Shown here: positions 1-56,203 of the stretch, one piece after another
Numbering within the stretch: the stretch's first letter is position 1
Layout of the letters: each line of letters starts with the position of its first letter
From: a virus
Taxonomy: Duplodnaviria > Heunggongvirae > Uroviricota > Caudoviricetes
IMG/VR virus record: IMGVR_UViG_2778260992_000008
Location: 1 to 56,203 of that record
Reading direction: 5' to 3' (one strand)
Length of the DNA stretch: 56,203 nucleotides
The notes under the pieces: model-generated
Databases searched by the model: none
Seen by the model: only the letters and a program-made list of their open reading frames with translations
What the model was told of the DNA's origin: nothing
Made by a program: the position numbers and the translations under genes

Positions 1-234
1 TTACGTTTTATCAGTATCAGAAAGCAAGCCTACTGACTTAAAGAACTGCATTACATCTTGATAACGATATACAGGGCGCGACGTAGTTGATAATTCGTGA
101 AGCGGTTCAGGAAATGGGGTACCTGCCGCTTCCCATTTCATTTTCCATACTCTAAAGGTTGTCCTACTTATTCCGCCAAGCATTTCCCTGATCCGTGCCG
201 TAGTTAATAATAATGTCGCGGTTTTATCCATCAC
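1..234 (-). CDS. AlpA/Xis-family small DNA-binding protein (candidate excisionase or regulator)
   Basis: 77-aa ORF; HTH-like segment LLLTTARIREMLGGISRTTFRVW; last gene of the minus-strand arm. Confidence 0.45.
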   Translation of the reverse strand: MMDKTATLLLTTARIREMLGGISRTTFRVWKMKWEAAGTPFPEPLHELSTTSRPVYRYQDVMQFFKSVGLLSDTDKT

Positions 235-884
235 TCATCCCCGGTATATTTAGTTAGCGGGATATCCCCATTAATAATAAATTTTGCCATACCGCGATAA
301 TCACGCGAGTAGTCATTGTCGTGACCGAAATCAATTTCACTTGCCGCATCGAATCCGATAACGACGTTTGCCAGCGCGAACGCAATTTGTGCCAACGCTT
401 TTTCGCGCGGGTCAACGTGAATCCGGTAAGTGTATTGCGTCCATGCAATCGGTGTTTCTGCCTTACGCTCAAGTTTGCTTTGAGCAATGGCCCACTTGTC
501 ACCGATGAAACGGAACATAACCGTGTCGATTACGCAGCCGCTGGCTAAACCGTGACAATCAAGCCACACGCCGCACGGTGGTTTCTCCCCTACAATCCAT
601 TCCGTTTTCTCCGGTTTCGGATCACAGTCGTGGCGTTCGTCTTCGATCAGTTCATCAATAATTTCGCTTTCTTTATTCATGCCGTCATCATCCGTTTCAG
701 AGTAACGCACAAAGCGCCACGTATTAGCCATCAGCGTATAAGATTCACCGCCTACCTTAGATCCGGCGTAATACTCCGTCCCGAAATCGTAATAACTTAA
801 AAACGTAGTTACTTCAAAAGACGGAATATCGCCACGGAAGCGGTGAACCATTTTACCTATTGCAAAAGGGGTTTTCTTTGTCAT
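231..884 (-). CDS. hypothetical phage protein (217 aa)
   Basis: Long ORF whose stop overlaps the downstream gene start by 4 nt; no motif recognised. Confidence 0.45.
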   Translation of the reverse strand: MTKKTPFAIGKMVHRFRGDIPSFEVTTFLSYYDFGTEYYAGSKVGGESYTLMANTWRFVRYSETDDDGMNKESEIIDELIEDERHDCDPKPEKTEWIVGEKPPCGVWLDCHGLASGCVIDTVMFRFIGDKWAIAQSKLERKAETPIAWTQYTYRIHVDPREKALAQIAFALANVVIGFDAASEIDFGHDNDYSRDYRGMAKFIINGDIPLTKYTGDE

Positions 885-885
885 A

Positions 886-1074
886 TTACGCCACCGTTAC
901 ATTGTCAACCTGAATAAAATATTCAGGGTGGTTTTCTATTTCGTGCTGAAAGTGCGCGTGACACAATCGCCACTCCCGCGCCTGGTTGTGAAAGTAATAA
1001 ACGCATTCGCCATCAACCTTATACAAAATTCCGGTAGGTCTAGCCATATAATAACGCGCCATTATTGCCCCCAA
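886..1074 (-). CDS. hypothetical small Cys/His-containing protein
   Basis: 62-aa ORF packed between neighbouring minus-strand genes. Confidence 0.3.
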   Translation of the reverse strand: MGAIMARYYMARPTGILYKVDGECVYYFHNQAREWRLCHAHFQHEIENHPEYFIQVDNVTVA

Positions 1075-1493
1075 CGTTTTATGAATTCCTCGTTTAATTT
1101 CGTATCACCAGACCATTGAACATCATGTTCAGCACCGAACGAGTAAATCAATTCGATTAGTTCGCTGAATTCTGATTTACTCATCCGGCTTGTAGACGTT
1201 CCCAATACAACGAAGCCGGATTTATCCAGGTTAGGGACGACGCCATATTTCTTAAGCCCGGCAGTGAATACCGCTTTCCAGTCTTCCGGCGACAGCTTCT
1301 TACCGTACCAATTAACCTGATCGCTAATGTCGGTTAACAGCGCCCAAAGCAACGCATTTTGGCTTAGCGAGCGGGTTTTCTCCTGGATGGTAATTATCAG
1401 CGGGCTTTTGCTATCAGGCTGGATCTCTCTTATCTGCCTGATAGCATTTTCTTTCACTGCGTCGTTGACTATCTCAAATCTAATTTGCCTCAT
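1062..1493 (-). CDS. ninB: NinB-family recombination protein
   Basis: 143 aa; close match in order and motifs to lambda NinB (SQNALLWALLTDIS..., VVPNLDKSGFVVLGTSTSRMSKSEF...). Confidence 0.8.
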   Translation of the reverse strand: MRQIRFEIVNDAVKENAIRQIREIQPDSKSPLIITIQEKTRSLSQNALLWALLTDISDQVNWYGKKLSPEDWKAVFTAGLKKYGVVPNLDKSGFVVLGTSTSRMSKSEFSELIELIYSFGAEHDVQWSGDTKLNEEFIKRWGQ

Positions 1494-1687
1494 AATACAC
1501 CGTTGCTATTTTTCCATTGCGCCCGTGCGTACATAATCGCCTGCAAAGAAATTAGCCGCGAGCTTGTCATGAATGCGCCTTTTAAATATTTCATATCAAC
1601 CGTAACGGGCTTATCAGGATCATCGCCGCGCATGTACTCCGCGATAGTGCTTAAGTCTTCCACTGTTAAATCCAATTCCTTGTCCAT
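1490..1687 (-). CDS. hypothetical protein
   Basis: 65-aa ORF, 4-nt overlap with ninB start. Confidence 0.35.
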   Translation of the reverse strand: MDKELDLTVEDLSTIAEYMRGDDPDKPVTVDMKYLKGAFMTSSRLISLQAIMYARAQWKNSNGVL

Positions 1688-1696
1688 AATTCCCCC

Positions 1697-1903
1697 TTAC
1701 ACAATCCGCATTGTGTTTCGTAATTCCCCGCGCAGCGCCCGCAATGCATCGCGCATTGGCACAAAAACCCGGTTAAATTTTACGTGTTTATATTTACGCA
1801 TCAGTGGCGGTGTATACACCATTGCGTCGTATACTTCCCACGGATAATAAACGCGCGTATCGTCAACAAACGTTTCAACTGAATAAAAGATTACACGTCT
1901 CAT
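1697..1903 (-). CDS. hypothetical protein
   Basis: 68-aa ORF in operon context. Confidence 0.35.
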   Translation of the reverse strand: MRRVIFYSVETFVDDTRVYYPWEVYDAMVYTPPLMRKYKHVKFNRVFVPMRDALRALRGELRNTMRIV

Positions 1904-2457
1904 AATTCTAACCCCGTTTCCCCGTTAAGTTTTTCGATCTCAAATACTGGTTTATCCGGTAGTAGGCCGTTATTTTTCCGGTATTCGTTCAGGCGGCTGT
2001 CAAAGTCAAACGCGAGATCATTCGCGTGACCGAAGCGACCAGGTTTAAACAGTGAGTAAAAATTAAGGCCGTGTTTATTGGTATCTATGCAAAGCGTTTC
2101 ATCCAGCACCATTAAACGCAGCGTGCGCGAAAGGTAATTCCACGGAATGCCAGTTTCCGCGCTAATATCTCTCATTCGCTTTCTAACGTTGTAGTCAGTA
2201 AATAACGCGGCTACACGCTCGCGTCGTTGTTCGTATAAATATTTAATTCGATAGCCCAGCAAGCGGCGGCGCGGGCCAAAATATGTATACACCCGCTCAA
2301 CCAGATTAGTGTCGATCAGGTGTTTAACTGTTTCCGGCAAGCATCCGGCTTCGTCGTATTCCGCTGATAATCCTGTTTTCTGGCGTAGCTGGTGCATTGT
2401 TGCGATGCCATCAAGTTCAAGGATATTGATAATTTTTGCTTCAAGTTCAATGCTCAT
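1900..2457 (-). CDS. hypothetical protein downstream of helicase gene
   Basis: ORF 1900-2493; ATG at 2457 preceded by GAGG chosen over the upstream non-ATG start. Confidence 0.4.
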   Translation of the reverse strand: MSIELEAKIINILELDGIATMHQLRQKTGLSAEYDEAGCLPETVKHLIDTNLVERVYTYFGPRRRLLGYRIKYLYEQRRERVAALFTDYNVRKRMRDISAETGIPWNYLSRTLRLMVLDETLCIDTNKHGLNFYSLFKPGRFGHANDLAFDFDSRLNEYRKNNGLLPDKPVFEIEKLNGETGLEL

Positions 2458-2536
2458 TGTTTTTCGCCTCGTTTTAAGCGCGAAAACAGCCACCAGAAAG
2501 CGGTCAACTTTCCGGTAAGCCGTTTGCTCAAGTTAA

Positions 2537-3958
2537 TTAAAAAGATGCGTTGTTCTGGCTGTTTCGTGTGGAGAATCGACTTGCCGCCGGACGTTGTTGC
2601 ATTGACTGAATGCAAGCGGACGCCGCGCGGGCCTGGTCGCATGGGATGATGTTGCCGTTATCGTCAAACCGCTGGTAAACAGTCCCCGTTTTCCCGTGAC
2701 GGTTTTTTGAAACGATGATCTCCATATATTCGCGGGCAACCGATTGTTCGTTGTAGTAGCCGTCGCGGTAGACCATGATGATCCGGTCTGCGTCCTGTTC
2801 AAGATTACCGGAATCACGCAGATCAGAATTGTTCGGGCGCTTGTTCGGTCGTTCCTCAACGCGGCGGGATAATTGCGCCAGCGCCGCCACTGGCACGCGC
2901 AACTCTTTCGCCATCATTTTCAATGACCACGACAATTGCCCTACGGCGAGATCATGACGTTCGGCCTTAGCCAGCTTCATTAACCCGATGTAGTCAATCA
3001 TTACCATCCCCAGGTTAGGATGGTCCTGTTTCATCCGTTCGACGGTGGCGCGTATTTCCTCGACCGTTAACTGCGATGCGTCAACAATCCACACATCGAG
3101 ATCGGCAAGGGCACTCATTCCCTGGGCGACGTGCGCCCAACCTTCGTCATCCAGTTTTACCGGATTACGTAGGCAATCCGTTGATAAGTTCCCAGCGCCA
3201 GCGATAGCACGTTCAGTCATCTGATCGAGCGACATTTCAAGCGTGAACAGCAAAACGCCGACCCGTTGACCTTCGCCGCCAGGGTATGGACGTTCAGCCG
3301 CCGCGCGGGCAATTGCCAACGCTAACGCCGATTTACCAGACCCTGGGCGTCCGGCGATAAGCACCAGATCAGTAGCGTTAATGCCGCCTAACATTTCGTC
3401 GAGTGGTTCGATCCCTGTTTTGATGTTGTCAGAATTAACACCACATTCCATACGTTTGCTTAAGACTTCCGTATATTCCTGTACCGCGTCGCGCAACAGC
3501 ACCGGAATAATCTTGTCTTTCGTTGTCTTTAATTTTGAATAGCGGGAATCAAAATATTTCATCGTCTCCCTGACGGCTTCGAGCGTCCCGGTCTCCAGGT
3601 TGTAGCGGATATCGTCTATCAGTTCCAACATTTGCCGCCGCTGATATTCCTCCTGCAATAGAGCTGCGTACCCCTTAAGGTTGGCAGCAGATGGACACGA
3701 TCGCGCCGTTTGCATTAGCGGGACAAAATTTTCGTTACCGATTTCATCACCGACCATCAGCGCGTCAATAAGGTTTCTGTTTCTGGCTTGCGCCCGGATT
3801 ATCTCAAACGCTCGTTTATATAGTGGAATGGTGAAGACTTCAGGATCGAGCGTAGCAAGAACATCTTGCGCGTTAGGAGTAAGACCGCCCAACAGGAGGC
3901 CACCTATCACAGCCGCCTCCCGTTCCTGGCGTAATGAGTTTATTTGCTCAGTCACCAT
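2537..3958 (-). CDS. replicative DNA helicase, DnaB family
   Basis: 473 aa; Walker A GRPGSGKSALALAIA, DnaB-like N-terminal domain and RecA-like core motifs. Confidence 0.9.
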   Translation of the reverse strand: MVTEQINSLRQEREAAVIGGLLLGGLTPNAQDVLATLDPEVFTIPLYKRAFEIIRAQARNRNLIDALMVGDEIGNENFVPLMQTARSCPSAANLKGYAALLQEEYQRRQMLELIDDIRYNLETGTLEAVRETMKYFDSRYSKLKTTKDKIIPVLLRDAVQEYTEVLSKRMECGVNSDNIKTGIEPLDEMLGGINATDLVLIAGRPGSGKSALALAIARAAAERPYPGGEGQRVGVLLFTLEMSLDQMTERAIAGAGNLSTDCLRNPVKLDDEGWAHVAQGMSALADLDVWIVDASQLTVEEIRATVERMKQDHPNLGMVMIDYIGLMKLAKAERHDLAVGQLSWSLKMMAKELRVPVAALAQLSRRVEERPNKRPNNSDLRDSGNLEQDADRIIMVYRDGYYNEQSVAREYMEIIVSKNRHGKTGTVYQRFDDNGNIIPCDQARAASACIQSMQQRPAASRFSTRNSQNNASF

Positions 3959-3976
3959 TATGGTATTGCCTCCGGT

Positions 3977-5095
3977 TTACAAAATGGAATATTCAGGGTA
4001 ATAAACAAAGCGCCCAATTTCCCCATAATCCGGGCTGTAAATTATTACCGCTGCCAGCCGCCGCGACCGCCAGCCGCCATTTGTTGAATAAGCGTCTTTG
4101 CCCGCTAACGTGCCGTGATGTTCAACGATCCCTAACGATGTTTCTACGACAGATTGATGATGTAGGTGGCCCGTGTGAGCGTAAACCGCCGCCGACTTAC
4201 CGAAATCCTCCCGCCAGTCAGAAACGCAGGCAGCCAACAAATTTTCGGGTTTTTTGATAGTGTGCCCGTGGTGGTAAGCAAGGAATGTTTTTCCGTACTG
4301 TGTGTGGTGAACGATAGCAGGGGATACATCAACCGTCACGCGCGGTTCATCTTCATAAAAAGCCGCCAGCGCCGCACGTAGCCAAATCATCCCCGATTGG
4401 TCGTGGTTGCCGGATAATACCTGGATCTCGACATCCTTATGATTTAGTAACATCTTCCCGACCGCACGCCTGACCGACCGGATCGCCACATAAACAAGTT
4501 TTGCGTAGCGACTATCTTGATCAAGAATATGTCCGCTTGTCGGTGTAACCGGGATCATCCCATCAGAATGGAGTAGATCTCCGCCTAACAGCAAAACAGC
4601 CTTTTCAGACATTGGAGCAGCGCCTACAGCGTAGTCGAAGAAGTCATTTAGCACGCGTTCAGCGATCCCGGTGTCGTAGCTTTCGCCGCATTCCGCCCTA
4701 TGCGCAAGCGCCCCGATATGAAGATCGAATACCGGATAAAGGGCCAGGCTTTTTTGGAAATCAATCTCAGGAACTGGCACAGCCTCCGCGCGGGGTATCT
4801 CTTCCGTGAAAGCATCGCAAGCCGCTTGCATTAGCCTTTCCATTTCGTCTCGATCACGGGCCGTTTTAATCCAGCGCATAATCACATTGCCATCCTTATC
4901 AACGAGCAATGATTCACCGTTAACACCGAAGCCAGGAGCGCGACGCGTGGATATTAAACCGCGCTTCGCCAGCCGTGCGCCCAGGCGTTCGACGTTGCGT
5001 TTTGCCATTCCATATTCTTCGGCTATTTGCTTGTAAGTTTTCCCCTTATTGTATTCAGCGATCAGTTGTTCGTCGCTGATCTTTCTTTGTGACAT
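3977..5095 (-). CDS. HTH-domain protein fused to calcineurin-like metallophosphoesterase
   Basis: N-terminal HTH (KTYKQIAEEYGMAKRNVERL); phosphoesterase motifs FDLHIG, GGDLLHSDG, SGNHDQ, YHHGH, HTGHLHH; sits between replication organiser and helicase. Confidence 0.6.
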   Translation of the reverse strand: MSQRKISDEQLIAEYNKGKTYKQIAEEYGMAKRNVERLGARLAKRGLISTRRAPGFGVNGESLLVDKDGNVIMRWIKTARDRDEMERLMQAACDAFTEEIPRAEAVPVPEIDFQKSLALYPVFDLHIGALAHRAECGESYDTGIAERVLNDFFDYAVGAAPMSEKAVLLLGGDLLHSDGMIPVTPTSGHILDQDSRYAKLVYVAIRSVRRAVGKMLLNHKDVEIQVLSGNHDQSGMIWLRAALAAFYEDEPRVTVDVSPAIVHHTQYGKTFLAYHHGHTIKKPENLLAACVSDWREDFGKSAAVYAHTGHLHHQSVVETSLGIVEHHGTLAGKDAYSTNGGWRSRRLAAVIIYSPDYGEIGRFVYYPEYSIL

Positions 5096-5272
5096 AACGT
5101 TATTCCCTCCGGTTCACGGAATGAGTATTTATTCATAAATAACTATTTTTATTAACATGGATTTTCCGGTGACAAAAAAAGTCATCGGTGATAAATCAAT
5201 AACTTACGCAAATTAAAAATAACTACTTAATAAATAACTAATCGTATACATTATAGTTTACATTTTGTATAT

Positions 5273-6184
5273 TCATTGACAGCAAACAATCTCTTTATAT
5301 GTTTCTTCTACCATGTCGAAAACTTCAGGCCTGTAATAAAAAAATTCTTCGCTACCGCTAAATTTTACAGGAAAGTTAATTTTATAATTGCTAAAAGCCT
5401 TATGCATCGTTCTTTCTAATTCATATATATTTTCGGTTGGTCCATATAGCGTTTTCACGATATGCAAATCAGGAATTATAACGCCTGCTTTATGTGCGCT
5501 TCTTAATACCTGATTTCTTCGCTCGTTCTCCTTAACACTTACACCTATTTTCATTTGTGTAGGTACTTCCAGATCATCAACCATGATGTAAAGTTTTCCG
5601 TGATCGTGGGATAAAAAACCGCGTTTACCGCATTTCGGGCAACCGTGCCCGCATTTAAGGTGACTAGGCTTTGCTAACCACTTGTGATTACAAACTTTAC
5701 AGCGACACAATACCTTCTTCGCATCTCCGGTAATTTTCCCTAAAACTTCAACATCATGATTAGCCTTAACAATATTTGCAACTTGTTCTTTGTGTGTTAA
5801 TGTTGCTTTTAATCTCGCGCATTTCGGGCAACCGTGCCCGCATTTAAGGGCATTAGGTATAGACGACCATTCATGTCTACAAACCTTGCATCGACATAAC
5901 ACTTTCGTTTTGTCTCCTGTTATTTCTCCTGTAACTTCAACATCAGGATTAACCTTAGCAATGGCTACAACCTGTTCTTCGTGTGTTAACTTCGCATTTC
6001 CAGCGCATTTTGGACAACCCTGACCTCGCTTGAGGTTGCAAGGTGTAGGCGACCATTCATGTCTACAAACCTTGCATCTACATGTGACTTTTGTTTTATT
6101 GCCAGTAATTTCCCCGATCACTTCAACATCAGGATTGACGTCAGCAATAACTGCAACCTGTTCTTCGTGTGTTAACTTTCTCAT
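5273..6184 (-). CDS. triple zinc-ribbon repeat protein with C-terminal T5orf172/GIY-YIG-like domain
   Basis: Three ~47-aa repeats (LTHEEQV..NPDVEV.GEITG.KTKV.CRCKVCRHEWS...GCPKC); C-terminal KLYIMVDD...ENIYELERTMH...SGSEEFF; AT-rich; start 6184 chosen (ORF extends to 6226). Confidence 0.55.
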   Translation of the reverse strand: MRKLTHEEQVAVIADVNPDVEVIGEITGNKTKVTCRCKVCRHEWSPTPCNLKRGQGCPKCAGNAKLTHEEQVVAIAKVNPDVEVTGEITGDKTKVLCRCKVCRHEWSSIPNALKCGHGCPKCARLKATLTHKEQVANIVKANHDVEVLGKITGDAKKVLCRCKVCNHKWLAKPSHLKCGHGCPKCGKRGFLSHDHGKLYIMVDDLEVPTQMKIGVSVKENERRNQVLRSAHKAGVIIPDLHIVKTLYGPTENIYELERTMHKAFSNYKINFPVKFSGSEEFFYYRPEVFDMVEETYKEIVCCQ

Positions 6185-6324
6185 CGATCCAACTCCACAA
6201 AACGCACCAGACGCTATACAACGCAAAATTCCACCGCGTAACCCACTTGTAAGGGTGCAGTGTCTTTTTCGCGCCAGAGACGCTATCAGGTGGCTAATTT
6301 TCGATTTTTAAGGTGACAGGGTAG

Positions 6325-6426
6325 TTATGGATTAACTAGCAGATACAAACCGCCGAACAAAGCGACATTAACAGCGATAGCCATCGCGATCGCGAAAGCC
6401 AGGGCGAACATGCGTTTACCGTTCAT
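6325..6426 (-). CDS. small hydrophobic peptide (33 aa)
   Basis: MNGKRMFALAFAIAMAIAVNVALFGGLYLLVNP; RBS AGAGAGGA 8 nt upstream; not in track (<60 aa). Confidence 0.3.
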   Translation of the reverse strand: MNGKRMFALAFAIAMAIAVNVALFGGLYLLVNP

Positions 6427-6558
6427 AGCTAAATCCTCTCTCAATCGCTCTCTAACGAGCTAATCGCAAAAAGGTAAGAAGTGTAGCACCCCATGCGATT
6501 TAGCCCGCTGGTGAGCTTGTTTTGTGGGTAATTTTGGTTCTTTAGTGATGATGGATAG

Positions 6559-7668
6559 TCAAAGAGCGCCAGCGCGTGTATCACGTAGCGTTTTTGGTTT
6601 AAGCAGGAAATCAAGTGTCGCAGTAAAGCCATTGCCGAAGTAAAAATCTGAAGCCGTGTTTTTGAACGCCTCAAAGTAAGCAATAAAGCCAGTGATGCTT
6701 TTGTCTTTCAGGTAGTCAGTGAACGCATAGATCTTGCGTTCCAAATCCCGATCCAGTTCGGCAGGTGGTAACAGGCCGTCGAATGTCTGGTTAAATGCTG
6801 ATACCACGACAGCAGCGTTAACAGTAGCTGTAACTCTTCGCCATTGTTCAGCATCAGCCAGATACCCATCAAACTTAGTTACCCGGCAAATGTTGATAGG
6901 CTTAGGTACTCCACTCCGGCTACGCCATTGCGTTAAAGCCCATTCAATTACTAATGTGATCTCATCCTCCGTATATGCCTTACGTGTTTTTGTTTCTGTC
7001 AGTAGTTCGATGAATGGCTTCGTATCACGACATTTGCATCCTGCTTTTTCGTTGTAGAAAGCTAAGCAACGGTAAGCCGCCTCGCTTATCTGAAAGTCAC
7101 CGTCCTGATTGACCGTTTTTTGTCCATTTTCGCTAATACACGAAGTGTATATATCTTTTTCTATTTCTTCTTCTACTTCTTCTTCTACTTCTAATCCATG
7201 GCTATGACATGGTTGTGCCATGGCTGCATCATGGTTGTGCCATGGTTTTTCTTTTTCTGTATCTTGTGAATTATTTACTTCCACTAAAGGATTATCTAAC
7301 TTTTTATTTTTTTTGACGTTTAGCCTTTTAATTGCTTCCCTAAATTCGCTTTTTGATGAAGCCATTGATTGATCAAGTCTTTTTGCTAACGACAAGCATC
7401 TTACAACGCCATGCGAGCAATCGAACAAGCCAACTTCGATGAAGTATCTCATCATTTCTTCTACACGTTTCGGACTTGATCCGACATTACGGGCAATAAT
7501 TCTTGCGTCGTGTTTTAGTTCGAATGTCAGATTATGTTGATCTACTTCGTAGGCTATTAACTCGATGCAGTACCAATAAAGGCCGTATCCTTCCAGACCA
7601 TAATCAAGCAAAACGTTTTGAAGTTTTTCATCGCGGTTCGCATCGCTATCATGCTTAAACCACTTCAT
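6559..7668 (-). CDS. replication initiation / replisome organiser protein
   Basis: N-terminus MKWFKHDSDANRDEKLQNVLLDYGLEGYGLYWYCIELIA resembles phage replisome-organiser N-terminal domains; strong RBS AGGAGAAAAGCAA-ATG; first gene of minus-strand arm. Confidence 0.7.
   Translation of the reverse strand: MKWFKHDSDANRDEKLQNVLLDYGLEGYGLYWYCIELIAYEVDQHNLTFELKHDARIIARNVGSSPKRVEEMMRYFIEVGLFDCSHGVVRCLSLAKRLDQSMASSKSEFREAIKRLNVKKNKKLDNPLVEVNNSQDTEKEKPWHNHDAAMAQPCHSHGLEVEEEVEEEIEKDIYTSCISENGQKTVNQDGDFQISEAAYRCLAFYNEKAGCKCRDTKPFIELLTETKTRKAYTEDEITLVIEWALTQWRSRSGVPKPINICRVTKFDGYLADAEQWRRVTATVNAAVVVSAFNQTFDGLLPPAELDRDLERKIYAFTDYLKDKSITGFIAYFEAFKNTASDFYFGNGFTATLDFLLKPKTLRDTRAGAL
7160..7330. repeat. iteron-like direct repeats plus AT-rich tract inside the replication gene (candidate origin)
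   Basis: CATGGTTGTGCCATGG at 7208-7223 and 7230-7245; CTTCTTCTACTT x2 upstream; AT-rich run 7246-7330. Confidence 0.45.
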
Positions 7669-7975
7669 TTGCTTTTCTCCTATGGTTAAAATGAACGCGC
7701 GGGCGGGTATCCCATTAGCATTAGATAGCAGTGATTGACCGCTTAACAGATCCCGCCGTTGCGTGATATTTGTTTTTCGCTTCGCAGCGACACCGGGTTT
7801 TTAAAGAGCTTTAAGGTATGCGCCTTTTTGTGCTATTCCCTTATCTTTTTTCTTGCATCCTTGCAAGTCTGGCTTTACCTTGTCTGCAAGTTTACAGAAT
7901 GGCATTTACAGGTCAAGACTTGAAAAATACATTTTGTGACTTGCATCAAACTTTTTGGGGCGATAGGGTAGCGAC

Positions 7976-8623
7976 ATGAAAACAAAATGGTATGACTTAG
8001 CAAAACAACTCATGCGGGCGCAAGGTATGAGCCAGGATTCATTGGCGGACCTGATGGGGATCACGAAAGGCGGCTTATCGCACTGGCTGAACGGTCGCCG
8101 TGAGCCAAATCTTAATGATATTGCGCGGATCATGCGGGCGCTTGGTCGTCGGCAGTTTACGGTCACACATGATGGGATGGTTATTGATGATTCACTTTCT
8201 AATACACTGCCGGGAGCGCCACCGCTCGACGTAGGGCGTTATCCGGTGATTGACTGGAAAGACGCAGGAAACTACATGGAAGAAGCAAAACGCGCATCAT
8301 TACCGCACGTTAACACTAGCGTGATTTGTTCGGATGATAGTTATTGGCTGGTTGCAAAAGGTGAATCGATGAACGCGCCGCAAGGATTGAGCATCCCGGC
8401 GGGAACGATGATACTTGTTGATCCACACGCGCCAGCTATTGACGGCAAACTGGTTATAGCCCAATTGGAGGAAGGGCAAACGCCGACGTTTAAACAGTTG
8501 ATTATTGATGGAGGTCAAAGGCTTTTACGCTCGCTTAATCCGTTGTATCCACCAATCCCGCTAAATCCTGAATCAAAAATTATTGGCGTGGTGGTGGACG
8601 CGAAGATCGTAAACCTGCCATAA
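7976..8623 (+). CDS. cI-like repressor, HTH plus S24 LexA-type peptidase domain
   Basis: N-terminal HTH (SQDSLADLMGITKGGLSHWLNGRR); C-terminal GESM Ser and FKQL Lys dyad; divergent from replication genes. Confidence 0.85.
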   Translation: MKTKWYDLAKQLMRAQGMSQDSLADLMGITKGGLSHWLNGRREPNLNDIARIMRALGRRQFTVTHDGMVIDDSLSNTLPGAPPLDVGRYPVIDWKDAGNYMEEAKRASLPHVNTSVICSDDSYWLVAKGESMNAPQGLSIPAGTMILVDPHAPAIDGKLVIAQLEEGQTPTFKQLIIDGGQRLLRSLNPLYPPIPLNPESKIIGVVVDAKIVNLP

Positions 8624-8628
8624 ACATT

Positions 8629-8653
8629 AGCCGCCGGATGGCGGCTTTTCTTT
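8629..8653 (+). terminator. rho-independent terminator after repressor gene
   Basis: AGCCGCC-GGAT-GGCGGCT hairpin followed by TTTCTTT. Confidence 0.55.
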
Positions 8654-8732
8654 GCCCGGAAAACACCAAAACGTAAACCGAAAACGGGTTTTATCATTTG
8701 AATATCAATGAGATAGAAAATATTTTAAAAAA

Positions 8733-8775
8733 GTATACAAAATGGATTGACTCGACATATCACAGGGCGTATATT
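8733..8775 (+). promoter_or_regulatory. sigma70-like early promoter with upstream ACAAAATGG element
   Basis: TTGACT (8747-8752), 17-nt spacer, TATATT (8770-8775); GTATACAAAATGGA immediately upstream. Confidence 0.55.
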
Positions 8776-9098
8776 GCGAATCAAAGGAAGGAAGCAGGAA
8801 ACAAAAAGCACCTTCCAGGCACTTTAAAAATCAGGCTTAACACCTTGTCAACCGTGGAGTAACTCCCCGATGTGGGACCGAAAGCGGCACTGATAACAAG
8901 GCGCATGGGGTGTTTAAAGCGTTACATCCCCCACGAAACCGCACGCAAGGCGACGAGTCAGATCACTTGGATTGAGTGGTGTCACACCGGAAACGGCGAT
9001 GATTGCGGGATTAGTTGAACGATGTTAAGCCATTCTCTTTAACAATCTGGTCGCTACTGAAATGTAGCAAACATGATTTTAACTAAGGAGAAAAGATT

Positions 9099-9389
9099 AT
9101 GAATGCGAAGATCATTTACGGTAACTGTGAGAGCAAATTAAATGCACGGAAGCGCCGCCGGATGAAGCGGGCAGCCGAACAAGACGAAGGCCCGCACATA
9201 CAGAAGATTGATAAAGTGGAAAAAGCTATTCGCTTTGCAAATGAGGAAAGATGCAAATCAAATAGCGTTAAAGAACGTCGCAAGGGCGCGACAAAATGGT
9301 ATCAGGAAAATGAAAGCGGCAACTACTTCCACGCAACGCAGCCGCGCCAGCTTGGGGAGATCCCGTTAGATAAAGTTCGATACCATTAA
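9099..9389 (+). CDS. hypothetical basic protein (96 aa)
   Basis: Strong RBS AAGGAGAAAAGATT-ATG; first ORF after a ~320-nt leader. Confidence 0.5.
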   Translation: MNAKIIYGNCESKLNARKRRRMKRAAEQDEGPHIQKIDKVEKAIRFANEERCKSNSVKERRKGATKWYQENESGNYFHATQPRQLGEIPLDKVRYH

Positions 9390-9419
9390 TACAAAATGTA
9401 TACAATCGGAGGTGACATT

Positions 9420-9539
9420 ATGGTTATTCAGGCGCTTCAATTCAAACTGGCAGTAGCGGAAATGCTTCACGATGCCGAAATGTGGAGCGCCGCGAATAAA
9501 GCCTTATACGTAGTGTTAACAGCGAAGGAGATTAAATAG
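9420..9539 (+). CDS. small hypothetical protein (39 aa)
   Basis: RBS GGAGGTGA; stop overlaps the GTG start of erf. Confidence 0.3.
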   Translation: MVIQALQFKLAVAEMLHDAEMWSAANKALYVVLTAKEIK

Positions 9540-10174
9540 TGAAAACAGAGTTACACAAAAAGCTGTGGACGATTCAGCAAACGCTGAACGCGCCGAAAAA
9601 TCAGCGTAATAATTTTGGCGGGTATAATTACAGGTCGGCGGAGGATATTCTAGAGGCGGTTAAACCACTGCTTCAAAATATCACGCTGACTGTAAGTGAT
9701 GAAATTGTCCTGATCGGCAATCGCTATTATGTGAAAGCAACTGCAACATTAAGCGACGGTGAAGACGTAATAGCGGTAACTGCTTACGCCAGGGAGGAAG
9801 AAAGCAAGAAGGGTATGGATGCAAGCCAGCTAACAGGAGCGACATCAAGTTACGCGCGAAAATATGCTTTGAACGGCTTATTCTGCATTGATGACGCAAA
9901 AGATCCTGATACTGATGCTTACGCGAAACAGACAAATCAACAGCCGCGACAGCAGAAAAACCCGCCAAAACAACAGCAGCAGAAATCGCCGCCAAATCCT
10001 GATGAAGTATTAGCACGTTTCTGTGATGCAGCAGCAAAAGCGCCGGACGCTAACAAGCTGCGTGAAATATTTGGCAAATGTTGGAAATTACTACCGGAAG
10101 GATCGGAACATCGAATCAAGGCAAAAGATGTTTATGACATCCGGGTCGCAGAACTTAACGGGGAGATGGGTTAA
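9539..10174 (+). CDS. erf: Erf-family ssDNA annealing recombinase
   Basis: LNAPKNQ.N.FG.Y.YRS.EDILE..KPLL and IVLIGNRYYVKATAT...GATSSYARKYALNGLF match P22 Erf; GTG start. Confidence 0.8.
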   Translation: MKTELHKKLWTIQQTLNAPKNQRNNFGGYNYRSAEDILEAVKPLLQNITLTVSDEIVLIGNRYYVKATATLSDGEDVIAVTAYAREEESKKGMDASQLTGATSSYARKYALNGLFCIDDAKDPDTDAYAKQTNQQPRQQKNPPKQQQQKSPPNPDEVLARFCDAAAKAPDANKLREIFGKCWKLLPEGSEHRIKAKDVYDIRVAELNGEMG

Positions 10175-10590
10175 TGAGTTTAAATTCAATTACGCTGGGC
10201 GGGAATATCGGAAATGACATGGAAGTCCGCTACACGCAAAGCGGCAAAGCGATCGGTAGCTTCCCGTTAGCTGTAACGAATGGCTACGGCGATAATAAGC
10301 GGACAATGTGGATCACTTGTCTGGTATTTGGTGAGCGTGCGGAAAAATTAGCGCCGCATATCCGCAAGGGTGGAAAAATAGTGGTAAGCGGTCGCCTGGA
10401 TGTTCGGCAGTTTGACCGGAACGATGGCACGAAGGGGACGGCGGTCGAAGTGGCGGTTAATGAGTTCGAATTCATGAACGTTAACCAACAAGGCCAGCAG
10501 CAAGGCCAGCAGCAGAAAGCGCCGCCGCAGCAGCAGAATAATAACGGGAATAATCCGCCGATGGACTTCGACGACGATATTCCTTTTTAG
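10174..10590 (+). CDS. ssb: single-stranded DNA-binding protein
   Basis: OB-fold N-terminus, Gln/Gly-rich linker, canonical acidic tail PPMDFDDDIPF. Confidence 0.85.
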   Translation: MSLNSITLGGNIGNDMEVRYTQSGKAIGSFPLAVTNGYGDNKRTMWITCLVFGERAEKLAPHIRKGGKIVVSGRLDVRQFDRNDGTKGTAVEVAVNEFEFMNVNQQGQQQGQQQKAPPQQQNNNGNNPPMDFDDDIPF

Positions 10591-10597
10591 AATCAAT

Positions 10598-10885
10598 GTG
10601 TTAGCGATGAGTGATTATCTAAAACCGCCACCGCCACCACGAACAAAAGAGCAAGTATTAAAAGAAGCCCGTGATCAAATCGATCATGGGCTTTTTTTAT
10701 GCGGCACGGCAGCGGATCGGATGGCGAAAAGATTTAGTGACCTGTACGCAAAGCAAATATGGTTCGACAACTGGCAGGCAAGTTTTTACCCACTGCAAAG
10801 AAAACCGGATATGCATTGGCCTGAATATGTCGATCCACGTATGCGCAAATATCGCGGTCGTATGGGCCAGGTTATTAATGATTAA
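10598..10885 (+). CDS. hypothetical protein (Pro-rich N-terminus)
   Basis: ORF in track; non-ATG track start, in-frame ATG at 10607. Confidence 0.3.
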   Translation: MLAMSDYLKPPPPPRTKEQVLKEARDQIDHGLFLCGTAADRMAKRFSDLYAKQIWFDNWQASFYPLQRKPDMHWPEYVDPRMRKYRGRMGQVIND

Positions 10886-10898
10886 TGAGGTGTTAATC

Positions 10899-11150
10899 AT
10901 GACAGCTACAACATTAAGCGAAAATAACGGCAGAGGTTTTCAGAGGACTGCGGAAAGTCTTGATGATAGTGACGTATTTGTTGATTTCGGCGGCGGTAGC
11001 TATGAATTCGAAACATCGGCTGGATGGGTAGATAAATGGCCTTTCCCAACGCGCCAGGAATTAAGCGAACGTAAATCATTTGGCGAAGATGCCGAACGCC
11101 TGGCGAATAATAAATGGCTTGATAAATTCATTACGGAGGGTGGCAAATGA
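10899..11150 (+). CDS. hypothetical protein (83 aa)
   Basis: ATG 10899 with RBS GAGGTG; in frame inside track ORF 10671-11150. Confidence 0.4.
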   Translation: MTATTLSENNGRGFQRTAESLDDSDVFVDFGGGSYEFETSAGWVDKWPFPTRQELSERKSFGEDAERLANNKWLDKFITEGGK

Positions 11151-11260
11151 ATCTCGCAAAAATTGCCGCATTGCTTGCGGCTGTAGCGGTGGCGGTGCTG
11201 TATCTCAGCGTATCGCTTTATATTACGGTGGCGATCATCAAACTGATTACTAATATGTGA
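11147..11260 (+). CDS. small hydrophobic peptide (37 aa)
   Basis: MNLAKIAALLAAVAVAVLYLSVSLYITVAIIKLITNM; ATGA overlap with upstream stop. Confidence 0.3.
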   Translation: MNLAKIAALLAAVAVAVLYLSVSLYITVAIIKLITNM

Positions 11261-11268
11261 GGCTAATT

Positions 11269-11388
11269 ATGAAAGTCGGTAAGGATATTGTAACGGTTGC
11301 GCTTTGCGTTATTTGTTTCCTGTTTACGGTTGTGTTTTGCGGAGCACTGGCGGCGGTGATTGGCTTTATTGGTAAAGGGTGGATGTGA
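11269..11388 (+). CDS. small hydrophobic peptide (39 aa)
   Basis: MKVGKDIVTVALCVICFLFTVVFCGALAAVIGFIGKGWM; RBS GTGAGG. Confidence 0.3.
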   Translation: MKVGKDIVTVALCVICFLFTVVFCGALAAVIGFIGKGWM

Positions 11389-11675
11389 TGATGTTATGGG
11401 ATGCAAAGGCGGGTGATCTCGTTGTCTTGCCCGCATATCGTAGTGACCCTGGCCTGGTCGTGCTAAGTAAACCGGAAGATCAGAACGGGATTGTTGAACG
11501 TCCGGTGCTCGTAAAATACCTCGACGGGACACTAATCAAGCCGCGTTATTTTGATGCGGTCCAGCTTAAAGCGCGTAACGTGAAGTTTAAGCCGTTCCGC
11601 GATTACGCCAACAGATACTGGCGGCACTTGTTTGCCGGACTGAACGGAATGTTCGGGGTATTCTATGAATATTAA
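11388..11675 (+). CDS. hypothetical protein
   Basis: ORF in track; ATG 11388 overlaps upstream stop. Confidence 0.4.
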   Translation: MMLWDAKAGDLVVLPAYRSDPGLVVLSKPEDQNGIVERPVLVKYLDGTLIKPRYFDAVQLKARNVKFKPFRDYANRYWRHLFAGLNGMFGVFYEY

Positions 11676-11850
11676 GAAAGTGAAACACTTGAAAGGCGGT
11701 GAGCGAATAAGGGCGTGGTACGGCTACGAATTCACCGTGACGGCCTTCGATCTGCTGGCTGGCGGTGAGGTGGCTATTTACGATGAAGAATATCAGGAGG
11801 TGGGCCGCTGGCACCTGGAACAATATGTCGAGGTGTTAAATGAAAATTAA
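11665..11850 (+). CDS. hypothetical protein
   Basis: 61-aa ORF, overlapping tandem arrangement. Confidence 0.35.
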   Translation: MNIKKVKHLKGGERIRAWYGYEFTVTAFDLLAGGEVAIYDEEYQEVGRWHLEQYVEVLNEN

Positions 11851-12172
11851 ATTCCATAAAGCATATGATAGCGCGACAAATAAGCTATCACTATTTATCG
11901 AATTCGAACGCCGGATCGTGGTTGTACCTTATTCGCGGCGCTTCAATGACGCTGGCGGGCGGCGACAATTCGCGATCGATATGCTGTTACGCGGCTGCGG
12001 CCTTATGCGCCCGCTATCTGATTTGAAACGAATGATGCCTGGATCGTTCGGTCAGATTGATGAAATAGAAATAAGCCCGGAAGAACTGAAACGGGAGCGT
12101 GATTTATTCCTTTCAAGCGAAGGTATCCCGTTTAATTCAGAAACTGAAATGCGCTGGCATCACCCGTTATAA
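11840..12172 (+). CDS. hypothetical protein
   Basis: 110-aa ORF, overlapping tandem arrangement. Confidence 0.4.
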   Translation: MKIKFHKAYDSATNKLSLFIEFERRIVVVPYSRRFNDAGGRRQFAIDMLLRGCGLMRPLSDLKRMMPGSFGQIDEIEISPEELKRERDLFLSSEGIPFNSETEMRWHHPL

Positions 12173-12183
12173 GGATAAATATC

Positions 12184-12804
12184 ATGAACGACATCAAAAC
12201 AGCTTATTCACTTGGCAGCGAAGGCATGTTAATTACTCGCTACACAGAGGACGCAAGTTTTCACGAAGTGGAAACGAAGGACTATCACGAAGTCATTAAA
12301 GATATGGATGCAGGCGCGTATGACGGCGATTTAAACCTGGCCCTGCAAATTGCTGATCTTGTAATGGATGCGTCGATCCGCGATTACGTGTCTTTAAGCG
12401 CGGAAGAGAAAACATCGGTAGCGCGTTACGTATTCTGCCTCACTTTCGTAAAACGCATGGAAGAGGATTTCGGACGCGTGCCAGTACCGGAAGAACTGGA
12501 CCCGCTCGCATATGGTAGCGCGGTGATTGTCCCACTGGGGGACGGGGTGATGGGTAGCGCTTCGTTGCATACAGTCCGCGAACTGATGCGCACTATCCTT
12601 GAGGCTGGCGTGCTTCAGAAAGCGGTTGAAGATGGACACATCGAGAAAAACGCAAAAGAATTTATGCCGCTTATTTATGGCGAGATGGTCGGTAATGACA
12701 TGCGGGCTAATGATTTTGGCGTCCAGGCGGTGGCCTCAGTGCTGAATGAAGCGCGGAAACGTGCACAGCCAATGCCTCACCCGGAAAAACGTGTACTTCA
12801 TTAA
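12184..12804 (+). CDS. hypothetical protein (206 aa)
   Basis: ORF in track with upstream purine-rich RBS; no motif recognised. Confidence 0.5.
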   Translation: MNDIKTAYSLGSEGMLITRYTEDASFHEVETKDYHEVIKDMDAGAYDGDLNLALQIADLVMDASIRDYVSLSAEEKTSVARYVFCLTFVKRMEEDFGRVPVPEELDPLAYGSAVIVPLGDGVMGSASLHTVRELMRTILEAGVLQKAVEDGHIEKNAKEFMPLIYGEMVGNDMRANDFGVQAVASVLNEARKRAQPMPHPEKRVLH

Positions 12805-12807
12805 TCG

Positions 12808-12823
12808 TGTGACATCGTTCACA
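12808..12823. promoter_or_regulatory. perfect CRP-type palindrome TGTGA-N6-TCACA
   Basis: TGTGACATCGTTCACA; lies ~18 nt upstream of a candidate -35 (TTGTCC 12841-12846). Confidence 0.4.
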
Positions 12824-12903
12824 TAAATATACATTTTGTATTGTCCCGCTGTATCCGTTTTGTAAACTGAAGTTAGAAGGTATACAGAACGGAGGGCGGG
12901 AAG

Positions 12904-13086
12904 ATGACAAACTTTGAACGTAACCACAAAAGCAAAGTAAACCCGCATTTCATCATTGAGCGCACGTTAGGCGGACTATTCGCGATCCTGGTCCCGGCGG
13001 CGGCTGTAATGCTCGTTTACATGGTCATCGACCTGATCATTAAAGCCTTTAATAACGGGATCTGTATGTACGCGGTTTGCTATTAA
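12904..13086 (+). CDS. small membrane protein (60 aa)
   Basis: RBS GGAGGG; hydrophobic core LGGLFAILVPAAAVMLVYMVIDLII. Confidence 0.4.
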   Translation: MTNFERNHKSKVNPHFIIERTLGGLFAILVPAAAVMLVYMVIDLIIKAFNNGICMYAVCY

Positions 13087-13097
13087 CGGGGTGCGAT

Positions 13098-13316
13098 ATG
13101 GAACGGGAAATCATGCTGTATTGTGTCGAAGGTGGCGTAGGTCCGGGCGCTTACGTCGCCGGGCGGAAATATCCAGCAAACGAAGTGCTAAGCCATGAAC
13201 AATGGCGGGAGGACGCTTATCACGTAACTGTATGGGGCGCGGACGTCCAGGGCGTCGAGATGATCGGCATCGAGATGTATTTAGGGCGCTTCGATTACGC
13301 GGTTATGGAGGCTTAA
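13098..13316 (+). CDS. hypothetical protein
   Basis: ATG 13098 with RBS GGGGTG; inside track ORF 13077-13316. Confidence 0.4.
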   Translation: MEREIMLYCVEGGVGPGAYVAGRKYPANEVLSHEQWREDAYHVTVWGADVQGVEMIGIEMYLGRFDYAVMEA

Positions 13317-13318
13317 TC

Positions 13319-13417
13319 ATGTGGCTGATTGATTTAATCCTGGCTTGCTGGTTGATTGTTCTGGTTGGTTTTGTCGGGTATTTCGCTTGGGAAGAGGGAA
13401 AACACAATGGACGCTGA
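13319..13417 (+). CDS. small hydrophobic peptide (32 aa)
   Basis: MWLIDLILACWLIVLVGFVGYFAWEEGKHNGR. Confidence 0.3.
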   Translation: MWLIDLILACWLIVLVGFVGYFAWEEGKHNGR

Positions 13418-13496
13418 AATGATCTTTATGGCTTGTTGCTGTGGGATCGTCGCGGTTGGTCTGTTTCTCCGCTGGGTGATTGAAAAATATTTATGA
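13407..13496 (+). CDS. small Cys-containing hydrophobic peptide (29 aa)
   Basis: MDAEMIFMACCCGIVAVGLFLRWVIEKYL; RBS AGAGGG; overlaps the previous mini-ORF. Confidence 0.25.
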   Translation: MDAEMIFMACCCGIVAVGLFLRWVIEKYL

Positions 13497-13504
13497 GGCT
13501 GAAT

Positions 13505-13699
13505 ATGAAAAAGGTTGGCATCTATACATTGCCGGATAACGCTGAATTGGCCGGGATTGGTTTTCTCGGCTGTTATTACTACAACAGTGTAGGCGATATT
13601 TATCGTGTGCGTTTTGTTAATGGTGTGCAGTATTTTTGCAGATTACCAGACGTTACATTGATCGACCTTATCCGGGAGGTATCGTTACATGCGGTTTAA
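13505..13699 (+). CDS. hypothetical protein
   Basis: ATG 13505 preceded by GAGG; inside track ORF 13493-13699. Confidence 0.4.
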   Translation: MKKVGIYTLPDNAELAGIGFLGCYYYNSVGDIYRVRFVNGVQYFCRLPDVTLIDLIREVSLHAV

Positions 13700-13892
13700 A
13701 CATTACAGAGAATGGAAAATTCCAGAAGCAGCAACAAAGGCCGCACCTGGTAATTTTTCGGGCGTTTATTTTTATATGGATGGCAAATGGTATTTCGGCA
13801 GCAGGCCGGATCACTATTATCAAGAAATGTGTAAGCCTCACGTATGGGATATTAAAGAACGCGTGAAAGGCGGGGTAATTGAGGACGTTTAA
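13689..13892 (+). CDS. hypothetical protein
   Basis: 67-aa ORF, overlapping tandem arrangement. Confidence 0.4.
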   Translation: MRFKHYREWKIPEAATKAAPGNFSGVYFYMDGKWYFGSRPDHYYQEMCKPHVWDIKERVKGGVIEDV

Positions 13893-14114
13893 ATGTTAAG
13901 AGAAGTGTTTCACTTTTTTGGGGCGTGGCTTTTAGCCGCGCTTTTATTTTTCCTGGCGTGCGCCGTTGTTATTGCCGTCCTGATCGTCGGCGCAATGTTT
14001 ATCACATGGTCGCTTCCTGATGTTCAGTCGTGGGCGGAATTGCTTTTGGGTATACGCGTGCTATTCGCTTTTAGTGTTTTCGTGGGTTTTTTCTGGGTGG
14101 CCTCGACTTATTGA
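13893..14114 (+). CDS. small integral membrane protein
   Basis: 73 aa with two long hydrophobic segments. Confidence 0.45.
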   Translation: MLREVFHFFGAWLLAALLFFLACAVVIAVLIVGAMFITWSLPDVQSWAELLLGIRVLFAFSVFVGFFWVASTY

Positions 14115-14133
14115 GATGATCCGTGGTGATTAT

Positions 14134-14367
14134 ATGGCTTTATTCAACCTGTCAGAGCCGCAATTCAACGCCGTAAAAACTGCCGCACGCGCGGCGCTTT
14201 CTGCCTGCAAAGCAGAGGTAGAAAGAAACGGATATAGCGATAAAGCCACGCGGCTGATATTAGATAAGCATTATCGCAAGGTCGCCCCGCTAATCAGTAT
14301 TGAGCGTTTTGTGTGGTTGGTGGGATATCTGAATAACCGCTGGGGAGCAGATCAGGATTATTTCTAA
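14134..14367 (+). CDS. hypothetical protein
   Basis: ATG 14134 with RBS GGTGA (alternative ATG 14116); inside track ORF 14020-14367. Confidence 0.4.
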   Translation: MALFNLSEPQFNAVKTAARAALSACKAEVERNGYSDKATRLILDKHYRKVAPLISIERFVWLVGYLNNRWGADQDYF

Positions 14368-14376
14368 GGGGGCGTA

Positions 14377-14915
14377 ATGAAAAATGATTACGGCGGAAGC
14401 CATACGCCAAAAGAAATAAAGGACTTATGGCAAACGCCAAAACCCGTTTTTAGAGGAATGGATCGTGAATTCGAATTCGTCGCGGATGTGGCGGCAAACA
14501 AGGCAAACGCATTAGTTCCGCGATATATAACCGAAGAGATGGACACACTCCATTATCCGTGGGGAGCGGTAGCAATGCCTGGTGAGTATGTCTGGCTTAA
14601 TCCGCCATATTCGAATCCGGGCCATTCGTAGATAAGGCAGCGATGGAACATCACCGAAATCATATTGGCTGTGTAATGTTGTTGCCCGCTGATATCTCTG
14701 TTAACTGGTTTATGAACGGCCTGGAGACGGCAAGCGAATGTCGCTTAATCACGCGCGGGCGGCTGGCGTTTATTAATGCTGCGACGGGTAAGTCAGCAAG
14801 CGGAAACAATAAAGGGAGCTTGTTCTTGATCTGGCATCCACGGTGCAAACATGAATGTATTTTCACGCAGATAACACGTAAAGAGCTATACGCAAGAGGT
14901 GCAAATAATGACTAA
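14377..14915 (+). pseudogene. phage Dam-type DNA N6-adenine methyltransferase, reading frame disrupted
   Basis: ORF 14377-14631 has WQTP...WLNPPYS then stops; downstream frame 14643-14915 carries the VMLLPADIS...WF segment; a 1-nt frame change near 14610-14630 would join them. Confidence 0.55.
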
Positions 14916-15408
14916 GGCAACAGATTTATTGAGACTTGCGGCGGAAACCATAGAGCAAAGAGGTAAGCAAAACGGATACGACAAAAAAGAGGAAAAATCA
15001 GCGCCAAAAATAGCCGCTATTTACAACGCTAAGAAGGGGGCAAATTTAACCCCGCTTGATGTATGGGATCTACTAATTTGTCTCAAGGAGGCGCGATTAG
15101 AAGCTATTTTGAGCAATAATAGCAATCCGACAGACACGCTAATTGATTTGATTAGCTACAACGCGCTAAAAGCAGAACAAATATTAACGGAGCGGGAGGA
15201 AGAACAAAGAAAGAAACAGGCTGTTTTTGAAATGCCGCTGAATAGTGGATTTATAAAAGATGAAGCTATAACCAGTTGTAAGGGATTGCCGCCTTCTATG
15301 CTTAACCCTCAATGTGGTTGCATTTCAACTCGACTTGATTTGAAGTTTGATAGAGCTGAAGCTATTCGTGATAAGAGGTACGATCCAAATGAAAAGGGTG
15401 GTAATTGA
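14908..15408 (+). CDS. hypothetical protein (166 aa)
   Basis: ATG 14908 with RBS AAGAGGTG; no motif recognised. Confidence 0.45.
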   Translation: MTKATDLLRLAAETIEQRGKQNGYDKKEEKSAPKIAAIYNAKKGANLTPLDVWDLLICLKEARLEAILSNNSNPTDTLIDLISYNALKAEQILTEREEEQRKKQAVFEMPLNSGFIKDEAITSCKGLPPSMLNPQCGCISTRLDLKFDRAEAIRDKRYDPNEKGGN

Positions 15409-15892
15409 CAGGTTATTAGCCTGCGTTTATGTCGCCGTTTTCGTGATCATCAATCTTATTGTTAACCATTGCGGCCCGTGGGTAATTCCGATCACCACGG
15501 TAGCCGCCGTGTGTGTCAATATGATGATCCGTGACTTCCTGTTATATGACGGCGGCCTGAAATGGTCGGCTACCACATGCGCCATAGCTGGCGCGATCAC
15601 GGTGCTGATAAATTACGATGCCGGAATGGTGGCGATTGCGTCATTCGTCGCGGTTGTTTCCGGTGCGCTTATTTCTGGCGGTGTTTACCGGGTATTACCT
15701 GGTGACTTTGATTCTAAACGCTGGCCTGCAAATATAGCGTCCGCCATTGGTGATGCGTTAATTTTCCCCACGCTATCGTTTATGGCGTTTATGCCTGAAA
15801 TATCAGCTATGCAATTCATCTCAAAAATGGCGGCGGTAACGGTGATAACTATCATCATGCGCCGCTATTTCACGTTTGAGGGTAGGGAATGA
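15389..15892 (+). CDS. polytopic membrane protein, YhhQ/VUT-like (possible queuosine-precursor transporter)
   Basis: Several hydrophobic helices; resemblance to YhhQ-family segments judged by eye only. Confidence 0.4.
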   Translation: MKRVVIDRLLACVYVAVFVIINLIVNHCGPWVIPITTVAAVCVNMMIRDFLLYDGGLKWSATTCAIAGAITVLINYDAGMVAIASFVAVVSGALISGGVYRVLPGDFDSKRWPANIASAIGDALIFPTLSFMAFMPEISAMQFISKMAAVTVITIIMRRYFTFEGRE

Positions 15893-16677
15893 GCAGGGCT
15901 AAACATTGGTTAAATAAACAGCTTAGAAATTGGGTGGTGTGGTCGCTGTACGACGGCAGCGGGTACGCTGTTAAAGATTGGGCGGACGCTGGTTATAAAT
16001 GTTATTGCTTTAACTATGACGGCGCTAATCACGGCGATTATGACGGGGTAAAAATAATTCATCCAAATATTGAATATGTCAACGTCTGGATTGATAGCCA
16101 TTTCCTGGTAATGTTCTCCCCTGAATTGTCTGTATATCCAGATCCTGACATTATCCTGGGCTTTCCTCCGTGTGATGATCTTGCTGTGTCCGGCGCTCGT
16201 TGGTTCGCTGATAAGCGGAAGAAAGATCCTTACTTTCAGCAGAAAGCAGCGTACAACGCAAAACTGGTAGAAACGCTGGCGAGTATGTATAACGTCCCGT
16301 GGATGGTGGAAAATCCTGTGGGCGCACTGTCAACGTTATGGCGTAAACCTGATTTTATTTTCAATCCGTGCGCTTACGGTGGCTACCTGCCGGAAGATGA
16401 CAAGCATCCTGCTTTCCCGGAATACATCGCTGCCCGTGACGCCTACACGAAGAAAACTTGTATTTGGTGTGGAAATGGATTTAAGCAGCCGCTATTCCGG
16501 CCTGTATCGATGCCGGATGAATGGGAAGACAGTAAACAGCACGCTAAGTTAGGAGGAAAATCGAAACGCACTAAGATGATCCGCTCACTAACGCCGCGCG
16601 GCTTTGCCCGTGCTGTATTCCTGGCTAACGACCGGGCTATCACGCGGACGACGCTTAACCGTGTTTTACCGGATTGA
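15889..16677 (+). CDS. DNA C5-cytosine methyltransferase-like protein with atypical motif IV
   Basis: Motif I-like LYDGSGY; motif IV-like GFPPCDD (canonical PCQ); motif VI-like MVENPVG; only 262 aa. Confidence 0.45.
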   Translation: MSRAKHWLNKQLRNWVVWSLYDGSGYAVKDWADAGYKCYCFNYDGANHGDYDGVKIIHPNIEYVNVWIDSHFLVMFSPELSVYPDPDIILGFPPCDDLAVSGARWFADKRKKDPYFQQKAAYNAKLVETLASMYNVPWMVENPVGALSTLWRKPDFIFNPCAYGGYLPEDDKHPAFPEYIAARDAYTKKTCIWCGNGFKQPLFRPVSMPDEWEDSKQHAKLGGKSKRTKMIRSLTPRGFARAVFLANDRAITRTTLNRVLPD

Positions 16678-16699
16678 TGTTTACAAAATGGCGTCATTG

Positions 16700-16715
16700 T
16701 GTGATGAAGGTCACA
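16700..16715. promoter_or_regulatory. perfect CRP-type palindrome TGTGA-N6-TCACA
   Basis: TGTGATGAAGGTCACA, ~18 nt upstream of candidate -35 TTGTTC (16733-16738) and -10 TATACT (16755-16760). Confidence 0.4.
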
Positions 16716-16840
16716 TAATGGCGCTTTTTACTTTGTTCGGGTGTATCCATTTTGTATACTGCAATCAAACGAAATGCTCTTTAAAAATCCGGCCCCGCTG
16801 AAATGCGGAAACACATCACCTAACAGAATGAGATCAAATT

Positions 16841-17017
16841 ATGAACGATGACAGGTATGCGTGGCATGACGACTACGAGCGCGAATGCGTAATGCGGGCA
16901 ATGTGCAATTTGTGTAACCCCGACAAAGGAGACTGTAACGAGTGCAACAAATGCGTAGATCATTGGCTAAGGGCCGGAGCCGCCGCAAAGCCGAACGAAA
17001 TAGAAAATCGAAAATAA
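16841..17017 (+). CDS. small Cys-rich protein, NinF-like by position
   Basis: 58 aa with eight Cys (CNLCNPDKGDCNECNKC); immediately upstream of ninG; weak RBS. Confidence 0.35.
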   Translation: MNDDRYAWHDDYERECVMRAMCNLCNPDKGDCNECNKCVDHWLRAGAAAKPNEIENRK

Positions 17018-17031
17018 TTGGGGTGATCTTT

Positions 17032-17646
17032 ATGCAAAATCCCAAAAAACCCATAAGACGCCGTTGCAAGTGCTGCGGCGTTTTTTTTGAGCCTAAATAT
17101 CATAATCAAACGTGGTGCAGCGATGAATGTCTGGAAGAACTGAAGTTTGACCAGCTATGCCGCGACCGTGAAAAGGCTATGAAGGCGATGGAACGGAAGA
17201 AACGCCGCGATAGCCAGCGTGATGAACGCAACAGGAAGCGGAAACAGTTAAATCCGCGCAGTTATTGGTTAAAGCAGGCGCAAAACGTGTTTAACGCATA
17301 TATTCGCGAACGTGACGCAGGACAGCCGTGTATATCTTGCGGGACTTATTATTACGAACAATGCGGAATCGATGCGGGACACTGGCGCACAGTAGCGGCA
17401 GCCGGACACCTTCGCTTTAACGAGGATAACGTAAACCTACAATGCCGACATTGCAATCAGGTATTAGACGGCAATGTTGAGTTATACAGAATAAATTTAA
17501 TAAAAAAAATAGGATTAGAAAGGGTTGAGGCATTAGAAAATAATAACGAGACTCACAAATGGACGATCGAAGAATGCAAAGAAATAATAAATATATATCA
17601 GCGTAAATTAGACACATTAAGGAAGGAGAGAGCGCAATGCGCATGA
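17032..17646 (+). CDS. ninG: NinG/Rap-family recombination protein
   Basis: WLKQAQNVFNAYIRERD...CISCG...GH...LRFNEDNVNLQCRHCN...GN match lambda NinG; start 17032 with RBS GGGGTGA. Confidence 0.75.
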   Translation: MQNPKKPIRRRCKCCGVFFEPKYHNQTWCSDECLEELKFDQLCRDREKAMKAMERKKRRDSQRDERNRKRKQLNPRSYWLKQAQNVFNAYIRERDAGQPCISCGTYYYEQCGIDAGHWRTVAAAGHLRFNEDNVNLQCRHCNQVLDGNVELYRINLIKKIGLERVEALENNNETHKWTIEECKEIINIYQRKLDTLRKERAQCA

Positions 17647-17661
17647 TTGGGAGTGTATTGC

Positions 17662-18138
17662 ATGATGAATTGGCACGAATGGTTTTGTTACGATGGTATT
17701 AACCTGATATGGAAAAAGTCACGCGGTAGAATGAAAGCAGGGAGTATTGCTGGGTGTCCAAATGATACTGGTCGCATACGCGTTAGGCTTTTTGGTAGAT
17801 GGTATAAAGCGCACCGTATTATATGGGAAATGCACAACGGCCCTATCCCGGAAGGATACGAGATAGACCATTTAGATCATGACCCTAGCAATAACAGGCT
17901 TAATAATTTTAGATTGGTATTAGGTAAGGAGAACGCGAAGAATAGACCAAAAAATAAAAATAATACCAGCGGGTATACTGGTATCTCATGGGACAAAGGA
18001 AGGGGTAAATGGTCGGTAACGATAATGGTTAATTATAAAACCATTCATCTAGGTAGATTTGATAATTTAGAGGACGCAATAAAGGCAAGACAAGAAGCTG
18101 AAATTAAATACGGTTTTCATCCAAATCACGGTAAGTAA
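17662..18138 (+). CDS. HNH endonuclease with AP2 DNA-binding domain
   Basis: HRIIWEMHNGPIPEGYEIDHLDHDPSNNRLNN then GYTGISWDKGRGKWSV...HLGRFDNLEDAIKARQEAE; AT-rich insertion between ninG and rusA. Confidence 0.75.
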   Translation: MMNWHEWFCYDGINLIWKKSRGRMKAGSIAGCPNDTGRIRVRLFGRWYKAHRIIWEMHNGPIPEGYEIDHLDHDPSNNRLNNFRLVLGKENAKNRPKNKNNTSGYTGISWDKGRGKWSVTIMVNYKTIHLGRFDNLEDAIKARQEAEIKYGFHPNHGK

Positions 18139-18151
18139 GGAGAAAGGTAGC

Positions 18152-18571
18152 ATGAATGAATATTCTTTTAGTCTGCCTTACCCGCCGTCGAATAACCGAT
18201 ATTACCGACATTCACGCGGTTTTCACTATATCAGCAAGGTTGGAAAAGAATACAGGGAACAGGTAAGAGACATCATCGAGCTATTAAATTTAAATATTAA
18301 CCTACCTTGCCGACTGGCAATTGCCATTTACGCCGCGCCGCCGGATAACCGGATCAGAGATCTGGACAATATCCCTAAATGCCTTTTTGACAGCCTTACT
18401 TATGCCGGATTCTGGAAGGATGACGGGCAAATCGACTCAATAAAAATTGTTCGCTGCCGGAAGGTAAAAGGCGGACGCTTGTTTATTAAGATACGCGAGC
18501 GCGGCGACCTGCTACCGGATATTGACGAATACGCGACGAATATGTGGGGTGACAATGAAAAACGAAATTAA
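18152..18571 (+). CDS. rusA: RusA-family Holliday junction resolvase
   Basis: PPSNNRYY...RDLDNIPKCLFDSLTYAGFWKDDGQI typical of RusA. Confidence 0.75.
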   Translation: MNEYSFSLPYPPSNNRYYRHSRGFHYISKVGKEYREQVRDIIELLNLNINLPCRLAIAIYAAPPDNRIRDLDNIPKCLFDSLTYAGFWKDDGQIDSIKIVRCRKVKGGRLFIKIRERGDLLPDIDEYATNMWGDNEKRN

Positions 18572-18737
18572 AGATCTGCAAATTGATATTCAGCGTGATG
18601 AGCATGATTTAGAAACTGTCAGACAAATCCAGGCTTTTCACATGCGCGAATTGCTCGCATTAAAAGAGCTTGAGAGAAAGTTAGTCCAGGCTATTTCTGA
18701 TCGTAAACAACTGGCGGCGCGTTACGGGGGTAAATAA
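18555..18737 (+). CDS. hypothetical coiled-coil protein (60 aa)
   Basis: ATG 18555 with RBS GGGGTGA; inside track ORF 18522-18737. Confidence 0.4.
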   Translation: MKNEIKDLQIDIQRDEHDLETVRQIQAFHMRELLALKELERKLVQAISDRKQLAARYGGK

Positions 18738-19459
18738 TGAATTTAGAATCCATTCTAAAATTCCACTTCCCCAAATCGCCGCGATTATCAGACGAAAGCC
18801 GGGGCACGTCACCGGATGCGCTTAATACAACGGATGCGCTAACCGCTGCTGGTATGGCGCAATCGCGCGTAGAGCTTGGATATAGCGCTTTTTTAGGAAA
18901 GATGGAACTATCGCAAGCCGAAAAACACAGGGCCGTAGTTTTGCTTACAGAGCGTTTAAGAGCTATGGCAAAAGATTACGAATACGTGATGGAATTAAAT
19001 GAAGAACAACGCAATGATCTTATTATTCTTGTTGCCGTTTTCGCGTTTCGGGATTATTGCCAAAGCGCCGCGACGGAAAAAACTTGTATGGAGTGCGGCG
19101 GATATAAATTTACGTTTGACGACTACGGAGAAAAACACCTTTGCAAAAAATGCAAGGGGCATGGGAAAGTTCGCAATCATTGTAAACAATGCAAGGGGCG
19201 TGGCGAAGTACCGGATAAAGCAGCCAGCGAAGCGGCGGAAATGCCAGTTTTCAAAACGTGCCAGCACTGCGGCGGGCGCGGGTACTCGCGTTTCCCGGTA
19301 GATCTTGTCCGCCAGGCGGTTAATCAGCTTGTTTTCCCGGTAAGCCGATCAACCTGGTGGAAAAAATACCGGGTTTTCTATGAAGACGCCATAGCGGAGC
19401 TATTCAAAGAAGAGGCCCGCGCGGAAAGTGAAATCAAACGAGTGACACGGGGTGATTAA
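18737..19459 (+). CDS. DnaJ-type zinc-finger protein (CxxCxGxG x4), possible late regulator
   Basis: CMECGGYK, CKKCKGHG, CKQCKGRG, CQHCGGRG; downstream of nin/rusA where lambdoid phages often place Q. Confidence 0.4.
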   Translation: MNLESILKFHFPKSPRLSDESRGTSPDALNTTDALTAAGMAQSRVELGYSAFLGKMELSQAEKHRAVVLLTERLRAMAKDYEYVMELNEEQRNDLIILVAVFAFRDYCQSAATEKTCMECGGYKFTFDDYGEKHLCKKCKGHGKVRNHCKQCKGRGEVPDKAASEAAEMPVFKTCQHCGGRGYSRFPVDLVRQAVNQLVFPVSRSTWWKKYRVFYEDAIAELFKEEARAESEIKRVTRGD

Positions 19460-19659
19460 TGGATAAGCTGGAAATAAACGATCAGTTTGTCGTTCTCTTG
19501 TTTGAAGATAAAACAGGCGGCGCATGGTGTAAGAAAGTCACTGGTGCGGAAGCGCGTTTAATATTGGGTATGGCAAGCGCGTTAAATGAAGGCGAATTGC
19601 CTGCCATCCCTATTAAGCCTGTCAAAATTTACAAGCGGGGTGACGATGATGAAGCCTAA
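19459..19659 (+). CDS. hypothetical protein
   Basis: 66-aa ORF, ATGA-type junction with upstream gene. Confidence 0.35.
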   Translation: MDKLEINDQFVVLLFEDKTGGAWCKKVTGAEARLILGMASALNEGELPAIPIKPVKIYKRGDDDEA

Positions 19660-19918
19660 ATTAAAAGAACATCTATTTGCAAAGCTGGTTAATGACCTGA
19701 CATTATCCGCGCGGTTGTGCCGTGATACACAACAATTAAGGGCGTGGATAGCAAGGGATTTAAAAAAATATATTGAGCCTGGCGGGCCAGGTGGCGAAAT
19801 CACGATGGACGAAGCCATCAAGCGCCGGACGGCTGAATGGTCAGTGAGTAACACCGGATTAACCGGATACATTGAAGGATATAACGACTGTTTACAGGAT
19901 CATAATGATGACAAATAA
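19646..19918 (+). CDS. hypothetical protein
   Basis: ATG 19646 with RBS GGGGTGA; inside track ORF 19586-19918. Confidence 0.4.
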   Translation: MMKPKLKEHLFAKLVNDLTLSARLCRDTQQLRAWIARDLKKYIEPGGPGGEITMDEAIKRRTAEWSVSNTGLTGYIEGYNDCLQDHNDDK

Positions 19919-20207
19919 ACACTTACATTTAAATTTAAAAGGGGAATACTTTCACGCTATCCGGGCGGGAAAGAAAGTGGAGGAATACAGGCTTTATAAT
20001 GACTACTGGCGGAAACGCCTGGAAGGGCGGGAATACACAAGATTAATCATCAAATGGGGATACCCGGCTAACGACGAGAAGGAACGAATACTTATTCTTC
20101 CTTATATGGGATACACAATCAAGACAATTCAGCATCCTTTATTTGGCGACGATCCTGTTAAAGTTTTTGCTATCAAATGCGATATTTATTGGCAATATAG
20201 GTTTTAG
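19905..20207 (+). CDS. hypothetical protein
   Basis: ATG 19905 with RBS AGGA; inside track ORF 19872-20207. Confidence 0.35.
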   Translation: MMTNKHLHLNLKGEYFHAIRAGKKVEEYRLYNDYWRKRLEGREYTRLIIKWGYPANDEKERILILPYMGYTIKTIQHPLFGDDPVKVFAIKCDIYWQYRF

Positions 20208-20210
20208 AAT

Positions 20211-20423
20211 ATGAAAAGTAACCGCAAGCGCCTTGTAAGGGCATACGACAAAGCATTAAAGGCTTTTGATGATCTGCGACACAATAAACGCCAGCGCCGT
20301 AAATGGGCGCGAATGCTTGTTAGTGAGTGGCATGATGAGGATTTTTTCCTTGAGGCCAGACACATGACGCAGGATGACGCCGACTTATTAGCTGATGATA
20401 ACGTTTACTATATGATGTGGTGA
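20211..20423 (+). CDS. hypothetical protein
   Basis: 70-aa ORF in tandem array. Confidence 0.35.
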   Translation: MKSNRKRLVRAYDKALKAFDDLRHNKRQRRKWARMLVSEWHDEDFFLEARHMTQDDADLLADDNVYYMMW

Positions 20424-20427
20424 TAAT

Positions 20428-20793
20428 ATGCAAATAATCATTGATTATCTTTGCCATGCTGCAAATACGCTTTTCGGTTTCTATCAACAGCCGTTTCTCA
20501 GAGAATGGGATAACATGTTGAACGATATCCTCGACAAAGGATTAATAATGGAAGTCGGGGAACTAACAATCAAATTTAATTACGAAGGCGAAGAATATGA
20601 TATATGGGTAGGTAACAGATGGTATGCATACGCTCATATTTATTCAATTGGCGGTAAATACATTAAACGAAGTCAAGAATTCAGACCACGCTTCCGCACA
20701 ATGCGCCGCCTGCATGATCTGCATATGAAGTTATTCGAAGATCAGGAAGCACGGGAATTATTCAAAATTTACGGGGATAAATCATGGAGCTAA
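20428..20793 (+). CDS. hypothetical protein
   Basis: 121-aa ORF in tandem array. Confidence 0.4.
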   Translation: MQIIIDYLCHAANTLFGFYQQPFLREWDNMLNDILDKGLIMEVGELTIKFNYEGEEYDIWVGNRWYAYAHIYSIGGKYIKRSQEFRPRFRTMRRLHDLHMKLFEDQEARELFKIYGDKSWS

Positions 20794-21014
20794 AAATCTG
20801 GCAGGCTATCGACGTAGTTGATAACGAATTATCTATGTTCGCCACTGACGGAAAGCGCGTGGTGATCGCTACATGGACGCGTAACCATGATGATATCGCT
20901 TTTCGTCGCAAGGCTGCGGAGTGGCTTTTCTCTGATGGCGGCTACACGATGAACATCGCACAGCTTGCCAGAATGAAGGATGAAAAGCTGGTAGACAGCT
21001 ACACAACTGCATAG
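20784..21014 (+). CDS. hypothetical protein
   Basis: 76-aa ORF overlapping upstream gene end. Confidence 0.35.
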   Translation: MELKIWQAIDVVDNELSMFATDGKRVVIATWTRNHDDIAFRRKAAEWLFSDGGYTMNIAQLARMKDEKLVDSYTTA

Positions 21015-21024
21015 CGGGGGAAAT

Positions 21025-21258
21025 ATGCGTATCTATGAGCACAAGCGGGATAAAACCCGCTTTTTTGTTCGTGCTGGCGTGGCGTACCAGTATCACGACT
21101 GCGGATATATTGAGGCGCTTGCTTACGATCTGGACTTCGAACAAGAAAAAGAATGGTTCGATTTCAAAATTTACCGGAAGCGGAAACCAACGCGCGACGA
21201 GCGCCACGCTATCCGCGATTTTCTAATCAGCATTGACCGCTGGGAGGCAGAGGAATGA
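21025..21258 (+). CDS. hypothetical protein
   Basis: 77-aa ORF in tandem array. Confidence 0.35.
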   Translation: MRIYEHKRDKTRFFVRAGVAYQYHDCGYIEALAYDLDFEQEKEWFDFKIYRKRKPTRDERHAIRDFLISIDRWEAEE

Positions 21259-21548
21259 AAGCAAAGAAAGCAGCAGATCAGAAAGCGTTAGTTATCGCAA
21301 CAACGGATGTATCGTTATTCACGAAGGGAGAAGAAATAGATCTTAAATTGCTTTTTGGCATGTTTGAGCCACACGAAAGGCCGTGGTTTGTTCATGAAGA
21401 TAAACAAGGCAATATGCGCGTTGTAGTGCCGGACAGAAACAGCGACATATTTTTTGCTATTCCAGACCCGTTACATGACGAGGAAATGCTGGCGGTATTG
21501 TTGATCGCTGATGCTGTTACTTACAAGGGAAAGAAATATGAAAGTTAA
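21255..21548 (+). CDS. hypothetical protein
   Basis: 97-aa ORF, 4-nt overlap with upstream gene. Confidence 0.35.
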   Translation: MKAKKAADQKALVIATTDVSLFTKGEEIDLKLLFGMFEPHERPWFVHEDKQGNMRVVVPDRNSDIFFAIPDPLHDEEMLAVLLIADAVTYKGKKYES

Positions 21549-21765
21549 ATTCTTGCACGATCACGGCTACCCGTCATTAAAACGCGTAGTAGGGGAAGTG
21601 GTAGACGTTGTTCACTCTGATGATGTGACCTGCGTCATTTTGGGTAAAGACCTTATTGCTCACGGTGCTGATCAGAATTATATCAATCCGGCGTGGTCGT
21701 ACACGTTCAGTCTTGGGGACTTTGTAGGCGATAAGGGGCGCGGGCTGCAAGTAGTCGAGGGTTAA
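21538..21765 (+). CDS. hypothetical protein
   Basis: ATG 21538 with RBS AGGGA; begins MKVKF like two other array members. Confidence 0.35.
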   Translation: MKVKFLHDHGYPSLKRVVGEVVDVVHSDDVTCVILGKDLIAHGADQNYINPAWSYTFSLGDFVGDKGRGLQVVEG

Positions 21766-21769
21766 TATC

Positions 21770-21985
21770 ATGGATGTTTACGAAGATTTATACCTTCAAA
21801 CAAATACCCGCACTTTTTATTTTTTGAAAAACGGCGTCGTATATCGCAGCGATGATGGGGTAATAATGAAGGAGTGGTTATTTAAACGCAAAGACCTGAT
21901 TGATGACCTGGTTTTTGCCGGGATATTCCGTAAACGTCCGGCTAACCTGGAAGAAGAAATGTTGATCGATGAGGTATTAAAATGA
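21770..21985 (+). CDS. hypothetical protein
   Basis: 71-aa ORF in tandem array. Confidence 0.35.
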   Translation: MDVYEDLYLQTNTRTFYFLKNGVVYRSDDGVIMKEWLFKRKDLIDDLVFAGIFRKRPANLEEEMLIDEVLK

Positions 21986-22233
21986 AAGTGAAAGTGAATT
22001 ATTTCAGGGCAAAAGACAAGGCAACAGGGAAGCGTGTAGCCGTCCTGGTTAATGAGGCCAATTACATGTTTATCCTTCAGCCGTGGTGCATAGCTGATTA
22101 TAACGATGATTATCGACGTCATGCTGCGCGGCGGGCGGTTGGCATGAAAGGCTGGCAACCGCGCGACATGCTTAATTATTGCGATTGGAACCTGATAGCA
22201 AAATATACGGTCGATTATAAAGGGGTTTTCTGA
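21982..22233 (+). CDS. hypothetical protein
   Basis: 83-aa ORF, 4-nt overlap; begins MKVKV. Confidence 0.35.
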   Translation: MKVKVNYFRAKDKATGKRVAVLVNEANYMFILQPWCIADYNDDYRRHAARRAVGMKGWQPRDMLNYCDWNLIAKYTVDYKGVF

Positions 22234-22517
22234 TGGAAAGCTATTTTGATCGGATGTTTTGCCGCACAACTTGTAACGAATACAAATTCACTACGGGCCA
22301 GGCTTACAAAATTCACAGGCTGCGCAATGCGACCACTGATCCGATGGTGTTTATCATGGACGACAACGAAGGCGCGTTTTACCAGGTATTCTACTGCGGT
22401 GATCTTGATTATGCACTGGTGAAAAATATCACCGGACAATGGCTTGCGCAGTTTTCCAGATACCCGGCTGATGTTGACACGAAAAATTATTTAAAGGTGG
22501 CTGATAATGCAAGTTAA
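22233..22517 (+). CDS. hypothetical protein
   Basis: 94-aa ORF, 1-nt overlap with upstream gene. Confidence 0.35.
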   Translation: MESYFDRMFCRTTCNEYKFTTGQAYKIHRLRNATTDPMVFIMDDNEGAFYQVFYCGDLDYALVKNITGQWLAQFSRYPADVDTKNYLKVADNAS

Positions 22518-22719
22518 GTGTTCATATTCAAGCAATGACAGTGTTTTCACTCTTGGGCGTGTTTATGACGTTCATATCGTTTATGGCAATGAAGCACACA
22601 GAGTGAGTGATTGCCTTGCCTTGATTGATAATCATGATGAAATTTGGATATTCAGGCCAACTTATCGGGGTGGCGAAATATCCGGTATTGATTTTTCCGC
22701 CAGCTTCGAGCGTTATTAA
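22507..22719 (+). CDS. hypothetical protein
   Basis: 70-aa ORF; begins MQVKC. Confidence 0.35.
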   Translation: MQVKCSYSSNDSVFTLGRVYDVHIVYGNEAHRVSDCLALIDNHDEIWIFRPTYRGGEISGIDFSASFERY

Positions 22720-22728
22720 GGGGGCGAC

Positions 22729-22944
22729 ATGATTTTAACGTGTCACGGATCTGATCTTGATTGTTTCGAAGACGGTTGCCAGTACGAAGCGGAAAAGCCA
22801 GGTGGATTACCAAAAAACCCGTTTTTAGTCGTTACGGACACTTACGGGCACTTATGGTATGCAGCGCCCAGCAAGGCGCGCGGCTGGTGGTTGATTCAGA
22901 ATGAAGATCGCGCGGTTGTGGTGGCCTTTAGGCAGGATGAATAA
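22729..22944 (+). CDS. hypothetical protein
   Basis: RBS AAGGGGG; 71-aa ORF. Confidence 0.4.
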   Translation: MILTCHGSDLDCFEDGCQYEAEKPGGLPKNPFLVVTDTYGHLWYAAPSKARGWWLIQNEDRAVVVAFRQDE

Positions 22945-22968
22945 AACGTGATCTACCCCGCAAAGTTT

Positions 22969-23008
22969 ACAAAATGGCATTGTTCAGGCAGTGCCATTTT
23001 GTTATAAA
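22969..23008 (+). promoter_or_regulatory. inverted repeat ACAAAATGGCA/TGCCATTTTGT overlapping a sigma70-like promoter
   Basis: 11-nt arms at 22969-22979 and 22992-23002; TTGTTC (22980-22985), 17-nt spacer, TATAAA (23003-23008). Confidence 0.5.
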
Positions 23009-23043
23009 GAAGCTGAAGAGAGAATGATGCGGAGGGTAGAAAA

Positions 23044-23316
23044 ATGAAACGCTGGATTAACGAAGAAACAGAGTCCCGCTTCAATGCAATTTGGGATCTG
23101 ATTGAAAAAGAGGACGGCGTTTCTAGTCCCTACCTGAACAATCTTGAGTTCCACTATGTAGAAGCGATGAACGCAGAGCATGACCACGAAGGCGGTGCTG
23201 ATGAATTCGCTAAAAAATACGGCTTCGATGATGCAAACCATATGATTAACAACGTGGTGATGCAGGCAGAGGAAGACTACGAATGCAAATCACTTGAATT
23301 CGCACGCATGGCATAA
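23044..23316 (+). CDS. hypothetical acidic protein
   Basis: RBS GGAGGG; 90-aa ORF. Confidence 0.4.
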   Translation: MKRWINEETESRFNAIWDLIEKEDGVSSPYLNNLEFHYVEAMNAEHDHEGGADEFAKKYGFDDANHMINNVVMQAEEDYECKSLEFARMA

Positions 23317-23326
23317 GGGGGAAAAC

Positions 23327-23467
23327 ATGAACGCTAACGATAAATATCCGGCCTGGGTCTTTGAACTATACGCCCGCTATTTTGAAGAACTGGCACCAGG
23401 GGAAGAAGCATTGAGCATTGACGAATACGCGGAGTGTTTAGGATTTAAAGGGGGCAAAGAAGAATAA
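23327..23467 (+). CDS. small hypothetical protein (46 aa)
   Basis: RBS AAGGGGGAAAAC-ATG; not in track (<60 aa). Confidence 0.35.
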   Translation: MNANDKYPAWVFELYARYFEELAPGEEALSIDEYAECLGFKGGKEE

Positions 23468-23479
23468 ACACGGGGCCGG

Positions 23480-23761
23480 ATGGCCCCCATAAGGAGTGAA
23501 GCAGTGGTTGTTATCAGACTATGGCGCGGTAATAGCAAGTTAGACGGCGAATACAGCCGCGTTGTTGAAGTCGTCAATCTTAAACGGTTTTACGAACTGG
23601 CATACAGCGAAAAACGGGAGAGTGTTTATTTGGACGAATCAATCCCAACGTGGCGCAAGGTAGCAGGTTTGCAGTCGCTGGTTAAACATGGGTTTTGGAC
23701 TGACCATAACACCCTGGAAGATGCAGAACTGGTAAAAACATTCTATGTGGAAGGAGAATAA
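23480..23761 (+). CDS. hypothetical protein
   Basis: 93-aa ORF in tandem array. Confidence 0.35.
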   Translation: MAPIRSEAVVVIRLWRGNSKLDGEYSRVVEVVNLKRFYELAYSEKRESVYLDESIPTWRKVAGLQSLVKHGFWTDHNTLEDAELVKTFYVEGE

Positions 23762-23764
23762 ACA

Positions 23765-24085
23765 ATGGCTAAATTCATCATCATTAAAGTTATGCGCGGC
23801 ACTTTCCCGAACGACGAAAAAGCGTATGGCCCGTTCGCAGGCAAGCCGGGCGCTATCTTCCATGTTGAAACTGAGGAAGGGAAAGCGACATACATTCCGG
23901 TAAGCGAGCCGCCATTCGAAGTGGCACATCTGGAAGAACCGAACAGGATTAAAGCGTTTGTTTGCCTGTCACTGATGATGGGTAACGTGCTCGATAATCC
24001 GGTTGATCTTGAAAACGGGGAACAAGTAGCAGAGTTCCGCATGACTCCAAACGAAGATGGAAACGCAGAAATTGAACGTTTATAA
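23765..24085 (+). CDS. hypothetical protein
   Basis: 106-aa ORF; RBS GGAAGGAG upstream. Confidence 0.4.
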   Translation: MAKFIIIKVMRGTFPNDEKAYGPFAGKPGAIFHVETEEGKATYIPVSEPPFEVAHLEEPNRIKAFVCLSLMMGNVLDNPVDLENGEQVAEFRMTPNEDGNAEIERL

Positions 24086-24308
24086 AATCCGCTGCAAAGG
24101 CAGTTATGACGGATTCACCACGGGGAGCGAATACTTGGGCCATATTGGGTATGGCCCTTTCGGCAACCTGGGGATGAATACGATCGACGATGACGGCGAC
24201 GAGCGAACGTTGGATCTTGATTCTGATGACTTCGAATACATTCCGCCAGTTACCCACTACGCCGTTGATTGTTTCCTGGACGAACAAGAAGACGAGGACG
24301 ACGACTAA
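24057..24308 (+). CDS. hypothetical acidic protein
   Basis: 83-aa ORF with strongly acidic C-terminus. Confidence 0.35.
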   Translation: METQKLNVYKIRCKGSYDGFTTGSEYLGHIGYGPFGNLGMNTIDDDGDERTLDLDSDDFEYIPPVTHYAVDCFLDEQEDEDDD

Positions 24309-24439
24309 TGGACGAATGGTATCAAAATTTACTTATTCTATTCCTTGCTGAAAATTGGGCCTTATTCGAACGCTTTTGTGAACAGCACGGCGAAGACCCT
24401 GAGGATATTTATCACGATCTTGGGGGTGAGGATGATTGA
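24308..24439 (+). CDS. small hypothetical protein (43 aa)
   Basis: ATG overlaps upstream stop (TAATG). Confidence 0.25.
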   Translation: MDEWYQNLLILFLAENWALFERFCEQHGEDPEDIYHDLGGEDD

Positions 24440-24632
24440 GTGTCTTATAGCTGTGATTGTTCTCATTTATATCGCTGGCGCTGGCCTGATGGCTTGTTTT
24501 ATCAAATATAACGATCTCGACCCTAGAAGTTTTGAGATTATTTTCTGGCCTGTAGTGGTGTTTATCGCTTACGTCGAGGCCACGCACGCACAGATCAAAA
24601 GAGCTATTAAGGAGCGTAAAAATGGGAAATAG
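24432..24632 (+). CDS. small membrane protein
   Basis: ATG 24432 with RBS GGGGGTGAGG; two hydrophobic helices. Confidence 0.4.
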   Translation: MIECLIAVIVLIYIAGAGLMACFIKYNDLDPRSFEIIFWPVVVFIAYVEATHAQIKRAIKERKNGK

Positions 24633-24819
24633 CGACCATGAATATGATGGCGTTTATCAGTCATTGGCTACGCGAGCTTATTACCGCCTCGAAGGTGAAC
24701 ACGTTTTGATGCGACTTGGTAGTCTTGATCGGTGGCATGAGCCATTTTTACCTATGACAGCGAAAGAAGTTATCACGATGGTTAATCACAGATACTGGCG
24801 CAAGGTTGGTGATTTGTAA
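24622..24819 (+). CDS. hypothetical protein
   Basis: 65-aa ORF, last gene before terminator. Confidence 0.35.
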   Translation: MGNSDHEYDGVYQSLATRAYYRLEGEHVLMRLGSLDRWHEPFLPMTAKEVITMVNHRYWRKVGDL

Positions 24820-24882
24820 CCATAATCGCGCATAAAAAACAAATAGATTAAAATATTTCCTAACAATGCGAAATTGTATTCA

Positions 24883-24905
24883 CCCGGCATCGCGCCGGGT
24901 TTTTT
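24883..24905 (+). terminator. rho-independent terminator upstream of lysis cassette
   Basis: CCCGGC-ATCGC-GCCGGG hairpin followed by TTTTTT. Confidence 0.6.
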
Positions 24906-24925
24906 GCTTTGTTGGAGGTAAATCT

Positions 24926-25126
24926 ATGTTCGACAAAATACGGGAGGCGTGCGCGTATGTGACCGGGGCCGTAACTGCTTTTTTCGGCGCGATAACCATC
25001 AATGACGTTGCCGTCTTTGTGGGTATCTTATCAACCATAGGCACATTTGCCGTTAATTATTACTTCAAATCACAGGAGAACAAGCGAGCGCAAGAGGAAC
25101 ACGACGCGCGAATGGGGAATAAGTAA
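24926..25126 (+). CDS. holin (66 aa)
   Basis: RBS GGAGG; two hydrophobic helices and charged C-terminus; directly precedes endolysin. Confidence 0.5.
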
Positions 25127-25127
25127 C

Positions 25128-25619
25128 ATGATTAGCCAATCGCTGAAGAATAAAATTATTGCTGCGGCGGCTGGTGGGGCGATCGCTATTGCGGCGGTGA
25201 TGGTTAAACCATTAGAGGGCGTGGAGTACGATCCCTATCGTGATGTTATCGGTGTATGGACCGTTTGTTATGGTCACACCGGAAAAGACATCATGCTGGG
25301 TAAGACTTACACGCAATCAGAATGCGATGCTTTGTTAAACAAAGATCTCCACAAAACCGCAAAAGCGATTGACCCATATATTAAAGTCGAAATATCAGAT
25401 TTTACCCGCGCGGCGCTTTATTCATTCGCCTATAACGTAGGCGCTACCAACTTCAAAACATCAACCTTATTAAAACTACTCAACGATGGCAAGAAATCCG
25501 AAGCGTGCGCCCAGCTTAAACGCTGGATATATGCTGGTGGTCAAAAATGGCAAGGTTTAATCAACCGCCGTGATGTTGAATATGCCGTTTGTGAATGGGG
25601 GGAAACGTGGACAAGATAA
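25128..25619 (+). CDS. SAR endolysin, T4-type lysozyme family
   Basis: N-terminal signal-arrest-release helix [17 protein letters not shown] followed by [23 protein letters not shown] catalytic region. Confidence 0.75.
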
Positions 25620-26077
25620 AGGCGTTAATCATCGCCGTGATTGTTTGCATTGTTGCCGGACTCACCGCCGCGCTTTGTTACTACCAGTCAACCATAAACA
25701 CGCTACAGACTGAACTAACGACAACTCAAGGCGCATTAAAAACGGCAAGTAACACTATCCAGCAAATGAAGGATCGAAACGCCGAACTGTCAAAACTTGA
25801 TAAGAGGTATCACGATGAAATTAAAGCTATCAGGTCCGATATTGCCGATCTGCGCAGCGGTATTGATAGCGGCGCTATCAGGTTGCACGTCAACGCAATA
25901 CCCGTGCGAGTGCCCGACACCACCGGAACCGCCAGCAGCATTGATGGAGCCGCCTGTAGACTCACTTCCGACGCTGAATCGGCTTATCTATCCCTCAGAG
26001 AACAACTAAAAGAGAAAGACGCGAAGATTACCGGATTACAGAGCTACATCAAAACGCAGTGCTTACGCAAAGAATAA
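25595..26077 (+). CDS. i-spanin (Rz-like)
   Basis: N-terminal TM helix then coiled-coil periplasmic region; overlaps endolysin end (GTG at 25607 is an alternative start). Confidence 0.6.
25815..26009 (+). CDS. o-spanin (Rz1-like lipoprotein) nested in +1 frame of i-spanin
   Basis: Lipobox LSGC after signal [20 protein letters not shown]; Pro-rich mature part. Confidence 0.6.
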   Translation: MKLKLSGPILPICAAVLIAALSGCTSTQYPCECPTPPEPPAALMEPPVDSLPTLNRLIYPSENN

Positions 26078-26345
26078 CAGCGCGTGGACGTGTCGCCGTT
26101 TCCGCCAGCCAGCCATAACCGGGTCAATCCTTCCCGCGAGCGACGGCGGAATAGTCAAAAACACGTAATGCCGGATCATCCATCCCATTAACAGGTCGGC
26201 GCTACCTGGGCAGAAGAAAGTGCCATTCACCAATTTTATAAAATTCTGGAAACGGTACTGATGAAGCGCCGTTTTCAGTGTTTTATGTCATTCCTGCCGC
26301 TGTATAAACAGGAAGTAAAAGTAAACCAGACAGGAGATTATTCTG

Positions 26346-26888
26346 ATGGCTAAGGGTAAAGGCTTGAAATTGCCTCATTTCAAAGTACCGCTCTTTGAGC
26401 ATACAACAGTCTTCTTTTGCCCGACCCGCGAAATCTTCTATGAATTTTGCGAGCGTGCACATATTCCAATCGAACCTGATTTCGAACTGGCTGGCGGCCT
26501 GACTTTAACCTGTACAGGTGAGAACGGCGGCAATTTCTATGTTGTAGCTGTATTCGATCATGAGATGGGTACGCTAGTTCATGAATGCGCCCATAGTACA
26601 TTCCATGTATTAAGTGACGTGGGCGTACTGGCGACCACTGACGCAACTCATCCGGCGAATGAAACCTACGCCTACATGATTGGGCGCATGTTTGACACTT
26701 TCTTCCCGATCCTGGCTGAATCAAACGAAGCGGAAGTGGCAGCACAACAGGCGGCGGAAGTGGTAGAGCAAGCGTTAGAACAGGCAGAACAGCCGAAGGA
26801 AGAAGAAAAACCCGCGAAGAAAGGGAAACGTAAGCCGAAGGCAAAAGAAGCGCTTGTACCGCGCGTAATGAGCTTTAGACGGGGGTGA
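26346..26888 (+). CDS. hypothetical protein with HExxH motif and Lys/Glu-rich tail
   Basis: RBS CAGGAG; LVHECAHSTFH; C-terminus EEKPAKKGKRKPKAKE. Confidence 0.45.
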   Translation: MAKGKGLKLPHFKVPLFEHTTVFFCPTREIFYEFCERAHIPIEPDFELAGGLTLTCTGENGGNFYVVAVFDHEMGTLVHECAHSTFHVLSDVGVLATTDATHPANETYAYMIGRMFDTFFPILAESNEAEVAAQQAAEVVEQALEQAEQPKEEEKPAKKGKRKPKAKEALVPRVMSFRRG

Positions 26889-26890
26889 TC

Positions 26891-26962
26891 ATGGGCGACT
26901 TTCTGTTACTAATAGTTTTGTTATTTACTGGCCTTGCATTGCTCGATGTTATAACGAGGTAA
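26891..26962 (+). CDS. mini-ORF 1 of 7, single-helix hydrophobic peptide (23 aa)
   Basis: MGDFLLLIVLLFTGLALLDVITR; RBS GGGGGTGA. Confidence 0.35.
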   Translation: MGDFLLLIVLLFTGLALLDVITR

Positions 26963-26965
26963 CAT

Positions 26966-27061
26966 ATGGATGAGTGCATCATTGCCGGATTAATCGGAAT
27001 ATCTGTATTTCTGGTGGGCTTTGTTATTGCCGTGCTGATAACAGTAAAGAGTAAATTATGA
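26966..27061 (+). CDS. mini-ORF 2 of 7, hydrophobic peptide (31 aa)
   Basis: MDECIIAGLIGISVFLVGFVIAVLITVKSKL; RBS GAGGTAA. Confidence 0.35.
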   Translation: MDECIIAGLIGISVFLVGFVIAVLITVKSKL

Positions 27062-27132
27062 ACGCTTACGATCTCATCTGGTTGTTGGTGCTCATCGTAG
27101 GTATTGGCGTGAATATCTATAGATTATGGTGA
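27058..27132 (+). CDS. mini-ORF 3 of 7, hydrophobic peptide (24 aa)
   Basis: MNAYDLIWLLVLIVGIGVNIYRLW; ATGA overlap with mini-ORF 2. Confidence 0.35.
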   Translation: MNAYDLIWLLVLIVGIGVNIYRLW

Positions 27133-27136
27133 CGCA

Positions 27137-27211
27137 ATGGAGTTTTACGAAATTATAGCATGTGTAGCCTTTGCCTTTGTCCTGTATTTCTGGTGGAAGA
27201 ATGTTGTATAG
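27137..27211 (+). CDS. mini-ORF 4 of 7, hydrophobic peptide (24 aa)
   Basis: MEFYEIIACVAFAFVLYFWWKNVV; RBS GGTGA. Confidence 0.35.
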   Translation: MEFYEIIACVAFAFVLYFWWKNVV

Positions 27212-27219
27212 GTGAAAGC

Positions 27220-27300
27220 ATGAACGCATACGAAATGCTATTGCTGGTGGCTGTTATTGCAGTTATTGCCGTTGATTTTTATCGAGGGTTAAAAAGATGA
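27220..27300 (+). CDS. mini-ORF 5 of 7, hydrophobic peptide (26 aa)
   Basis: MNAYEMLLLVAVIAVIAVDFYRGLKR; RBS AGGTGA; paralog of mini-ORF 3. Confidence 0.35.
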   Translation: MNAYEMLLLVAVIAVIAVDFYRGLKR

Positions 27301-27365
27301 GAGAGTCAGATTTTATCTATATGGTTTTAGCTATTGTCTTTATCGCCCTGGCTTTCGCAATTTAG
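27297..27365 (+). CDS. mini-ORF 6 of 7, hydrophobic peptide (22 aa)
   Basis: MRESDFIYMVLAIVFIALAFAI; ATGA overlap with mini-ORF 5. Confidence 0.3.
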   Translation: MRESDFIYMVLAIVFIALAFAI

Positions 27366-27377
27366 CAGGAATAAGCA

Positions 27378-27461
27378 ATGAAAGAGCTATTCGACTGGTT
27401 GGAAGTATTAACATACTGCGCAAGTTTTGTAGCTTGCGTATATATCATCAATAGATATTGA
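27378..27461 (+). CDS. mini-ORF 7 of 7, hydrophobic peptide (27 aa)
   Basis: MKELFDWLEVLTYCASFVACVYIINRY; RBS AGGA. Confidence 0.35.
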   Translation: MKELFDWLEVLTYCASFVACVYIINRY

Positions 27462-27472
27462 GAGGTGACATT

Positions 27473-27958
27473 ATGGCCCGCACTAAAAAGGCAAAGGCTG
27501 ACGATAAAAAGCCAGCCGCTAAAAAGGTGGGCCGTCCGCATGGATATACCGAAGAGAAAGCATTAGAGATCTGCGAACTGGTAGCGGATGGTCAGAGTAT
27601 TAACAAAATATCGAAAATGCCTGGGATGCCGAACCGTTCAACGATTCTCAAATGGTTTCGGGACGTGCCGGAGTTTTCCACCATGTACGCGCGAGCAAAG
27701 GAAATAGGCTTTGAAGTATTGGCAGATGAAATCATCGATCTGGCTGATGCCGAAGTAAACACGGATAAAGACCAGTTGCGCCGCCATCAACTGATGATTG
27801 ATACCCGTAAATGGCTACTGGCAAAACTGCAACCGCGCAAATATGGTGAGCGCGTCACACAGGAGATCGTTGGTAACAAGGAGGAAGCGCCCGTCCAGAT
27901 TGAAGTCACGAAAGAAGAGATCGCCCGCATCGTCCAGGAAGTAGAAGATGAGGTGTGA
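27473..27958 (+). CDS. terminase small subunit
   Basis: RBS GAGAGGTGA; basic N-terminus with HTH (GQSINKISKMPGMPNRSTILKWF); directly upstream of large terminase. Confidence 0.6.
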   Translation: MARTKKAKADDKKPAAKKVGRPHGYTEEKALEICELVADGQSINKISKMPGMPNRSTILKWFRDVPEFSTMYARAKEIGFEVLADEIIDLADAEVNTDKDQLRRHQLMIDTRKWLLAKLQPRKYGERVTQEIVGNKEEAPVQIEVTKEEIARIVQEVEDEV

Positions 27959-27960
27959 TT

Positions 27961-29433
27961 ATGTTGACCATCAAAGAAAAGGTTATTCAGTCAAAATGCG
28001 AAAAAGATGGCCTGTTCTTCAACCGTTATTTCTACAAGCAGGCAAACGGTACGAAGATGTTAATATCAGGCCATCAAGTAGCCATCCATGATGCGCTACA
28101 ACGTGTTATTAATGGTGAAATTACCCGCCTCATCATTAACATCCCCCCAGGGTATGGTAAAACCGCGATCGCAACAATCAATATGATGGCGCGGTCCCTC
28201 GCAATAAGTCCCCGCACACGATTTCTTCACGTTTCCTATTCCGACAACCTTGCGTTACTCAATTCCTCGACAGTCAGAAACATGATTTGCTCGCAGGAGT
28301 ACCAGAAATTATGGCCCATGAAGATCCGTAATGACGCCAATTCTAAATCAATGTGGTGGACAGAACATGGCGGCGGGGTATATGCCGCATCATCACACGG
28401 TCAGATTACGGGTTTTCGTGCTGGTTACATGGAGCCAGGCTTTAACGGCGCGATGATTATCGACGACCCATTAAAGCCCGCTGACGCTTACTCTGATGTG
28501 ATGCGGGATAAAGTTAACACCAACTACAACGATACGCTTGCTTCACGTCTGGCTGTGCAAACAACGCCAGTCATCGTCATTATGCAGCGCATCCACTACG
28601 ATGATTTGTCCGGCTACCTGTTACGTGGCGGTAGTGGTGAGAAATGGCATCACCTTTGCCTGCCAGTGAAGATCGACAACAGTCTTGACTATTGGGATCT
28701 GTACCCGGAAAACGAATTCGCTATTCCTGTTCCTCACAACCTGCCGGACGGCTGGCTATGGTTGCATAAGCATAGTGATAAAGATGAATCAACTCTTAAA
28801 TCACATCGCCGAACATTCGAAGCTCAATATATGCAGCGTCCGCGCAAGTTCGATCAAGAGGGCGCATTGTGGTCGGAAGCAATGATAACCGCCGCGCACA
28901 GAATGCAGATAACGCAGGACAGGATCCGCACGGTGATAGCAATCGACCCGGCAACAACATCATCGGAAGCGTCGGACGAAACCGGGATCGTGGCGTGTTC
29001 CGCTTATGGTGGCGGCAAGTGCGCTCAGTATTCTGTAGACGGTGACTACTCAGGCCGCATGTCTCCTAACGAATGGGCGCAAGCCTCAATGAACGCTTAC
29101 AACATCCATGAAGCTGACGCGATAGTTATCGAAACCAACCAGGGCGGCGAAATGGCAGAGGCCACGCTACGTAACGCCGGATTCAAAGGCCGCATTGTTA
29201 AGGTGCACGCAAGCAAGGGTAAATTCGCCCGCGCCGAGCCAATATCAGCACTGTATGCACAAGGAAGGGTGGCCCACACAGGCAGCCTGTACATGCTGGA
29301 AAATCAAATGATGGAATACGTGCCAGCTACCGCCAAAAAATCCCCGGACCGACTCGACGCTATGGTGTGGGGCATCACTGAATTGAGTCAGCCTCAAGCT
29401 ATGGGCCTTATGTTACCGAAGCGCCTACGCTGA
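27961..29433 (+). CDS. terminase large subunit
   Basis: Walker A-like PPGYGKT, ATPase core and C-terminal nuclease-like region (IVIETNQGGEM); start ATG 27961 after GAGGTG. Confidence 0.85.
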   Translation: MLTIKEKVIQSKCEKDGLFFNRYFYKQANGTKMLISGHQVAIHDALQRVINGEITRLIINIPPGYGKTAIATINMMARSLAISPRTRFLHVSYSDNLALLNSSTVRNMICSQEYQKLWPMKIRNDANSKSMWWTEHGGGVYAASSHGQITGFRAGYMEPGFNGAMIIDDPLKPADAYSDVMRDKVNTNYNDTLASRLAVQTTPVIVIMQRIHYDDLSGYLLRGGSGEKWHHLCLPVKIDNSLDYWDLYPENEFAIPVPHNLPDGWLWLHKHSDKDESTLKSHRRTFEAQYMQRPRKFDQEGALWSEAMITAAHRMQITQDRIRTVIAIDPATTSSEASDETGIVACSAYGGGKCAQYSVDGDYSGRMSPNEWAQASMNAYNIHEADAIVIETNQGGEMAEATLRNAGFKGRIVKVHASKGKFARAEPISALYAQGRVAHTGSLYMLENQMMEYVPATAKKSPDRLDAMVWGITELSQPQAMGLMLPKRLR

Positions 29434-29517
29434 TTTTGAAATCTGCCTCACAATCCCTCACGAATTTTTCTATTTTTCGCGTAGCGACGCGTAAACGTGT
29501 ATTCAGGAGTAAACATT

Positions 29518-30891
29518 ATGCCTTCAAACCTTGAACTGGCGGTCAATGCTGCATTATCACAACGTCATGCGGCAATGGTCCGCTATGCTGCCGCTAACCC
29601 ATTCTCAATGGGTATTGATGCGAAACGTAACGCAGCATGGAGTGAATACGGATTCAAAGAAGAAATCACCTACACCGATTTATATAAGCTGTATCGTCGC
29701 GGTGGTATCGCTCACGGGGCCATCGAAAAGATAATTACCACTTGCTGGCGCACATCCCCGGTTATCATCGAGGGGACGGAAGATGAACGCGCCGAAAAGG
29801 AAACGCCCTGGGAAAAGGCGATTAAAAAGCAATTTGATAATCGTTTTTGGCGCACTATCTCAGAATGCGACCGTCGCCGCCTCATCGGTCGTTATGCCGG
29901 ACTATTAATCCACGTCAAAGATAACCAACCGTGGGATAAGCCCGTAACTAAGGGAACAGCGATCGAGAAGTTTACGCCTGTGTGGGCTGGCGCACTGACG
30001 CCGAAAGACTTCGAAGAGGATCCAGATAAACCGAACTATGGTCTGCCGACCTGGTGGGAGTACAAAGAACGCATCAACGGGAAGACCGTAGACCGGAAGA
30101 TCCACGCGGACCGGGTTTTCATCTTCGGTGACTATTCTGAAGACGCCATAGCCTTTCTTGAGCCGTCCTATAACGCCTTCGTTTCACTGGAGAAGGTGGA
30201 AGGGGGTAGCGGTGAGTCATTCCTTAAAAACGCAGCGCGTCAACTGGCTATCTCATTCGATAAGGAAATTGATTTTCGGTCCCTGGCTGCGACCTACGAT
30301 TGCGACGTTACGGAACTGCGCGAGAAGTTCAACGAGGCCACCGCTGAAATTAACAAGGGCAATGACGTGATGATGGCGTTACAAGGCGCTACCGTAAGCC
30401 CATTGGTCACAGCAGTAGCCGATCCCTCGGCAACCTATGACGTCAACCTGCAAACCGCCGCCGCTGGTATTGATATTCCTACTCGCATCCTCGTTGGGAA
30501 CCAGCAAGGTGAGCGCGCATCAACCGAAGATCTCCGCTACTTCAATAATCGCTGTATGACTCGACGCGAGGAAATCGGCGGTGAACTGGAAGACCTTTTC
30601 CGCAAACTGGCAGATCTTCGTCTGATTGCAATGCCTGCCGATATATCAGTGATATGGGACGACCTTAACGCCATGACTAAGGCCGAAATGCTGGAAGCGG
30701 CCCATAAGATGGCGCAAATCAATCAGGCGTGTTTAGCCACCGGGGAGCAAATATTCGACGGTGAAGAAATCCGCGAAGCTGCCGGATATGAAGGCCCGAC
30801 GCAGGAAGTGGAGCTGGAAGAAGAGGAAGACGAGGATGAAGATAAAGAAAATAATCAAAAAGATACCGCCGTCCGCAATAATGCCAAATAA
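29518..30891 (+). CDS. portal protein
   Basis: ~460-aa protein directly after terminase with acidic C-terminus; start ATG 29518 after AGGAG. Confidence 0.6.
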   Translation: MPSNLELAVNAALSQRHAAMVRYAAANPFSMGIDAKRNAAWSEYGFKEEITYTDLYKLYRRGGIAHGAIEKIITTCWRTSPVIIEGTEDERAEKETPWEKAIKKQFDNRFWRTISECDRRRLIGRYAGLLIHVKDNQPWDKPVTKGTAIEKFTPVWAGALTPKDFEEDPDKPNYGLPTWWEYKERINGKTVDRKIHADRVFIFGDYSEDAIAFLEPSYNAFVSLEKVEGGSGESFLKNAARQLAISFDKEIDFRSLAATYDCDVTELREKFNEATAEINKGNDVMMALQGATVSPLVTAVADPSATYDVNLQTAAAGIDIPTRILVGNQQGERASTEDLRYFNNRCMTRREEIGGELEDLFRKLADLRLIAMPADISVIWDDLNAMTKAEMLEAAHKMAQINQACLATGEQIFDGEEIREAAGYEGPTQEVELEEEEDEDEDKENNQKDTAVRNNAK

Positions 30892-31777
30892 CACCGAAGA
30901 CCCGACCATGACAGGTAAGTTACGGTCGGGGGCTGATAAGCGGTTTAAAGCGTGCTTAAAGAAAGTGGCGCAACCTTATATCGACATCCTGGACAAGATA
31001 CCCGCGCAAAAGTCACTGAATAAGAAATACACCTTTCAGATATACATGGATGAACTGCAAACATTGCTTGATGATGCTGGTCGAATGATTGATGAGATAT
31101 TCGAGCTATCTGATCCTGATTCATTCTGGTTTTGGCAAAACTATGTGAAGGCCGCTTATCAGCGCGGGACATCTCAAGAACACGCTAACCTGGCTAACCA
31201 GTCGGTCACATATGCCAGGGCTTATCCTGAAGTAGCGGACGTGTTAGCCAGTACACCTTATCGCACCAGGCTTGCACTGGTCCGCACCCGTGTCTTTGAA
31301 GAAATGCGCGGCCTCACTGCGCAGATCAAAAAGGATATGGCCCGCCGATTAACCGAAGGAATGGCCCGTGGTTTAAATCCGCTTGAAATAGCCCGCACGC
31401 TGGAGCAGGAAACAAAATTGCCGCTATACAGGTGCAAACGTATTGCCCGAACGGAAATATGCACAGCGTTGCGCACGGCGCGTATGGATGAGGCCGAAGC
31501 GGCGATAGAAGAATTCAATCTGCGCACTAAGCAATTGCATATTTCGGCATTATCACCAACAACCAGGCTATCACACGCGCGGCGGCACGGGAACACCTAC
31601 ACCATAGACGAGCAAAGGAAGTGGTGGAGTGAATCGCCCAACTCGATTAACTGCAAATGCACCACGATTACCGTATTGGTGGATGAAAACGGTAAGATAT
31701 TAAACAAACGAATCGAACAACGGGCGCAAGAAAATTACAAGGTGGCGCACGCTAAATATGGTAATGATTGGGAGTAA
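30881..31777 (+). CDS. head morphogenesis protein, Mu F / SPP1 gp7-like
   Basis: KRIARTEICTALRTARMDEA motif; ATG 30881 overlaps portal stop. Confidence 0.6.
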   Translation: MPNNTEDPTMTGKLRSGADKRFKACLKKVAQPYIDILDKIPAQKSLNKKYTFQIYMDELQTLLDDAGRMIDEIFELSDPDSFWFWQNYVKAAYQRGTSQEHANLANQSVTYARAYPEVADVLASTPYRTRLALVRTRVFEEMRGLTAQIKKDMARRLTEGMARGLNPLEIARTLEQETKLPLYRCKRIARTEICTALRTARMDEAEAAIEEFNLRTKQLHISALSPTTRLSHARRHGNTYTIDEQRKWWSESPNSINCKCTTITVLVDENGKILNKRIEQRAQENYKVAHAKYGNDWE

Positions 31778-33051
31778 AGACCGTGAATAAAGAATTAATT
31801 CAGGTTAATACCAAATTAACCGCTAATACCATCCGCCGGGAAACATACAACGGGCGGGAACATATTGTCGTCCCGTCCTACACATTACCCTTTAACATCG
31901 TTATGAATCGGGAATATTACCCGGAAGCTGAAATTATCGCTAATTACCAGTCACTGGAGGGCACACTCGCCCCGCTTGGTCATCCTACCGTAGACGGTAA
32001 ATTTGTTTCCGCATTTAGCCCGGAGGGATTAAACACGGGTTTTTGTGGAGCATGGAATAGAAACGTGGAATTACGCGGCAATCGTGTTTATGTGGAAAAA
32101 TGGGTGGACGTGGAAACCGCCAGCCATTCAGAGCAGGGCCGGGAATTATTAACCCGACTGGAAGCGCTGGAGAAAGGCGAAAGCAAGGATCCGATCTGGT
32201 CTTCCGTCGCTGTATATCGTCAACGTATGCCAGCTACTGAAGAGATGAAAGCCCAGGGTGCGGATCACGTAGTGAAAATTATGTCAATTGACCATGACGC
32301 TATTTTACTGCATGAACCGCCCGCCGCATCACCAGAGCAGGGCGTTGGCCTGATGGTTAACACCGACCAGGCGAAACCGTTAATGACGGTGGCGATGAAA
32401 GAAAATAGCTATCGCACCCTTGAAAAACAATTAACCGACGCGGCGCGGGAATTGTTCCCTGATGCCGATTATGTGTATGTGGTGGACTTCACTGATAAAG
32501 AAGTGACGATCGCTACTAATACTGAAAGTGCTCAAGTTTGCGCATATGAAAAACAGGCTGATAAAATTATTCTCAATAATGGCGAACTGCAAACTAACGA
32601 GGATTCCAAATCCTGGTTCGCTCAATTCGCTGAACATCTATCTGATTTATTCATCCTGAAAGAAAAAATCCAGGCCAATAAGAAAGAGGAAACCGACATG
32701 CCTTTGACCAAAGAAGAACGCGCCGATCTGGTAAAAGAAATTAACGAAGGTTTAGCCGCTAATATCGCTAATGCAGTAGCTGAAGCATTAAAACCAGTAC
32801 AGGCAAGCGTAGAAGAATTGCAGACCAACCAGAAAGCAATTAAAGAAGAAATTGCAGCAAACGCAGATAAAGAAGTCGAAGCAAAACGCGCCGCAGTAGC
32901 AAAAGTCCACGGCGAAATTGTTGCTAATGATTTGGGTCGTGAAGCATTAGAAGAAATGTTTAAAAACCTGGGCAAAGCCGCGCCGCTGGCAACCAATGCC
33001 GCCGAAGAAGGCAAAAAAGGCGAAGTGCCAGACTTTAACACTTATTTCTAA
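31768..33051 (+). CDS. capsid scaffolding protein (possibly with N-terminal protease-like domain)
   Basis: 427 aa; C-terminal half Ala/Glu/Lys-rich; positioned between MuF-like and capsid genes. Confidence 0.45.
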   Translation: MGVKTVNKELIQVNTKLTANTIRRETYNGREHIVVPSYTLPFNIVMNREYYPEAEIIANYQSLEGTLAPLGHPTVDGKFVSAFSPEGLNTGFCGAWNRNVELRGNRVYVEKWVDVETASHSEQGRELLTRLEALEKGESKDPIWSSVAVYRQRMPATEEMKAQGADHVVKIMSIDHDAILLHEPPAASPEQGVGLMVNTDQAKPLMTVAMKENSYRTLEKQLTDAARELFPDADYVYVVDFTDKEVTIATNTESAQVCAYEKQADKIILNNGELQTNEDSKSWFAQFAEHLSDLFILKEKIQANKKEETDMPLTKEERADLVKEINEGLAANIANAVAEALKPVQASVEELQTNQKAIKEEIAANADKEVEAKRAAVAKVHGEIVANDLGREALEEMFKNLGKAAPLATNAAEEGKKGEVPDFNTYF

Positions 33052-33067
33052 TTAAGAGGGGATCACA

Positions 33068-33439
33068 ATGTTTCGTTTTCGTCGTGTAAATATTGACGGT
33101 AAATCTATTACCGAAACCTACGCAGCAGGCGAGGAAGTTTTGCCGGGTAAACTGGTTTCCCTGGTTGATGGCGTGTTTATGAACGCTACCGACGCAACAG
33201 GTCGCCTGTATATCGTTAACCCTGCATATCATGAAGGTAAGGGTATTGGCGATGCTATCGCAGCAGGTGAAACCGTTGTAGCTGACTACGTGGAAGAAGG
33301 GCGTGAATTCGCCATGCGTCTTGATGCTGGTAAATACGTGAAAGACCAGGCTATCAAGCTGGGCGATGTAACCGTCGCATTCTGCCAGGAAAACGTCACC
33401 TTAGAAGACGTTGATTTTGTCCGCGTCCGCGTCGCTTAA
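33068..33439 (+). CDS. head structural/decoration-like protein
   Basis: 123-aa ORF with RBS AGAGGGG immediately upstream of major capsid gene. Confidence 0.35.
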   Translation: MFRFRRVNIDGKSITETYAAGEEVLPGKLVSLVDGVFMNATDATGRLYIVNPAYHEGKGIGDAIAAGETVVADYVEEGREFAMRLDAGKYVKDQAIKLGDVTVAFCQENVTLEDVDFVRVRVA

Positions 33440-33457
33440 TTTTAGAAGGGGAAAAAC

Positions 33458-34507
33458 ATGTACTTTACCAAAGAAAATTTAGCCGCTAATAGCCGCCTTC
33501 AGGCACATTGGGCTGAACTGTGGGCGCAACGTAACATTTACAACAACCAGCACAACGCCATGATTGCAGCCAATAAGGCAAACATGACCACTGAAATGCT
33601 GGCATGTAACGCCGTTGGCGGCTTCGAGAAGGAATTCTGGAAAGAAATTGATAACCAGATCATCGAACTGAACACCGAAGAGATCGGTATCGAGATCGTA
33701 AACGACTTGATGGCTGTACAAACCGTGCTACCTATCGGTAAAACTCTGAAAATGTATAGCGTCGCTGGCGATATCAACGATGAAGTGGTCATGTCTATGG
33801 ACGGTCAAGTTCCGCATGGCTTCGACCACACTGAATACGGTAGCGATGGCGACCCGATCCCGATGTTCGCAGCGGGTTACGGTGTTAACTGGCGTCACGC
33901 CGCTGGCCTGAATACCGTAGGTATCGACCTTGCACTGGACAGCCAGCGCCTGAAACTGAAAAAATTCAACAAAGCACGCGTAGATTTCTACCTGAACGGG
34001 AATGAACGCATGGTTGTTGACGGTCATAAAGCAATGGGTCTGAAAAACCACAAAAACACCCAACAACTAACCCTGACCATTGACCTGACTACCGCAGGCT
34101 TTGAAGAAATTATCGATTTCTTCACCGTTGGCGAGTTCGGCGTACTGGCACGCAATAACTTTGTTGCTAAGTATGATCGTCTGTGGGTATCCCCTGAAAT
34201 TATGGCTAACCTGGCCCGTCCGCACATCGTTAACGGCGCGATCGTTGGTAGTGTCCTGGATATCATCAAACCGTTTGCTCCGGTTGGTGAAATTACCCAA
34301 ACCTTCGCCCTGAAAGGCAACGAAATCCTGGGTTATCAACGTCGCAAAGATGTAGTCACCCCACTGATTGGTATGACTACTGGTGTTGTGCCGCTGCCGC
34401 GCATGATGCCGACCGACAACTACAACTTCCGCATTATGTCGGCTGAAGGTTTACAAATCACTTCCGACATGCTGGGCCGTTCCGGTGTCGTTTACGGTCA
34501 CGATTAA
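33458..34507 (+). CDS. major capsid protein
   Basis: 349 aa; RBS AGAAGGGGAAAAAC-ATG; followed by a strong terminator. Confidence 0.6.
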   Translation: MYFTKENLAANSRLQAHWAELWAQRNIYNNQHNAMIAANKANMTTEMLACNAVGGFEKEFWKEIDNQIIELNTEEIGIEIVNDLMAVQTVLPIGKTLKMYSVAGDINDEVVMSMDGQVPHGFDHTEYGSDGDPIPMFAAGYGVNWRHAAGLNTVGIDLALDSQRLKLKKFNKARVDFYLNGNERMVVDGHKAMGLKNHKNTQQLTLTIDLTTAGFEEIIDFFTVGEFGVLARNNFVAKYDRLWVSPEIMANLARPHIVNGAIVGSVLDIIKPFAPVGEITQTFALKGNEILGYQRRKDVVTPLIGMTTGVVPLPRMMPTDNYNFRIMSAEGLQITSDMLGRSGVVYGHD

Positions 34508-34527
34508 TCTAAATGTTTCCTGTAACT

Positions 34528-34555
34528 CCCCGGCGCGATGCCGGGGATTTTTTTT
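34528..34555 (+). terminator. rho-independent terminator after major capsid gene
   Basis: CCCCGGC-GCGAT-GCCGGGG hairpin followed by T8. Confidence 0.7.
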
Positions 34556-34573
34556 GTATGTGGAGCAAGCAAA

Positions 34574-34960
34574 ATGGTTACTACTGAACAGGCGCGGGAC
34601 TATCTCGACAGCCAGGGGATAGAGTTACCCGACATCATTCTGGATTTGATGGTGGAGCAAGCAAATAGCGTTAATGAATGTCTTGATGCTAACTATCCGG
34701 CCTCCACTGCAACGCTAATACAACTTTATCTGATCGGCCTGTTAGGACTCACGCAGGCGAATAAATATATTTCCTCACAGACAGGTCCGAACGGTGCAAA
34801 CCAGTCCTACCGCTATGTCGATTTCAACAAGAAACTGAAAGCGGCGCGGACGTTGCTTTATTCCGTTGATAAGCACCATTGCACGGCTGAACTGATTCCG
34901 GCAGATCCTGAAGCCACCGCGCACGCCGGGATCTGGATTGGTAAAAGCGGGAGGTTGTAA
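34574..34960 (+). CDS. head-tail connector/adaptor protein
   Basis: Position after capsid gene; ATG 34574 with RBS TGGAG. Confidence 0.4.
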   Translation: MVTTEQARDYLDSQGIELPDIILDLMVEQANSVNECLDANYPASTATLIQLYLIGLLGLTQANKYISSQTGPNGANQSYRYVDFNKKLKAARTLLYSVDKHHCTAELIPADPEATAHAGIWIGKSGRL

Positions 34961-34962
34961 CC

Positions 34963-35148
34963 ATGTGGAACGACCTAACGTTACCGGATCCGGTATTACC
35001 GAAGCCATTTACCCGTGTGTGGGTGAAGACTGACACCGGGCGACAGGTTGCCGCCTATCTCAATGATACTGGTCAATGGGTAATTCTTTGCCCGCGCGTG
35101 GCGAAAACCCATCCAAAAATCATCAAGTGGAGTTACGGTTATGAGTAA
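34963..35148 (+). CDS. hypothetical small protein
   Basis: 61-aa ORF in head-tail joining block. Confidence 0.35.
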   Translation: MWNDLTLPDPVLPKPFTRVWVKTDTGRQVAAYLNDTGQWVILCPRVAKTHPKIIKWSYGYE

Positions 35149-35527
35149 GATTGCCCGATTCAGTTACAAGGCATTAGCCACTATTTACCCCGTAACGTAT
35201 GACGACTGGAACAATTCGAAGGTATACGGGCAACCTTACCTGATTGATTGCGCCTGGACGGCGACGGAAGGTAAAGACGAAGACGAGCGCGGGAGTGAAA
35301 CCGATGTTAGTTACGTCATATTTACCGAACTGCTTTACAACCTGCAACCAGTGGAGCGCCCCCGGAAAGGGTGGATGATTGCCCCAGGTGATACCACGGC
35401 TTTTTCTGATCCGCTTGAGGCTGGCGCGAATGAGATCTCCGGTGTGGTTGAATGGGACATGAGCATGTTTAACGACACGCCGGATTATAAAATCATTACA
35501 GGTAATAGCGTGCAAAGTAAATATTAA
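35141..35527 (+). CDS. head-tail joining / head closure protein
   Basis: 128-aa ORF by position; overlapping starts. Confidence 0.35.
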   Translation: MSKIARFSYKALATIYPVTYDDWNNSKVYGQPYLIDCAWTATEGKDEDERGSETDVSYVIFTELLYNLQPVERPRKGWMIAPGDTTAFSDPLEAGANEISGVVEWDMSMFNDTPDYKIITGNSVQSKY

Positions 35528-35538
35528 AGGGGTTTTCT

Positions 35539-35973
35539 ATGCCTATTAAGGGTGTTAAGCGTGTACGCGAGCGTATAAAGCAAGAATTAAAAGAGATAGC
35601 CGATAAGAAGACCGCCAGTGTTTTATGGCGTGTTGGCATGATTGGCGGCGGATATGCGGCATTATTAACGCCAGTGGACACCAGTTTTCTAATTAATAGC
35701 CAATATCAGGAAATTGATAACACGCCAACCGGAATGCAATTGCGCCTGGGATATACGGCACGCTATGCGGAATGGGTGCATGATATGCCGGGTAAATTAA
35801 AAGGCCAACCGCGCGAAAACTTCGGGCGCACTAGTGACGGGGTGGAGTTCGGCGGCGGCACGGGGAATGGTGAATATTGGGATCCAAACGCGGAGCCGGA
35901 ATTCTTGCGCAAAGGTATTGACGAAAACTTAGGAGAAATTACGCGAGAGATTGAGCGAGGTTATCAAATATGA
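35539..35973 (+). CDS. HK97 gp10-like tail component
   Basis: GYAALLTPVDTSFL...YAEWVHDMPG...GEYWDPNAEPEFLRKG resembles HK97 gp10 family. Confidence 0.5.
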   Translation: MPIKGVKRVRERIKQELKEIADKKTASVLWRVGMIGGGYAALLTPVDTSFLINSQYQEIDNTPTGMQLRLGYTARYAEWVHDMPGKLKGQPRENFGRTSDGVEFGGGTGNGEYWDPNAEPEFLRKGIDENLGEITREIERGYQI

Positions 35974-36356
35974 AACGCAGCGAAGTCTACGACAATATAA
36001 GAGATTGGATTCAATCCCACGGCTATGATGAAGGTTATATCTTACAGGCCCGTTTCTGGAATGAGCGACCGGATACAAACAATGATCGTTATATCGTGAT
36101 CCAGCAAAACGGCGGCGCGGCGGGGGAAGAAGCTATCACCCGCGATTATTTCCGCATCCTGGTTATTTCCTCTCGCAATGATAAAAATATCAGTGAAGTG
36201 GAAGATCTTGCCGATGCTATCCGGCAAAGTATGTTAACTGAATTTAAAACTGATAAAATTGTTCACATGAAACCAACTGGCGCTATTCCGGCGATCATGA
36301 CGAAGGAAGGGCGCTATATATTCACAGTAGCTTTCCAAGCCATAATATCTAGATAA
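35970..36356 (+). CDS. tail completion / terminator-like protein
   Basis: 128-aa ORF immediately upstream of major tail gene. Confidence 0.35.
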   Translation: MKRSEVYDNIRDWIQSHGYDEGYILQARFWNERPDTNNDRYIVIQQNGGAAGEEAITRDYFRILVISSRNDKNISEVEDLADAIRQSMLTEFKTDKIVHMKPTGAIPAIMTKEGRYIFTVAFQAIISR

Positions 36357-36369
36357 GAGGTAAAAGAAT

Positions 36370-36876
36370 ATGTCTACAACTTGCCAGAAAGGCGCATTCA
36401 CAGGGCGCGACGTCGCGGTGTTTTACGCTATTGCTTGCCCTAACGCGAAGCCAGCGGATGAAGATTATTTAGAGCTTGGCATGATGCGTGCTAAAACGCT
36501 TTCCGTCGAATGGGAAACCGCAGACGCCACCGCTGACAAATCCGCTGATTACACCAAAGAATCACTGGTAACTTACAAATCTGTTTCTTTCTCCGGTGAT
36601 GGCGTATCCCGTACCGAAGAAATCTATAATCAGAAGGCATTGAAACGCCATACCATCAATCCAGGTGAAGCCACTGGCGGACAGCCTTATGTATGGTTGA
36701 AAATTGTTTCCCCGATGGACGTAACAGAGGGACCATTCCTTTGCACCAACTTTGAAGAAGACGATCCACACGATGACGTTTGCACCTGGTCGATCGAATG
36801 TTCCAGCGCCGGACAAGTCACCTCCGATGACCTCCCGGCGGAAGAAGTCGCCGAAGACGGAGTTCCTACTGAATAA
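36370..36876 (+). CDS. major tail protein
   Basis: 168 aa; RBS AGAGGTAAAAGAAT-ATG; followed by terminator and chaperone/tape-measure genes. Confidence 0.55.
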   Translation: MSTTCQKGAFTGRDVAVFYAIACPNAKPADEDYLELGMMRAKTLSVEWETADATADKSADYTKESLVTYKSVSFSGDGVSRTEEIYNQKALKRHTINPGEATGGQPYVWLKIVSPMDVTEGPFLCTNFEEDDPHDDVCTWSIECSSAGQVTSDDLPAEEVAEDGVPTE

Positions 36877-36884
36877 CATTTAAT

Positions 36885-36909
36885 GGGGCCATCCGGCCCC
36901 TTTTCTTTT
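36885..36909 (+). terminator. rho-independent terminator/attenuator after major tail gene
   Basis: GGGGCC-ATCC-GGCCCC hairpin followed by TTTTCTTTT. Confidence 0.6.
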
Positions 36910-36915
36910 AGGGTG

Positions 36916-37602
36916 ATGATTATGATTCATGTTCGTACCGGACAATTTGAAATTAAGGTTGATGGTCACGCATATATATTTAATCCATCCTTTGCAGCTA
37001 TGGCGCGAATCGGTGATGATTCCGAACTGGTGCGCTACTTTGCCATTGTTCATGGTGGAAGGTATCCGAAAATCTTCCCTATCGATCCAGACCTTCGCAA
37101 ACGGGTTTTAGCGCGGTGTTATGGTGAACTGGTGCAGACGGCTATTCACATTCTGAAATCATGCGCAGAAAGCGAAATAGGGCCGCTGGTGGGCGAGTGT
37201 AGATTTACTCCGGCGGGCAAATTACGGTTGCGCCCTGGCTTGCTGCCAACTCAGGACGTCATCACGCTGGCGCAACATTGCATGTACCACGGTTTAATCG
37301 GTGACATCCCCGGTAACAAACAACAAACTGATAAGCAGGAAGGGGAATATAAATCAACGTTCGATGTTCTTGATTACGTTTATTCCGCCGTTGCTCATCT
37401 TGGACTATCTGAATCAGAGGCGTGGGCCATGACCATGACCGGATATAGGGCCGCTGTACGCGCTAAAACGCCGCCAGAAGCGAAAAACGAGAAAAGACGA
37501 CCAGATGCCGCCATAGATAAAAAGGCTTATGACGATGGGATGCAGGCCGCAAGAAAGGCACTGGAAAGAATGAAAAAATTAAAACAGAAAAAAGCCCGGT
37601 AG
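36916..37602 (+). CDS. tail assembly chaperone (putative)
   Basis: Position between major tail and tape-measure genes; ATG 36916 (track ORF begins 36883 inside the hairpin). Confidence 0.4.
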   Translation: MIMIHVRTGQFEIKVDGHAYIFNPSFAAMARIGDDSELVRYFAIVHGGRYPKIFPIDPDLRKRVLARCYGELVQTAIHILKSCAESEIGPLVGECRFTPAGKLRLRPGLLPTQDVITLAQHCMYHGLIGDIPGNKQQTDKQEGEYKSTFDVLDYVYSAVAHLGLSESEAWAMTMTGYRAAVRAKTPPEAKNEKRRPDAAIDKKAYDDGMQAARKALERMKKLKQKKAR

Positions 37603-37614
37603 TTCCGGGCTTTT
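37593..37614. terminator. bidirectional hairpin terminator
   Basis: AGCCCGG-TAGTT-CCGGGCT with T-runs on both strands; sits between convergent genes. Confidence 0.55.
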
Positions 37615-37616
37615 GT

Positions 37617-38228
37617 TTAGTTCCAGTGGCAAGCATTTTTCACTTTGTTGATATGTTTTTCTAAGCCTTCGATGTTGAATGTTGCTTTTTCGATATAGCC
37701 CGCTTCCGGCAATGTTTCGATAATGAATTGTTTCTCGTTAAGCATTTTTTTAATCATCGGGATGGCTTTTTTGCCGTTCCATAATCCCAGGGCTTTATAG
37801 TTAGTTGCCCGTTGCCATTCTGCTTTCACCGCTTTATGTTCCCCGATCCGGTAGGTAACTTGGGTGGTATCGCCAGCATCCGCAATCATGTTATGCCAGG
37901 CTACAAACATTTTTGTTGTATTGGCTTTGCATTCGATAACTAATACCGGTTTATTTTTCTCTTTTGCTTTCAGTGCCGGGAAATCATCAAGCTGACCGTT
38001 AAATTTTACCGCTTTGACATGTAGCTGTACATTGGGTGTATCGTGCATATCGTCCTTACCTTCCCACACGGCCCACTGTTTCCCAATGTTATCCCGTTCC
38101 ATTTCTTGATGTTTTTCAGCTATTTCTTTTTCAAATTGTTTAATATTTTCAAGGCTTTTTGCTTGTTGTTCGCAACCAACCAGCCCAACCAGCGCCGCCA
38201 TTATTGCCACTTTCGCTAACCGTTTCAT
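37617..38228 (-). CDS. lipoprotein (accessory gene, opposite strand, inside tail module)
   Basis: Signal peptide plus lipobox MKRLAKVAIMAALVGLVGC; ATG 38228 with GGGG RBS; own promoter and terminator. Confidence 0.6.
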   Translation of the reverse strand: MKRLAKVAIMAALVGLVGCEQQAKSLENIKQFEKEIAEKHQEMERDNIGKQWAVWEGKDDMHDTPNVQLHVKAVKFNGQLDDFPALKAKEKNKPVLVIECKANTTKMFVAWHNMIADAGDTTQVTYRIGEHKAVKAEWQRATNYKALGLWNGKKAIPMIKKMLNEKQFIIETLPEAGYIEKATFNIEGLEKHINKVKNACHWN

Positions 38229-38276
38229 AAAACACCCCGTTTGCCTTGAATTACTAACCACTTCCTATAGCTTCTT

Positions 38277-38316
38277 TATACAAAATGGAGTCGTTAAAGC
38301 AAATCCATTTTGTATA
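38277..38316. promoter_or_regulatory. perfect inverted repeat TATACAAAATGGA-N14-TCCATTTTGTATA with divergent promoter elements
   Basis: 13-nt arms at 38277-38289 and 38304-38316; TATAAA-like hexamers at both ends, one per strand. Confidence 0.55.
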
Positions 38317-38354
38317 AAATAGTTACACAGATCACAAAAACGGAGATCAACGCT

Positions 38355-41237
38355 ATGGCTAAAAATGTAGGCGCGATTGAATACACGGTCGACGCCAAAA
38401 CCGGGTCGCTACTGGTTGCACAGAAAGAAGTAGACAAAGCAACCGGAGCGATGGAAAAAGACCTGCAACGGGTAGACACCGCCGCTGATAAGGTGAGTAA
38501 ATCCCTGGCTGGCTTATCCACGGTCGCCCGTGCGGTTGGCGCGGCACTGGTGACAAGAAAGATCATTGACTACGCCAACGCCTGGCAAGAAGTAAACAAT
38601 AAGCTGGTTAACTCCGTCCGGTCAAATGAATCACTGGAAGAAGTTACAAACCGGGTTTTTAAAGCCGCACAGAAATCAATGTCACCACTGGACGCCACCG
38701 CCGCGCTTTACTCCAAATTGGAACGCGCAACGCGTGACAGTGGACTAAGCGGGCGTGACCTGGCAAGCATCGTGGAAACGATTAACAAATCCTTTCAGGT
38801 GTCCGGTGCATCCGCAAGCGAAATGGAAGGCGGGATCAGACAATTGGCCCAGGCTTTGGGGTCTGGTGAATTGCGCGGCGATGAATTTAATAGCGTAATG
38901 GAGAACGCGCCACGCCTGGCGGAAGGTATCGCAAAATCAATGGGCGTATCCAGTACCGCATTACGTGAAATGGCGAAGGATGGCAAGATCACGAAAGATA
39001 TAATTATCGCAGCGGTCCGGGCGATGAAGTCCGAAGTCGATAAAGAATTCAGCAATATGGCGATCACCATGTCGGACGCCTTCACCGTCGCCACCAACAA
39101 CGCGACTAAGTATTTCGGTGAAAACTCCGTGATCCGTAGCGGGATTAACGCGTTTAACAGCACGCTGATTACCCTATCTGAAAACCTGGACGTTGTAACC
39201 GCCTCAGCCATCGCGCTTGGTGCTGTAATGGGTGGTCGGGCGTTGGGTGGCATTATCCAGGCAACGGCGGAAAACATCCGGCTGGCAGCCGCCAACCAGA
39301 AAGCAGCACAGGCCGCCGCGCAGCAGGCAGCAGCAGAAGCCAACCTGGCACGCCAGCAGCTACACACAGCCGCCGCCGGACTTAAAGCAGCATTGCAGGC
39401 AGAAGGGGAGGCCCGCGCCCACTACCAGGCCGCGCAGGGTACAAACGCCCACACCGCCGCGCTTGCTCGTCTCCGTGTAGCGCAAGCGCAAACCGCCGCC
39501 GCTTACACGGCTATGCGCACCGCTGCCACCACGGCTAACGCGGCAATCGTTGCTTCCGGTACAGCAGCAAAAGCCGCCAGTATCGGGATGCGGATCTTTA
39601 ATGGCGCGTTAGGGTTACTTGGTGGCCCCGCTGGCGCAATCATGACCGCCGCTATTTGCTTGGGTACGCTTATCCTTAACATGGAAAGCACCGAAGAGAA
39701 AGCCGCCAACGCAAAAGCCAAAATCGACGAATTGGCTATGTCGTTCGACGATATGAGCAAAAATGAACTGGAAGCGGCCTTAATTGAGATAAACAAACAA
39801 CTCAAAGACATTGAGGAAAACGCCCGGAAGGCAAAAGCCGAACTGGATCGTATGGTGAAAAACCGCGCTATCCTGGAAAAATTAGCACAGAGTGAGGATC
39901 CAGAAATTGCCGGGCCTGCAAAGGCGGCGTTAGGCATTGCCGATGACAATATGAAAACCTTAGAGGGTAAGGTTGACACAGCTAATAAAAACCTTGAAAA
40001 AGCCAACGAGAAAGCCGACGAAGCAAAAGCCCGCATTAATGGTACATACGTTCCGCCGAAACCTACCGGAACAGGAAGCGGCAGCGGTGGCAGCGGTGGC
40101 AAGGACGGGAAGGGCAAGAAACCGAAAAAATCTGATTGGGATAAGTTAGGCGATGAAGGCTTAAATATTTCCGACCAGTACAACAAAGACGCCGCCGCAA
40201 TGCGTAAACTTGGCGAAGAACAAAAAGCCCTGGATGCAGCGTACAAGCAAGGGAAGATCACTTATCTGGAATATACAGCCGCGAAGGAGGGCGCAAGCAA
40301 GGCACTGGCTGACACGCTGAAACAGTTACGCGAGGAAGAACAGCAAGCCAAATGGGACAGCCTTGTCTCTGATGAAGACAAGAAAAAAGGCCAGGTAGAC
40401 CCTATTCAGCAGTTGCAAAATGAATGGACTATCAGAAAGCAAATGCTCACTGATTTAGGCGCTACACAGGCCCAATTAAAAATGGAAGAGTTAGCCTATG
40501 AACAACAGCTAACCGCGCTCAAATGGGAACAATGGCAGGCACAAAGCGACACTAACGCGCTTATTGGTGATTGCGTCAACGGTTTAACAAGCGGCATGGG
40601 TAACGCCATTACCGGATTAGTCAATGGCACGCAATCCCTTAGCGAGATGTTTGCTAACCTGGGTAGTAACATCCTCGGCACGGTAGGTAACCGCTTATCT
40701 CAGATTGCAGCAAACTGGATAGCCGATCAGATCATGATGGAAAGCCAGAGCAAGGCAGCGCAAGCCAGTACCACGGCGGGCGCGGTAGCGGCGCAAGGTC
40801 AGATCGCAGCGGCAGCGGCCCCGGCAGCGGCGGCAACGGCGGCTTCAACTGGCGGTAGCTGGGCGGCGGCTGGTGCGGCGGCATTATCTGCGATCATGAC
40901 GCTGGCGACATCCATTTTTGGCGGCGGGCGTTATCATGGGGGTAGCGTAACTGGTGGCAACCTATACCGCGTGGGTGAGCATAACAAGCCAGAATTATTT
41001 CAGGCCACTAACGGGCGGCAATACATGATCCCCGGCGAAAACGGTCGCGTGGTAAGCAATAGCGCGATGGGTGGCGGCGGCATCAATATGCCTGTTAACA
41101 TCACAGTAAACACGACAAATGGTTTTGGCGAAGAAGACAGCAAGCGCCTACAACAGACAATCGAGAATACGGCAATGGGGATTATCAGGCGCGAAAGCCA
41201 ACGCCCTGGAGGCATGATCCAACCGCGCAAAAAATAA
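38355..41237 (+). CDS. tail tape measure protein
   Basis: ~960 aa, Ala-rich coiled-coil with Gly-rich C-terminal segment; ATG 38355 with RBS GGAG. Confidence 0.85.
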   Translation: MAKNVGAIEYTVDAKTGSLLVAQKEVDKATGAMEKDLQRVDTAADKVSKSLAGLSTVARAVGAALVTRKIIDYANAWQEVNNKLVNSVRSNESLEEVTNRVFKAAQKSMSPLDATAALYSKLERATRDSGLSGRDLASIVETINKSFQVSGASASEMEGGIRQLAQALGSGELRGDEFNSVMENAPRLAEGIAKSMGVSSTALREMAKDGKITKDIIIAAVRAMKSEVDKEFSNMAITMSDAFTVATNNATKYFGENSVIRSGINAFNSTLITLSENLDVVTASAIALGAVMGGRALGGIIQATAENIRLAAANQKAAQAAAQQAAAEANLARQQLHTAAAGLKAALQAEGEARAHYQAAQGTNAHTAALARLRVAQAQTAAAYTAMRTAATTANAAIVASGTAAKAASIGMRIFNGALGLLGGPAGAIMTAAICLGTLILNMESTEEKAANAKAKIDELAMSFDDMSKNELEAALIEINKQLKDIEENARKAKAELDRMVKNRAILEKLAQSEDPEIAGPAKAALGIADDNMKTLEGKVDTANKNLEKANEKADEAKARINGTYVPPKPTGTGSGSGGSGGKDGKGKKPKKSDWDKLGDEGLNISDQYNKDAAAMRKLGEEQKALDAAYKQGKITYLEYTAAKEGASKALADTLKQLREEEQQAKWDSLVSDEDKKKGQVDPIQQLQNEWTIRKQMLTDLGATQAQLKMEELAYEQQLTALKWEQWQAQSDTNALIGDCVNGLTSGMGNAITGLVNGTQSLSEMFANLGSNILGTVGNRLSQIAANWIADQIMMESQSKAAQASTTAGAVAAQGQIAAAAAPAAAATAASTGGSWAAAGAAALSAIMTLATSIFGGGRYHGGSVTGGNLYRVGEHNKPELFQATNGRQYMIPGENGRVVSNSAMGGGGINMPVNITVNTTNGFGEEDSKRLQQTIENTAMGIIRRESQRPGGMIQPRKK

Positions 41238-41242
41238 AATAA

Positions 41243-41270
41243 CCCCCGGCGAAAGCTGGGGGTTTTCTTT
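41243..41270. terminator. bidirectional hairpin terminator after tape measure gene
   Basis: CCCCCGGC-GAAA-GCTGGGGG followed by TTTTCTTT; T-rich on the opposite strand too. Confidence 0.6.
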
Positions 41271-41448
41271 ATTCAACTTCGTCATTTTTAAATTCGTTGT
41301 TTACATAAAGCTGTAATGCGCTTATCAGTTCGGCGGCTTGCTTTTTGTCTATGACGATTAATTCGCAGTCACTTTCAAGCCATAATCTTTCGTCATATTC
41401 AATGCTAAGATTAATCCGCCGACAACCTTCCGTTTCATGAATAATCAT
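41269..41448 (-). CDS. small acidic protein (59 aa)
   Basis: MIIHETEGCRRINLSIEYDERLWLESDCELIVIDKKQAAELISALQLYVNNEFKNDEVE; RBS GGGGGAAATA; ends at the bidirectional terminator. Confidence 0.35.
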   Translation of the reverse strand: MIIHETEGCRRINLSIEYDERLWLESDCELIVIDKKQAAELISALQLYVNNEFKNDEVE

Positions 41449-41539
41449 TATTTCCCCCTATAATCGACCATTCCGCGCAATATATCCCCTTCCGAAAATT
41501 ACCAACCAAATATTCCAGATCTCCCGCCATGTAAATTTA

Positions 41540-41689
41540 TCATCTTCCATATCTCACCCCATCGCGCTTATAAGGCTTGTTATCAGCAAACGGGATTAAC
41601 GCATCGTTTGCCACCTGGCGATTAAACCAATCTTTCAGGACAACCAGGGAAAACCGGATGCCGTAGCTATGTAATTCGTGCCATTTCAT
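41540..41689 (-). CDS. small hypothetical protein (49 aa)
   Basis: ATG overlaps stop of upstream 84-aa gene (ATGA). Confidence 0.25.
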   Translation of the reverse strand: MKWHELHSYGIRFSLVVLKDWFNRQVANDALIPFADNKPYKRDGVRYGR

Positions 41690-41940
41690 TTATGACACCC
41701 CCGCACGCCGCATAATTCATTGTATTTATGATGCTCAACAATCAACCAAACTTTTAGATCCTGGCTGTAAAGCCGCCAATCAGGGTTGATATCGAATTTA
41801 AAACCATAACCATCTCGTAACTTTTTGGGGTGGGCTTCTTTATTTAGGAAAGCATTTAATAAAGCCTTACCCTTTTTGATGATCCGGTCCTGCGCGTTTT
41901 TTTGTGCTTTCAAATTTTTATCAATCGCTACCAGTTTCAT
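41686..41940 (-). CDS. hypothetical basic protein (84 aa)
   Basis: ORF in track; second gene of a tightly packed minus-strand cassette. Confidence 0.45.
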   Translation of the reverse strand: MKLVAIDKNLKAQKNAQDRIIKKGKALLNAFLNKEAHPKKLRDGYGFKFDINPDWRLYSQDLKVWLIVEHHKYNELCGVRGCHK

Positions 41941-41958
41941 AGCCCACCCCCATCATCC

Positions 41959-42126
41959 TTAGTTGACCGCTTTCAGGTAAAAATCCCGGTATTCGTTTTC
42001 CTTCACGTTCATGTAGAATTGGCCCATTTTAAATGCATCGTCGAAGCCTTTAACGATCGCCACTTCCACTTGTTCGAATGCGTCGTTAAGCATCACGACC
42101 GCGTAGTGTTTATCGTTGCGTTTCAT
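41959..42126 (-). CDS. small hypothetical protein (55 aa)
   Basis: ATG 42126 preceded by AAGGAGG; track ORF 41959-42201 begins further upstream. Confidence 0.4.
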   Translation of the reverse strand: MKRNDKHYAVVMLNDAFEQVEVAIVKGFDDAFKMGQFYMNVKENEYRDFYLKAVN

Positions 42127-42295
42127 CTTGGGCCTCCTTTGTTGGTACTGCTTTTCTTCTTGCTTTCTGTATACATCTTGTTGCGTCCTGTGTGAAGCCA
42201 TTTTGTAAACTGGTTATAATTCTTGTGATGAAGTTCTCATTTTTCGCGTAGAAGCGCGTAAAGATGTACACAAAATGTAACTTATAGGGGGAATT

Positions 42296-42649
42296 ATGCC
42301 GGAAGTGTTTACCTGGACGCCGCAGCGTAGCTACAGCGTAACCAGGGAGCCGAACGTTTCAGTTATTAAGCTGGGTGATGGTTATGAACAAAGGCAGACA
42401 AAAGGGATTAACCCTTTGCTTGATAGCTATAGCCTTGTCTTTAAGGGTACAAGCGCCGGATGCGGTGACGCTGGCAATCCAGCGATCCAGGCGGAGGCGT
42501 TTTTACGGGCGCGCGGCGCGGTCGAGGCGTTTTACTGGACGCCATCAATGGATGGGGAGCAAAGGCTTTTTGTCTGCCGAAAATGGAACATGACAAAGGA
42601 TGGCCCTGTGTTCACGCTAACCGCGACGTTTGAGCAAGTGATGAATTAA
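42296..42649 (+). CDS. minor tail protein M (lambda gpM-like)
   Basis: GDGYEQRQ...YSLVFKG...EAFLRARGAVEAFYWTP...FTLTATFEQVMN parallels lambda M. Confidence 0.8.
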   Translation: MPEVFTWTPQRSYSVTREPNVSVIKLGDGYEQRQTKGINPLLDSYSLVFKGTSAGCGDAGNPAIQAEAFLRARGAVEAFYWTPSMDGEQRLFVCRKWNMTKDGPVFTLTATFEQVMN

Positions 42650-42659
42650 AGGGGGCAAT

Positions 42660-42845
42660 ATGTACGGGATGTGCGTTAAGACTGGCGATGAATCATTTAC
42701 GCTATTCGAAGACTATCAGATCGATAATCTCACGGTGATGAGTGATAAAGGGGATATCTGGTATTTGCATGACTACGGCGACGGGTATGTGGGATGCAGA
42801 TCTTACGAAGGGAAGGAATATTTATTCTTGATTGAGGGCGTTTAA
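42660..42845 (+). CDS. hypothetical small protein
   Basis: 61-aa ORF with RBS AAGGGGG. Confidence 0.4.
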   Translation: MYGMCVKTGDESFTLFEDYQIDNLTVMSDKGDIWYLHDYGDGYVGCRSYEGKEYLFLIEGV

Positions 42846-42846
42846 T

Positions 42847-42933
42847 ATGCTGGTTGATGGCTTAGTAATGGTATTTATTATCGCGGTAAGTATGGCTATT
42901 TTTTACGAAATCGATAGTCGGAACGACAAATAA
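42847..42933 (+). CDS. small hydrophobic peptide (28 aa)
   Basis: MLVDGLVMVFIIAVSMAIFYEIDSRNDK; ends just before terminator. Confidence 0.3.
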   Translation: MLVDGLVMVFIIAVSMAIFYEIDSRNDK

Positions 42934-42940
42934 AATAACA

Positions 42941-42961
42941 CCCCGCCGAAGCGGGGTTTTT
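42941..42961. terminator. bidirectional hairpin terminator
   Basis: CCCCGC-CGAA-GCGGGG followed by TTTTTCG; between convergent plus and minus genes. Confidence 0.6.
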
Positions 42962-42965
42962 CGTG

Positions 42966-43103
42966 TTAGAAGTTCATGTGCATCAAGCCCATTGGGTGAG
43001 CGTGCGCCATGTTCTCAGCTATTGCGCACCAATCCCAATCCGCAGCGTGCACGCCAAATACTATCAAGCCCATTGCGATTAGCGCTAAAACTTCGATTTT
43101 CAT
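42966..43103 (-). CDS. small secreted His/Met-rich peptide (45 aa)
   Basis: MKIEVLALIAMGLIVFGVHA signal-like N-terminus then ADWDWCAIAENMAHAHPMGLMHMNF; RBS GGGGTGAACC. Confidence 0.35.
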   Translation of the reverse strand: MKIEVLALIAMGLIVFGVHAADWDWCAIAENMAHAHPMGLMHMNF

Positions 43104-43114
43104 GGTTCACCCCA

Positions 43115-43186
43115 TTAATTCAGAAAGGCATAAACGATGGCAATCGCGCCAGCCACTACCAAAACATTTTCGATTACTTCATCCAT
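43115..43186 (-). CDS. small hydrophobic peptide (23 aa)
   Basis: MDEVIENVLVVAGAIAIVYAFLN; RBS GGCGGTGA. Confidence 0.3.
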   Translation of the reverse strand: MDEVIENVLVVAGAIAIVYAFLN

Positions 43187-43195
43187 AATCACCGC

Positions 43196-43444
43196 CTATA
43201 AGTTATCACGCAGATAATTAACGCCCTTGTCAGTGACGAATGAATGATTAACCTGGTTTTCATCCGTCATAATAATGAATAACTTTTCCTGTAAGTATTT
43301 TGCTTTTGGGTACAGCGTTAAACAGACCTGATACAGTATCCCGCGCTCAATCAGCAAATCAATAAATTCGTGCTCATGATAACCGATGAGACGGGCGGCC
43401 TGTTTCAACGTGTACACATAATCACCGTGATTGCGCCGCCCCAT
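43196..43444 (-). CDS. hypothetical protein (82 aa), possibly DNA-binding
   Basis: ORF in track; YTLKQAARLIGYHEHEFIDLLIERGIL has HTH-like character. Confidence 0.4.
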   Translation of the reverse strand: MGRRNHGDYVYTLKQAARLIGYHEHEFIDLLIERGILYQVCLTLYPKAKYLQEKLFIIMTDENQVNHSFVTDKGVNYLRDNL

Positions 43445-43452
43445 GTTGCCGC

Positions 43453-43806
43453 CTATTTATCAAAGCAACTTAAATTATCGATACAGAAGTCTTTAGCAGC
43501 ATTTTCGTATTCGCGTTTTGCTTCAGGATCGTCAGCCGGGAAGCCTTTTGCGTGGATTTCACCAGGGCAAGACTGATCCATAGAGTCTGCAAATTCAACA
43601 TTGACGTTAAAGTTAATATCTTTCGGGTTCATATCTTCCACCTTCTCGGCTATTTGTACCGGAGTTATTTTGAATTCCCTGGCGCGCCCGAAGAAGCGAA
43701 CAAGTTTTTCTCCTTCCTCGACTGCCATTTCGTAACTGTCATGTAAGCCGTAACCTTCCCAATCCTTACTGCCTGCCATCCATACATCGAGACGGTATTT
43801 TTGCAT
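43453..43806 (-). CDS. hypothetical acidic protein (117 aa)
   Basis: ATG 43806 four nt after upstream stop; track ORF extends to 43860. Confidence 0.4.
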   Translation of the reverse strand: MQKYRLDVWMAGSKDWEGYGLHDSYEMAVEEGEKLVRFFGRAREFKITPVQIAEKVEDMNPKDINFNVNVEFADSMDQSCPGEIHAKGFPADDPEAKREYENAAKDFCIDNLSCFDK

Positions 43807-43807
43807 T

Positions 43808-43975
43808 TTACTGATCCCCGCTTTTAATCGGTTTAATCCGGTAGCCCAGGACGCGATCATCTTTTTCCGATAGGTCGAGGGCCGTTTCTAGGGCGTCGCC
43901 AGGGTTATCGAATTCAGCCTCGATATCACGCCCGTTACTCATGAATAAGGTCAGTCGCCATAGTTTATCGTTCAT
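43808..43975 (-). CDS. small hypothetical acidic protein (55 aa)
   Basis: MNDKLWRLTLFMSNGRDIEAEFDNPGDALETALDLSEKDDRVLGYRIKPIKSGDQ; RBS AAGGGCGCGGG; first gene downstream of minus-strand promoter. Confidence 0.35.
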   Translation of the reverse strand: MNDKLWRLTLFMSNGRDIEAEFDNPGDALETALDLSEKDDRVLGYRIKPIKSGDQ

Positions 43976-44023
43976 CCCGCGCCCTTTTGTGCCATTTTGT
44001 TAACTGTGCTTCCGTTTGAGTAA

Positions 44024-44061
44024 AATATACATATTGTACAAACCGCGATCAATCCATTTTG
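44024..44061 (-). promoter_or_regulatory. sigma70-like promoter for minus-strand cassette, with upstream CAAAATGGA element
   Basis: On minus strand: CCAAAATGGA-TTGATC-N17-TATATT; same layout as the promoter at 8733-8775. Confidence 0.5.
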
Positions 44062-44106
44062 GTATGATTTGGCGTGACGCAGATCACAAAATCAGAAGGT
44101 GAGAAA

Positions 44107-44811
44107 ATGCGCAATATACCGACAGAGATGATTATTGATTCCGTGGACGCTGGCGTGGGCGCGGTGATTGACTTGTTCGAATTGGACTTGTCGCCCCTGG
44201 GTGGGGAAGTTATCCGCTTCCATTCTGGCACGAATGGTTATTACGGTGATGTAATTTGGAAAGGGATTGCATACAACAGCTACCCGATCGAGGTTAGCGG
44301 CTTTGAGATGAAAAACGAGGGCGTTTATTCGCGGCCCCAAATGGCGGTCGCCAATATGGGCGGCCTTGTTACCGGAATGAACAACGATTACAACGACCTG
44401 GTAGGAATGAAGGTAACGCGCCGCCAGGTGGCGGTAAAGTACCTGGACGCTGTTAACTTCCCTAACGGCAATCCCGATGCAGATCCATCTATCGAGGCCG
44501 TATCGGTTTACGTTGTCGAGGCAATGAGCGAAGAAACCGCCGACCAGGTGCAATATGAACTGGCAACGCCGATTGATGCAGATAAGGCCATCATCCCAGG
44601 GCGCACCATCCTTGCGGACGTTTGCCAATGGCAATACAAAGGCGATGGATGCGGCTACGCTGGCGGGCCAGTTGCCACCGACAAAGACACACCGACCAAT
44701 GACCCGACGCTGGACAAATGCAGCCACCGCCTAAGCGGTTGTCGCTTGCGTTTCCCGCGCCCAAATCCGCTACCGATTTCGTGCTTTCCTGGTTCGGGTA
44801 AGGTGAGCTAA
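44107..44811 (+). CDS. minor tail protein L (lambda gpL-like)
   Basis: GFE.NG....RP...V.N..G.VTGM and CQWQYKGDGCGYAG match lambda L; ATG 44107 with RBS AAGGTGAG. Confidence 0.85.
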   Translation: MRNIPTEMIIDSVDAGVGAVIDLFELDLSPLGGEVIRFHSGTNGYYGDVIWKGIAYNSYPIEVSGFEMKNEGVYSRPQMAVANMGGLVTGMNNDYNDLVGMKVTRRQVAVKYLDAVNFPNGNPDADPSIEAVSVYVVEAMSEETADQVQYELATPIDADKAIIPGRTILADVCQWQYKGDGCGYAGGPVATDKDTPTNDPTLDKCSHRLSGCRLRFPRPNPLPISCFPGSGKVS

Positions 44812-44813
44812 TT

Positions 44814-45545
44814 ATGGCGCTTGAAGATGAAATGTTTTGCTATGCCGCCGCTCGACCGTTTGAGGAAGTTTGCGGACTGGTGATAAATAACGAGCGTTTT
44901 TATCCGTGCAAGAACGTGTCTGAAACGCCGTGTAACAGTTTCAAGATTTCGCCGGACGATTACATCAAAGCGGACGGAATGGGCGCTATAACCGCCGTTT
45001 TCCACTCTCACGTTGATGATATTCCGGTATTGTCGGCACTGGATCGACAACAGCAGGTTATTTCCGGGCTACCGTGGTTTTTATATTCCGATGGCAAGAT
45101 CAGAAAATTCCGTCCGGTGGCGCACCTGTTAGGCCGAAAGTTCATACACGGAACGACTGACTGTTACACGCTTTTCCGGGACGCTTATCACCTTTGCGGT
45201 GTGGATCTGCCGGACTTCGAGCGCCTTGATGGGTGGTGGCTACGTGGTGAAAACCTGTATTTAAAAAACTTGCCTTTAAACGGGTTTTTCCAGGTTGACG
45301 CGCAAAACATCCAGCCGGGCGACGTGATCATCAGGCAACCATTTAAAGGCGCGGATCCGTGTCATGCGATGGTTTACCTGGGGAATAACACGGTTTTGCA
45401 TCATGACCATGCCGGACTATTGAGCCGCCGCGAGCAAATGCGGCCCGCGTATGTTCGACAAACGCATTCAATATGGAGATCTGACAAATGCTCAAATTTA
45501 GATTTACGGGCAATCTTCGAAGATATTACAGCAAAGTGTGTTTAA
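44814..45545 (+). CDS. tail tip assembly protein K (JAMM/MPN plus NlpC/P60-like domains)
   Basis: FHSHVDD metal-binding motif; C-terminal Cys/His region (TTDCYTLFRDAYH...); lambda K position. Confidence 0.8.
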   Translation: MALEDEMFCYAAARPFEEVCGLVINNERFYPCKNVSETPCNSFKISPDDYIKADGMGAITAVFHSHVDDIPVLSALDRQQQVISGLPWFLYSDGKIRKFRPVAHLLGRKFIHGTTDCYTLFRDAYHLCGVDLPDFERLDGWWLRGENLYLKNLPLNGFFQVDAQNIQPGDVIIRQPFKGADPCHAMVYLGNNTVLHHDHAGLLSRREQMRPAYVRQTHSIWRSDKCSNLDLRAIFEDITAKCV

Positions 45546-46018
45546 ACGTTGATACGCCCGCGCAAGGGCTTCGCTTATTGACCGCACAGAATAAGGAATT
45601 TAAGCGAGCGTTTTTAAGTACACCATTGCGCTTACGAATTGCCGGGAGGGATTACAACGAAGAAACCGCACCCGCCGCCGTTAATAACAAATATCCAGAC
45701 GGAACAACCATCATTATTGCCCCGGTGGTTGAAGGTGGTTTAACCGGGATCGGGTTAGCTGGTTGGATCTTAATTGGGATTTCAGTAGTTAGCGTGGCGT
45801 TTTCTATTTTCATGTCACTGAACATGAAAACGAAAACATCAGCCGAAAGCGCACAGGATAACAGCATAACGAATAACACTTACACCAGTGTAGAAAACAG
45901 AGTAGGCCAGGGCCGACCTGTTCCGATCTTATTGGGTGAAATGAAAATAGGTTCGAATGTTGGTTCTTTGGGTATTGACACAACCAATAATAAAGACGCC
46001 TTAGACGTTGTAAGTTAA
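45488..46018 (+). CDS. tail assembly protein I (lambda gpI-like)
   Basis: Overlaps K end as in lambda; hydrophobic middle segment; PILLGEMKIGSNV like lambda YGEMRVGS. Confidence 0.7.
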   Translation: MLKFRFTGNLRRYYSKVCLNVDTPAQGLRLLTAQNKEFKRAFLSTPLRLRIAGRDYNEETAPAAVNNKYPDGTTIIIAPVVEGGLTGIGLAGWILIGISVVSVAFSIFMSLNMKTKTSAESAQDNSITNNTYTSVENRVGQGRPVPILLGEMKIGSNVGSLGIDTTNNKDALDVVS

Positions 46019-46030
46019 TAGGGGGTTACT

Positions 46031-49000
46031 ATGGGCGGCGGTGGTGGTAAAACAAAAACACCTGAATTATTGAATGATAACTTATATCATAAACAGTTTT
46101 ATCGCGTGCTGGATATATTAAGCGAAGGACCGATTTATGGTCCCGTTAATACGACCGCGCCGTTAAACTGCGTGATGTTGAATGATACACCTATAACCGA
46201 TGAAGTGGGAAATACCAGTATTCCGGGCGTTAGTGTCGCCTGGCGGCCTGGTACGCTCGACCAATCCCCGATTAATGGTTTTAATGCCATCGAATCGACG
46301 GTAATGGTTAACGCAAAAGTAACGCATGACACCCCACTGGTTAGGACGGTATCAGACCCGAACGTGACGCGCGTCCGGTTAAATATTGGCGTGGACTCAC
46401 TAGTGGAAAGCGACAGTGAATCTAATCAGCACAATACAACGGTTATAATGGCGATCGACGTTAAGCCTTCGTCATCGTCTACCTGGTCGGCGGTTAAAGC
46501 CGTTTCTATCACTGGTAAAATTAGCGGCGAATATCTGGAATCACACATCATTGACGCGCCAAGTGAAAGCCCGTTTGATATTCGCGTCCGGCGCGTCACC
46601 GCTGACAGTGTAAGCGACTTATTGCAGAATGATACCCGCTGGAATAGCTACAGTGAGATCATCGACGATAACCTGGCTTACCCTTACACAGCCGTAGCAG
46701 GTGCGGTAATTGACCATGACCAGTACGCTGACACACCCACCCGCACTTATCATCTGCGCGGCCTGATTGTTGATGTACCGGATAACTACGACCCGGAAAC
46801 GCGTACTTATTCCGGTTTATGGCTGGGTGGCTTTAAAAAGGCGTACACCAATAACCCCGCGTGGTTGTTCCGCTACCTGATCAAAAACGACCGTTTCGGC
46901 CTTGCTCGACAGGCTGGTTATATTGATGTTGACGATGGCGCTTTATACACGCTTTCACAATATTGCGATCAGTTGGTTGATGATGGCTACGGCGGAAAAG
47001 AGCCACGCCTTACCCTTAACGCCTATATCACCGAACAAAAAAGCGCCCGTGATTTACTGGATAACATCGCCGGAATGTTCCGTGGCATCGCATTATGGGA
47101 CGGGCAGCGCCTTACCGTGATGATTGATGCGCCGCAAGACCCGATTGCAACCATCACAAACGCAAACGTCGTTGATGGCGCTTTCACCCGTTCAAGCATC
47201 GCCCGTGCCGAACGTTACAACGCGGTTGTTGTGTCCTGGACCGACCCGGAAAACGGCTGGGAGCAAACAAAAGAGTATGTATCAGATGATGAACTGATCG
47301 CCCGTGACGGTTACAACGAAACCACGCTGGAGGCGTTCGGATGCACATCACGCGGGCAAGCATACCGCGCGGGCAAATGGCTGATAGAAACAGCAAAACG
47401 CGAGCCGTCAAAATTCACGTTTAAAATGGCCCGTGACGCGATTCACTTTACGCCAGGGGATATCATCGAGATCCTCGACAATAACCGCGCGGGCGCTCGT
47501 TTAGGCGGTCGTATCGTGGCGAACAATGGCAAGGTGATAACGGTCGATAAGGTTGATTCAGAATACATTACCGCAGGTGACACCATCAGCTTACTCGATA
47601 GCGATGGCAAATTTAAAAAGCACCAGATTACCGGGGTGAATGGAAATGAGATCACCTTAGCGGCGGCCCCGGCATGGATACGCAACGGGACCGTTTTCGC
47701 TGTATCCACTGAAGCAGCAAAACCCGTTTTGTGTCGGATCACCAGTGTAGCCGAAACTGAAAATAACAGCGTGTACACCATCGAGGCCGCGCAGCACGAC
47801 CCAAATAAACAGGCGGTAGTCGATGAAGGCACAATCTTCGAAATCAGCAGCGACACGCTAAATCACTTCCGCGTGCCGAACATCGAAAATTTGAAAGTGG
47901 TAAACGTTGGATCAGAGACAGTTCAATGCCGCGCCACCTGGGAGACACAGACAACAACGCGTAGCCTGACTTTTGAGATCCGCATATACAACGCAGACGG
48001 GCGCGTGGTGGCAAGCTACGAAACGCAGAATTACCGATATGAATTTTTCGGCCTTGAATGCGGGAATTACTCGTTGGGCGTGCGCGGGCGTAATGATGCT
48101 GGCATGAAGGGTGCGGAAACGCTGGTAGATCTCATCGTTGGAGCGCCAGCCGCGCCGACTGGTGTTAATTGGGTGCCAGGTGTTTTCCAGGCAACCGTCT
48201 ACCCGATCAACAGCACCACACTAACGACCGATACCACTTACGAATTTTATTATGCCGGGGAAAACCAGATCACTGACTTCAGCCAGGTAACAACATCAGC
48301 GCAATTCACCGGGCGCGGGTATCAATGGACCTTCGGCGGGATGGCAACGGGGCACACGTATTACGTTTACGTGCGCACAAAAAACGCTTTCGGTGTATCT
48401 GACTTTATCGAAGCCAGCGGTAAACCTTCCGAAAACTTCGAAGAAATCACGGATGCCGTGCTGAATGAAGTTATGGAAGGCGAACAATTCCAGAACATGA
48501 TCAAGGACTCCATAGACGAAGTAACAGGCGGTTTAATGGGTGACGTGGAAGAACTGAAACAAACCACGGTAGACATTGACCAGGCTGTTACCGATCTGAA
48601 GGAATCAACCGCCGATCTGGAAGAACGTGTAAAAAACAATGAGGACGGAATTGGGGAGCACGAAAGCCAGATTAACGAAATCAGCGTAGAATTGACGGAG
48701 CAGGAAAACGAGCTAATGCAGACCCGCGCCAGCCTGCAAAACGCAGCCATTGCGCTTATGAATAACTCATTAGCCAACACCAGCACCCGCACCACGTTAA
48801 CGGCGCAATATAAGAGCCAGAAAGCGGAAACGAAAGCAGAAATTGAGCGCATTGATTCAGTTATTGCTACAGAGAAGGAGGCGACCGCGCAGGCGCTTAC
48901 CACGCTTGAAAGCAAGGTGAATGACGAAATCAGCGCCAACTTAACCGAAATGCAGCAGACGATCGCAACGCTGGAGGAATCGACAAGCCAATCAATCGAA

Positions 49001-50005
49001 AAACTGGAAAGCCAGGTAAACGAGGATATCCAGGCCAGCTTAACGGAGATTAACCAGACAATCACCAATCTGGAATCATCCACGGCTGAATCCATTAATA
49101 ACCTTGAAGCGAAAGTAGACGGCGATATCTCATCAGCGATCAGCAGTATGGATCAGGCATTAGCTACGCATGAACAAGCCAACGCTACACAGTTTGCCAG
49201 CCTGCAATCTCAGATTGATGAGAATGAAGCGGCAATCACTGAAACTAATCAGACGATTGCAACCAATGAGCAAGCGACCGCGCAGAAGCTGGAGCAATTG
49301 CAAGCCCAAATCGATGATGATGTGTCGGCAGCCATTACCGAAATGCAAACGGCACTTGCTACCCACGAAAAGGCCAACGCTACACAGTTTGCGGAGATTA
49401 GCGCATCACTGGAAGCAAACGAAGCAACGATCACGGAGTGGGGCGAAGCGTTTACATCTTACAAGGAATCAACCGCCACGCAGATCGAAAGCATCACGGC
49501 CTCAATCGACGGGCAATCGGTATCAATCGAAGAAAACAAAACCGCAATTGCCGGTATTGAAACAGATATGTCGGCAACGTGGAGCATTAAGATCGCTACT
49601 GACAATAACGGCATGAAGTATGCGTCCGGGATTTCGTTAGGTATGACCGGATCAGGAAGTAGCACACAATCACAATGCATTTTCCTTGTTGACCGCTTTG
49701 TGCTAATGACGGCGGCAAACGGCACATATACGACACCTTTCTATGTTACAAACGGTGCAATGTATGTGCGCGAAGCGTTTATTAAAGACGCATCAATCAC
49801 TAACGCGAAAATTGGATCTTACATCCAGTCCAATAACTATGTTTCCGGTAGCACTGGCTGGAAGCTGGATAAATCCGGTACATTCGAAAACTATGGCGCG
49901 GTGAGTGGTGAAGGCGCAATGAAATTAACAAATACCACTATTTCAGTAAAAGACGGTAACGGCGTTTTACGCGTCCAAATTGGGCGGATTACCGGATCAT
50001 GGTAG
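46031..50005 (+). CDS. host specificity / central tail fibre protein J
   Basis: 1324 aa; conserved gpJ N-terminal region; quasi-repetitive coiled-coil region ~48500-49500. Confidence 0.85.
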   Translation: MGGGGGKTKTPELLNDNLYHKQFYRVLDILSEGPIYGPVNTTAPLNCVMLNDTPITDEVGNTSIPGVSVAWRPGTLDQSPINGFNAIESTVMVNAKVTHDTPLVRTVSDPNVTRVRLNIGVDSLVESDSESNQHNTTVIMAIDVKPSSSSTWSAVKAVSITGKISGEYLESHIIDAPSESPFDIRVRRVTADSVSDLLQNDTRWNSYSEIIDDNLAYPYTAVAGAVIDHDQYADTPTRTYHLRGLIVDVPDNYDPETRTYSGLWLGGFKKAYTNNPAWLFRYLIKNDRFGLARQAGYIDVDDGALYTLSQYCDQLVDDGYGGKEPRLTLNAYITEQKSARDLLDNIAGMFRGIALWDGQRLTVMIDAPQDPIATITNANVVDGAFTRSSIARAERYNAVVVSWTDPENGWEQTKEYVSDDELIARDGYNETTLEAFGCTSRGQAYRAGKWLIETAKREPSKFTFKMARDAIHFTPGDIIEILDNNRAGARLGGRIVANNGKVITVDKVDSEYITAGDTISLLDSDGKFKKHQITGVNGNEITLAAAPAWIRNGTVFAVSTEAAKPVLCRITSVAETENNSVYTIEAAQHDPNKQAVVDEGTIFEISSDTLNHFRVPNIENLKVVNVGSETVQCRATWETQTTTRSLTFEIRIYNADGRVVASYETQNYRYEFFGLECGNYSLGVRGRNDAGMKGAETLVDLIVGAPAAPTGVNWVPGVFQATVYPINSTTLTTDTTYEFYYAGENQITDFSQVTTSAQFTGRGYQWTFGGMATGHTYYVYVRTKNAFGVSDFIEASGKPSENFEEITDAVLNEVMEGEQFQNMIKDSIDEVTGGLMGDVEELKQTTVDIDQAVTDLKESTADLEERVKNNEDGIGEHESQINEISVELTEQENELMQTRASLQNAAIALMNNSLANTSTRTTLTAQYKSQKAETKAEIERIDSVIATEKEATAQALTTLESKVNDEISANLTEMQQTIATLEESTSQSIEKLESQVNEDIQASLTEINQTITNLESSTAESINNLEAKVDGDISSAISSMDQALATHEQANATQFASLQSQIDENEAAITETNQTIATNEQATAQKLEQLQAQIDDDVSAAITEMQTALATHEKANATQFAEISASLEANEATITEWGEAFTSYKESTATQIESITASIDGQSVSIEENKTAIAGIETDMSATWSIKIATDNNGMKYASGISLGMTGSGSSTQSQCIFLVDRFVLMTAANGTYTTPFYVTNGAMYVREAFIKDASITNAKIGSYIQSNNYVSGSTGWKLDKSGTFENYGAVSGEGAMKLTNTTISVKDGNGVLRVQIGRITGSW

Positions 50006-50011
50006 AATTAA

Positions 50012-50040
50012 GGGGCCGACTTGTTCGGCCTCAGTTTTAT
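50012..50040 (+). terminator. weak hairpin terminator after J
   Basis: GGCCGA-CTTGT-TCGGCC followed by TCAGTTTTA. Confidence 0.35.
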
Positions 50041-50055
50041 TAAGGAGGTGCAATT

Positions 50056-50367
50056 ATGGCTACTTTCGGCGTAGCAACCTGGGACGCCAGCGGCAAAGCT
50101 AACAACTACGGGATCAAACCTTCAGTCGTGGTTGGTTATATTTCCCTATCCTCCGGGCAAGTATCCGGCACGTATACTTTTACAGTGCCGACCGGATGTA
50201 AATTATCCTACGGTATGACACTTGATTATGGCACAACGTCAACGACGCGCAGAAAGATCACTATTTCGGGTGGTACTGTTTCCATTTCCTCAGCAGGAAA
50301 CACGGTAGGCGCTAATATATGGCCCGCGTCACAGTGTGAAATTGTTATATTTGCGGAGGTGGCTTAA
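50056..50367 (+). CDS. hypothetical tail-associated protein (MATFG paralog 1)
   Basis: 103 aa; RBS AAGGAGGTG; begins MATFGVATWDASG. Confidence 0.45.
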   Translation: MATFGVATWDASGKANNYGIKPSVVVGYISLSSGQVSGTYTFTVPTGCKLSYGMTLDYGTTSTTRRKITISGGTVSISSAGNTVGANIWPASQCEIVIFAEVA

Positions 50368-50960
50368 TGGCAACCTTCGGAGCTTATTTGAGATTAAGTA
50401 ACGGGAATATTTTCGTTACACCGGAAGCGACGCCGCTTTGCTTATATAAACGGGTGGCATTAACATCATCGAATCAAACCGTCGCCGTGCCACCCGGAAA
50501 ACCCGTGATGGTATTTGTGAAAAGCACTACCGCCGCCGCTGTATTAGCTTATAGAAATAGTTCATCGACTTTACTGATCGGTGCTGGTTCGGGGTATGCG
50601 TATATTTTCAGTATTTTCCCGCCATCGCTGCCGAAATGGGGAATGGCTATCTGGAACGCTTCCGGGGAACTGGTGCTAACTAATGAATCAAGAATATTAA
50701 CAGACCTTGTAACCGTGGGGACAGCAGGATCAAGTGGCGGGATTTATATAGACCAGACGTTATCCGGTTCTTATGCTATTTGCCCCCAATTGTTAGGGGC
50801 GCTCGTTGGACAGGGTAGTGCCTCCATTTATGCGGCGGCTTATTACAACGGAAGCACGACCAGAATTTACGGTATCCAGGCGGGTAGCGTATATGCACCA
50901 ACTGGCTATATCAACCACGGGAACGCTATCACCGCCATTAAAACCGACGCCTATGATTAA
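50367..50960 (+). CDS. hypothetical tail-associated protein (MATFG paralog 2)
   Basis: 197 aa; ATGA overlap; begins MATFGAYL and shares WNASGE with paralog 1. Confidence 0.45.
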   Translation: MATFGAYLRLSNGNIFVTPEATPLCLYKRVALTSSNQTVAVPPGKPVMVFVKSTTAAAVLAYRNSSSTLLIGAGSGYAYIFSIFPPSLPKWGMAIWNASGELVLTNESRILTDLVTVGTAGSSGGIYIDQTLSGSYAICPQLLGALVGQGSASIYAAAYYNGSTTRIYGIQAGSVYAPTGYINHGNAITAIKTDAYD

Positions 50961-51196
50961 TTCAGTTCCGGGCAATCCGTTTTCTTGAAGTGGTCAACGC
51001 TTACCCATTGAAAATTAAACGGATACCCGGCCTTAACCATTTTATGACCGCCAACATCCGCGACACCGAAGACTGCAACCGCATATTCATTACCGCCAGT
51101 TTGATAAATTGCCGTGCATTCACGTTTAGGCATGTCAGCGCAACCAACCAGACCAGCAACCATTGCAACGATAGCGATATTTTTTAAGCCTTTCAT
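50957..51196 (-). CDS. Cor-like lipoprotein (candidate superinfection exclusion)
   Basis: Signal plus lipobox MKGLKNIAIVAMVAGLVGC; ATG 51196 with RBS GGAGGG; between J and side tail fibre, where cor sits in lambdoid phages. Confidence 0.45.
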   Translation of the reverse strand: MKGLKNIAIVAMVAGLVGCADMPKRECTAIYQTGGNEYAVAVFGVADVGGHKMVKAGYPFNFQWVSVDHFKKTDCPELN

Positions 51197-51355
51197 TGTC
51201 TTACCCTCCGTTGTTTCGTTGGTTGTAGTATCCACAAACTGTATTTTCTCAACATTGATATAAATCAACAAATACATTTTGTATAAACCAAAAATGTAAC
51301 ATAGATCACAAAATGGTAGAATTATTCCGTTAATTAACATAATGGAGTCATTGCA

Positions 51356-54300
51356 ATGATCTACACCATTGGAAATATTGCCGTATCCGGTAACACGCTG
51401 ACCGGGACGGGCACAAATTTTAAAGCACCCTTATCTATGATCCGCGTAGGGTGCACCGTTATTGTAAAAAGCGACCCTATCCAGATCTTTTCCATCACTG
51501 AAATTGTCAGTGAAACGGAATTATCTGTGACCCCGGCAGCATCACCGGATATTCCGGCGGGTACTGCTTACAGTATTTTATTGTGTGATTCGATCTCAGT
51601 TGATGGGCTGGCGCAAGACGTAGCGGAAGCATTACGGTATTTTACCGGGCAAGAGTCAGAGATCTATGCTGCCGTTGAATACTGGAAAAATTATGGTGAT
51701 GCCGCGCAGGTGGAAGCATTGTTAACCGCTATCCAGGCGGAAACAGCGCAATCAACCGCCAACGCCGCAGCCACCGCCGCAGACGTTGAAACAACCGCCG
51801 CAGCACTGAATGAAGCTGTAGCAGCAAAAGACGCAGCGGAAGCAGCAGCCGCCAACGCAGAGCAGCAGGCCGCCACCGCCACCACGCAGGCGACTACCGC
51901 TACCGAACAAGCTACCGCCGCAGCGGAAGCAGCAGCAGAAGCAAAAGATCATCGTGGCACGGCTTACATCTGGATGAATGAGGCTATCAGCCAGGCGACA
52001 ACGGCTACCGAGCAAGCGACCATCGCTACCGAAAAAGCAACGGCAGCGACCGATGCCGCCACCGCCGCACAGGAAGCACTGACGCTTACCCAGGAAGCCC
52101 GCGACACTGCCACCCAACAGGCAACCATCGCTACCGAACAGGCCACTATCGCTACTGACGCCGCCAACGCCGCCGAAACAAGCGCCGCCAACGTCGCAGC
52201 AGACGAACAAGAAATTGCAGCCAATGCAGCCGCAGCAGCAGAAGCAGCCACCGCCGCCGCATTATCAGAAGCTAATGCGAAAACTTACGCGGAGCAAGCA
52301 AAAGCACTATCAGAAGACTCATTATCCCTTATCGGCTTGGGCGCTGATCGCCGTGATTGGCCCGATTGCACGACTGATCCATCAGCCTATATTGGCTTTG
52401 TTCGTCTGGAAGAAGCCACCGCGACGGGTTTCCCGTCTATCGCTTCCGGTGAAGTCTACCTGGTAGGCTGGCTGGCACGCGGTGACGGCCTGTTCATCAA
52501 TGGTTGTTTCGTAGGTACGAATACTCGCTCGCTCTACACCTACATGTATAACAATGCCGATGGGACTTACGGCTGGACCCGTCACGCCCGGAAGGACGAA
52601 GTAAGTCGCTTTGTTCAGCGCGGCGGTGAATCGGAGGTGTACAGTGGCGATGGTCGTAAATATTTTTTCATAAACAACATGGACGGGACTTATCATTGGG
52701 GGGCTTACGATACAAGTACGGGGCAAACCGTTCCGTTACAAGTATCTTGCGGCGGTACAGGTGGGCGTAATGCCGGACAAGCCCGCACCAGCTTACAGGT
52801 GATGTACGAACAAAAAACTGACCTCGGAGATACGGATCTAAACACCCTGACTGGTGAGTATTCCGGTTTCTATCGCCAGAAAACCAACGCAAAAGCCACC
52901 ACTGAACATAATTACCCGTGCAACTATGCGGGCGCGCTTGTCGTGCTGGGGAATAGTGCTAATAGTGATTCGGGATGTACGCAAATTTATTACCCCTATA
53001 ACTATAGTGATTTGTATTATACCCGTTGGTGTAATGGTTCTGATCTTAATTGGTCCGACTGGTGCGAGCATCGCGGCTACTGGACAATCCTTAATAACAT
53101 TGGCTTAGGTGCATCACCTCGCCATTGTAATGATCTCACGGGTGATCCATTCTCTTATATTGGCTTCTTACGCCTGACTCCGGCGGGGACCACTGGCTAT
53201 CCTGACGTCGCAACAGAAGCGGGCGAGGGCGCTTTGAGTGGTTACATCTGCCGTAACGATGGTGAACCTTCATACTCCGGCTTATTTGTCGGTGCTACGA
53301 CTGGCGCGGCCTACACCTACCGCTATAGCTTAGGTGGTGGCGTTCAATGGCAAAGAATTCCGCGAGCTAATGACTTAAGCCGTTTTGTGCAAAACGACTC
53401 AACAACGCGCATGTATGGCCCGACAGGCGATCGCTTCTTTGAGATCCACACCAACGGTAATTGGGGTGTTTACAGTACCGCTGATTCCGCGTGGATACCG
53501 TTAGGTATTGCACAGGGCGGCACAGGTGCAACAGACGCAGCCACGGCCCGCACTAATTTAGGGTTAGGCACTACAAACGATGTGCAGCATCAGAATCTGA
53601 CGCTGACCCGTACAAGCGACGGGACAGATGGTTGGGTAGCTGGTGGTATGACCAAATCTAAACTTTTAGGTACTGACGGCACTGTACGCGCCGAGGGCTG
53701 GATGTATGCAGAATGCAACGCAAGTAGCCCAACGCAAATGACCTTTGCCATCCATTCAGCGACCGAAGGCTACAAATATTTGTCTTTCAATACGAAAGGC
53801 CAGATCCTGGCTGAAACGGCTATTTTCCGTTCAACCTACGTTAACCCGTTGGTTATTGAAAGCACTACCCCGACAGTCAGCTTTAACGAAACCGACCGCC
53901 CGGATGGCGCACCTTATTACAACTTTATTGCCGATGGCGGCAACTGGCGTATTCAGAAAAACGGCGACGGGTATGATGGTGAATATGTAATAAGTTATGA
54001 CTATAAACTCAACGAGATTCAAGTACCTAACTTGCTTGCTACGGCTATCCAGAAACCTTTAAACCTCGATCAGACCAAAACAAATCTGCAAATCCCTTAC
54101 ACCGGGGTGAGCCATTGGACCGACTACAACGCCCCGGAAGGCGCGGAAGCAACCAAATACTATCCGGTTATTATTTCTCAACCGTCATACTTCAACGGTG
54201 ATTTCTTTGTCGAAGTCGCTATGCGCACACGCTCAATACAGGGCGCTGAAGAACCTAACTGTAACGCCATTCACCTATGGATGCGTGATGGTGGCTGGTC

Positions 54301-56203
54301 TGATATGGGTCAAGGTTGTTTCGGTCATTATTGCGCTTACGCTTCCAACGAAGTAGCTATCCTTTGTGTGCGCGGTACTGACAAAGGCCAATATCCACAC
54401 AATGCAATCTATGTTCGCGGTGACGCTTTCCCTATTCGTCTTGCCGCCACGGTTGGCTGCACTGTAACAATACCTACAGCAGACTGGAAACCTTCAACCG
54501 CAAGCGATAGCCCGACTTATAAATGGGGTATCACTGATTCCGCCGATGGCCTTGATCTCGATACCTATGGTATCGCGGGTAACTTGCTTGATTTCACGCA
54601 TGGTAAAAGCGGTTTTTATTCTGACAAGCAATTCCGTCATGCTAATGGCGATGGCTATCTTTATAACCACATGACGGTTGGCGCTCTCAATATAACATCC
54701 ACGGAAGCGTTTAACTTCCGTGGCACGTCTAACTTTTACGGGACCGTTAATTGTGGTTATGGCTATTATTCTGTAAGCGATGATGTAACGAAATGCGCAT
54801 ACTATTCACGCCTGATTGACTCATCAGGGAACATTCTCGGACAAGGTGAATTCCGCGTAGGAGAATACGCCGCGCAAATTGTTGTACGCGATCTCACAGA
54901 TACCGCCGCGCATAAATTCTTTAACTTCAACAAAGACGGCACATTCCATGCGCCTAACGGTTGCGTTACCCACACTGGCGCGGACTGGAGCGGGCACACA
55001 TCCGATAACATAAACAAATTTAAGCCTATTGCTGGCAGCACTAACGGGCCATCAGATCCGACCGTTTTTGGTGGTTTCCATGTTAGTTTCAGCGGTAACT
55101 ATGCTACCCAATTTGCTGGGCGTTTATCCCAATTTTGGGCCAGAAGCATTGAAGCGGGAGTAGATCAAGGCTGGAAACGCTTATTGACTACAGATGACTT
55201 AAGCGCATCCACTGATTTAACAGTCAACAGCCTGACCACTACAACAGCCGTTAGATCTGGTGGTGGCGATCTGCATATTCTCGGTGATACCGCATACCGT
55301 GAAGCGATGAATTGCGGCCTTACTGGTTATGACTCCACCGGACAGAATATGAGCTGGTATCTCGGCACATATAAGAGCCAGGAATATAAAGTTTACTTCG
55401 AAGACTATTTAGGTTCCGAAGGTATCGAGCTTAACGGTGATAATGGTTCCGTTAAATTGTACACTGGCGGCCTGGCGACAGGAACACCAGCAGAGCTTAC
55501 GCTTTATGATAACCAGTGTTTATCAACTGTAAACTATACCATCAAACCCGCTTCGTCCTCATGGGATAGATATTTCACAATGGAAAATAGCGGCACAGCT
55601 TACCATAACGGCACTTATCAATTTTGGGGTAATGCTGTTTATGATGGTAGTAACATTACAGGTGATCGCTATAGTGTCTTTGAATGGAAGTTAGACACTG
55701 GTTATTTAGCCTATTTGGAACGTTCAGCCGATGGTTCTCAGAAGCTACAGGTTAACGGCGGCATACATTGCACAGCAGTTACTCAGTCCTCCGACCGTGA
55801 TTTGAAGGACAATATCGAGGTTATACCGGACGCCACCGCCGCGATCCGCAAGATGAACGGCTATACCTACACTCTGAAAGAAAACGGCCTACCTTACGCC
55901 GGGATTATCGCACAGGAAGCAATGGAGGCCATCCCGGAAGCGGTAGGATCTTTCATGTGGGAAGGTGAAGAACTGGAAGGCCCGACACAGGACGGTCGCG
56001 AACTACGCGAAACGGCACGTTACCTCAATGTTGACTATGCCGCCGTGACTGGTTTACTTGTTCAGGTGGCACGCGAAACAGATGATCGCGTTACCGCGCT
56101 GGAAGAAGAAAACGCCAGCTTACGCGCGAACATTGCTGTTATGGATGAACGCATCACAAAACTTGAAGCACTGGTCCAGCAGTTGACCGGAAGCGAAGAA
56201 TAA
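51356..56203 (+). CDS. side tail fibre protein with C-terminal intramolecular chaperone (S74-like) domain
   Basis: 1615 aa; Ala/Thr-rich repeats ~51700-52300; duplicated ~150-aa domain; C-terminal SSDRDLKDNIEVIPDATAAIRKMNGYTYTL; stop at window end. Confidence 0.75.
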   Translation: MIYTIGNIAVSGNTLTGTGTNFKAPLSMIRVGCTVIVKSDPIQIFSITEIVSETELSVTPAASPDIPAGTAYSILLCDSISVDGLAQDVAEALRYFTGQESEIYAAVEYWKNYGDAAQVEALLTAIQAETAQSTANAAATAADVETTAAALNEAVAAKDAAEAAAANAEQQAATATTQATTATEQATAAAEAAAEAKDHRGTAYIWMNEAISQATTATEQATIATEKATAATDAATAAQEALTLTQEARDTATQQATIATEQATIATDAANAAETSAANVAADEQEIAANAAAAAEAATAAALSEANAKTYAEQAKALSEDSLSLIGLGADRRDWPDCTTDPSAYIGFVRLEEATATGFPSIASGEVYLVGWLARGDGLFINGCFVGTNTRSLYTYMYNNADGTYGWTRHARKDEVSRFVQRGGESEVYSGDGRKYFFINNMDGTYHWGAYDTSTGQTVPLQVSCGGTGGRNAGQARTSLQVMYEQKTDLGDTDLNTLTGEYSGFYRQKTNAKATTEHNYPCNYAGALVVLGNSANSDSGCTQIYYPYNYSDLYYTRWCNGSDLNWSDWCEHRGYWTILNNIGLGASPRHCNDLTGDPFSYIGFLRLTPAGTTGYPDVATEAGEGALSGYICRNDGEPSYSGLFVGATTGAAYTYRYSLGGGVQWQRIPRANDLSRFVQNDSTTRMYGPTGDRFFEIHTNGNWGVYSTADSAWIPLGIAQGGTGATDAATARTNLGLGTTNDVQHQNLTLTRTSDGTDGWVAGGMTKSKLLGTDGTVRAEGWMYAECNASSPTQMTFAIHSATEGYKYLSFNTKGQILAETAIFRSTYVNPLVIESTTPTVSFNETDRPDGAPYYNFIADGGNWRIQKNGDGYDGEYVISYDYKLNEIQVPNLLATAIQKPLNLDQTKTNLQIPYTGVSHWTDYNAPEGAEATKYYPVIISQPSYFNGDFFVEVAMRTRSIQGAEEPNCNAIHLWMRDGGWSDMGQGCFGHYCAYASNEVAILCVRGTDKGQYPHNAIYVRGDAFPIRLAATVGCTVTIPTADWKPSTASDSPTYKWGITDSADGLDLDTYGIAGNLLDFTHGKSGFYSDKQFRHANGDGYLYNHMTVGALNITSTEAFNFRGTSNFYGTVNCGYGYYSVSDDVTKCAYYSRLIDSSGNILGQGEFRVGEYAAQIVVRDLTDTAAHKFFNFNKDGTFHAPNGCVTHTGADWSGHTSDNINKFKPIAGSTNGPSDPTVFGGFHVSFSGNYATQFAGRLSQFWARSIEAGVDQGWKRLLTTDDLSASTDLTVNSLTTTTAVRSGGGDLHILGDTAYREAMNCGLTGYDSTGQNMSWYLGTYKSQEYKVYFEDYLGSEGIELNGDNGSVKLYTGGLATGTPAELTLYDNQCLSTVNYTIKPASSSWDRYFTMENSGTAYHNGTYQFWGNAVYDGSNITGDRYSVFEWKLDTGYLAYLERSADGSQKLQVNGGIHCTAVTQSSDRDLKDNIEVIPDATAAIRKMNGYTYTLKENGLPYAGIIAQEAMEAIPEAVGSFMWEGEELEGPTQDGRELRETARYLNVDYAAVTGLLVQVARETDDRVTALEEENASLRANIAVMDERITKLEALVQQLTGSEE

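What the first reader, a model, noticed from the sequence alone, without database searches (positions are those of the whole stretch)
18737..19459. DnaJ-type four-repeat zinc-finger protein as candidate regulator of the motif-bearing promoters
It has four CxxCxGxG repeats in the position where lambdoid phages encode late antiterminator Q. Because the late genes here appear to use separate promoters and terminators, this protein is a candidate late activator or antiterminator.
Basis: inference. Interest (0 to 1): 0.4.

Follow-up and report, generated by a model that had tools for sequence, protein, structure and literature searches.

The report
Lambda-type Q antiterminator, long zinc-ribbon form
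This gene encodes an ordinary member of the phage lambda Q family of late-gene antiterminators, in the common long form with a second zinc ribbon, and near-identical proteins are already annotated this way, so it is not a new kind of regulator.

Summary
The ORF at 18737-19459 (+, 240 aa) is real. It carries four CxxC knuckles, three of them perfect CxxCxGxG. It is not a DnaJ-like protein. It is a full-length homologue of lambda Q: Pfam PF03589 at 1.3e-29, PHROG 127 at 1.4e-78, PDB 7UBM at 2.7e-37, and a predicted fold whose only significant matches are lambda Q. The two extra knuckles are a 33-residue insertion at the base of lambda Q's zinc-ribbon arm. Phi80 Q and many other lambdoid Q proteins have the same insertion. 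The window is an mEp021-like (mEpimmI) coliphage. mEp021 gp37 is already annotated as "putative late gene regulator Q".

The most likely site of action is a single pR'-type module 5.4 kb downstream, just before the holin gene. It consists of a conserved spacer, a -10 TAAAAT, a lambda-like pause element AACAAT, and a strong terminator.

The repeated motif (CCATTTTGT) marks promoters in early, middle and late regions. One of them drives the N-dependent operon that contains Q itself. The motif is absent from other phages with long-form Q. So there is no evidence that Q regulates the motif-bearing promoters. This is a known kind and of low interest.

The parts
18737..19459 (+). Q gene: lambda-family late antiterminator, long form, 240 aa
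   Evidence: ORF confirmed. Pfam PF03589 at 1.3e-29. PHROG 127 at 1.4e-78, full length. Lambda Q 7ubm_Q at 2.7e-37. Foldseek top 8 hits are all lambda Q.
18737..18868 (+). Residues 1-44. In lambda Q this segment folds into the torus (nozzle) at the RNA-exit channel.
   Evidence: 25 of 44 residues are identical to lambda Q, the best-conserved segment. Its role in lambda comes from PMC9388147. pLDDT is low for residues 14-29, as expected for a segment that is disordered when free.
19079..19177 (+). Residues 115-147: insertion relative to lambda Q, carrying knuckles 1 and 2 (C117/C120, C136/C139). Inferred to form a second zinc ribbon.
   Evidence: The lambda alignment is split into 1-114 and 148-238. 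The insertion is 33-90 aa long in homologues, with the Cys invariant. Phi80 Q has the same insertion.
19178..19288 (+). Residues 148-184: lambda-type zinc-ribbon arm with knuckles 3 and 4 (C149/C152, C175/C178)
   Evidence: These residues align with lambda C118/C121/C144/C147, with the same 22-residue spacing. In lambda the arm contacts the QBE, sigma region 4 and the beta' zinc-binding domain.
19298..19447 (+). Residues 188-237: C-terminal helices of the body, including the helix-turn-helix
   Evidence: AF2 predicts helices at 188-198 and 204-237. They align to the lambda Q body, residues 153-207.
24837..24848 (+). Conserved promoter spacer AAACAAATAGAT; candidate Q-binding element (inferred)
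   Evidence: The block AAACAAAYAGAT is kept in nearly all of the 17 mEpimmI genomes aligned, although two unrelated sequences lie just upstream of it in phages with 98-99% identical Q. It is the only exact copy in the window.
24849..24854 (+). Candidate -10 hexamer TAAAAT of a pR'-type late promoter. An overlapping alternative is TAGATT at 24844-24849.
   Evidence: TAAAAT is invariant in 17 genomes. TAGATT is the annotated -10 of phi80 pR', but its first base varies among relatives. There is no good -35 in this window (sequence).
24862..24867 (+). Candidate sigma-dependent pause element AACAAT, in the context CCTAACAATGCG
   Evidence: Lambda has AACGAT-GGG at +1 to +6. [TC]AACGATGG follows Q in 57 of 65 long-Q lambdoid loci, and TAACAATGG in one. 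This is the only site of its kind on the + strand of the rightward operon. The distant relative L006 has TATAAT-TCCCTC-AATAAT-GGC at the same place.
24882..24905 (+). Intrinsic terminator (tR' equivalent; t5 of mEp021), 20 nt before the holin start
   Evidence: 7-bp stem with 6 GC pairs, followed by T6. Fold energy is -19 kcal/mol, z = -3.0. It is annotated TERM_5 in mEp021 and reported as experimentally demonstrated in PMC11893012.
24926..25619 (+). Holin (24926-25126) and endolysin (25128-25619), the first genes downstream of the module
   Evidence: Pfam Phage_holin_2_3 at 8e-16 and Phage_lysozyme at 6.5e-44.
34527..34547 (+). Strong internal late-region terminator after the 349-aa ORF 33458..34507. 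It is one of several that a Q-modified polymerase would have to read through. The others are at 36885-36900, 37590-37614, 41241-41264, 42940-42957 and 50012-50032.
   Evidence: Terminator scans. Folds for 34520-34560 and 41225-41275 have z = -3.9 and -5.0.
16747..16808 (+). Motif-bearing promoter (CCATTTTG-TATACT) followed by nutR2 (boxA GCTCTTTAA at 16776-16784, boxB hairpin at 16795-16808). It heads the operon that contains Q.
   Evidence: Sequence. The boxA search is. The position agrees with the nutR2 placement in PMC11893012.

Best explanation
The gene encodes the late-gene antiterminator Q of an mEp021-like (mEpimmI-group) temperate coliphage. It belongs to the lambda Q family (Pfam PF03589).

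Shown here:
- It is collinear with lambda Q over its whole length.
- It keeps lambda's four zinc ligands.
- Its predicted fold matches only lambda Q structures.
- Its best-conserved part is the N-terminal segment, which in lambda refolds into the nozzle on the RNA-exit channel of RNA polymerase.
- It differs from lambda Q by a 33-residue insertion with two more CxxC knuckles at the base of the zinc-ribbon arm. Phi80 Q and many other family members share this insertion.

Inferred:
- Knuckles 3 and 4 form the lambda-type zinc site, and knuckles 1 and 2 form a second, tandem zinc ribbon. This is not the nested DnaJ arrangement.
- The gene is transcribed from the N-dependent promoter/nutR2 unit at about 16.75 kb.
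- The protein binds the conserved spacer of one pR'-type promoter at 24837-24854. There it engages sigma70-RNA polymerase paused at AACAAT (24862-24867) and, with NusA, makes it read through the terminator at 24882-24905. The same modification carries polymerase through the further terminators inside the lysis, head and tail region.
- Without Q, this promoter would produce only an RNA of about 45 nt.
For: Family membership:
- Pfam Antiterm PF03589 scores 102.6 bits against a cutoff of 26.7.
- PHROG 127 'anti-termination protein Q-like' matches at 1.4e-78 over residues 1-238.
- Lambda Q matches at 2.7e-37, with 1-114 aligned to 1-114 and 148-238 aligned to 117-207.
- The AF2 model has pLDDT 82. 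Its Foldseek top 8 hits are all lambda Q, with target-normalised TM-score (TMt) 0.83 to 7ubm_Q and no DnaJ.
- Near-identical proteins are named antitermination protein Q by NCBI. mEp021 gp37 is annotated 'putative late gene regulator Q'.

Conservation:
- Identity to lambda Q is 57% in residues 1-44 and about 30% in the DNA-binding body.
- G39, L58 and T237 correspond to lambda G39, L58 and T206, which matter for antitermination.

Long form:
- Phi80 Q is 32% identical over its full length and has the same extra Cys pair.

Target module:
- A conserved non-coding block lies upstream of the holin gene in 17 genomes.
- Its geometry matches lambda and phi80 pR'.
- The YAAC[GA]ATGG element follows Q in 57 of 65 long-Q lambdoid loci.
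- The same architecture occurs in a relative whose Q is 51% identical.
- The terminator folds well.
- The site is unique in the window.
Against: - No experiment on this Q or its site was found. PMC11893012 only mentions a 'Q-lambda-like' protein.
- The proposed promoter has no recognisable -35 in this window. The -10 assignment is ambiguous (TAAAAT or TAGATT).
- The Q-binding element is inferred from conservation only.
- Unlike lambda and the 65 lambdoid loci examined, the module is not adjacent to Q. It lies 5.4 kb and about 22 small ORFs downstream.
- The N-like antiterminator of this phage group might itself carry early transcripts through the same terminator. Q's contribution therefore cannot be quantified from sequence.
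- The zinc-site pairing of knuckles 1 and 2 was not checked on coordinates.
Confidence: 0.8

Rival explanations
1. Q is the activator or antiterminator of the many promoters that carry the repeated motif CCATTTTGT / ACAAAATGG. It would load at each of them, so that every block of late genes has its own Q-dependent promoter.
For: - The motif is strongly enriched: 13 exact 9-mers against about 0.4 expected.
- In several sites it lies in the promoter spacer just before a -10-like hexamer, which is where lambda's QBE sits.
- Rightward copies precede blocks of tail genes at 38305, 42198, 43992/44054 and 51274. Each of these follows a terminator and a - strand moron.
- The pR' spacer AACAAATAGAT loosely resembles AACAAATACAT at 51266.
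Against: - The motif also marks the leftward early promoter upstream of nutL and the promoter upstream of nutR2. The latter drives the operon that contains Q, so it must fire before Q exists.
- The motif occurs in both orientations and inside coding sequence.
- None of the motif sites has the Q-family pause-element context YCTAAC[GA]ATG. That context is found only at 24859 on the rightward strand.
- The motif is at background frequency (0.06 per 10 kb) in 67 lambdoid loci with long-form Q, but enriched (0.84-2.3 per 10 kb) in the mEpimmI lineage, including a branch whose Q is only 51% identical.
- The resemblance at 51266 is at chance level: 19 hits against 13 expected.
Confidence: 0.06
2. The protein is a DnaJ-like zinc-finger chaperone or anti-TRAP-like zinc protein, unrelated to transcription.
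For: It has four CxxC(xGxG) knuckles. There are weak hits to DnaJ_CXXCXGXG (6.5e-6), to DnaJ_bact and to the anti-TRAP protein RtpA.
Against: - All these hits are far below the curated cutoffs: 26.7 against 32.7 bits, 23.6 against 377, and 19.1 against 65.
- No J domain or DnaJ C-terminal domain hit was reported.
- The fold search returns only lambda Q.
- Knuckles 3 and 4 are homologous to lambda Q's own zinc site, so the pairing is tandem rather than nested as in DnaJ.
Confidence: 0.01
3. The Q gene is conserved but dispensable. Late genes are expressed mainly by N-like (Gp17) antitermination of early transcripts that run from the nutR2 unit through Q and the small ORFs and across the terminator at 24882.
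For: - There is no terminator-like hairpin of comparable strength between nutR2 (16776) and 24882 on the + strand, apart from weak candidates.
- The whole stretch is one uninterrupted string of + strand ORFs.
- The group depends on Nus factors and has three nut sites. The terminator t5 was among those tested experimentally.
- The pR' candidate lacks a -35.
Against: - Q is intact, and its eight zinc ligands and N-terminal RNAP-engaging segment are conserved across the group and beyond.
- The non-coding promoter/pause block upstream of the terminator is nearly invariant in 17 genomes despite unrelated flanks. N-dependent read-through alone would not require that.
- The same module is found in a distant relative.
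Confidence: 0.08

Closest known systems
Bacteriophage lambda Q (PDB 4MO1, 7UBJ-7UBN; Pfam PF03589)
   Same: - It is collinear over the full length and 33.6% identical.
- It has the same N-terminal nozzle-forming segment, 57% identical over residues 1-44.
- It has the same four-helix body with helix-turn-helix, and the same zinc-ribbon arm with all four Cys ligands and the 22-residue arm tip.
- The gene sits in the same nin-region position.
- The candidate target has the same layout: -10, then 6-7 nt, then AAC[GA]AT, then a terminator before the lysis genes.
   Different: - Lambda Q (207 aa) lacks the 33-residue insertion with knuckles 1 and 2.
- Lambda's pR' starts about 40 bp after the Q stop codon and has a good -35 (TTGACT). 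Here the module lies 5.4 kb downstream and has no clear -35.
- The spacer (QBE) sequences are unrelated.
Phage phi80 Q (gp17, 269 aa), the experimentally studied long-form member (Guo & Roberts 2004, cited in PMC9388147)
   Same: - It is the long form, with an extra Cys pair inserted at the same point. It is 32% identical over the full length.
- Its annotated pR' has -10 TAGATT followed by CATCTC-TAACGCT-GGG and a terminator. The hexamer TAGATT and the TAAC element recur in the window's module.
   Different: - The phi80 insertion is about 67 residues, against 33 here. Its third knuckle is CxC.
- Phi80 pR' lies directly after Q and has a -35 (TTGCAT).
- The annotated phi80 QBE (TCGCGGA) is not conserved among mEpimmI phages with near-identical Q.
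mEp021 gp37 and the mEpimmI phage group (MH706966; PMC11893012)
   Same: - It belongs to the same phage group. Synteny is the same: methyltransferase, NinG, RusA, small ORF, Q, small ORFs, t5, holin.
- Q in the group's GenBank phage genomes is up to 95% identical (mEp013), and 85-99% identical in related viral contigs.
- gp37 is annotated 'putative late gene regulator Q'.
   Different: - The window has an extra HNH endonuclease gene between NinG and RusA.
- It has a longer block of small ORFs between Q and the holin gene, about 5.4 kb against about 2 kb in mEp021.
- No experiment on any Q of this group was found.
DnaJ cysteine-rich domain (Pfam PF00684)
   Same: It has CxxCxGxG knuckles that bind zinc.
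   Different: - The window protein has no J domain, no G/F region and no C-terminal substrate-binding domains.
- The hit is below Pfam's cutoff.
- The zinc ribbons are inferred to be tandem rather than nested.
- The fold search finds no DnaJ.

Membership tests
Q-lambda family of antiterminators (Pfam PF03589) | Sequence match to the family profile above the curated threshold | tested here: met
   PF03589 scores 102.6 bits against a cutoff of 26.7, E = 1.3e-29. PHROG 127 matches at 1.4e-78.
Q-lambda family of antiterminators (Pfam PF03589) | Full-length collinearity with lambda Q, including the N-terminal segment that forms the RNA-exit-channel nozzle | tested here: met
   Residues 1-114 align to lambda 1-114, and 148-238 align to 117-207. 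25 of 44 residues are identical in the nozzle segment.
Q-lambda family of antiterminators (Pfam PF03589) | Four-helix body with helix-turn-helix, plus a zinc-ribbon arm with four Cys ligands | tested here: met
   An AF2 model (pLDDT 82) matches 7ubm_Q with target-normalised TM-score (TMt) 0.83 and 7ubl_A with 0.80. C149, C152, C175 and C178 align with lambda C118, C121, C144 and C147. This rests on a predicted structure, not a solved one.
Q-lambda family of antiterminators (Pfam PF03589) | Gene at the end of the nin region, immediately upstream of the late promoter pR' | tested here: inconclusive
   The nin-region position is met: NinG, RusA, then Q. Adjacency to pR' is not met. The only pR'-like module is 5.4 kb downstream.
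Q-lambda family of antiterminators (Pfam PF03589) | Target site with a Q-binding element, a sigma-dependent pause element in the initial transcribed region, and a downstream terminator | tested here: inconclusive
   A pause-element-like AACAAT, a -10 and a strong terminator are present at 24849-24905. They are conserved in 17 genomes and resemble lambda, phi80 and 57 of 65 long-Q loci. The Q-binding element and promoter activity are inferred only.
Q-lambda family of antiterminators (Pfam PF03589) | NusA-assisted antitermination activity on E. coli RNA polymerase | not testable with these tools
   This needs in vitro transcription or phage genetics.
DnaJ / Hsp40 chaperones | J domain, cysteine-rich domain above threshold, and C-terminal substrate-binding domains | tested here: not met
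   Only PF00684 matched, at 26.7 bits, below the cutoff of 32.7. No other DnaJ domain hit was reported. NCBIfam DnaJ_bact scored 23.6 against a cutoff of 377. No DnaJ appeared in the fold search.
Q21 (PF06530) and Q82 (PF06323) antiterminator families | Profile match to either family | tested here: not met
   The Pfam scan at E <= 0.01 returned only PF03589 and PF00684. The family definitions are from PMC9388147.
P2 Ogr / P4 Delta zinc-finger late activators | Small (about 70-170 aa) Ogr_Delta zinc-finger protein acting at late promoters with TGT-N12-ACA dyads | tested here: not met
   No Ogr_Delta hit was reported in Pfam. The protein is full-length homologous to lambda Q instead.

The most novel reading that the evidence does not exclude
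The second zinc ribbon of long-form Q proteins gives an extra DNA or RNA-polymerase contact. In this phage group it lets Q load at more than one promoter. These would be the pR' module before the holin gene and the internal promoters that restart rightward transcription after each - strand moron in the tail region (38305, 44054, 51274). Those three are followed by the shared element GTWACAYAGATCACAAAA. Late transcription would then be a relay of Q-loading sites rather than one 25-kb antiterminated transcript.
Probability: 0.06. Interest if true: 0.5.

Novelty: already known. Interest (0 to 1): 0.12.

Why it matters
For annotation, the gene should be called antitermination protein Q (lambda family), not a DnaJ-like zinc-finger protein. 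mEp013's copy is still labelled 'hypothetical protein'.

The modest points of interest are these:
- All solved structures in the family are of lambda Q, which lacks the second zinc ribbon that phi80 Q and many relatives carry. What that ribbon contributes is untested.
- In the mEpimmI phages the Q gene and its presumed loading site are separated by 2-5 kb of small ORFs. This makes them a natural system for asking how far Q and pR' can be uncoupled.

Neither point changes the general picture of Q-dependent antitermination.

Tried and rejected
1. DnaJ or chaperone reading. Rejected: hits are below the cutoffs and the fold matches only lambda Q.

2. Q21, Q82 and Ogr/Delta families. No profile hits were reported.

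3. A pR' directly after the Q stop codon, as in lambda. There is none. The next ORF overlaps the stop, and no YCTAACRATG element lies near 19459.

4. Motif CCATTTTGT as the Q-binding element. Rejected as unsupported.

5. Element GTWACAYAGATCACAAAA (38322, 44074, 51296) as a sigma-dependent pause element. Its -10-like registers lack the A at position 2 or the T at position 6 in two of three copies, and its distance from the candidate -10 varies. It is left unexplained.

6. TCGCGCA at 24826-24832 as a phi80-like QBE (phi80 has TCGCGGA). Rejected because phages with 98-99% identical Q have unrelated sequence at that position.

7. CATAAT at 24821-24826 as the -10. Rejected because it is not conserved in mEp021-type relatives.

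8. An Rfam scan of the whole window gave no family.

9. The papers by Valencia-Toxqui et al. 2023, Guo & Roberts 2004 and Vorobiev et al. 2014 are not held in the library. The published nut-site and phi80 QBE sequences could therefore not be compared directly.

Full report
**Observation**

The ORF 18737..19459 (+ strand, 240 aa) exists exactly as described. It is translationally coupled on both sides: its ATG overlaps the preceding stop, and its TAA overlaps the next ATG. The protein has nine cysteines. Eight of them form four CxxC knuckles within 62 residues:
- C117-MEC-GGYK, which is imperfect because the last Gly is missing
- C136-KKC-KGHG
- C149-KQC-KGRG
- C175-QHC-GGRG

All eight are invariant in 21 homologues down to 35% identity. 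The upstream genes are a DNA methyltransferase, NinG, an HNH endonuclease, RusA and a small ORF. This is the nin-region slot of lambdoid phages. Two overlapping ORFs on other frames match nothing.

**What the protein is**

It is a homologue of lambda Q, not merely a protein in Q's place.
- Pfam Antiterm (PF03589, 'Antitermination protein Q') scores 102.6 bits against a cutoff of 26.7. The DnaJ_CXXCXGXG hit, at 26.7 bits, is below its cutoff of 32.7.
- PHROG 127 (Q-like) matches residues 1-238 at 1.4e-78.
- Against the PDB, the best hit is lambda Q (7ubm_Q, 2.7e-37). Residues 1-114 align to lambda 1-114, and 148-238 align to lambda 117-207.
- An AlphaFold model built on 21 homologues (pLDDT 82) finds only lambda Q structures with significance: eight hits, with target-normalised TM-score 0.83 to 7ubm_Q and 0.80 to the Q-QBE complex. 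No DnaJ appears.
- NCBIfam DnaJ scores 23.6 bits against a cutoff of 377.
- PF03589 is the Q-lambda family as defined by Yin et al. (PMC9388147). The other two Q families, PF06530 and PF06323, give no hit.

**Provenance and prior annotation**

The window is a member of the mEpimmI group of Nus-dependent temperate coliphages, whose archetype is mEp021 (PMC11893012).
- By tblastn, Q is 95.4% identical in mEp013 and 83.5% in MagusPhagus. It is 85-99% identical in 13 viral contigs of 50-71 kb.
- mEp021 gp37 is annotated 'putative late gene regulator Q'. The MagusPhagus copy is annotated 'anti-termination protein Q-like'. NCBI names the near-identical E. coli proteins 'antitermination protein (Q)', and one cluster has 981 members.
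- The 2025 paper mentions a 'Q-lambda-like' protein but reports no experiment on it.

**The four repeats**

Relative to lambda Q, the protein has a 33-residue insertion (115-147) between the conserved SAA(T/S) motif and lambda's first CxxC.
- The insertion carries knuckles 1 and 2. Knuckles 3 and 4 align with lambda's zinc ligands C118/C121/C144/C147 and keep the same 22-residue arm tip.
- In homologues the insertion ranges from 33 to about 90 residues, always with the extra Cys pair.
- Phi80 Q (269 aa) has it too. Phi80 Q is an experimentally studied member of the family (Guo & Roberts 2004, cited). It is 32% identical over its full length.
- Among phage records, both the short lambda/P22 form (621-nt matches) and long forms are common.
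- Because knuckles 3 and 4 are homologous to a solved zinc site, the arrangement is inferred to be two tandem zinc ribbons, not the nested DnaJ topology. This was not checked on coordinates.
- In lambda, residues flanking the insertion point (110-112, 117, 122-126) touch the beta' zinc-binding domain, and the arm touches the QBE and sigma region 4. The extra ribbon is therefore placed to modify one of those contacts. This is inference.

**Conservation pattern**

Identity to lambda Q is 57% in residues 1-44 (the segment that forms the nozzle), 56% in 45-60, and about 30% in the body and the helix-turn-helix. This pattern is what would be expected for a protein that engages the same host polymerase but binds a different DNA site.

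**Where it probably acts**

There is no intergenic space after Q. About 22 small + strand ORFs follow, and none of the seven scanned has a Pfam match. The first non-coding stretch with a strong terminator is 24820-24925, just before the holin (24926) and endolysin (25128) genes.

In 17 mEpimmI genomes the block AAACAAAYAGATTAAAATATTWCCTAACAATGCGAAAYTGTA plus the terminator is almost invariant. Meanwhile two unrelated sequences lie immediately upstream of it, even in phages whose Q is 98-99% identical.

The layout compares as follows:

| Phage | -10 | Gap | Pause-element position | Next bases | Source |
|---|---|---|---|---|---|
| This window | TAAAAT | ATTTCCT | AACAAT | GCG | |
| Lambda | TAAATT | TGACTC | AACGAT | GGG | |
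| Phi80 | TAGATT | CATCTC | TAACGCT | GGG | |

- In 57 of 65 lambdoid loci encoding long-form Q, [TC]AACGATGG (at most two mismatches) lies 16-77 nt after the Q stop. One locus has TAACAATGG.
- A distant relative of the group, whose Q is 51% identical, has TATAAT-TCCCTC-AATAAT-GGC followed by a terminator at the same place before its holin gene.
- In the window, the context YCTAACRATG occurs on the rightward transcription unit only here. The spacer sequence is unique.
- The terminator folds at -19 kcal/mol, z = -3.0. It corresponds to mEp021 t5, which is reported as experimentally demonstrated.

Weak points are that there is no recognisable -35 in this window, that two overlapping -10 candidates exist, and that the Q-binding element is inferred only from conservation.

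**The 'motif-bearing promoters'**

The window does contain a strongly enriched 9-mer, CCATTTTGT / ACAAAATGG. There are 13 exact copies against about 0.4 expected by base count. Usually it sits just before a -10-like hexamer (CCATTTTG-TAWACT). Two perfect inverted pairs lie at 22969-23002 and 38280-38313.

The motif is not late-specific.
- A variant lies in the spacer of the leftward early promoter TTGACC-16-TAAACT (7916-7889), upstream of a boxA (GCTCTTTAA, 7809-7801).
- A copy abuts the -35 of the rightward early promoter (8747-8775), upstream of boxA/boxB at 9034-9068.
- A copy with TATACT (16747-16760) lies upstream of boxA (16776-16784) and boxB (16795-16808).

The three boxA/boxB positions agree with the published placement of nutL, nutR1 and nutR2. 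The third promoter heads the operon that contains Q, so it cannot depend on Q.

The motif is enriched in the mEpimmI lineage (1.6-2.3 per 10 kb) and in the branch with a 51%-identical Q (0.84 per 10 kb). It is at background (0.06 per 10 kb) in 67 other loci with long-form Q. A collection-wide scan for the inverted pair returned 27 stretches, most of them on 47-57-kb contigs and several of those contigs also carrying the mEpimmI-type Q. The motif therefore goes with the phage lineage, not with the Q type. What recognises it remains open.

**Late-region terminators**

Strong + strand terminators lie at these positions:
- 34527, after the 349-aa ORF 33458..34507
- 36885
- 37590 (bidirectional)
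- 41241, after the tape-measure gene
- 42940 (bidirectional)
- 50012

Three - strand genes interrupt the tail region: 37617-38261, 43453-43860, and the Cor-like exclusion gene 50957-51340. Internal terminators in a late operon are what Q-modified polymerase is known to read through. They fit a Q mechanism rather than arguing for separate regulation. It cannot be decided from sequence whether the rightward motif promoters after each moron add to late expression.

**Verdict**

The antiterminator interpretation is supported, and the protein is a true Q-lambda-family member. The link to the repeated motif is not supported, and 'DnaJ-type' is only a motif-level resemblance. This is a known family, already annotated as Q in close relatives, and of low interest. 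The residual open points are the role of the second zinc ribbon, the 5.4-kb separation between Q and its presumed loading site, and the identity of the factor behind the CCATTTTGT motif.

Noticed in passing
window 3979, 7894, 7929, 7982, 8737, 9291, 12831, 12855, 16683, 16747, 22969-23002, 38280-38313, 42198, 43992, 44054, 51274, 51308: The 9-mer CCATTTTGT / ACAAAATGG is enriched about 30-fold. It usually sits just before a -10-like hexamer (CCATTTTG-TAWACT) and is oriented with local transcription. Two perfect inverted pairs look like back-to-back divergent sites. The motif is specific to the mEpimmI lineage and is absent from other phages with long-form Q. The factor that recognises it is unknown; host sigma70 alone, the CI-like repressor or another phage protein are all possible.
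   Followed up: partly
window 38322-38339, 44074-44091, 51296-51313: A second shared element, GTWACAYAGATCACAAAA (it contains a GATC), lies just downstream of motif-bearing promoters and just upstream of the ribosome-binding sites of the tape-measure gene, a minor tail protein gene and the large tail-fibre gene. Three copies were found against 0.15 expected. Its function is unexplained.
   Followed up: partly
window 7809-7780 (- strand), 9034-9068, 16776-16808: Three nut-like sites were recognised from sequence. They carry boxA GCTCTTTAA, TCTCTTTAACAA and GCTCTTTAA. The two rightward sites (9034-9068 and 16776-16808) are each followed by a short hairpin with a UGAAAU loop; the hairpin of the leftward site was not pinned down. 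Each lies downstream of a promoter. Their positions agree with nutL, nutR1 and nutR2 reported for mEp021. The N-like gene is 9099-9389 and the CI-like repressor gene is 7976-8623.
   Followed up: partly
window 19459-24819: About 22 tightly packed small + strand ORFs lie between Q and the late promoter module. The seven scanned against Pfam gave no match, and four others match only PHROG families of unknown function. The block is 2 kb in mEp021, 3.3 kb in mEp013 and 5.4 kb here. It is an accessory-gene region of variable length, inserted where lambda has Q directly next to pR'.
   Followed up: partly
window 17647-18138: A free-standing HNH-AP2 endonuclease gene sits between NinG and RusA. Those two genes are adjacent in mEp013, mEp021 and MagusPhagus, so this is probably a mobile homing-endonuclease insertion.
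   Followed up: no
window 24855-24906: If the pR'-type promoter is constitutive as in lambda, a terminated RNA of about 45 nt would be made in lysogens. This would be analogous to lambda 6S RNA or the StxS sRNA of Stx phages (PMC7547250). Rfam gives no match for it.
   Followed up: no
window 37617-38261, 43453-43860, 50957-51340 (all - strand): Three - strand genes interrupt the tail-gene cluster. One is a Cor-like superinfection-exclusion gene (50957-51340) and two belong to PHROG families of unknown function. The first two lie next to bidirectional terminators (37590-37614 and 42940-42957). Each of the three has a motif-bearing promoter region beside it.
   Followed up: partly
window 5628-6178: Three tandem copies of a unit of about 186 bp, 76-80% identical to each other, lie inside the - strand 317-aa endonuclease-like ORF (5273-6226).
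   Followed up: no
window 51356-56203: A very large ORF (more than 1615 aa) with Ala/Thr-rich 21-bp periodic repeats at 51740-52270 runs to the end of the window. It is presumably the tail fibre and is cut by the window edge.
   Followed up: no

Follow-up and report, generated by a model that had tools for sequence, protein, structure and literature searches.

The segment from 19459 to 24819 of the window, as we call the whole 56,203-nucleotide stretch of viral DNA analyzed here, is probably (roughly 0.6) the array of accessory genes that follows the Q antiterminator gene in a temperate E. coli siphophage, or prophage, belonging to the mEpimmI (mEp021-like) group. It is an ordinary kind of region, already known from mEp021 and mEp010, members of the mEpimmI phage group described previously (PMC11893012). 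Thirty-five E. coli genomes matched at the nucleotide level, as did phages mEp010, mEp013, mEp021, mEp044, mEp515, mEp554, and MagusPhagus. In each of the 47 related arrays, 8–28 small genes separate a lambda-type Q from a conserved terminator, after which come holin, lysozyme, and Rz. The closest known system is the mEpimmI Q-to-holin region (mEp010_51 to mEp010_73, mEp021_38 to mEp021_45, and prophages GF66.2 and PAR), which shares position, strand, flanking genes, the conserved terminator, and gene order with the array, at 65–97% protein identity for most genes; the core common to the window and these records consists of g06, g07, g09, g10, and g11. The exact gene combination of the window occurs in none of the matched records, coverage of the block reaching 84% (87% identity) in the best of them, and compared with most mEpimmI relatives the window has one copy of the FamB family rather than two and carries the rare g12 cassette.

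The gene model comprises 22 small genes of 43–121 codons (mean 80), all on the + strand and leaving only 3% of the segment noncoding (97% coding; Table 1). A first-pass annotation of this DNA had described proteins of 40–120 codons encoded almost end to end, in agreement with the uninterrupted + strand tile that we find from exactly 19459 to 24819. Its count of about 25 genes was too high because the mechanical ORF list includes alternative-frame ORFs. Overlaps are present at 13 of the 22 junctions, as had been noticed, but the supposedly many ATGA or 4-nt overlaps amount to two (g07/g08 and g10/g11), the remainder being of 1 nt (three junctions) or 8–29 nt (eight junctions); the non-overlapping junctions are eight gaps of 3–12 nt and a single gap of 99 nt. 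The 22 small genes are translationally coupled. Regulatory inverted repeats and a terminator had been proposed as the bounds of the block. A strong terminator does lie 63 nt past the array end, directly upstream of the holin ribosome-binding site, but the 5' boundary has neither intergenic space nor an inverted repeat: the ATG of g01 shares one base with the stop codon of Q, whose RefSeq homologs are named 'antitermination protein', and the array runs directly on from there. The prominent hairpin is inside the array, not at its left boundary.

Table 1. Genes and regulatory elements of the array and its flanks (positions in the window; n/47, related arrays with the gene).
Feature	Position	Strand	Description
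Q antiterminator	18737..19459	+	240 aa; Pfam PF03589 Antiterm, E 1.3e-29; CxxC zinc motifs
g01	19459..19659	+	66 aa, acidic, variable; phrog_35000 (unknown function); 43/47; cluster 10; dN/dS 0.19
g02	19646..19918	+	90 aa; phrog_29262; 40/47; dN/dS 0.22
g03	19905..20207	+	100 aa, basic; phrog_625; 36/47; dN/dS 0.04
g04	20211..20423	+	70 aa; phrog_8758; 43/47; dN/dS 0.15
g05	20428..20793	+	121 aa, near-universal core; phrog_16975; 46/47; dN/dS 0.07
g06	20784..21014	+	76 aa, universal core; phrog_38280; 47/47; mEp021_38 ortholog; dN/dS 0.11
g07	21025..21258	+	77 aa, core; phrog_30442; 46/47; mEp021_39 ortholog; dN/dS 0.05
g08	21255..21548	+	97 aa, variable; phrog_33175; 30/47; ATGA overlap with g07; dN/dS 0.12
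g09	21538..21765	+	75 aa, universal core, MKVK start; phrog_5009; dN/dS 0.10
g10	21770..21985	+	71 aa, universal core; mEp021_41 ortholog
g11	21982..22233	+	83 aa, basic (pI 9.6), universal core, MKVK gene; phrog_38609; dN/dS 0.09
g12	22233..22517	+	94 aa, rare cassette; 4/47; FamA-like by hhalign
g13	22507..22719	+	70 aa, FamA member; predicted six-stranded beta-barrel
g14	22729..22944	+	71 aa; 23/47; FamA-like by hhalign
Internal hairpin	22969..23002	+	15-bp stem, then UUAUA; dG -20.2, z -5.3
g15	23044..23316	+	90 aa, strongly acidic (net -13); phrog_7287; 17/47; dN/dS 0.15
g16	23327..23467	+	46 aa, acidic; phrog_22232; 141-nt homolog in RefSeq; dN/dS 0.10
g17	23480..23761	+	93 aa; phrog_32200; 32/47; dN/dS 0.16
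g18	23765..24085	+	106 aa, acidic, most divergent member; phrog_23107; 43/47
g19	24057..24308	+	83 aa, very acidic (net -17); phrog_25234
g20	24308..24439	+	43 aa, very acidic (net -12); phrog_15754; 132-nt homolog in RefSeq; dN/dS 0.15
g21	24432..24632	+	66 aa, hydrophobic membrane protein; phrog_10061; 41/47; dN/dS 0.30
g22	24622..24819	+	65 aa, FamB member; FamB subfamily profile links
Candidate late-promoter element	24849..24867	+	TAAAAT, 7 nt, AACAAT; (nearly) invariant in all arrays, whatever the last cassette
Intrinsic terminator	24882..24906	+	stem 24882-24900, 7 bp, 6 GC pairs, then TTTTTT; dG -14.9
Lysis cassette	24926..26077	+	downstream context of the array
Holin	24926-25126	+	Pfam PF16080, 8e-16
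Lysozyme	25128-25619	+	Pfam PF00959, 6.5e-44
Rz-type spanin	25595-26077	+	Pfam PF03245, 3.5e-24

All 22 ORFs are conserved as coding sequence in relatives and are under purifying selection (dN/dS 0.04–0.37, the highest value, that of g18, being measured on its C-terminal 54 codons only) and are therefore true genes. Most of the products have no recognized domain and several do not reach 50 amino acids in length, as would be expected of chance or decaying reading frames, but the probability of that explanation is close to nil and we consider it effectively refuted. Besides the selection on every gene, + strand ORFs of at least 43 amino acids cover 97.4% of the array, far exceeding the mean of 44% and maximum of 65% in 200 dinucleotide shuffles, and Shine-Dalgarno motifs precede 21 of the 22 starts against a background of 40%. 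Established PHROG families include 18 of the 22 proteins, and homologs of the array genes are annotated in RefSeq. The start of g02 was chosen by its Shine-Dalgarno motif and its annotated homologs in mEp010 and GF66.2.

The 47 related arrays range from 2.0 to 6.8 kb and display 40 distinct gene orders. Comparison with related phages, which the first-pass annotation had suggested for separating conserved from variable members, revealed both: a core of g05–g07 and g09–g11 is found in 46–47 of the 47 arrays with dN/dS of 0.05–0.11, and at the other positions genes come and go. This variation arises by gain and loss of cassettes, tandem duplication (FamA, g12–g14; FamB, g22), and deletion fusions. 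Tandem duplication also affects g04 in some arrays, with cluster 2 represented twice in L016, L021, and L032–L034. The near-universal, constrained core is what would be expected if these six genes performed ordinary phage functions (virion-associated, DNA-handling, or regulatory) and only the variable cassettes were accessory; in addition, g11 is basic, and mass spectrometry found mEp021_41, the g10 ortholog, in purified virions (PMC11893012). We regard this division as possible, though on the unlikely side: no member matches a known structural, replication, or regulatory family, and packaging of a small protein would fit an injected counter-defence factor just as well.

A common MKVK/MQVK N-terminus in g09, g11, and g13 (starting at 21538, 21982, and 22507) had been taken as a sign of local duplication. 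Local duplication is real, but the tandem paralogs are g12, g13, and g14 (22233–22944), not the genes named. Only the first four residues are common to g09, g11, and g13, and their profile-profile comparison gave E-values of 0.12–0.31 at probabilities below 1%; g09 and g11 match different PHROGs and g13 matches none. Given the null hhalign result and the different PHROGs, the start motif was rejected as an indicator of paralogy and attributed to a coincidence of four residues. Membership of g13 in FamA is definite. Profile comparison with FamA suggests that g12 is probably a divergent paralog (E 1.2e-4, probability 55%, 67 columns) and that g14 is probably a paralog as well (E 1–2e-5, probability 77–82%); the invariant FamA columns C, F, Y, and D are kept in g12, which had no match in the PHROG search, and invariant columns are also kept in g14. 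FamA occurs as 1–4 tandem, diverging copies. Natural fusions join g12 to g17 (in L043) and FamA to g19 (in P0060, P0061, and P0064), the latter at a common DDDGD motif. The g19 protein has a FamA-like motif in its N-terminal half and an acidic tail as its C-terminal part, and its hhalign match to FamA was not significant (E 0.0034). Related arrays carry 1–3 copies of FamB, the family of g22, in tandem at their 3' ends, and the FamB subfamilies are linked at E-values of 1e-7 to 1e-20 and hhalign probabilities of 91–99%.

Most likely, the products of the array are small proteins, mostly acidic (pI below 7 in 18 of the 22, net charge -7 to -17 in five), that modulate the host or defence systems, and the role in host takeover or anti-defence proposed earlier is a reasonable inference. 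The proteins most likely work singly, binding host or defence proteins in host takeover, counter-defence, or exclusion, rather than as one machine, and the variable, duplicating members would be those in arms-race turnover. The universal core, including the virion-associated g10, may serve phage housekeeping instead of host interference. Profile searches for the ORFs, part of the course first proposed, assigned no functional family: Pfam, NCBIfam, and PADLOC yielded none for the 22 proteins, none matched known defence or anti-defence families, and all PHROG matches are of 'unknown function'. For FamA, structure prediction gave a six-stranded beta-barrel of a rare fold like that of Gp54 of Escherichia phage Bas11 (PDB 9AXB), which triggers the fused toxin-antitoxin defence CapRelSJ46. 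Gp54 is small and dispensable, and the authors who showed that it sets off CapRelSJ46 speculate that it may inhibit another defence (PMC11578894). Like the array proteins, Gp54 is an accessory product of an E. coli siphophage and has its gene among a series of small hypothetical genes, and an F-x-x-G motif is predicted at the equivalent structural place in FamA and Gp54. Profile-profile comparison found no significant sequence homology between the two (E 0.07), and FamA occurs in 1–4 tandem copies in temperate phages, whereas Gp54 is single-copy in virulent T1-like phages. This predicted common fold is the only functional lead for the array. Among the other proteins, g03 probably carries an ASCH-like (PUA-type) domain, judging from a Pfam ASCH score of 16.2 bits (under the 21.2 cutoff), an aligned homolog named 'RNA-binding protein' in RefSeq, a weak PDB match to PH0355, and an 'ASCH domain-containing protein' also encoded in one related prophage block. 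PDB sequence searches with g05 and g18 returned no match. The maximum Kyte-Doolittle 19-residue window of g21 is 2.67.

A boxA/boxB-like nut site is located at 16775–16808, about 2.7 kb upstream, and a Gp17/nut antitermination system has been reported for the mEpimmI group (PMC11893012). Since no break separates Q from g01 and a nut-like site lies upstream, the array probably makes up the distal stretch of the early-right (delayed-early) operon, its timing being read from the layout alone. RNA polymerase modified by the N-like Gp17 would read the array, passing the internal hairpin, and would stop, or be taken over, at the pre-holin terminator, where a Q-responsive late promoter is probably located. 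This terminator is conserved in 47 of 47 arrays, whatever the last cassette, and corresponds to TERM_5 in the mEp021 annotation and to T9 in that of mEp010. The element at 24849–24867 is a candidate for the late-promoter -10 element followed by a pause-type -10-like element, and it resembles what we take to be the corresponding part of lambda pR' (TAAATT, 6 nt, AACGAT). The pre-holin variant of the window has no good -35, a convincing sigma-70 late promoter with both -35 and -10 was not found in it, and a promoter scan found promoter-like matches in the region to be no commoner than chance. In lambda, pR' follows Q directly; a Q-responsive promoter at the 3' end of Q would here put the 5.4-kb array between pR' and the terminator, for constitutive or late expression, and no strong conserved terminator other than that at 24882–24900 indeed lies between Q and the late genes. 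We nevertheless find this arrangement quite improbable. Q is followed by no intergenic space. In mEp021 and L039–L041 the gene after Q is another one (g06 or g05), which would leave any pause or Q-loading element beyond the start site unconserved; moreover, the 3' end of Q has no island of extra synonymous-site conservation and the promoter scan had no match there.

Part of the case for the early-right operon is the internal hairpin, which sits in the sole long intergenic gap (22945–23043, 99 nt) and is more stable on the + strand. Of the 49 sequences compared, namely the window and 48 fetched loci, 38 have it. Changes in it retain pairing via G.U on the + strand, with one compensatory change, and in mEp010 the ARNold-predicted terminator T8 is at its place, making it a probable internal intrinsic terminator. 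The gap, kept in 38 of the 49 sequences with different cassettes after it, could instead mark the start of a moron: all or part of the array, especially g15–g22, would then be expressed in the prophage from its own promoter, for a lysogenic-conversion benefit such as superinfection exclusion or defence. By eye, TTGTTC and TATAAA can be read in the gap with 17 nt between them, and 16 of 38 loci have a perfect TGTGA-N6-TCACA palindrome whose distance upstream from the hairpin is 27 nt; the unit is closed by a terminator and includes the membrane protein g21. We judge this unlikely. The putative promoter scores below the scan threshold and overlaps the stable RNA hairpin, the CRP-like palindrome is degenerate in the window (CGTGA..CCGCA), and where an identical palindrome recurs, at 16700, it simply forms the stem in a terminator-like hairpin. 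PADLOC found no match, and the exclusion lipoproteins characterized in the mEpimmI group are Lpp (PMC11893012).

Two other lambdoid regions resemble the array in part. In lambda, the nin region between P and Q belongs to the N-antiterminated early-right operon, and its ORFs are short, overlap, and can largely be dispensed with. The array is likewise a run of short overlapping ORFs and is likely placed in such an operon, but it lies downstream of Q, whereas nin lies upstream; the window's own NinG and RusA homologs precede Q, and none of the 22 proteins matched Nin families in Pfam-type profile searches. In Stx phages, stx and nanS-p are cargo between Q and the lysis genes, and the Q-to-holin interval is similarly a hot spot for variable cargo. 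Stx cargo is downstream of pR'-tR', is Q-dependent, and comprises a few larger genes of known function; that of the window apparently precedes the terminator and is made up of many tiny ORFans.

The block at 19459-24819 is a variable accessory array of an already published phage group: real, correctly delimited, and of an ordinary kind. Its DNA matched phages mEp010, mEp013, mEp021, mEp044, mEp515, mEp554, and MagusPhagus, together with prophages in 35 of 5,426 complete E. coli genomes, at approximately 83-92% identity and with patchy coverage. The group, mEpimmI, was described in 2025 and comprises temperate coliphages that are Nus-dependent and non-lambdoid (PMC11893012). Three features of the post-Q array of these phages were looked for in the genomic context, and all three were found. 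Upstream, the stop codon of a lambda-type Q gene (PF03589, E 1e-29) and the ATG of g01, the first gene of the block, have one base in common, and downstream a terminator is followed by an HP1-type holin, a lysozyme, and an Rz spanin (lysis genes assigned with Pfam), so that the window has the Q-array-lysis cassette order, all on the same strand, of the 47 arrays compared. The core genes g06, g07, g09, g10, and g11 (clusters 3, 8, 4, 5, and 6) are present in the order of mEp021_38 to mEp021_42, and the block ends at the conserved terminator segment directly before the holin gene. The lambda nin region was examined as another possible assignment and does not fit, as the block lies downstream of Q whereas NinG and RusA are encoded upstream of it, and 0 block genes have a Nin Pfam match. 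Homologs of the block genes are labelled hypothetical proteins in GenBank and RefSeq, and the region gets no discussion in the group's description apart from one small mEp021 protein whose gene precedes the lysis genes and which mass spectrometry detected in virions (PMC11893012); g10 is orthologous to this protein, mEp021_41. Just outside the block, a further small translationally coupled gene of 60 amino acids (18555-18737; phrog_18514, unknown function), which RefSeq annotates in relatives, lies between RusA and Q, overlapping the 3' end of the former and having one base in common with the ATG of the latter. At the other end, the mechanical holin ORF (24866-25126, 86 amino acids) runs 60 nt too far upstream, over the terminator; the true start is the ATG at 24926 after GGAGG, which gives the 66-amino acid holin annotated by RefSeq in relatives.

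The first-pass annotation had placed about 25 tiny genes at exactly these coordinates. The block is indeed tiled by an unbroken series of + strand ORFs, and with start codons picked from Shine-Dalgarno (SD) motifs and homolog annotation the gene model comes to slightly fewer, 22 genes (g01-g22) of 43-121 codons (mean 80) that make 97% of the block coding. Thirteen of the 22 junctions overlap when that of Q with g01 is included (two ATGA, three one-base, and eight of 8-29 nt), and the others are eight gaps of 3-12 nt and one of 99 nt. ORFs on the + strand cover 97.4% of the block, against a mean of 44% and a maximum of 65% in 200 dinucleotide shuffles, and an SD-like motif precedes 21 of the 22 starts, against a background of 40%. 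ORFs lacking coding conservation in relatives, which would have spoken against the annotation, were not encountered, dN/dS being 0.04-0.37 for all 22 genes (pairwise Nei-Gojobori, window versus orthologs). On the combined evidence of ORF coverage, SD motifs, and dN/dS, g01-g22 are therefore true protein-coding genes. Antisense ORFs of 96-150 amino acids, such as 21817-22269 on the - strand, overlie g10-g12 and other genes; - strand ORF coverage of the block is 65%, equal to the shuffle maximum, and because purifying selection acts on the + frames these ORFs were taken as by-products of the coding strand.

The array set consisted of 45 IMG/VR loci collected with Q, three annotated records, and the window (49 sequences), and from the 47 sequences with both anchors the whole Q-to-holin interval was extracted. 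It spans 2.0-6.8 kb and 8-28 genes (mEp021 manages with eight), and its order is always syntenic, yet 40 distinct gene orders occur among the 47 arrays; these related prophages thus constitute a natural experiment that directly reveals which small genes are dispensable, and they give ready comparisons for defence-system plaque screens. The comparison with relatives, which the first-pass annotation had suggested as a check, separated conserved from variable members. Genes g06, g09, g10, and g11 occur in all 47 arrays and g05 and g07 in 46, and the variable genes include g01 (43 arrays), g02 (40), g03 (36), g17 (32), g08 (30), g14 (23), g20 (19), g15 (17), and g12 (only four). Natural in-frame fusions were found in relatives, namely g12::g17 in locus L043 (gene 13), g19::g22 in L039-L041 (gene 11), and FamA::g19 in proteins P0060, P0061, and P0064, with joints at a DDDGD microhomology common to both partners (FamA is the family of g13). 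Cassette deletion and recombination are therefore ongoing. FamA::FamB, FamB being the family of g22, is also among the natural deletion fusions (fusion proteins listed: P0060, P0061, P0063, and P0064).

Local duplication had been proposed from the MKVK/MQVK N-termini of g09, g11, and g13. Duplication is real, in FamA and FamB, and the trio cited for it was the wrong evidence: only four residues are common to these proteins, BLASTP found nothing, and profile-profile comparison gave E 0.12-0.31. FamA proteins are approximately 70 amino acids long with the pattern MxVKC..S..F.vG.iY.V...D..GD.W.F...A.F, in which C5, F14, Y20, and D41 are invariant. By sequence, g13 is certainly a member, and g14 (E 1-2e-5, probability 77-82%) and g12 (E 1e-4 across 67 columns) probably are; the three genes adjoin at 22233-22944. 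With the g12 and g14 families included, this slot holds 0-4 copies in related arrays. A FamA-like motif is also present in the N-terminal half of g19 (E 0.0034, weak statistical support), which recombines with FamA at the common DDDGD. FamB proteins are approximately 60 amino acids long, and related arrays carry 1-3 of them in tandem at the 3' end. A word-indexed search for FamA resulted in 75 protein clusters, all from E. coli wherever the source names an organism, and scanning 1.8 billion representatives exhaustively with an HMM for further members added only spurious repeat proteins; as judged from these searches, FamA does not occur outside E. coli prophages of the mEpimmI group. Large repeat proteins and designed 'Cake' beta-propellers, returned by the HMM and PDB searches, score only approximately 7 bits per repeat and therefore represent motif summation rather than homology. 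Single-linkage merges of g13 with g16 and of g19 with g22 are not paralogy either; they came from ORF calls that extended into a conserved intergenic element and from natural deletion fusions (L039_11 and L043_13), and a g12-g17 link with a probability of 99% is the same artefact.

The profile searches of individual ORFs that had been suggested at first pass were run on all 22 proteins and gave no usable match in Pfam, NCBIfam, or PADLOC, with 0 of 22 matching the PADLOC defence models at E <= 0.01. Characterised anti-defence inhibitors (Acr, Ocr/Ard, Tad, and others) had no sequence or structural match to the block proteins, and two OXA beta-lactamase matches (E about 0.003) were attributed to chance. 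Against the Pfam ASCH family (PF04266), g03 scored 16.2 bits versus a gathering cutoff of 21.2, with only the first 25 profile positions aligned; an aligned homolog is named 'RNA-binding protein' in RefSeq, and one related prophage block includes an 'ASCH domain-containing protein'. PHROG matches were obtained for 18 of the proteins, no two to the same family and none to a family of known function; for g10, g12, g13, and g14 there was none. Eighteen of the 22 are acidic, g15, g16, g18, g19, and g20 having net charges of -7 to -17, and g21 is computed from its sequence to be a small membrane protein. A model of g10 (pLDDT 87) had no convincing match in a structural neighbour search, and Rfam, tRNA, and DNA-level repeat searches found nothing relevant.

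From a 22-sequence FamA alignment, AlphaFold2 confidently predicts (pLDDT 90) that g13 is a six-stranded beta-barrel in which a long loop joins beta1 and beta2. The predicted six strands and prominent loop resemble those of Gp54 of Escherichia phage Bas11 (PDB 9AXB), a trigger of CapRelSJ46 defence; the F-x-x-G motif of the two coincides, and Gp54, like FamA, is encoded within a run of small hypothetical genes. Comparison of sequences was not significant (hhalign of the FamA profile with Gp54 alone, E 0.74; with a seven-member Gp54 profile, E 0.07 and probability 0.8%; no link by tblastn), and the link is therefore structural only, resting on a predicted model. The Gp54 family is spread through T1-like phages, CapRelSJ46 is not activated even by close Gp54 homologs (PMC11578894), and similar small barrels were found with Foldseek in many uncharacterised enterobacterial siphophage proteins among predicted viral structures. 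The one observation that we believe to be new is that the tandem FamA paralogs are, by prediction, structurally akin to Gp54; aside from the points of interest named here, the block is typical of ORFan accessory regions. The anti-defence or host-takeover role suggested at first pass is plausible, as it fits the small acidic proteins, rapid cassette turnover, tandem diversification, and a fold common with a defence trigger. A bolder proposal is that FamA and Gp54 belong to one widespread superfamily of small six-stranded phage barrels, divergent in sequence, that would engage sensors or effectors of host immunity, with the tandem, recombining FamA copies, FamB, and the acidic cassettes forming a counter-defence locus and the post-Q array a temperate-phage anti-defence island. 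We consider this unlikely, at perhaps one chance in five; if it were true, diversification of the FamA paralogs would let them block or escape a range of defence systems.

The regulatory inverted repeat reported at the left boundary is absent, nothing lying between Q and g01. The closing terminator, by comparison, was correctly recognized: this GC-rich element and approximately 45 nt before it are conserved in every array, whichever cassette is last, and a search beyond the mEpimmI group found the pre-holin element only inside it. The segment before the terminator reads TAAAAT, 7 nt, AACAAT, which we take to resemble the -10 and pause elements of lambda pR'; no good -35 element was found for it. 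The sole long gap in the block contains an element that recurs, conserved, in 38 of the 49 sequences; its hairpin has a 15-bp stem (dG -20.2, z -5.3), is more stable in its + strand form, and is followed by a U-rich tract. Its pairing is kept by G.U-compatible changes and one compensatory change, and ARNold predicted a terminator of mEp010 at this position. Approximately 2.7 kb upstream of the block, a terminator-like hairpin is followed by a boxA/boxB-like site at 16775-16808, in keeping with the Gp17/nut antitermination system that has been reported in these phages (PMC11893012), and the stretch 16683-16808 probably comprises a terminator and, after it, that system's nutR2 site. From this layout, with no gap between Q and g01, the terminators, and the nut-like site, we infer that the array would be the distal end of the delayed-early right operon, that N-modified polymerase would read it through the internal terminator, and that a late promoter and its terminator would lie directly before the holin gene. 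Placing the late promoter inside Q is less well supported, and no synonymous-site conservation signal was seen at the Q end. Also less well supported than read-through is an internal promoter driving g15-g22 in lysogens; of the features of a moron, terminators are present, no promoter reaches the scan threshold, and the one candidate was read by eye only.

Positions of putative regulatory features in the window
Feature	Position	Basis or setting
Perfect TGTGA-N6-TCACA palindrome	12808-12823	intergenic
14-nt GTTTACAAAATGGC	16682-16695	repeated at mid-array hairpin, 22965-22978
Hairpin, stem a perfect TGTGA-N6-TCACA palindrome, T-run after	16700-16715	3' of stop codon of 15889-16677 gene
boxA-like TGCTCTTTA	16775-16783	sequence
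boxB-like hairpin CCGC-TGAAAT-GCGG	16795-16808	sequence
Sole long gap	22945-23043	
Degenerate palindrome CGTGATCTACCCCGCA	22948-22963	window copy of TGTGATCTGTATCACA
Mid-array hairpin	22969-23002	inside sole long gap
Internal promoter candidate	22981-23009	read by eye
GC-rich terminator	24882-24900	before holin gene

In 16 of the 38 relatives with the mid-array element (L004, L010, L012-L014, L021, L026-L033, L036, and L044), a perfect palindrome resembling the CRP consensus, TGTGATCTGTATCACA, stands directly after the g14-type stop codon, 27 nt upstream of the hairpin, and may serve as a CRP site or form another small hairpin. A CRP-activated internal promoter, considered from the TGTGA-N6-TCACA palindromes of the relatives, was downgraded because the copy in the window is degenerate and because, at 16700, the same palindrome forms the stem of a hairpin resembling a terminator. 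After the window's other perfect palindrome, at 12808-12823, stands CCGTTTTGTAAACTG, similar to CCATTTTGTATACTG at approximately 16748, and this pair may represent repeated regulatory elements of the early region.

Follow-up and report, generated by a model that had tools for sequence, protein, structure and literature searches.

The DNA analysed here, referred to as the window, is a viral stretch of 56,203 nucleotides belonging to the mEp021-like (mEpimmI) group of temperate, non-lambdoid E. coli siphophages, and across the gene region it is 85-89% identical to the DNA of MagusPhagus, mEp554, mEp044 and mEp021. Its late region comprises, in this order, a holin gene, a SAR-type endolysin gene, Rz with an embedded Rz1, a gene whose product contains a HExxH motif (hereafter the HExxH gene), seven tiny hydrophobic ORFs and the genes of the small terminase, the large terminase, the portal and a MuF-like protein. 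The coordinates are collected in Table 1. A first-pass annotation of the window had already reported a 180-aa HExxH protein with the stretch LVHECAHSTFH, encoded between the lysis genes and an array of small peptides, and the same ORF, the same translation (LVHECAHSTFH at residues 77-87) and the same position after the end of Rz and before the tiny ORFs were recovered here.

Table 1. The HExxH gene, its parts and its surroundings (positions counted from the first letter of the window)
Feature	Position	Strand	Basis
Holin gene	24926-25126	+	
SAR-type endolysin gene	25128-25619	+	
Rz gene	25595-26077	+	
Rz1-type o-spanin ORF, +1 frame in Rz	25815-26009	+	lipobox LSGC, Pro-rich mature part
Terminator-like hairpin, then a short T-run (26281-26284)	26246-26278	+	RNA fold
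Ribosome-binding site AGGAG, 9 nt 5' of ATG	26332-26336	+	read from sequence
HExxH gene, 180 codons and stop	26346-26888	+	ORF, ribosome-binding site, purifying selection, PHROG 1365 match
Predicted catalytic domain, residues 1-123	26346-26714	+	AlphaFold2 model, family alignment, dN/dS 0.06-0.12
HECAH (H79, E80, H83), two predicted zinc ligands and general base	26580-26594	+	invariant; helix 74-91
NETYAY (N105, E106...Y110), predicted third zinc ligand and conserved aromatic	26658-26675	+	alignment
Acidic Ala/Glu/Gln-rich helical spacer, residues 124-154, net charge -9	26715-26807	+	charge; model helix 103-148
Conserved basic C-terminal peptide KPAKKGKRKPKAKEALVPRVMSFRRG, residues 155-180, net charge +10	26808-26885	+	dN/dS
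Seven tiny hydrophobic ORFs	26891-27461	+	
Gene of a 427-aa PHROG 760 protein	31768-33051	+	

The HExxH gene is the counterpart of mEp021 gp49, which is annotated as 'hypothetical protein'. Codon analysis against four relatives gave a dN/dS of 0.06-0.12 for the domain, and the ORF is real and under strong purifying selection. An overlapping ORF on the minus strand (26380..26844) was dismissed as a shadow of the HExxH gene, since it is the plus frame that is real and constrained. No hydrophobic segment, signal peptide or membrane segment was detected in the 180-aa protein (maximum KD19 0.84).

The terminator-like hairpin separates the lysis cassette from the HExxH gene. Folding of positions 26240-26292 gave -19.5 kcal/mol with z = -4.8, none of the 200 shuffled sequences being as stable, and in mEp021 a terminator (TERM_6) is annotated at the equivalent site, ~80 nt before gp49. 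Neither a sigma-70-like promoter nor an RNA family of Rfam was found in 25500-27600. The presence of such a hairpin ahead of the gene suggests that the HExxH gene is probably reached by antiterminated late transcription.

Some features of the adjacent genes were also noted. The holin gene is short and precedes the endolysin gene, and two TM segments are annotated in the mEp021 holin. The endolysin has an N-terminal, Gly/Ala-rich and weakly hydrophobic segment, typical of signal-anchor-release (SAR) endolysins, and the combination of a SAR-like endolysin with a two-TM holin suggests a pinholin/SAR lysis system. On the other side of the HExxH gene, the seven tiny ORFs stand in a row, encode peptides of 22-31 aa that each amount to about one hydrophobic helix, and are preceded in several cases by GAGG/GGTG-like sites. 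The first of them overlaps the stop codon of the HExxH gene and two are clear paralogues (MNAYDLIWLL... and MNAYEMLLLV...). Their equivalents are listed as hypothetical proteins in MagusPhagus, and none is annotated in mEp021.

The window has 216 ORFs of 60 aa or more, and HECAH is the only HExxH motif among them. Given the composition, one expects ~0.2 occurrences per 12,500 coding residues and 0.003 per 180-aa protein, and a single HExxH motif alone is weak evidence. To collect relatives, HMMER was run exhaustively over 1.84 billion cluster representatives (E<=1e-3); it returned 137 representatives, nearly all of them stand-alone proteins of 87-190 aa (about 110-130 residues), and 118 sequences from these representatives, 21-61% identical to the query, were aligned over the domain region only. 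A second, word-indexed protein search with the family profile gave almost only the same close E. coli relatives and added one distant member. Of the 137 representatives, 134 have the motif; the remaining three comprise one variant with HKAAH in its place and two sequences that are truncated or carry a frameshift. Residues G51, H79, E80, H83 and E106 never vary in the 118-sequence alignment, Y110 reaches at least 90% conservation and no further invariant His was found; of 123 family members, 110 place the Glu 23-24 residues after H79. It is the invariance of these five residues among relatives of such low identity to the query that gives the HExxH motif its meaning, and the alignment points to G...TLxHExxH...NExxxY as the predicted signature of the family.

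An AlphaFold2 model computed with the family alignment has a mean pLDDT of 91 and a pTM of 0.78. It consists of strand 11-13, strand 21-25, helix 28-37, helix 44-48, strands 51-57 and 63-69, helix 74-91, which carries HExxH, and a long helix 103-148, which begins with N105-E106. As modelled, this order of elements is that of a minimal zincin with Glu as putative third ligand, that is, of the gluzincin type, and it is from sequence and secondary structure that we infer the geometry of the metal site. The MPTase core as described by Iyer et al. 2017 (PMC5512222), with a three-stranded sheet, an N-terminal helix, a HExxH helix and a Glu helix, fits the model and was counted in favour of the zincin assignment. 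A metzincin was rejected, the third His and the Met-turn signature being absent and the conserved third ligand being a predicted Glu. Among the predicted viral structures of BFVD, the model has 28 matches at E<1e-3, all of them small proteins of very different phages, a few of which are labelled SprT-like or metalloprotease. Foldseek comparison of the model with the PDB gave nothing significant; the best match, a JAMM protease (E 0.02, TM 0.26), was judged unrelated.

Comparison with catalogued families placed residues 8-131 of the protein on PHROG 1365 (function not assigned; positions 10-124 of the 127 of the profile, E 5e-27, 95 bits). No model of Pfam, NCBIfam or PADLOC matches the protein, and a score of 10.6 bits with an aKG-HExxH hydroxylase model in the curated-model scans is meaningless. 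One public record labels a 60%-identical homologue as 'PolyVal Metallopeptidase superfamily domain'. A PDB sequence search with the single protein returned noise only, and with the family profile it returned sub-significant matches only, to myroilysin, astacins and the virion RNA polymerase (vRNAP) of phage N4, of which residues 2192-2234 were weakly touched. N4 vRNAP contains a HExxH domain, placed at residues 2130-2448 by Iyer et al. 2017 (PMC5512222) and corresponding to subdomain C1, with no function assigned, in cryo-EM work of 2026 (PMC13434306).

This domain of N4 gp50 (residues ~2124-2448) was compared with the family by hhalign. The result was 71% for the single N4 segment and 92.4%, with E 5.2e-7 over 87 columns, for an alignment of eleven N4-type vRNAP domains assembled from tblastn hits, while a related-loci search with the N4 domain recovered only N4. 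The aligned part covers the N-terminal subdomain (sheet and backing helix) and the HExxH helix; the Glu helix of the query is paired with another helix of the template, owing to a long insert of the N4 domain at this site. Common to the N4-type domain and the query family are an invariant Gly before the strands, TLxHExxH and N-E-x-x-x-aromatic, the last reading NETYAY in the query and NEFMAW in N4, with N180, E181 and W185 conserved in the N4-type alignment. The N4 domain, on the other hand, belongs to a virion protein of 3,500 residues and is interrupted by ~75 inserted residues between the two catalytic helices, whereas the query is a stand-alone product of 180 aa and is insert-free. The query is best described, as far as profiles can tell, as a solo, insert-free version of the zincin domain of N4-type virion polymerases.

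The query also resembles MPTase-PolyVal (PF18818), of which the C-terminal domain of R388 ArdC is an example. Both have a zincin core with HExxH and a downstream Glu, and a further likeness is that MPTase-PolyVal domains are found on mobile elements, often joined to a nucleic-acid-binding module. PF18818 did not match the query at E<=10 and does not figure in the list of the 25 families most often matched by the 118 members, and R388 ArdC (sequence taken from NC_028464.1), used as positive control, scores 165 bits with the same model. With hhalign, the family against R388 ArdC reached 11.6% over 30 columns around the motif. No membership in a large multidomain DNA-delivered protein was seen among the 137 representatives, which are single-domain and of at most 190 aa. 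The protein is best described, again from its sequence, as related to and yet outside the curated MPTase-PolyVal model. Also among the closest systems are the classical gluzincins (thermolysin M4, oligopeptidase M3, carboxypeptidase M32, collagenase M9) and the minimal 'minigluzincins' or Zincin_1 proteins such as PDB 3e11. The combination of a Peptidase_M78 match with an adjacent HTH repressor partner, which would mark the repressor-cleaving ImmA/IrrE (M78) proteases, was not found.

The first-pass annotation had read LVHECAHSTFH as a zinc-metallopeptidase-type motif, and had named conservation of the HExxH residues among homologues and a predicted metzincin or gluzincin fold as checks on this reading. 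The motif held up on both points, with the key residues invariant and a gluzincin-type rather than metzincin-type order of elements predicted, and the profile kinship with N4-type vRNAP adds to the zincin-like model. The same annotation had described a highly charged, Lys/Glu-rich tail. The C-terminus is charged as described, but it is made of two distinct parts, an acidic helix and a basic end, rather than one.

The acidic helix is variable, with a 14-residue insertion in mEp021 gp49 and total lengths of 172-194 aa in other relatives. In one relative, L010, its sequence is fully replaced (dN 0.89) while the final peptide is near-unchanged (dN 0.05). Compared with mEp021 and L010, the basic peptide has a dS of about 0.8-0.85 and a dN of about 0.05, so that it is kept as protein and not as DNA; a DNA-level signal behind the conservation of the tail is ruled out by these same values. 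The basic peptide is more conserved than the enzyme domain. A diverged and recognisable version of it, …YVPRIARYKRG, is present in a 52%-identical relative (P0121), and three unrelated family members (P0144, P0233 and P0237) have independently similar charged helices and basic ends of the type …KGKGVRRG or …GGRRGRR. The tail is absent from most family members, and when the 45-residue tail was used by itself as query, a 50-aa fragment was the only match. In the model, the tail has a pLDDT of 67-79 and is without regular structure. The arrangement would be that of a catalytic head, a rigid spacer and a basic anchor, the last perhaps latched onto the acidic helix when free.

The genomic neighbourhoods of the homologues were also compared. 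In mEp021-like phages, the HExxH gene always lies after the lysis cassette and before terS. In one of them, L008, it abuts terS with a 3-nt gap and the peptide array is missing, which excludes an obligatory partnership of the HExxH gene with the downstream array; the array is thus a variable insertion separating the two genes. The same L008 carries a gene with an ASCH/DUF3850 domain (3419-3685 of that locus) between Rz and the HExxH gene, suggesting that the interval from Rz to terS is a variable accessory slot in this phage group. In more distant phages, a homologue follows Rz in ST64T, L and epsilon34, overlaps the end of Rz in Serratia phage Eta, follows the lysozyme and a spanin-like gene in the Ralstonia T7-like phages RSB3 and Anchaing, and lies between the lysin and an i-spanin-like gene in Achromobacter phage Axy21. 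Homologues are found directly after lysis cassettes, or inside the cassette in one phage, in six phage lineages, and those beside lysis genes carry the full catalytic signature. Others are located away from lysis genes: P22 and HK620 have the homologue between sieA and mnt, Serratia phage Smarc3 has it behind the DNA polymerase, and G7C-like relatives of N4 have it at the right end of the genome. Since temperate as well as virulent phages carry its members, the family would serve the lytic cycle and not lysogeny. Nothing relevant was found in the literature on hkcC (the HK620 homologue), on SprT-like anti-defence phage proteins or on metalloproteases of lysis cassettes.

Some genomes deserve a comment of their own. 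The P22 reference (BK000583.1) contains, at ~13882-14193 on the plus strand between sieA and orf59a/mnt, an unannotated ORF of the family (~121 aa, HECAH ... NETYCY) that overlaps the annotated sieA promoter, and it is the HK620 equivalent of this ORF that is annotated as hkcC. The G7C-like relatives of N4, such as Bp4, have two copies of the zincin domain, a solo one at the right end, opposite to the late strand, and one fused in the vRNAP. The right-end genes of N4 itself, gp70 and gp71, are without a HExxH motif.

Taken together, the catalytic signature, the model and the profile comparisons make it reasonably probable that the gene encodes a soluble, stand-alone and minimal metallopeptidase of the predicted zincin type (HExxH...E, 'gluzincin'), kin of the domains fused into N4-type vRNAP and into other 'polyvalent' proteins of phages or plasmids. 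In such an enzyme, H79, H83 and E106 would hold one zinc ion, E80 would activate a water molecule as general base and Y110 would help to stabilise the transition state, with the substrate chain bound by strand 63-69, just before the active-site helix. The enzyme would be made late, via read-through from the Q-dependent late operon, and, as it has neither signal peptide nor membrane segment, it would act in the cytoplasm by cutting some host or phage protein. In the mEp021 group, the domain would be extended by the rigid acidic helix and the conserved basic 26-residue peptide; the latter may tether the protease to a polyanionic or conserved partner such as DNA or RNA, an inner-membrane lipid or a packaging protein, and may fold back on the acidic helix when unbound.

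In a first rival explanation, which we consider rather unlikely, the protein would be loaded into the capsid and co-injected, the basic peptide targeting it to packaged DNA or to the procapsid and the protease cleaving host defence proteins in the next host, as a single-domain counterpart of polyvalent proteins, of ArdC and of the C-terminal region of N4 vRNAP. The closest relative is indeed the HExxH domain of a protein that is packaged in the virion and ejected, and solo domains of polyvalent proteins beside late structural genes have been proposed to be probably capsid-deployed (Iyer et al., PMC5512222). The position of the gene, which abuts the small terminase gene with a gap of 3 nt in L008, and a tail more conserved than the enzyme also speak for co-injection. 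Mass spectrometry of the mEp021 virion, which was band-based and could have missed a low-copy protein, argues in the opposite direction, with 16 structural proteins and with gp49 remaining 'hypothetical' where gp41 is a 'virion structural protein'. Most family members are also without the tail, the homologues of P22-like phages are located in immI or behind the lysis genes, and no such protein is known among the virion proteins of P22.

The recurrent placement of the family in lysis regions brings a second explanation, a factor of lysis itself, which appears distinctly unlikely. Anchored by its tail at the cytoplasmic face of the inner membrane, the protease would act on the holin, the antiholin, a spanin or a host envelope protein and would tune or complete lysis. 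The broader proposal, suggested by six unrelated lineages in which the gene recurs immediately behind a lysis cassette or, in one phage, within it, is that the family is a previously unrecognised protease-type component of the lysis cassettes of Gram-negative phages, with the spacer setting the distance from the membrane, and it is held to be just as doubtful. The protein lacks a signal peptide and a membrane segment, and the window phage has a SAR-type endolysin and a two-TM holin; such pinholin systems are not known to release cytoplasmic proteins before lysis. Moreover, the homologues of P22, HK620, Smarc3 and the G7C-like phages are away from lysis genes, and accessory genes of unrelated kinds are also often found where a late operon ends.

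A DNA-dependent protease of the SprT/Spartan/Wss1 type (PF10263), whose tail would bind DNA and which would strip bound or cross-linked proteins from it before packaging, would be in keeping with the basic tail and with the position beside the terminase genes, and the query has in common with this group a small HExxH protease domain accompanied by a basic region. Weak PF10263 matches were obtained for 31 of the 118 members, the best with E 4e-4 and below threshold, and some BFVD neighbours are labelled SprT-like. These matches, however, are confined to a stretch of ~15 residues in the HExxH helix, at positions 63-78 of the 108 in the profile; the family consensus reaches 14 bits across 16 residues where the gathering score is 25.6 bits, and the Pfam scan gave no PF10263 match to the query itself. 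Against E. coli SprT, hhalign gave 4% with the motif not aligned. Because the PF10263 matches are sub-threshold and restricted to the motif helix and because of this low hhalign value, the query was not filed as SprT-like. The SprT-like family also has a His as third ligand, in contrast to the Glu predicted here in the absence of a conserved third His, and E. coli SprT has a Zn_ribbon_SprT domain, whereas the query is without zinc ribbon. A SprT-type function is consequently considered very improbable.

In a last explanation, the protein would be no enzyme, and the HExxH motif of what would be a small protein of structure or regulation would have arisen by chance or be a relic. One motif per phage genome is indeed not far from the chance expectation of 0.2, and no curated family matched, yet this explanation is hardly credible with all four catalytic positions invariant across sequences 21-61% identical to the query and with the fold and the profile relationship both pointing to zincins. 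A prohead maturation protease was rejected as well, since P22-like phages, which are not known to need head proteolysis, carry homologues and since the window has a separate scaffold-like gene, that of the PHROG 760 protein. The latter is encoded between the MuF-like gene and the decoration/capsid genes. Its N-terminal half is globular and its C-terminal half is a long coil rich in Ala, Glu and Lys, an organisation suggestive of a scaffold or of a scaffold fused to a protease.

With regard to the preferred reading of a soluble minimal zincin, what was already known is that the family is catalogued as PHROG 1365 and that one homologue is labelled metallopeptidase. The family is scattered across P22-like, mEp021-like, T7-like, N4-like and crAss-like phages and is called 'hypothetical' almost everywhere, including, by PGAP, all 13 copies in complete E. 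coli genomes. The catalytic signature, a confident fold model and the link to the HExxH domain of N4 vRNAP are new for it, and the recurrent neighbourhood of lysis genes and the conserved basic C-terminal peptide provide two leads. A domain of 120 residues that can be expressed alone would offer an easier route to the targets of phage zincins than the 3,500-residue N4 protein. Should the target be a host defence or envelope protein, the enzyme would be of practical interest; if not, it would be an ordinary accessory enzyme.

Finally, two features were observed in the late region of L010, a metagenomic relative. A gene for a HNH endonuclease (2752-3273 of that locus) is inserted between the endolysin gene and Rz, and the MuF-like head protein (635 aa) carries an intein-splicing domain (8491-8534). 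The HNH gene and the intein together suggest traffic of mobile elements in this late region.

Follow-up and report, generated by a model that had tools for sequence, protein, structure and literature searches.

What does a temperate tailed phage encode in a little over half a kilobase of DNA that lies just upstream of its terminase genes and holds no ORF of 60 codons on either strand? The window, that is, the whole 56,203-nucleotide stretch analyzed here (IMG/VR record IMGVR_UViG_2778260992_000008, positions 1 to 56,203), belongs to the mEp021/mEpimmI group of temperate E. coli siphoviruses (PMC11893012). The initial annotation, made from the sequence alone, proposed that positions 26891-27461 carry a tandem row of mini-ORFs for single-helix hydrophobic peptides, and the layout it described is confirmed: seven consecutive ATG-initiated ORFs of 22-31 codons, all on the + strand, are present at the coordinates and with the translations that it listed, and no ORF of at least 60 aa occurs on either strand in 26889-27457 (the longest there, a 59-aa ORF on the - strand, is not conserved). 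The ORFs indeed occupy three reading frames (start positions modulo 3, from ORF1 to ORF7, are 2, 2, 1, 2, 1, 0, and 0), and neighbors share an ATGA at two junctions (27058 and 27297). Most starts were said to follow a Shine-Dalgarno (SD)-like sequence, and the anti-SD duplex energies, -12.9, -7.3, -2.4, -5.8, -6.7, -6.4, and -4.3 kcal/mol for ORF1 to ORF7, agree: pairing is weak in ORF3 alone, the start of which overlaps the ORF2 stop.

The row opens 2 nt after the TGA stop of a gene for a 180-aa HExxH protein (26346-26888, + strand; phrog_1365), which lies directly before the array in related loci. Mini-gene 1 (family P; 26891-26962, +) encodes the 23-aa peptide MGDFLLLIVLLFTGLALLDVITR behind the SD sequence GGGGGTGA (-12.9 kcal/mol); this cassette is rare and has the weakest support among the seven, with an orthologue in L029, identical copies in L103, L105, and L106, and a frameshifted variant in L104. 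Mini-gene 2 (family B; 26966-27061, +; 31 aa, MDECIIAGLIGISVFLVGFVIAVLITVKSKL; dN/dS 0.20) is found in 44 of the 54 loci compared below and is the only one of the seven long enough for standard gene callers; the ATGA at 27058 joins its stop to the start of mini-gene 3 (family N; 27058-27132, +; 24 aa, MNAYDLIWLLVLIVGIGVNIYRLW; dN/dS 0.12), a family present in 8/54 loci. Mini-gene 4 (family T; 27137-27211, +; 24 aa, MEFYEIIACVAFAFVLYFWWKNVV), which has an orthologue in L029, is a divergent allele of slot H: its final 30 nt are the same as those of H, and its helix core is different. Mini-gene 5 (family C; 27220-27300, +; 26 aa, MNAYEMLLLVAVIAVIAVDFYRGLKR; dN/dS 0.22; 52/54 loci) is preceded by the SD sequence AGGTGA; the first ATG of this ORF lies at 27160 and would give a 46-aa product overlapping ORF4, while 27220 is the conserved, SD-preceded start. 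The second ATGA links it to mini-gene 6 (family j; 27297-27365, +; 22 aa, MRESDFIYMVLAIVFIALAFAI), and the row closes with mini-gene 7 (family E; 27378-27461, +; 27 aa, MKELFDWLEVLTYCASFVACVYIINRY; dN/dS 0.16), found in 54/54 loci, last in every array, with a stop that overlaps the SD of the next gene. That gene (27473-27958, +) encodes an Sf6-type small terminase subunit, TerS (PF20901, E 9e-37), which places the row upstream of terminase, as first described; the large terminase gene follows (27955-29433, +).

Could such a row arise by chance in T-rich DNA? Dinucleotide-preserving shuffling of the interval (5000 replicates) yields non-overlapping hydrophobic ATG ORFs in chains that average 0.39 and never exceed 3; the observed chain is 6, or 7 if the conserved internal ATG of ORF5 is used. 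Comparable small hydrophobic ORFs number 16 on the + strand of the other 55.6 kb (about 0.3/kb) versus seven in 0.57 kb here (about 12/kb). The ORF pattern in the interval is thus far beyond chance. Within the mini-ORFs, 52% of the bases at second codon positions are T, and 36% of those at first positions are G.

A synteny check on related phages, suggested along with the original description, reveals the same kind of array in the same place, between the HExxH gene and TerS, in all 54 loci compared (E. coli phages and prophages): 7 GenBank phages, 46 close relatives drawn from 51 IMG/VR loci found via TerS, and one relative with a 60%-identical HExxH protein. Homologous DNA segments were collected irrespective of their ORF status, using one reference copy for each of 20 families and ungapped matches of at least 70% identity. 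Start, stop, and frame are intact in 427 of 502 such segments, the failures being mostly length variants of two families; in common families the intact counts are 50/50, 50/51 (family C, to which mini-gene 5 belongs), 48/49, and 34/34. Pooled over families, dN/dS (Nei-Gojobori) comes to 0.205 in the ORF frame, while reading the same alignments in the two shifted frames gives 0.93 and 1.61, and each of the 18 families with non-synonymous variation has a value between 0.12 and 0.34; for the neighbors in the same genomes, the values are 0.12 (TerS) and 0.06 (the HExxH gene). Polymorphic columns fall at codon positions 1, 2, and 3 in 135, 81, and 249 cases, respectively. Anti-SD pairing averages -6.4 kcal/mol at the chosen starts versus -2.9 kcal/mol at other ATGs of the region (Mann-Whitney p 1e-34). 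Judged from these alignments, the substitution pattern shows the seven ORFs to be genuine protein-coding mini-genes in a polycistronic row, under purifying selection in exactly these frames. The view that they are separate mini-genes rather than pieces of one broken gene is upheld on two further counts: for every mini-gene, one or more other genomes contain an intact orthologue, and a longer fused gene at this locus, the finding that was to have overturned it, was looked for and is present in none of the relatives. Genes in the row each have an SD site of their own, and neighbors are almost always -8 to +18 nt apart, most commonly -4 and +8, so the layout is operon-like and translation is probably coupled along it.

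How far does the array extend beyond these phages? Searches of 50,697 phage records and 72,556 plasmids (tblastn and blastn) returned matches in the seven mEp-group phages only, and none in plasmids; a degenerate DNA pattern for family C matched only contigs of the mEp phage group in IMG/VR. Several E. coli assemblies carry the same kind of array in this position; one 100% identical to that of the window occurs in two assemblies, and partial matches to it were obtained in 34 of 5426 complete E. coli genomes. The mini-ORF row is missing from five loci with a more distant TerS (30-50% identity), and P22-like ST64T has an HExxH homologue in the same slot, followed by a soluble 134-aa protein unrelated to the mini-peptides. 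Two TerS-alignment scans of one-genome-per-species bacterial contigs found nothing, a result that bears weakly on absence outside E. coli, given the few patterns used. When the seven peptides were concatenated and compared with a 5.8-billion-protein collection, the sole match was P0121, a 139-aa protein that reads through three mini-ORFs; it was rejected as a real fused gene since it looks like a gene call with TGA read as sense. Within the collections searched, the array is confined to the mEp021-like phage group.

The array is constant in plan and variable in content. A locus holds 3-13 genes (median 9 over 54 loci) in 0.3-1.1 kb, drawn from about 20 peptide families that keep a fixed order, [K/L/P/Q/O]-B-N-S-A-H/T-R-D-C-J-F-G-I-j-M-E; 42 distinct architectures occur among the 54 loci, P-B-N-T-C-j-E in the window and K-B-E, a natural minimal array, on one contig; mEp021 has five genes. 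Cassettes have been gained or lost between otherwise near-identical phages, and in mEp013 an HNH endonuclease gene is inserted ahead of the row. Family E is present in 54 loci, C in 52, A in 51, F in 50, and B in 44, and the other families in 2-38. Direct DNA repeats longer than 15 nt are absent from the array, which therefore did not arise by recent tandem duplication. ORF3 and ORF5 had been called paralogs, and their similarity does exceed that of composition-preserving shuffles (p ≤ 0.0005), which upholds the claim. In 13 of 24 family or subfamily consensus sequences, position 5 is acidic; together with the similarity of ORF3 and ORF5, this points to old paralogy or a common constraint.

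What kind of proteins are these? The initial annotation saw essentially one transmembrane-length helix in every product, and all seven do contain a 15-residue window with a mean Kyte-Doolittle value of at least 2.0 and an uncharged stretch of 13-26 residues. Across the loci, 196 unique peptides span 20-47 residues (median 24 aa) with a median uncharged core of 18 residues; 90% have D or E among the first 8 residues, and the net charge is -1.2 in the N flank and +0.6 in the C flank. Past the uncharged core, the seven peptides of the window continue for 0-8 residues, with a net charge of 0 to +2 in this flank; the longer flank of family M, 11 residues and +4, is found outside the window. By the positive-inside rule a basic flank stays cytoplasmic, and the Pf3 coat protein, for example, has its N-terminus outside. 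The charge pattern predicts single-pass inner-membrane microproteins with the acidic N-terminus in the periplasm and a neutral or basic tail in the cytoplasm. At 22-31 aa, all seven fall within the usual bounds of a microprotein (no more than 50 aa, one bilayer-spanning helix, evidence of a gene). Almost nothing would protrude from the bilayer, so any activity must occur within the membrane. Searches of Pfam, PHROGs, NCBIfam, and PADLOC gave no significant match for any peptide, and a search for a conserved binding face, as helical periodicity of the variable positions, was not significant (Fisher p 0.105).

When would the peptides be made? Upstream on the same strand lie the holin (phrog_20) and endolysin genes (24866-25619, +), followed by the Rz/Rz1 spanin pair, which completes the lysis cassette; the holin is of class II type. 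The array starts 1.27 kb beyond holin/endolysin, after Rz/Rz1, a conserved 270-nt non-coding gap, and the HExxH gene. Simple consensus scans of both strands located neither promoter-like nor terminator-like sites inside the array, and showed a terminator-like hairpin just upstream of the holin gene; in Rfam, the region 25500-28500 has no family at E ≤ 1 except one chance snoRNA match. The mEp021/mEpimmI group is reported to have a Q-lambda-like late antitermination system (PMC11893012). Given this system, the shared strand with the lysis and packaging genes, and the lack of internal promoters and terminators, the array is most likely expressed late, from a transcript that also covers those genes. 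The extent of the transcription unit is less certain, as relatives have annotated (predicted) rho-independent terminators ahead of the HExxH gene, within the 270-nt gap. We weighed whether the array works together with the HExxH gene and set the idea aside, as this gene also occurs, in that slot or at another position, in P22-like phages that have no array; a sequence search with the HExxH protein found no match in the PDB, and a 60%-identical relative is named "PolyVal metallopeptidase superfamily" in one source.

Do known proteins resemble these peptides? MgrB, AcrZ, MgtS, CydX, and KdpF, and by analogy papillomavirus E5, are single-helix microproteins that bind larger membrane proteins in the bilayer (review, PMC12648545). 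The array peptides resemble the bacterial regulators of this kind in having no more than 50 aa, a single helix, and a conserved helix sequence. Unlike these regulators, which are encoded by single genes and have known partners, the array genes come up to 13 in a row in a phage late region, and comparison with family libraries detected no sequence similarity between the two. A different parallel is offered by small coat proteins of filamentous phages: the Pf3 major coat protein and Ff g7p/g9p are 32-44 aa long, have one helix with an acidic N-tail outside, and are encoded by adjacent, overlapping, coupled genes. The array resembles them in peptide size, predicted topology (a short single span, an acidic N-tail, and a neutral or basic C-terminus), and a layout of adjacent, partly overlapping, and probably coupled genes. 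However, the coat proteins are parts of filamentous virions, whereas the array phage belongs to a group with siphovirus morphology (PMC11893012) and its genome has terminase, portal, and tail functions, and family libraries revealed no similarity of the array peptides to Pf3 or Ff coat proteins.

What, then, is the row for? The best explanation, which we hold with moderate confidence, is a lineage-specific row of genuine mini-genes making late accessory intramembrane modulators. The row would be read from a late transcript, with ribosomes passing from gene to gene by coupling; each microprotein would insert in the inner membrane with its N-terminus outside, and the helices would bind host or phage membrane proteins by sequence-specific helix-helix contacts. 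The interval between lysis and terminase genes is a known slot for accessory genes in lambdoid and P22-like phages; "accessory" does not fit the whole array, since families E, C, A, and F are nearly universal. With less certainty, most cassettes may be individually dispensable and reshuffled between phages, each keeping its specific sequence. Because cassettes come and go yet keep specific sequences, specific helix-helix binding is favored, also with less certainty, over non-specific membrane damage, the support being purifying selection. Candidate targets include the holin or other lysis machinery, host transporters or entry channels, and membrane-embedded host defense effectors. A bolder proposal, which we offer only tentatively, is a recombination-shuffled arsenal in which each helix would fit a single host membrane protein (for instance, an abortive-infection effector embedded in the membrane, a DNA-entry channel used by rival phages, or a transporter), and cassettes would be swapped to match hosts and competitors.

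The main rival reading is lysis timing: peptides that build up in the inner membrane late in infection could time holin triggering, either by binding the holin or by reducing the proton-motive force. The array lies on the same strand 0.8 kb downstream of the holin-endolysin-spanin cassette, and depolarization is a known trigger of holins. Abundant hydrophobic peptides of such size depolarize membranes, as type I toxins do (PMC2887945). In actinophage lysis cassettes, several "holin-like" small membrane proteins can co-occur (PMC9671378). The array peptides share with holins, antiholins, and these actinophage proteins the character of small phage membrane proteins encoded near lysis genes, and ORF4 has matches to holin helices; these matches, however, are below threshold (PF04688, E 0.009, 16.6 bits against a cut-off of 27; phrog_263, E 0.056) and reflect hydrophobic composition. 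Holins are usually 60-150 aa long with a charged cytoplasmic tail and are encoded beside the endolysin, whereas the array peptides have 20-47 aa and are mostly tailless, and the spanin genes, a non-coding gap, and another gene separate the array from the endolysin gene. None of the window's seven peptides ends in a hydrophilic, highly charged C-terminal domain, none matches a holin family model above threshold, and none is encoded next to the endolysin gene; by these usual criteria, they are not holins. A role in timing without being a holin is less readily dismissed, but it too is unlikely: the lysis cassette is already complete, the conserved 270-nt gap and a non-lysis gene lie between it and the array, 3-13 peptides in 42 architectures far exceed any known set of lysis regulators, and generic depolarization needs no sequence-specific purifying selection.

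Three further readings were weighed. The row could deliver ribosomes to TerS, or tune its synthesis, by coupling, with the peptides as by-products; tight spacing and ATGA overlaps throughout the row would suit such a role, and so would gene E, which is present in 54/54 loci and always leaves 10-11 nt between its end and the TerS start, the stop falling within the TerS SD. Coupling alone does not require in-frame conservation of amino acids (dN/dS 0.12-0.34) or a transmembrane architecture common to all products, TerS is itself preceded by a strong SD (-10.1 kcal/mol), and the number of cistrons, 3-13, is under no evident constraint; given the amino-acid conservation, ribosome delivery as the sole role is improbable. 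[quoted passage not shown] Type I toxins (Ibs/Sib, Ldr/Rdl, ZorO/OrzO) have 18-35 aa and one hydrophobic helix, occur as side-by-side copies, and are often unannotated, and tandem occurrence is used as a criterion in searching for them (PMC2887945); all seven products are, as such toxins are, shorter than 70 aa with one transmembrane region. Yet type I toxin genes are own transcription units with long leaders, each with an antisense RNA gene, multiplied by duplication of the whole locus, whereas the array is a packed operon with SD sites. Consensus scans found no promoter-like site on the - strand and Rfam no antitoxin RNA, so an antisense or divergent RNA antitoxin with a promoter is lacking from what these searches cover; the window's genes, 2-12 nt apart or overlapping, leave no space for promoters or long 5' leaders of their own; the array as a whole, with its spacing of -8 to +18 nt and no repeats longer than 15 nt, does not consist of separate units repeated at the DNA level; and the genes sit inside a phage operon, between conserved genes. 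A type I identity was rejected on these grounds, and even a looser kinship is very improbable. Scarcely more credible is the view that nothing functional is encoded, the ORFs being chance products of a T-rich spacer or relics of a decayed larger membrane-protein gene. The region is unannotated in RefSeq and in the mEp021 GenBank record and matches no protein family; against this stand an ORF pattern that the shuffles never reached, frame-specific selection, ORFs kept intact over 54 loci with SD sites at the real starts, and their placement in three frames, with the fused ancestor absent from every relative examined.

How could such a gene set escape notice? Small phage membrane proteins are a known kind, and small single-helix membrane proteins are a recognized class that is under-counted. 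A few GenBank records annotated with PHANOTATE list some of the mini-ORFs as "hypothetical protein", frequently with incorrect boundaries, and the region is empty in the mEp021 GenBank record and RefSeq. The paper describing the mEp021/mEpimmI group does not mention small or transmembrane ORFs (PMC11893012), and our literature search found no comparable arrays; a tailed-phage operon that keeps its genes in a fixed order, varies in content, and encodes as many as 13 peptides of 20-47 residues appears to be undescribed. It is a concrete case of gene-calling length cut-offs concealing whole phage gene sets. With about 20 families of natural minimal transmembrane peptides under selection, and with variants that have gained or lost individual cassettes, it is also a ready system for studies of function; should the peptides prove to bind specific membrane targets, they could yield tools or leads for the modulation of membrane proteins in E. 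coli. For the phages themselves, the finding means that a prevalent group of human-gut coliphages spends 0.3-1.1 kb of a compact genome on up to 13 microproteins. Should the tentative arsenal model prove true, the array would be the equivalent, in bacterial viruses, of papillomavirus E5, present up to 13 times over, and would represent a new class of phage counter-defense or exclusion genes that is invisible to current annotation.

Among relatives, genes for HNH endonucleases have entered at different places: (i) in mEp013 (L007 1437-1922), downstream of the HExxH gene and ahead of the array; and (ii) between the endolysin and spanin genes in a metagenome relative (L059 2752-3273). These differing positions suggest that the HNH genes are mobile, homing-type insertions in this region. 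A frameshift, found in the locus L104, an assembly of one sequencing run, alters the C-terminal half of the family P peptide, the product of the first cassette (1427-1489); the remaining six array genes are unaltered. This is either a sign of weaker constraint on P or an assembly error.

The HExxH gene that precedes the array (26346-26888) is under strong purifying selection, with a dN/dS of 0.06. Its 180-aa product carries an HECAH motif and belongs to phrog_1365; it has no Pfam match, and one source labels a 60%-identical relative as “PolyVal metallopeptidase superfamily”. Homologs (37-44% identity) are encoded by P22-like phages, namely ST64T (orf-129), epsilon34, and HK620 (hkcC); ST64T orf-129 occupies the matching slot between the lysis and terminase genes, while hkcC sits in a different region of HK620.

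Immediately 5′ of the holin coding region, a strong terminator-like hairpin on the plus strand (24882-24900; seven pairs, including six GC, and then a T run) resembles, by position, the lambda terminator that is overridden by late antitermination. A 270-nt gap separates the spanin and HExxH genes (26078-26345), contains no convincing ORF, and is conserved across relatives: most columns show at least 90% identity among 23 distinct sequences. The gap combines a GC-rich segment with a weak hairpin and a subsequent T run, and rho-independent terminators are annotated at this position in relatives; it could be a regulatory site on the late transcript or a packaging site.

Small hydrophobic ORFs also occur elsewhere in the window. 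Five in the early region (11147-11260, 11269-11388, 12904-13086, 13202-13417, and 13407-13496, all on the plus strand) encode one hydrophobic helix each; they include a neighboring pair of 37 and 39 aa, and a predicted 29-aa peptide, MDAEMIFMACCCGIVAVGLFLRWVIEKYL, shares the design of the array peptides, with an acidic start, a helix, and a basic tail. On the minus strand, two small hydrophobic ORFs adjoin (42966-43103, 45 aa, and 43115-43186, 23 aa), and the predicted product of the second, MDEVIENVLVVAGAIAIVYAFLN, likewise combines an acidic start with a helix.

In some PHANOTATE-based GenBank annotations, mini-ORFs are stretched upstream to non-ATG starts (L003 2431-2634, in mEp010_80; L001 2318-2521, in another related locus; and others), and the extended calls overlap and mask the adjoining mini-gene, as does a 68-aa call that spans slots H and D. 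What has been deposited for the array is thus incomplete and varies from record to record. A 139-aa protein of the public collection (P0121), from an 808-nt ENA metagenome contig, spans three mini-genes, one each from families C, g, and j, by read-through. Because it has W where relatives have a stop, the call was apparently made with TGA as a sense codon, and P0121 exemplifies a false fused protein that arises from an alternative-code gene call.
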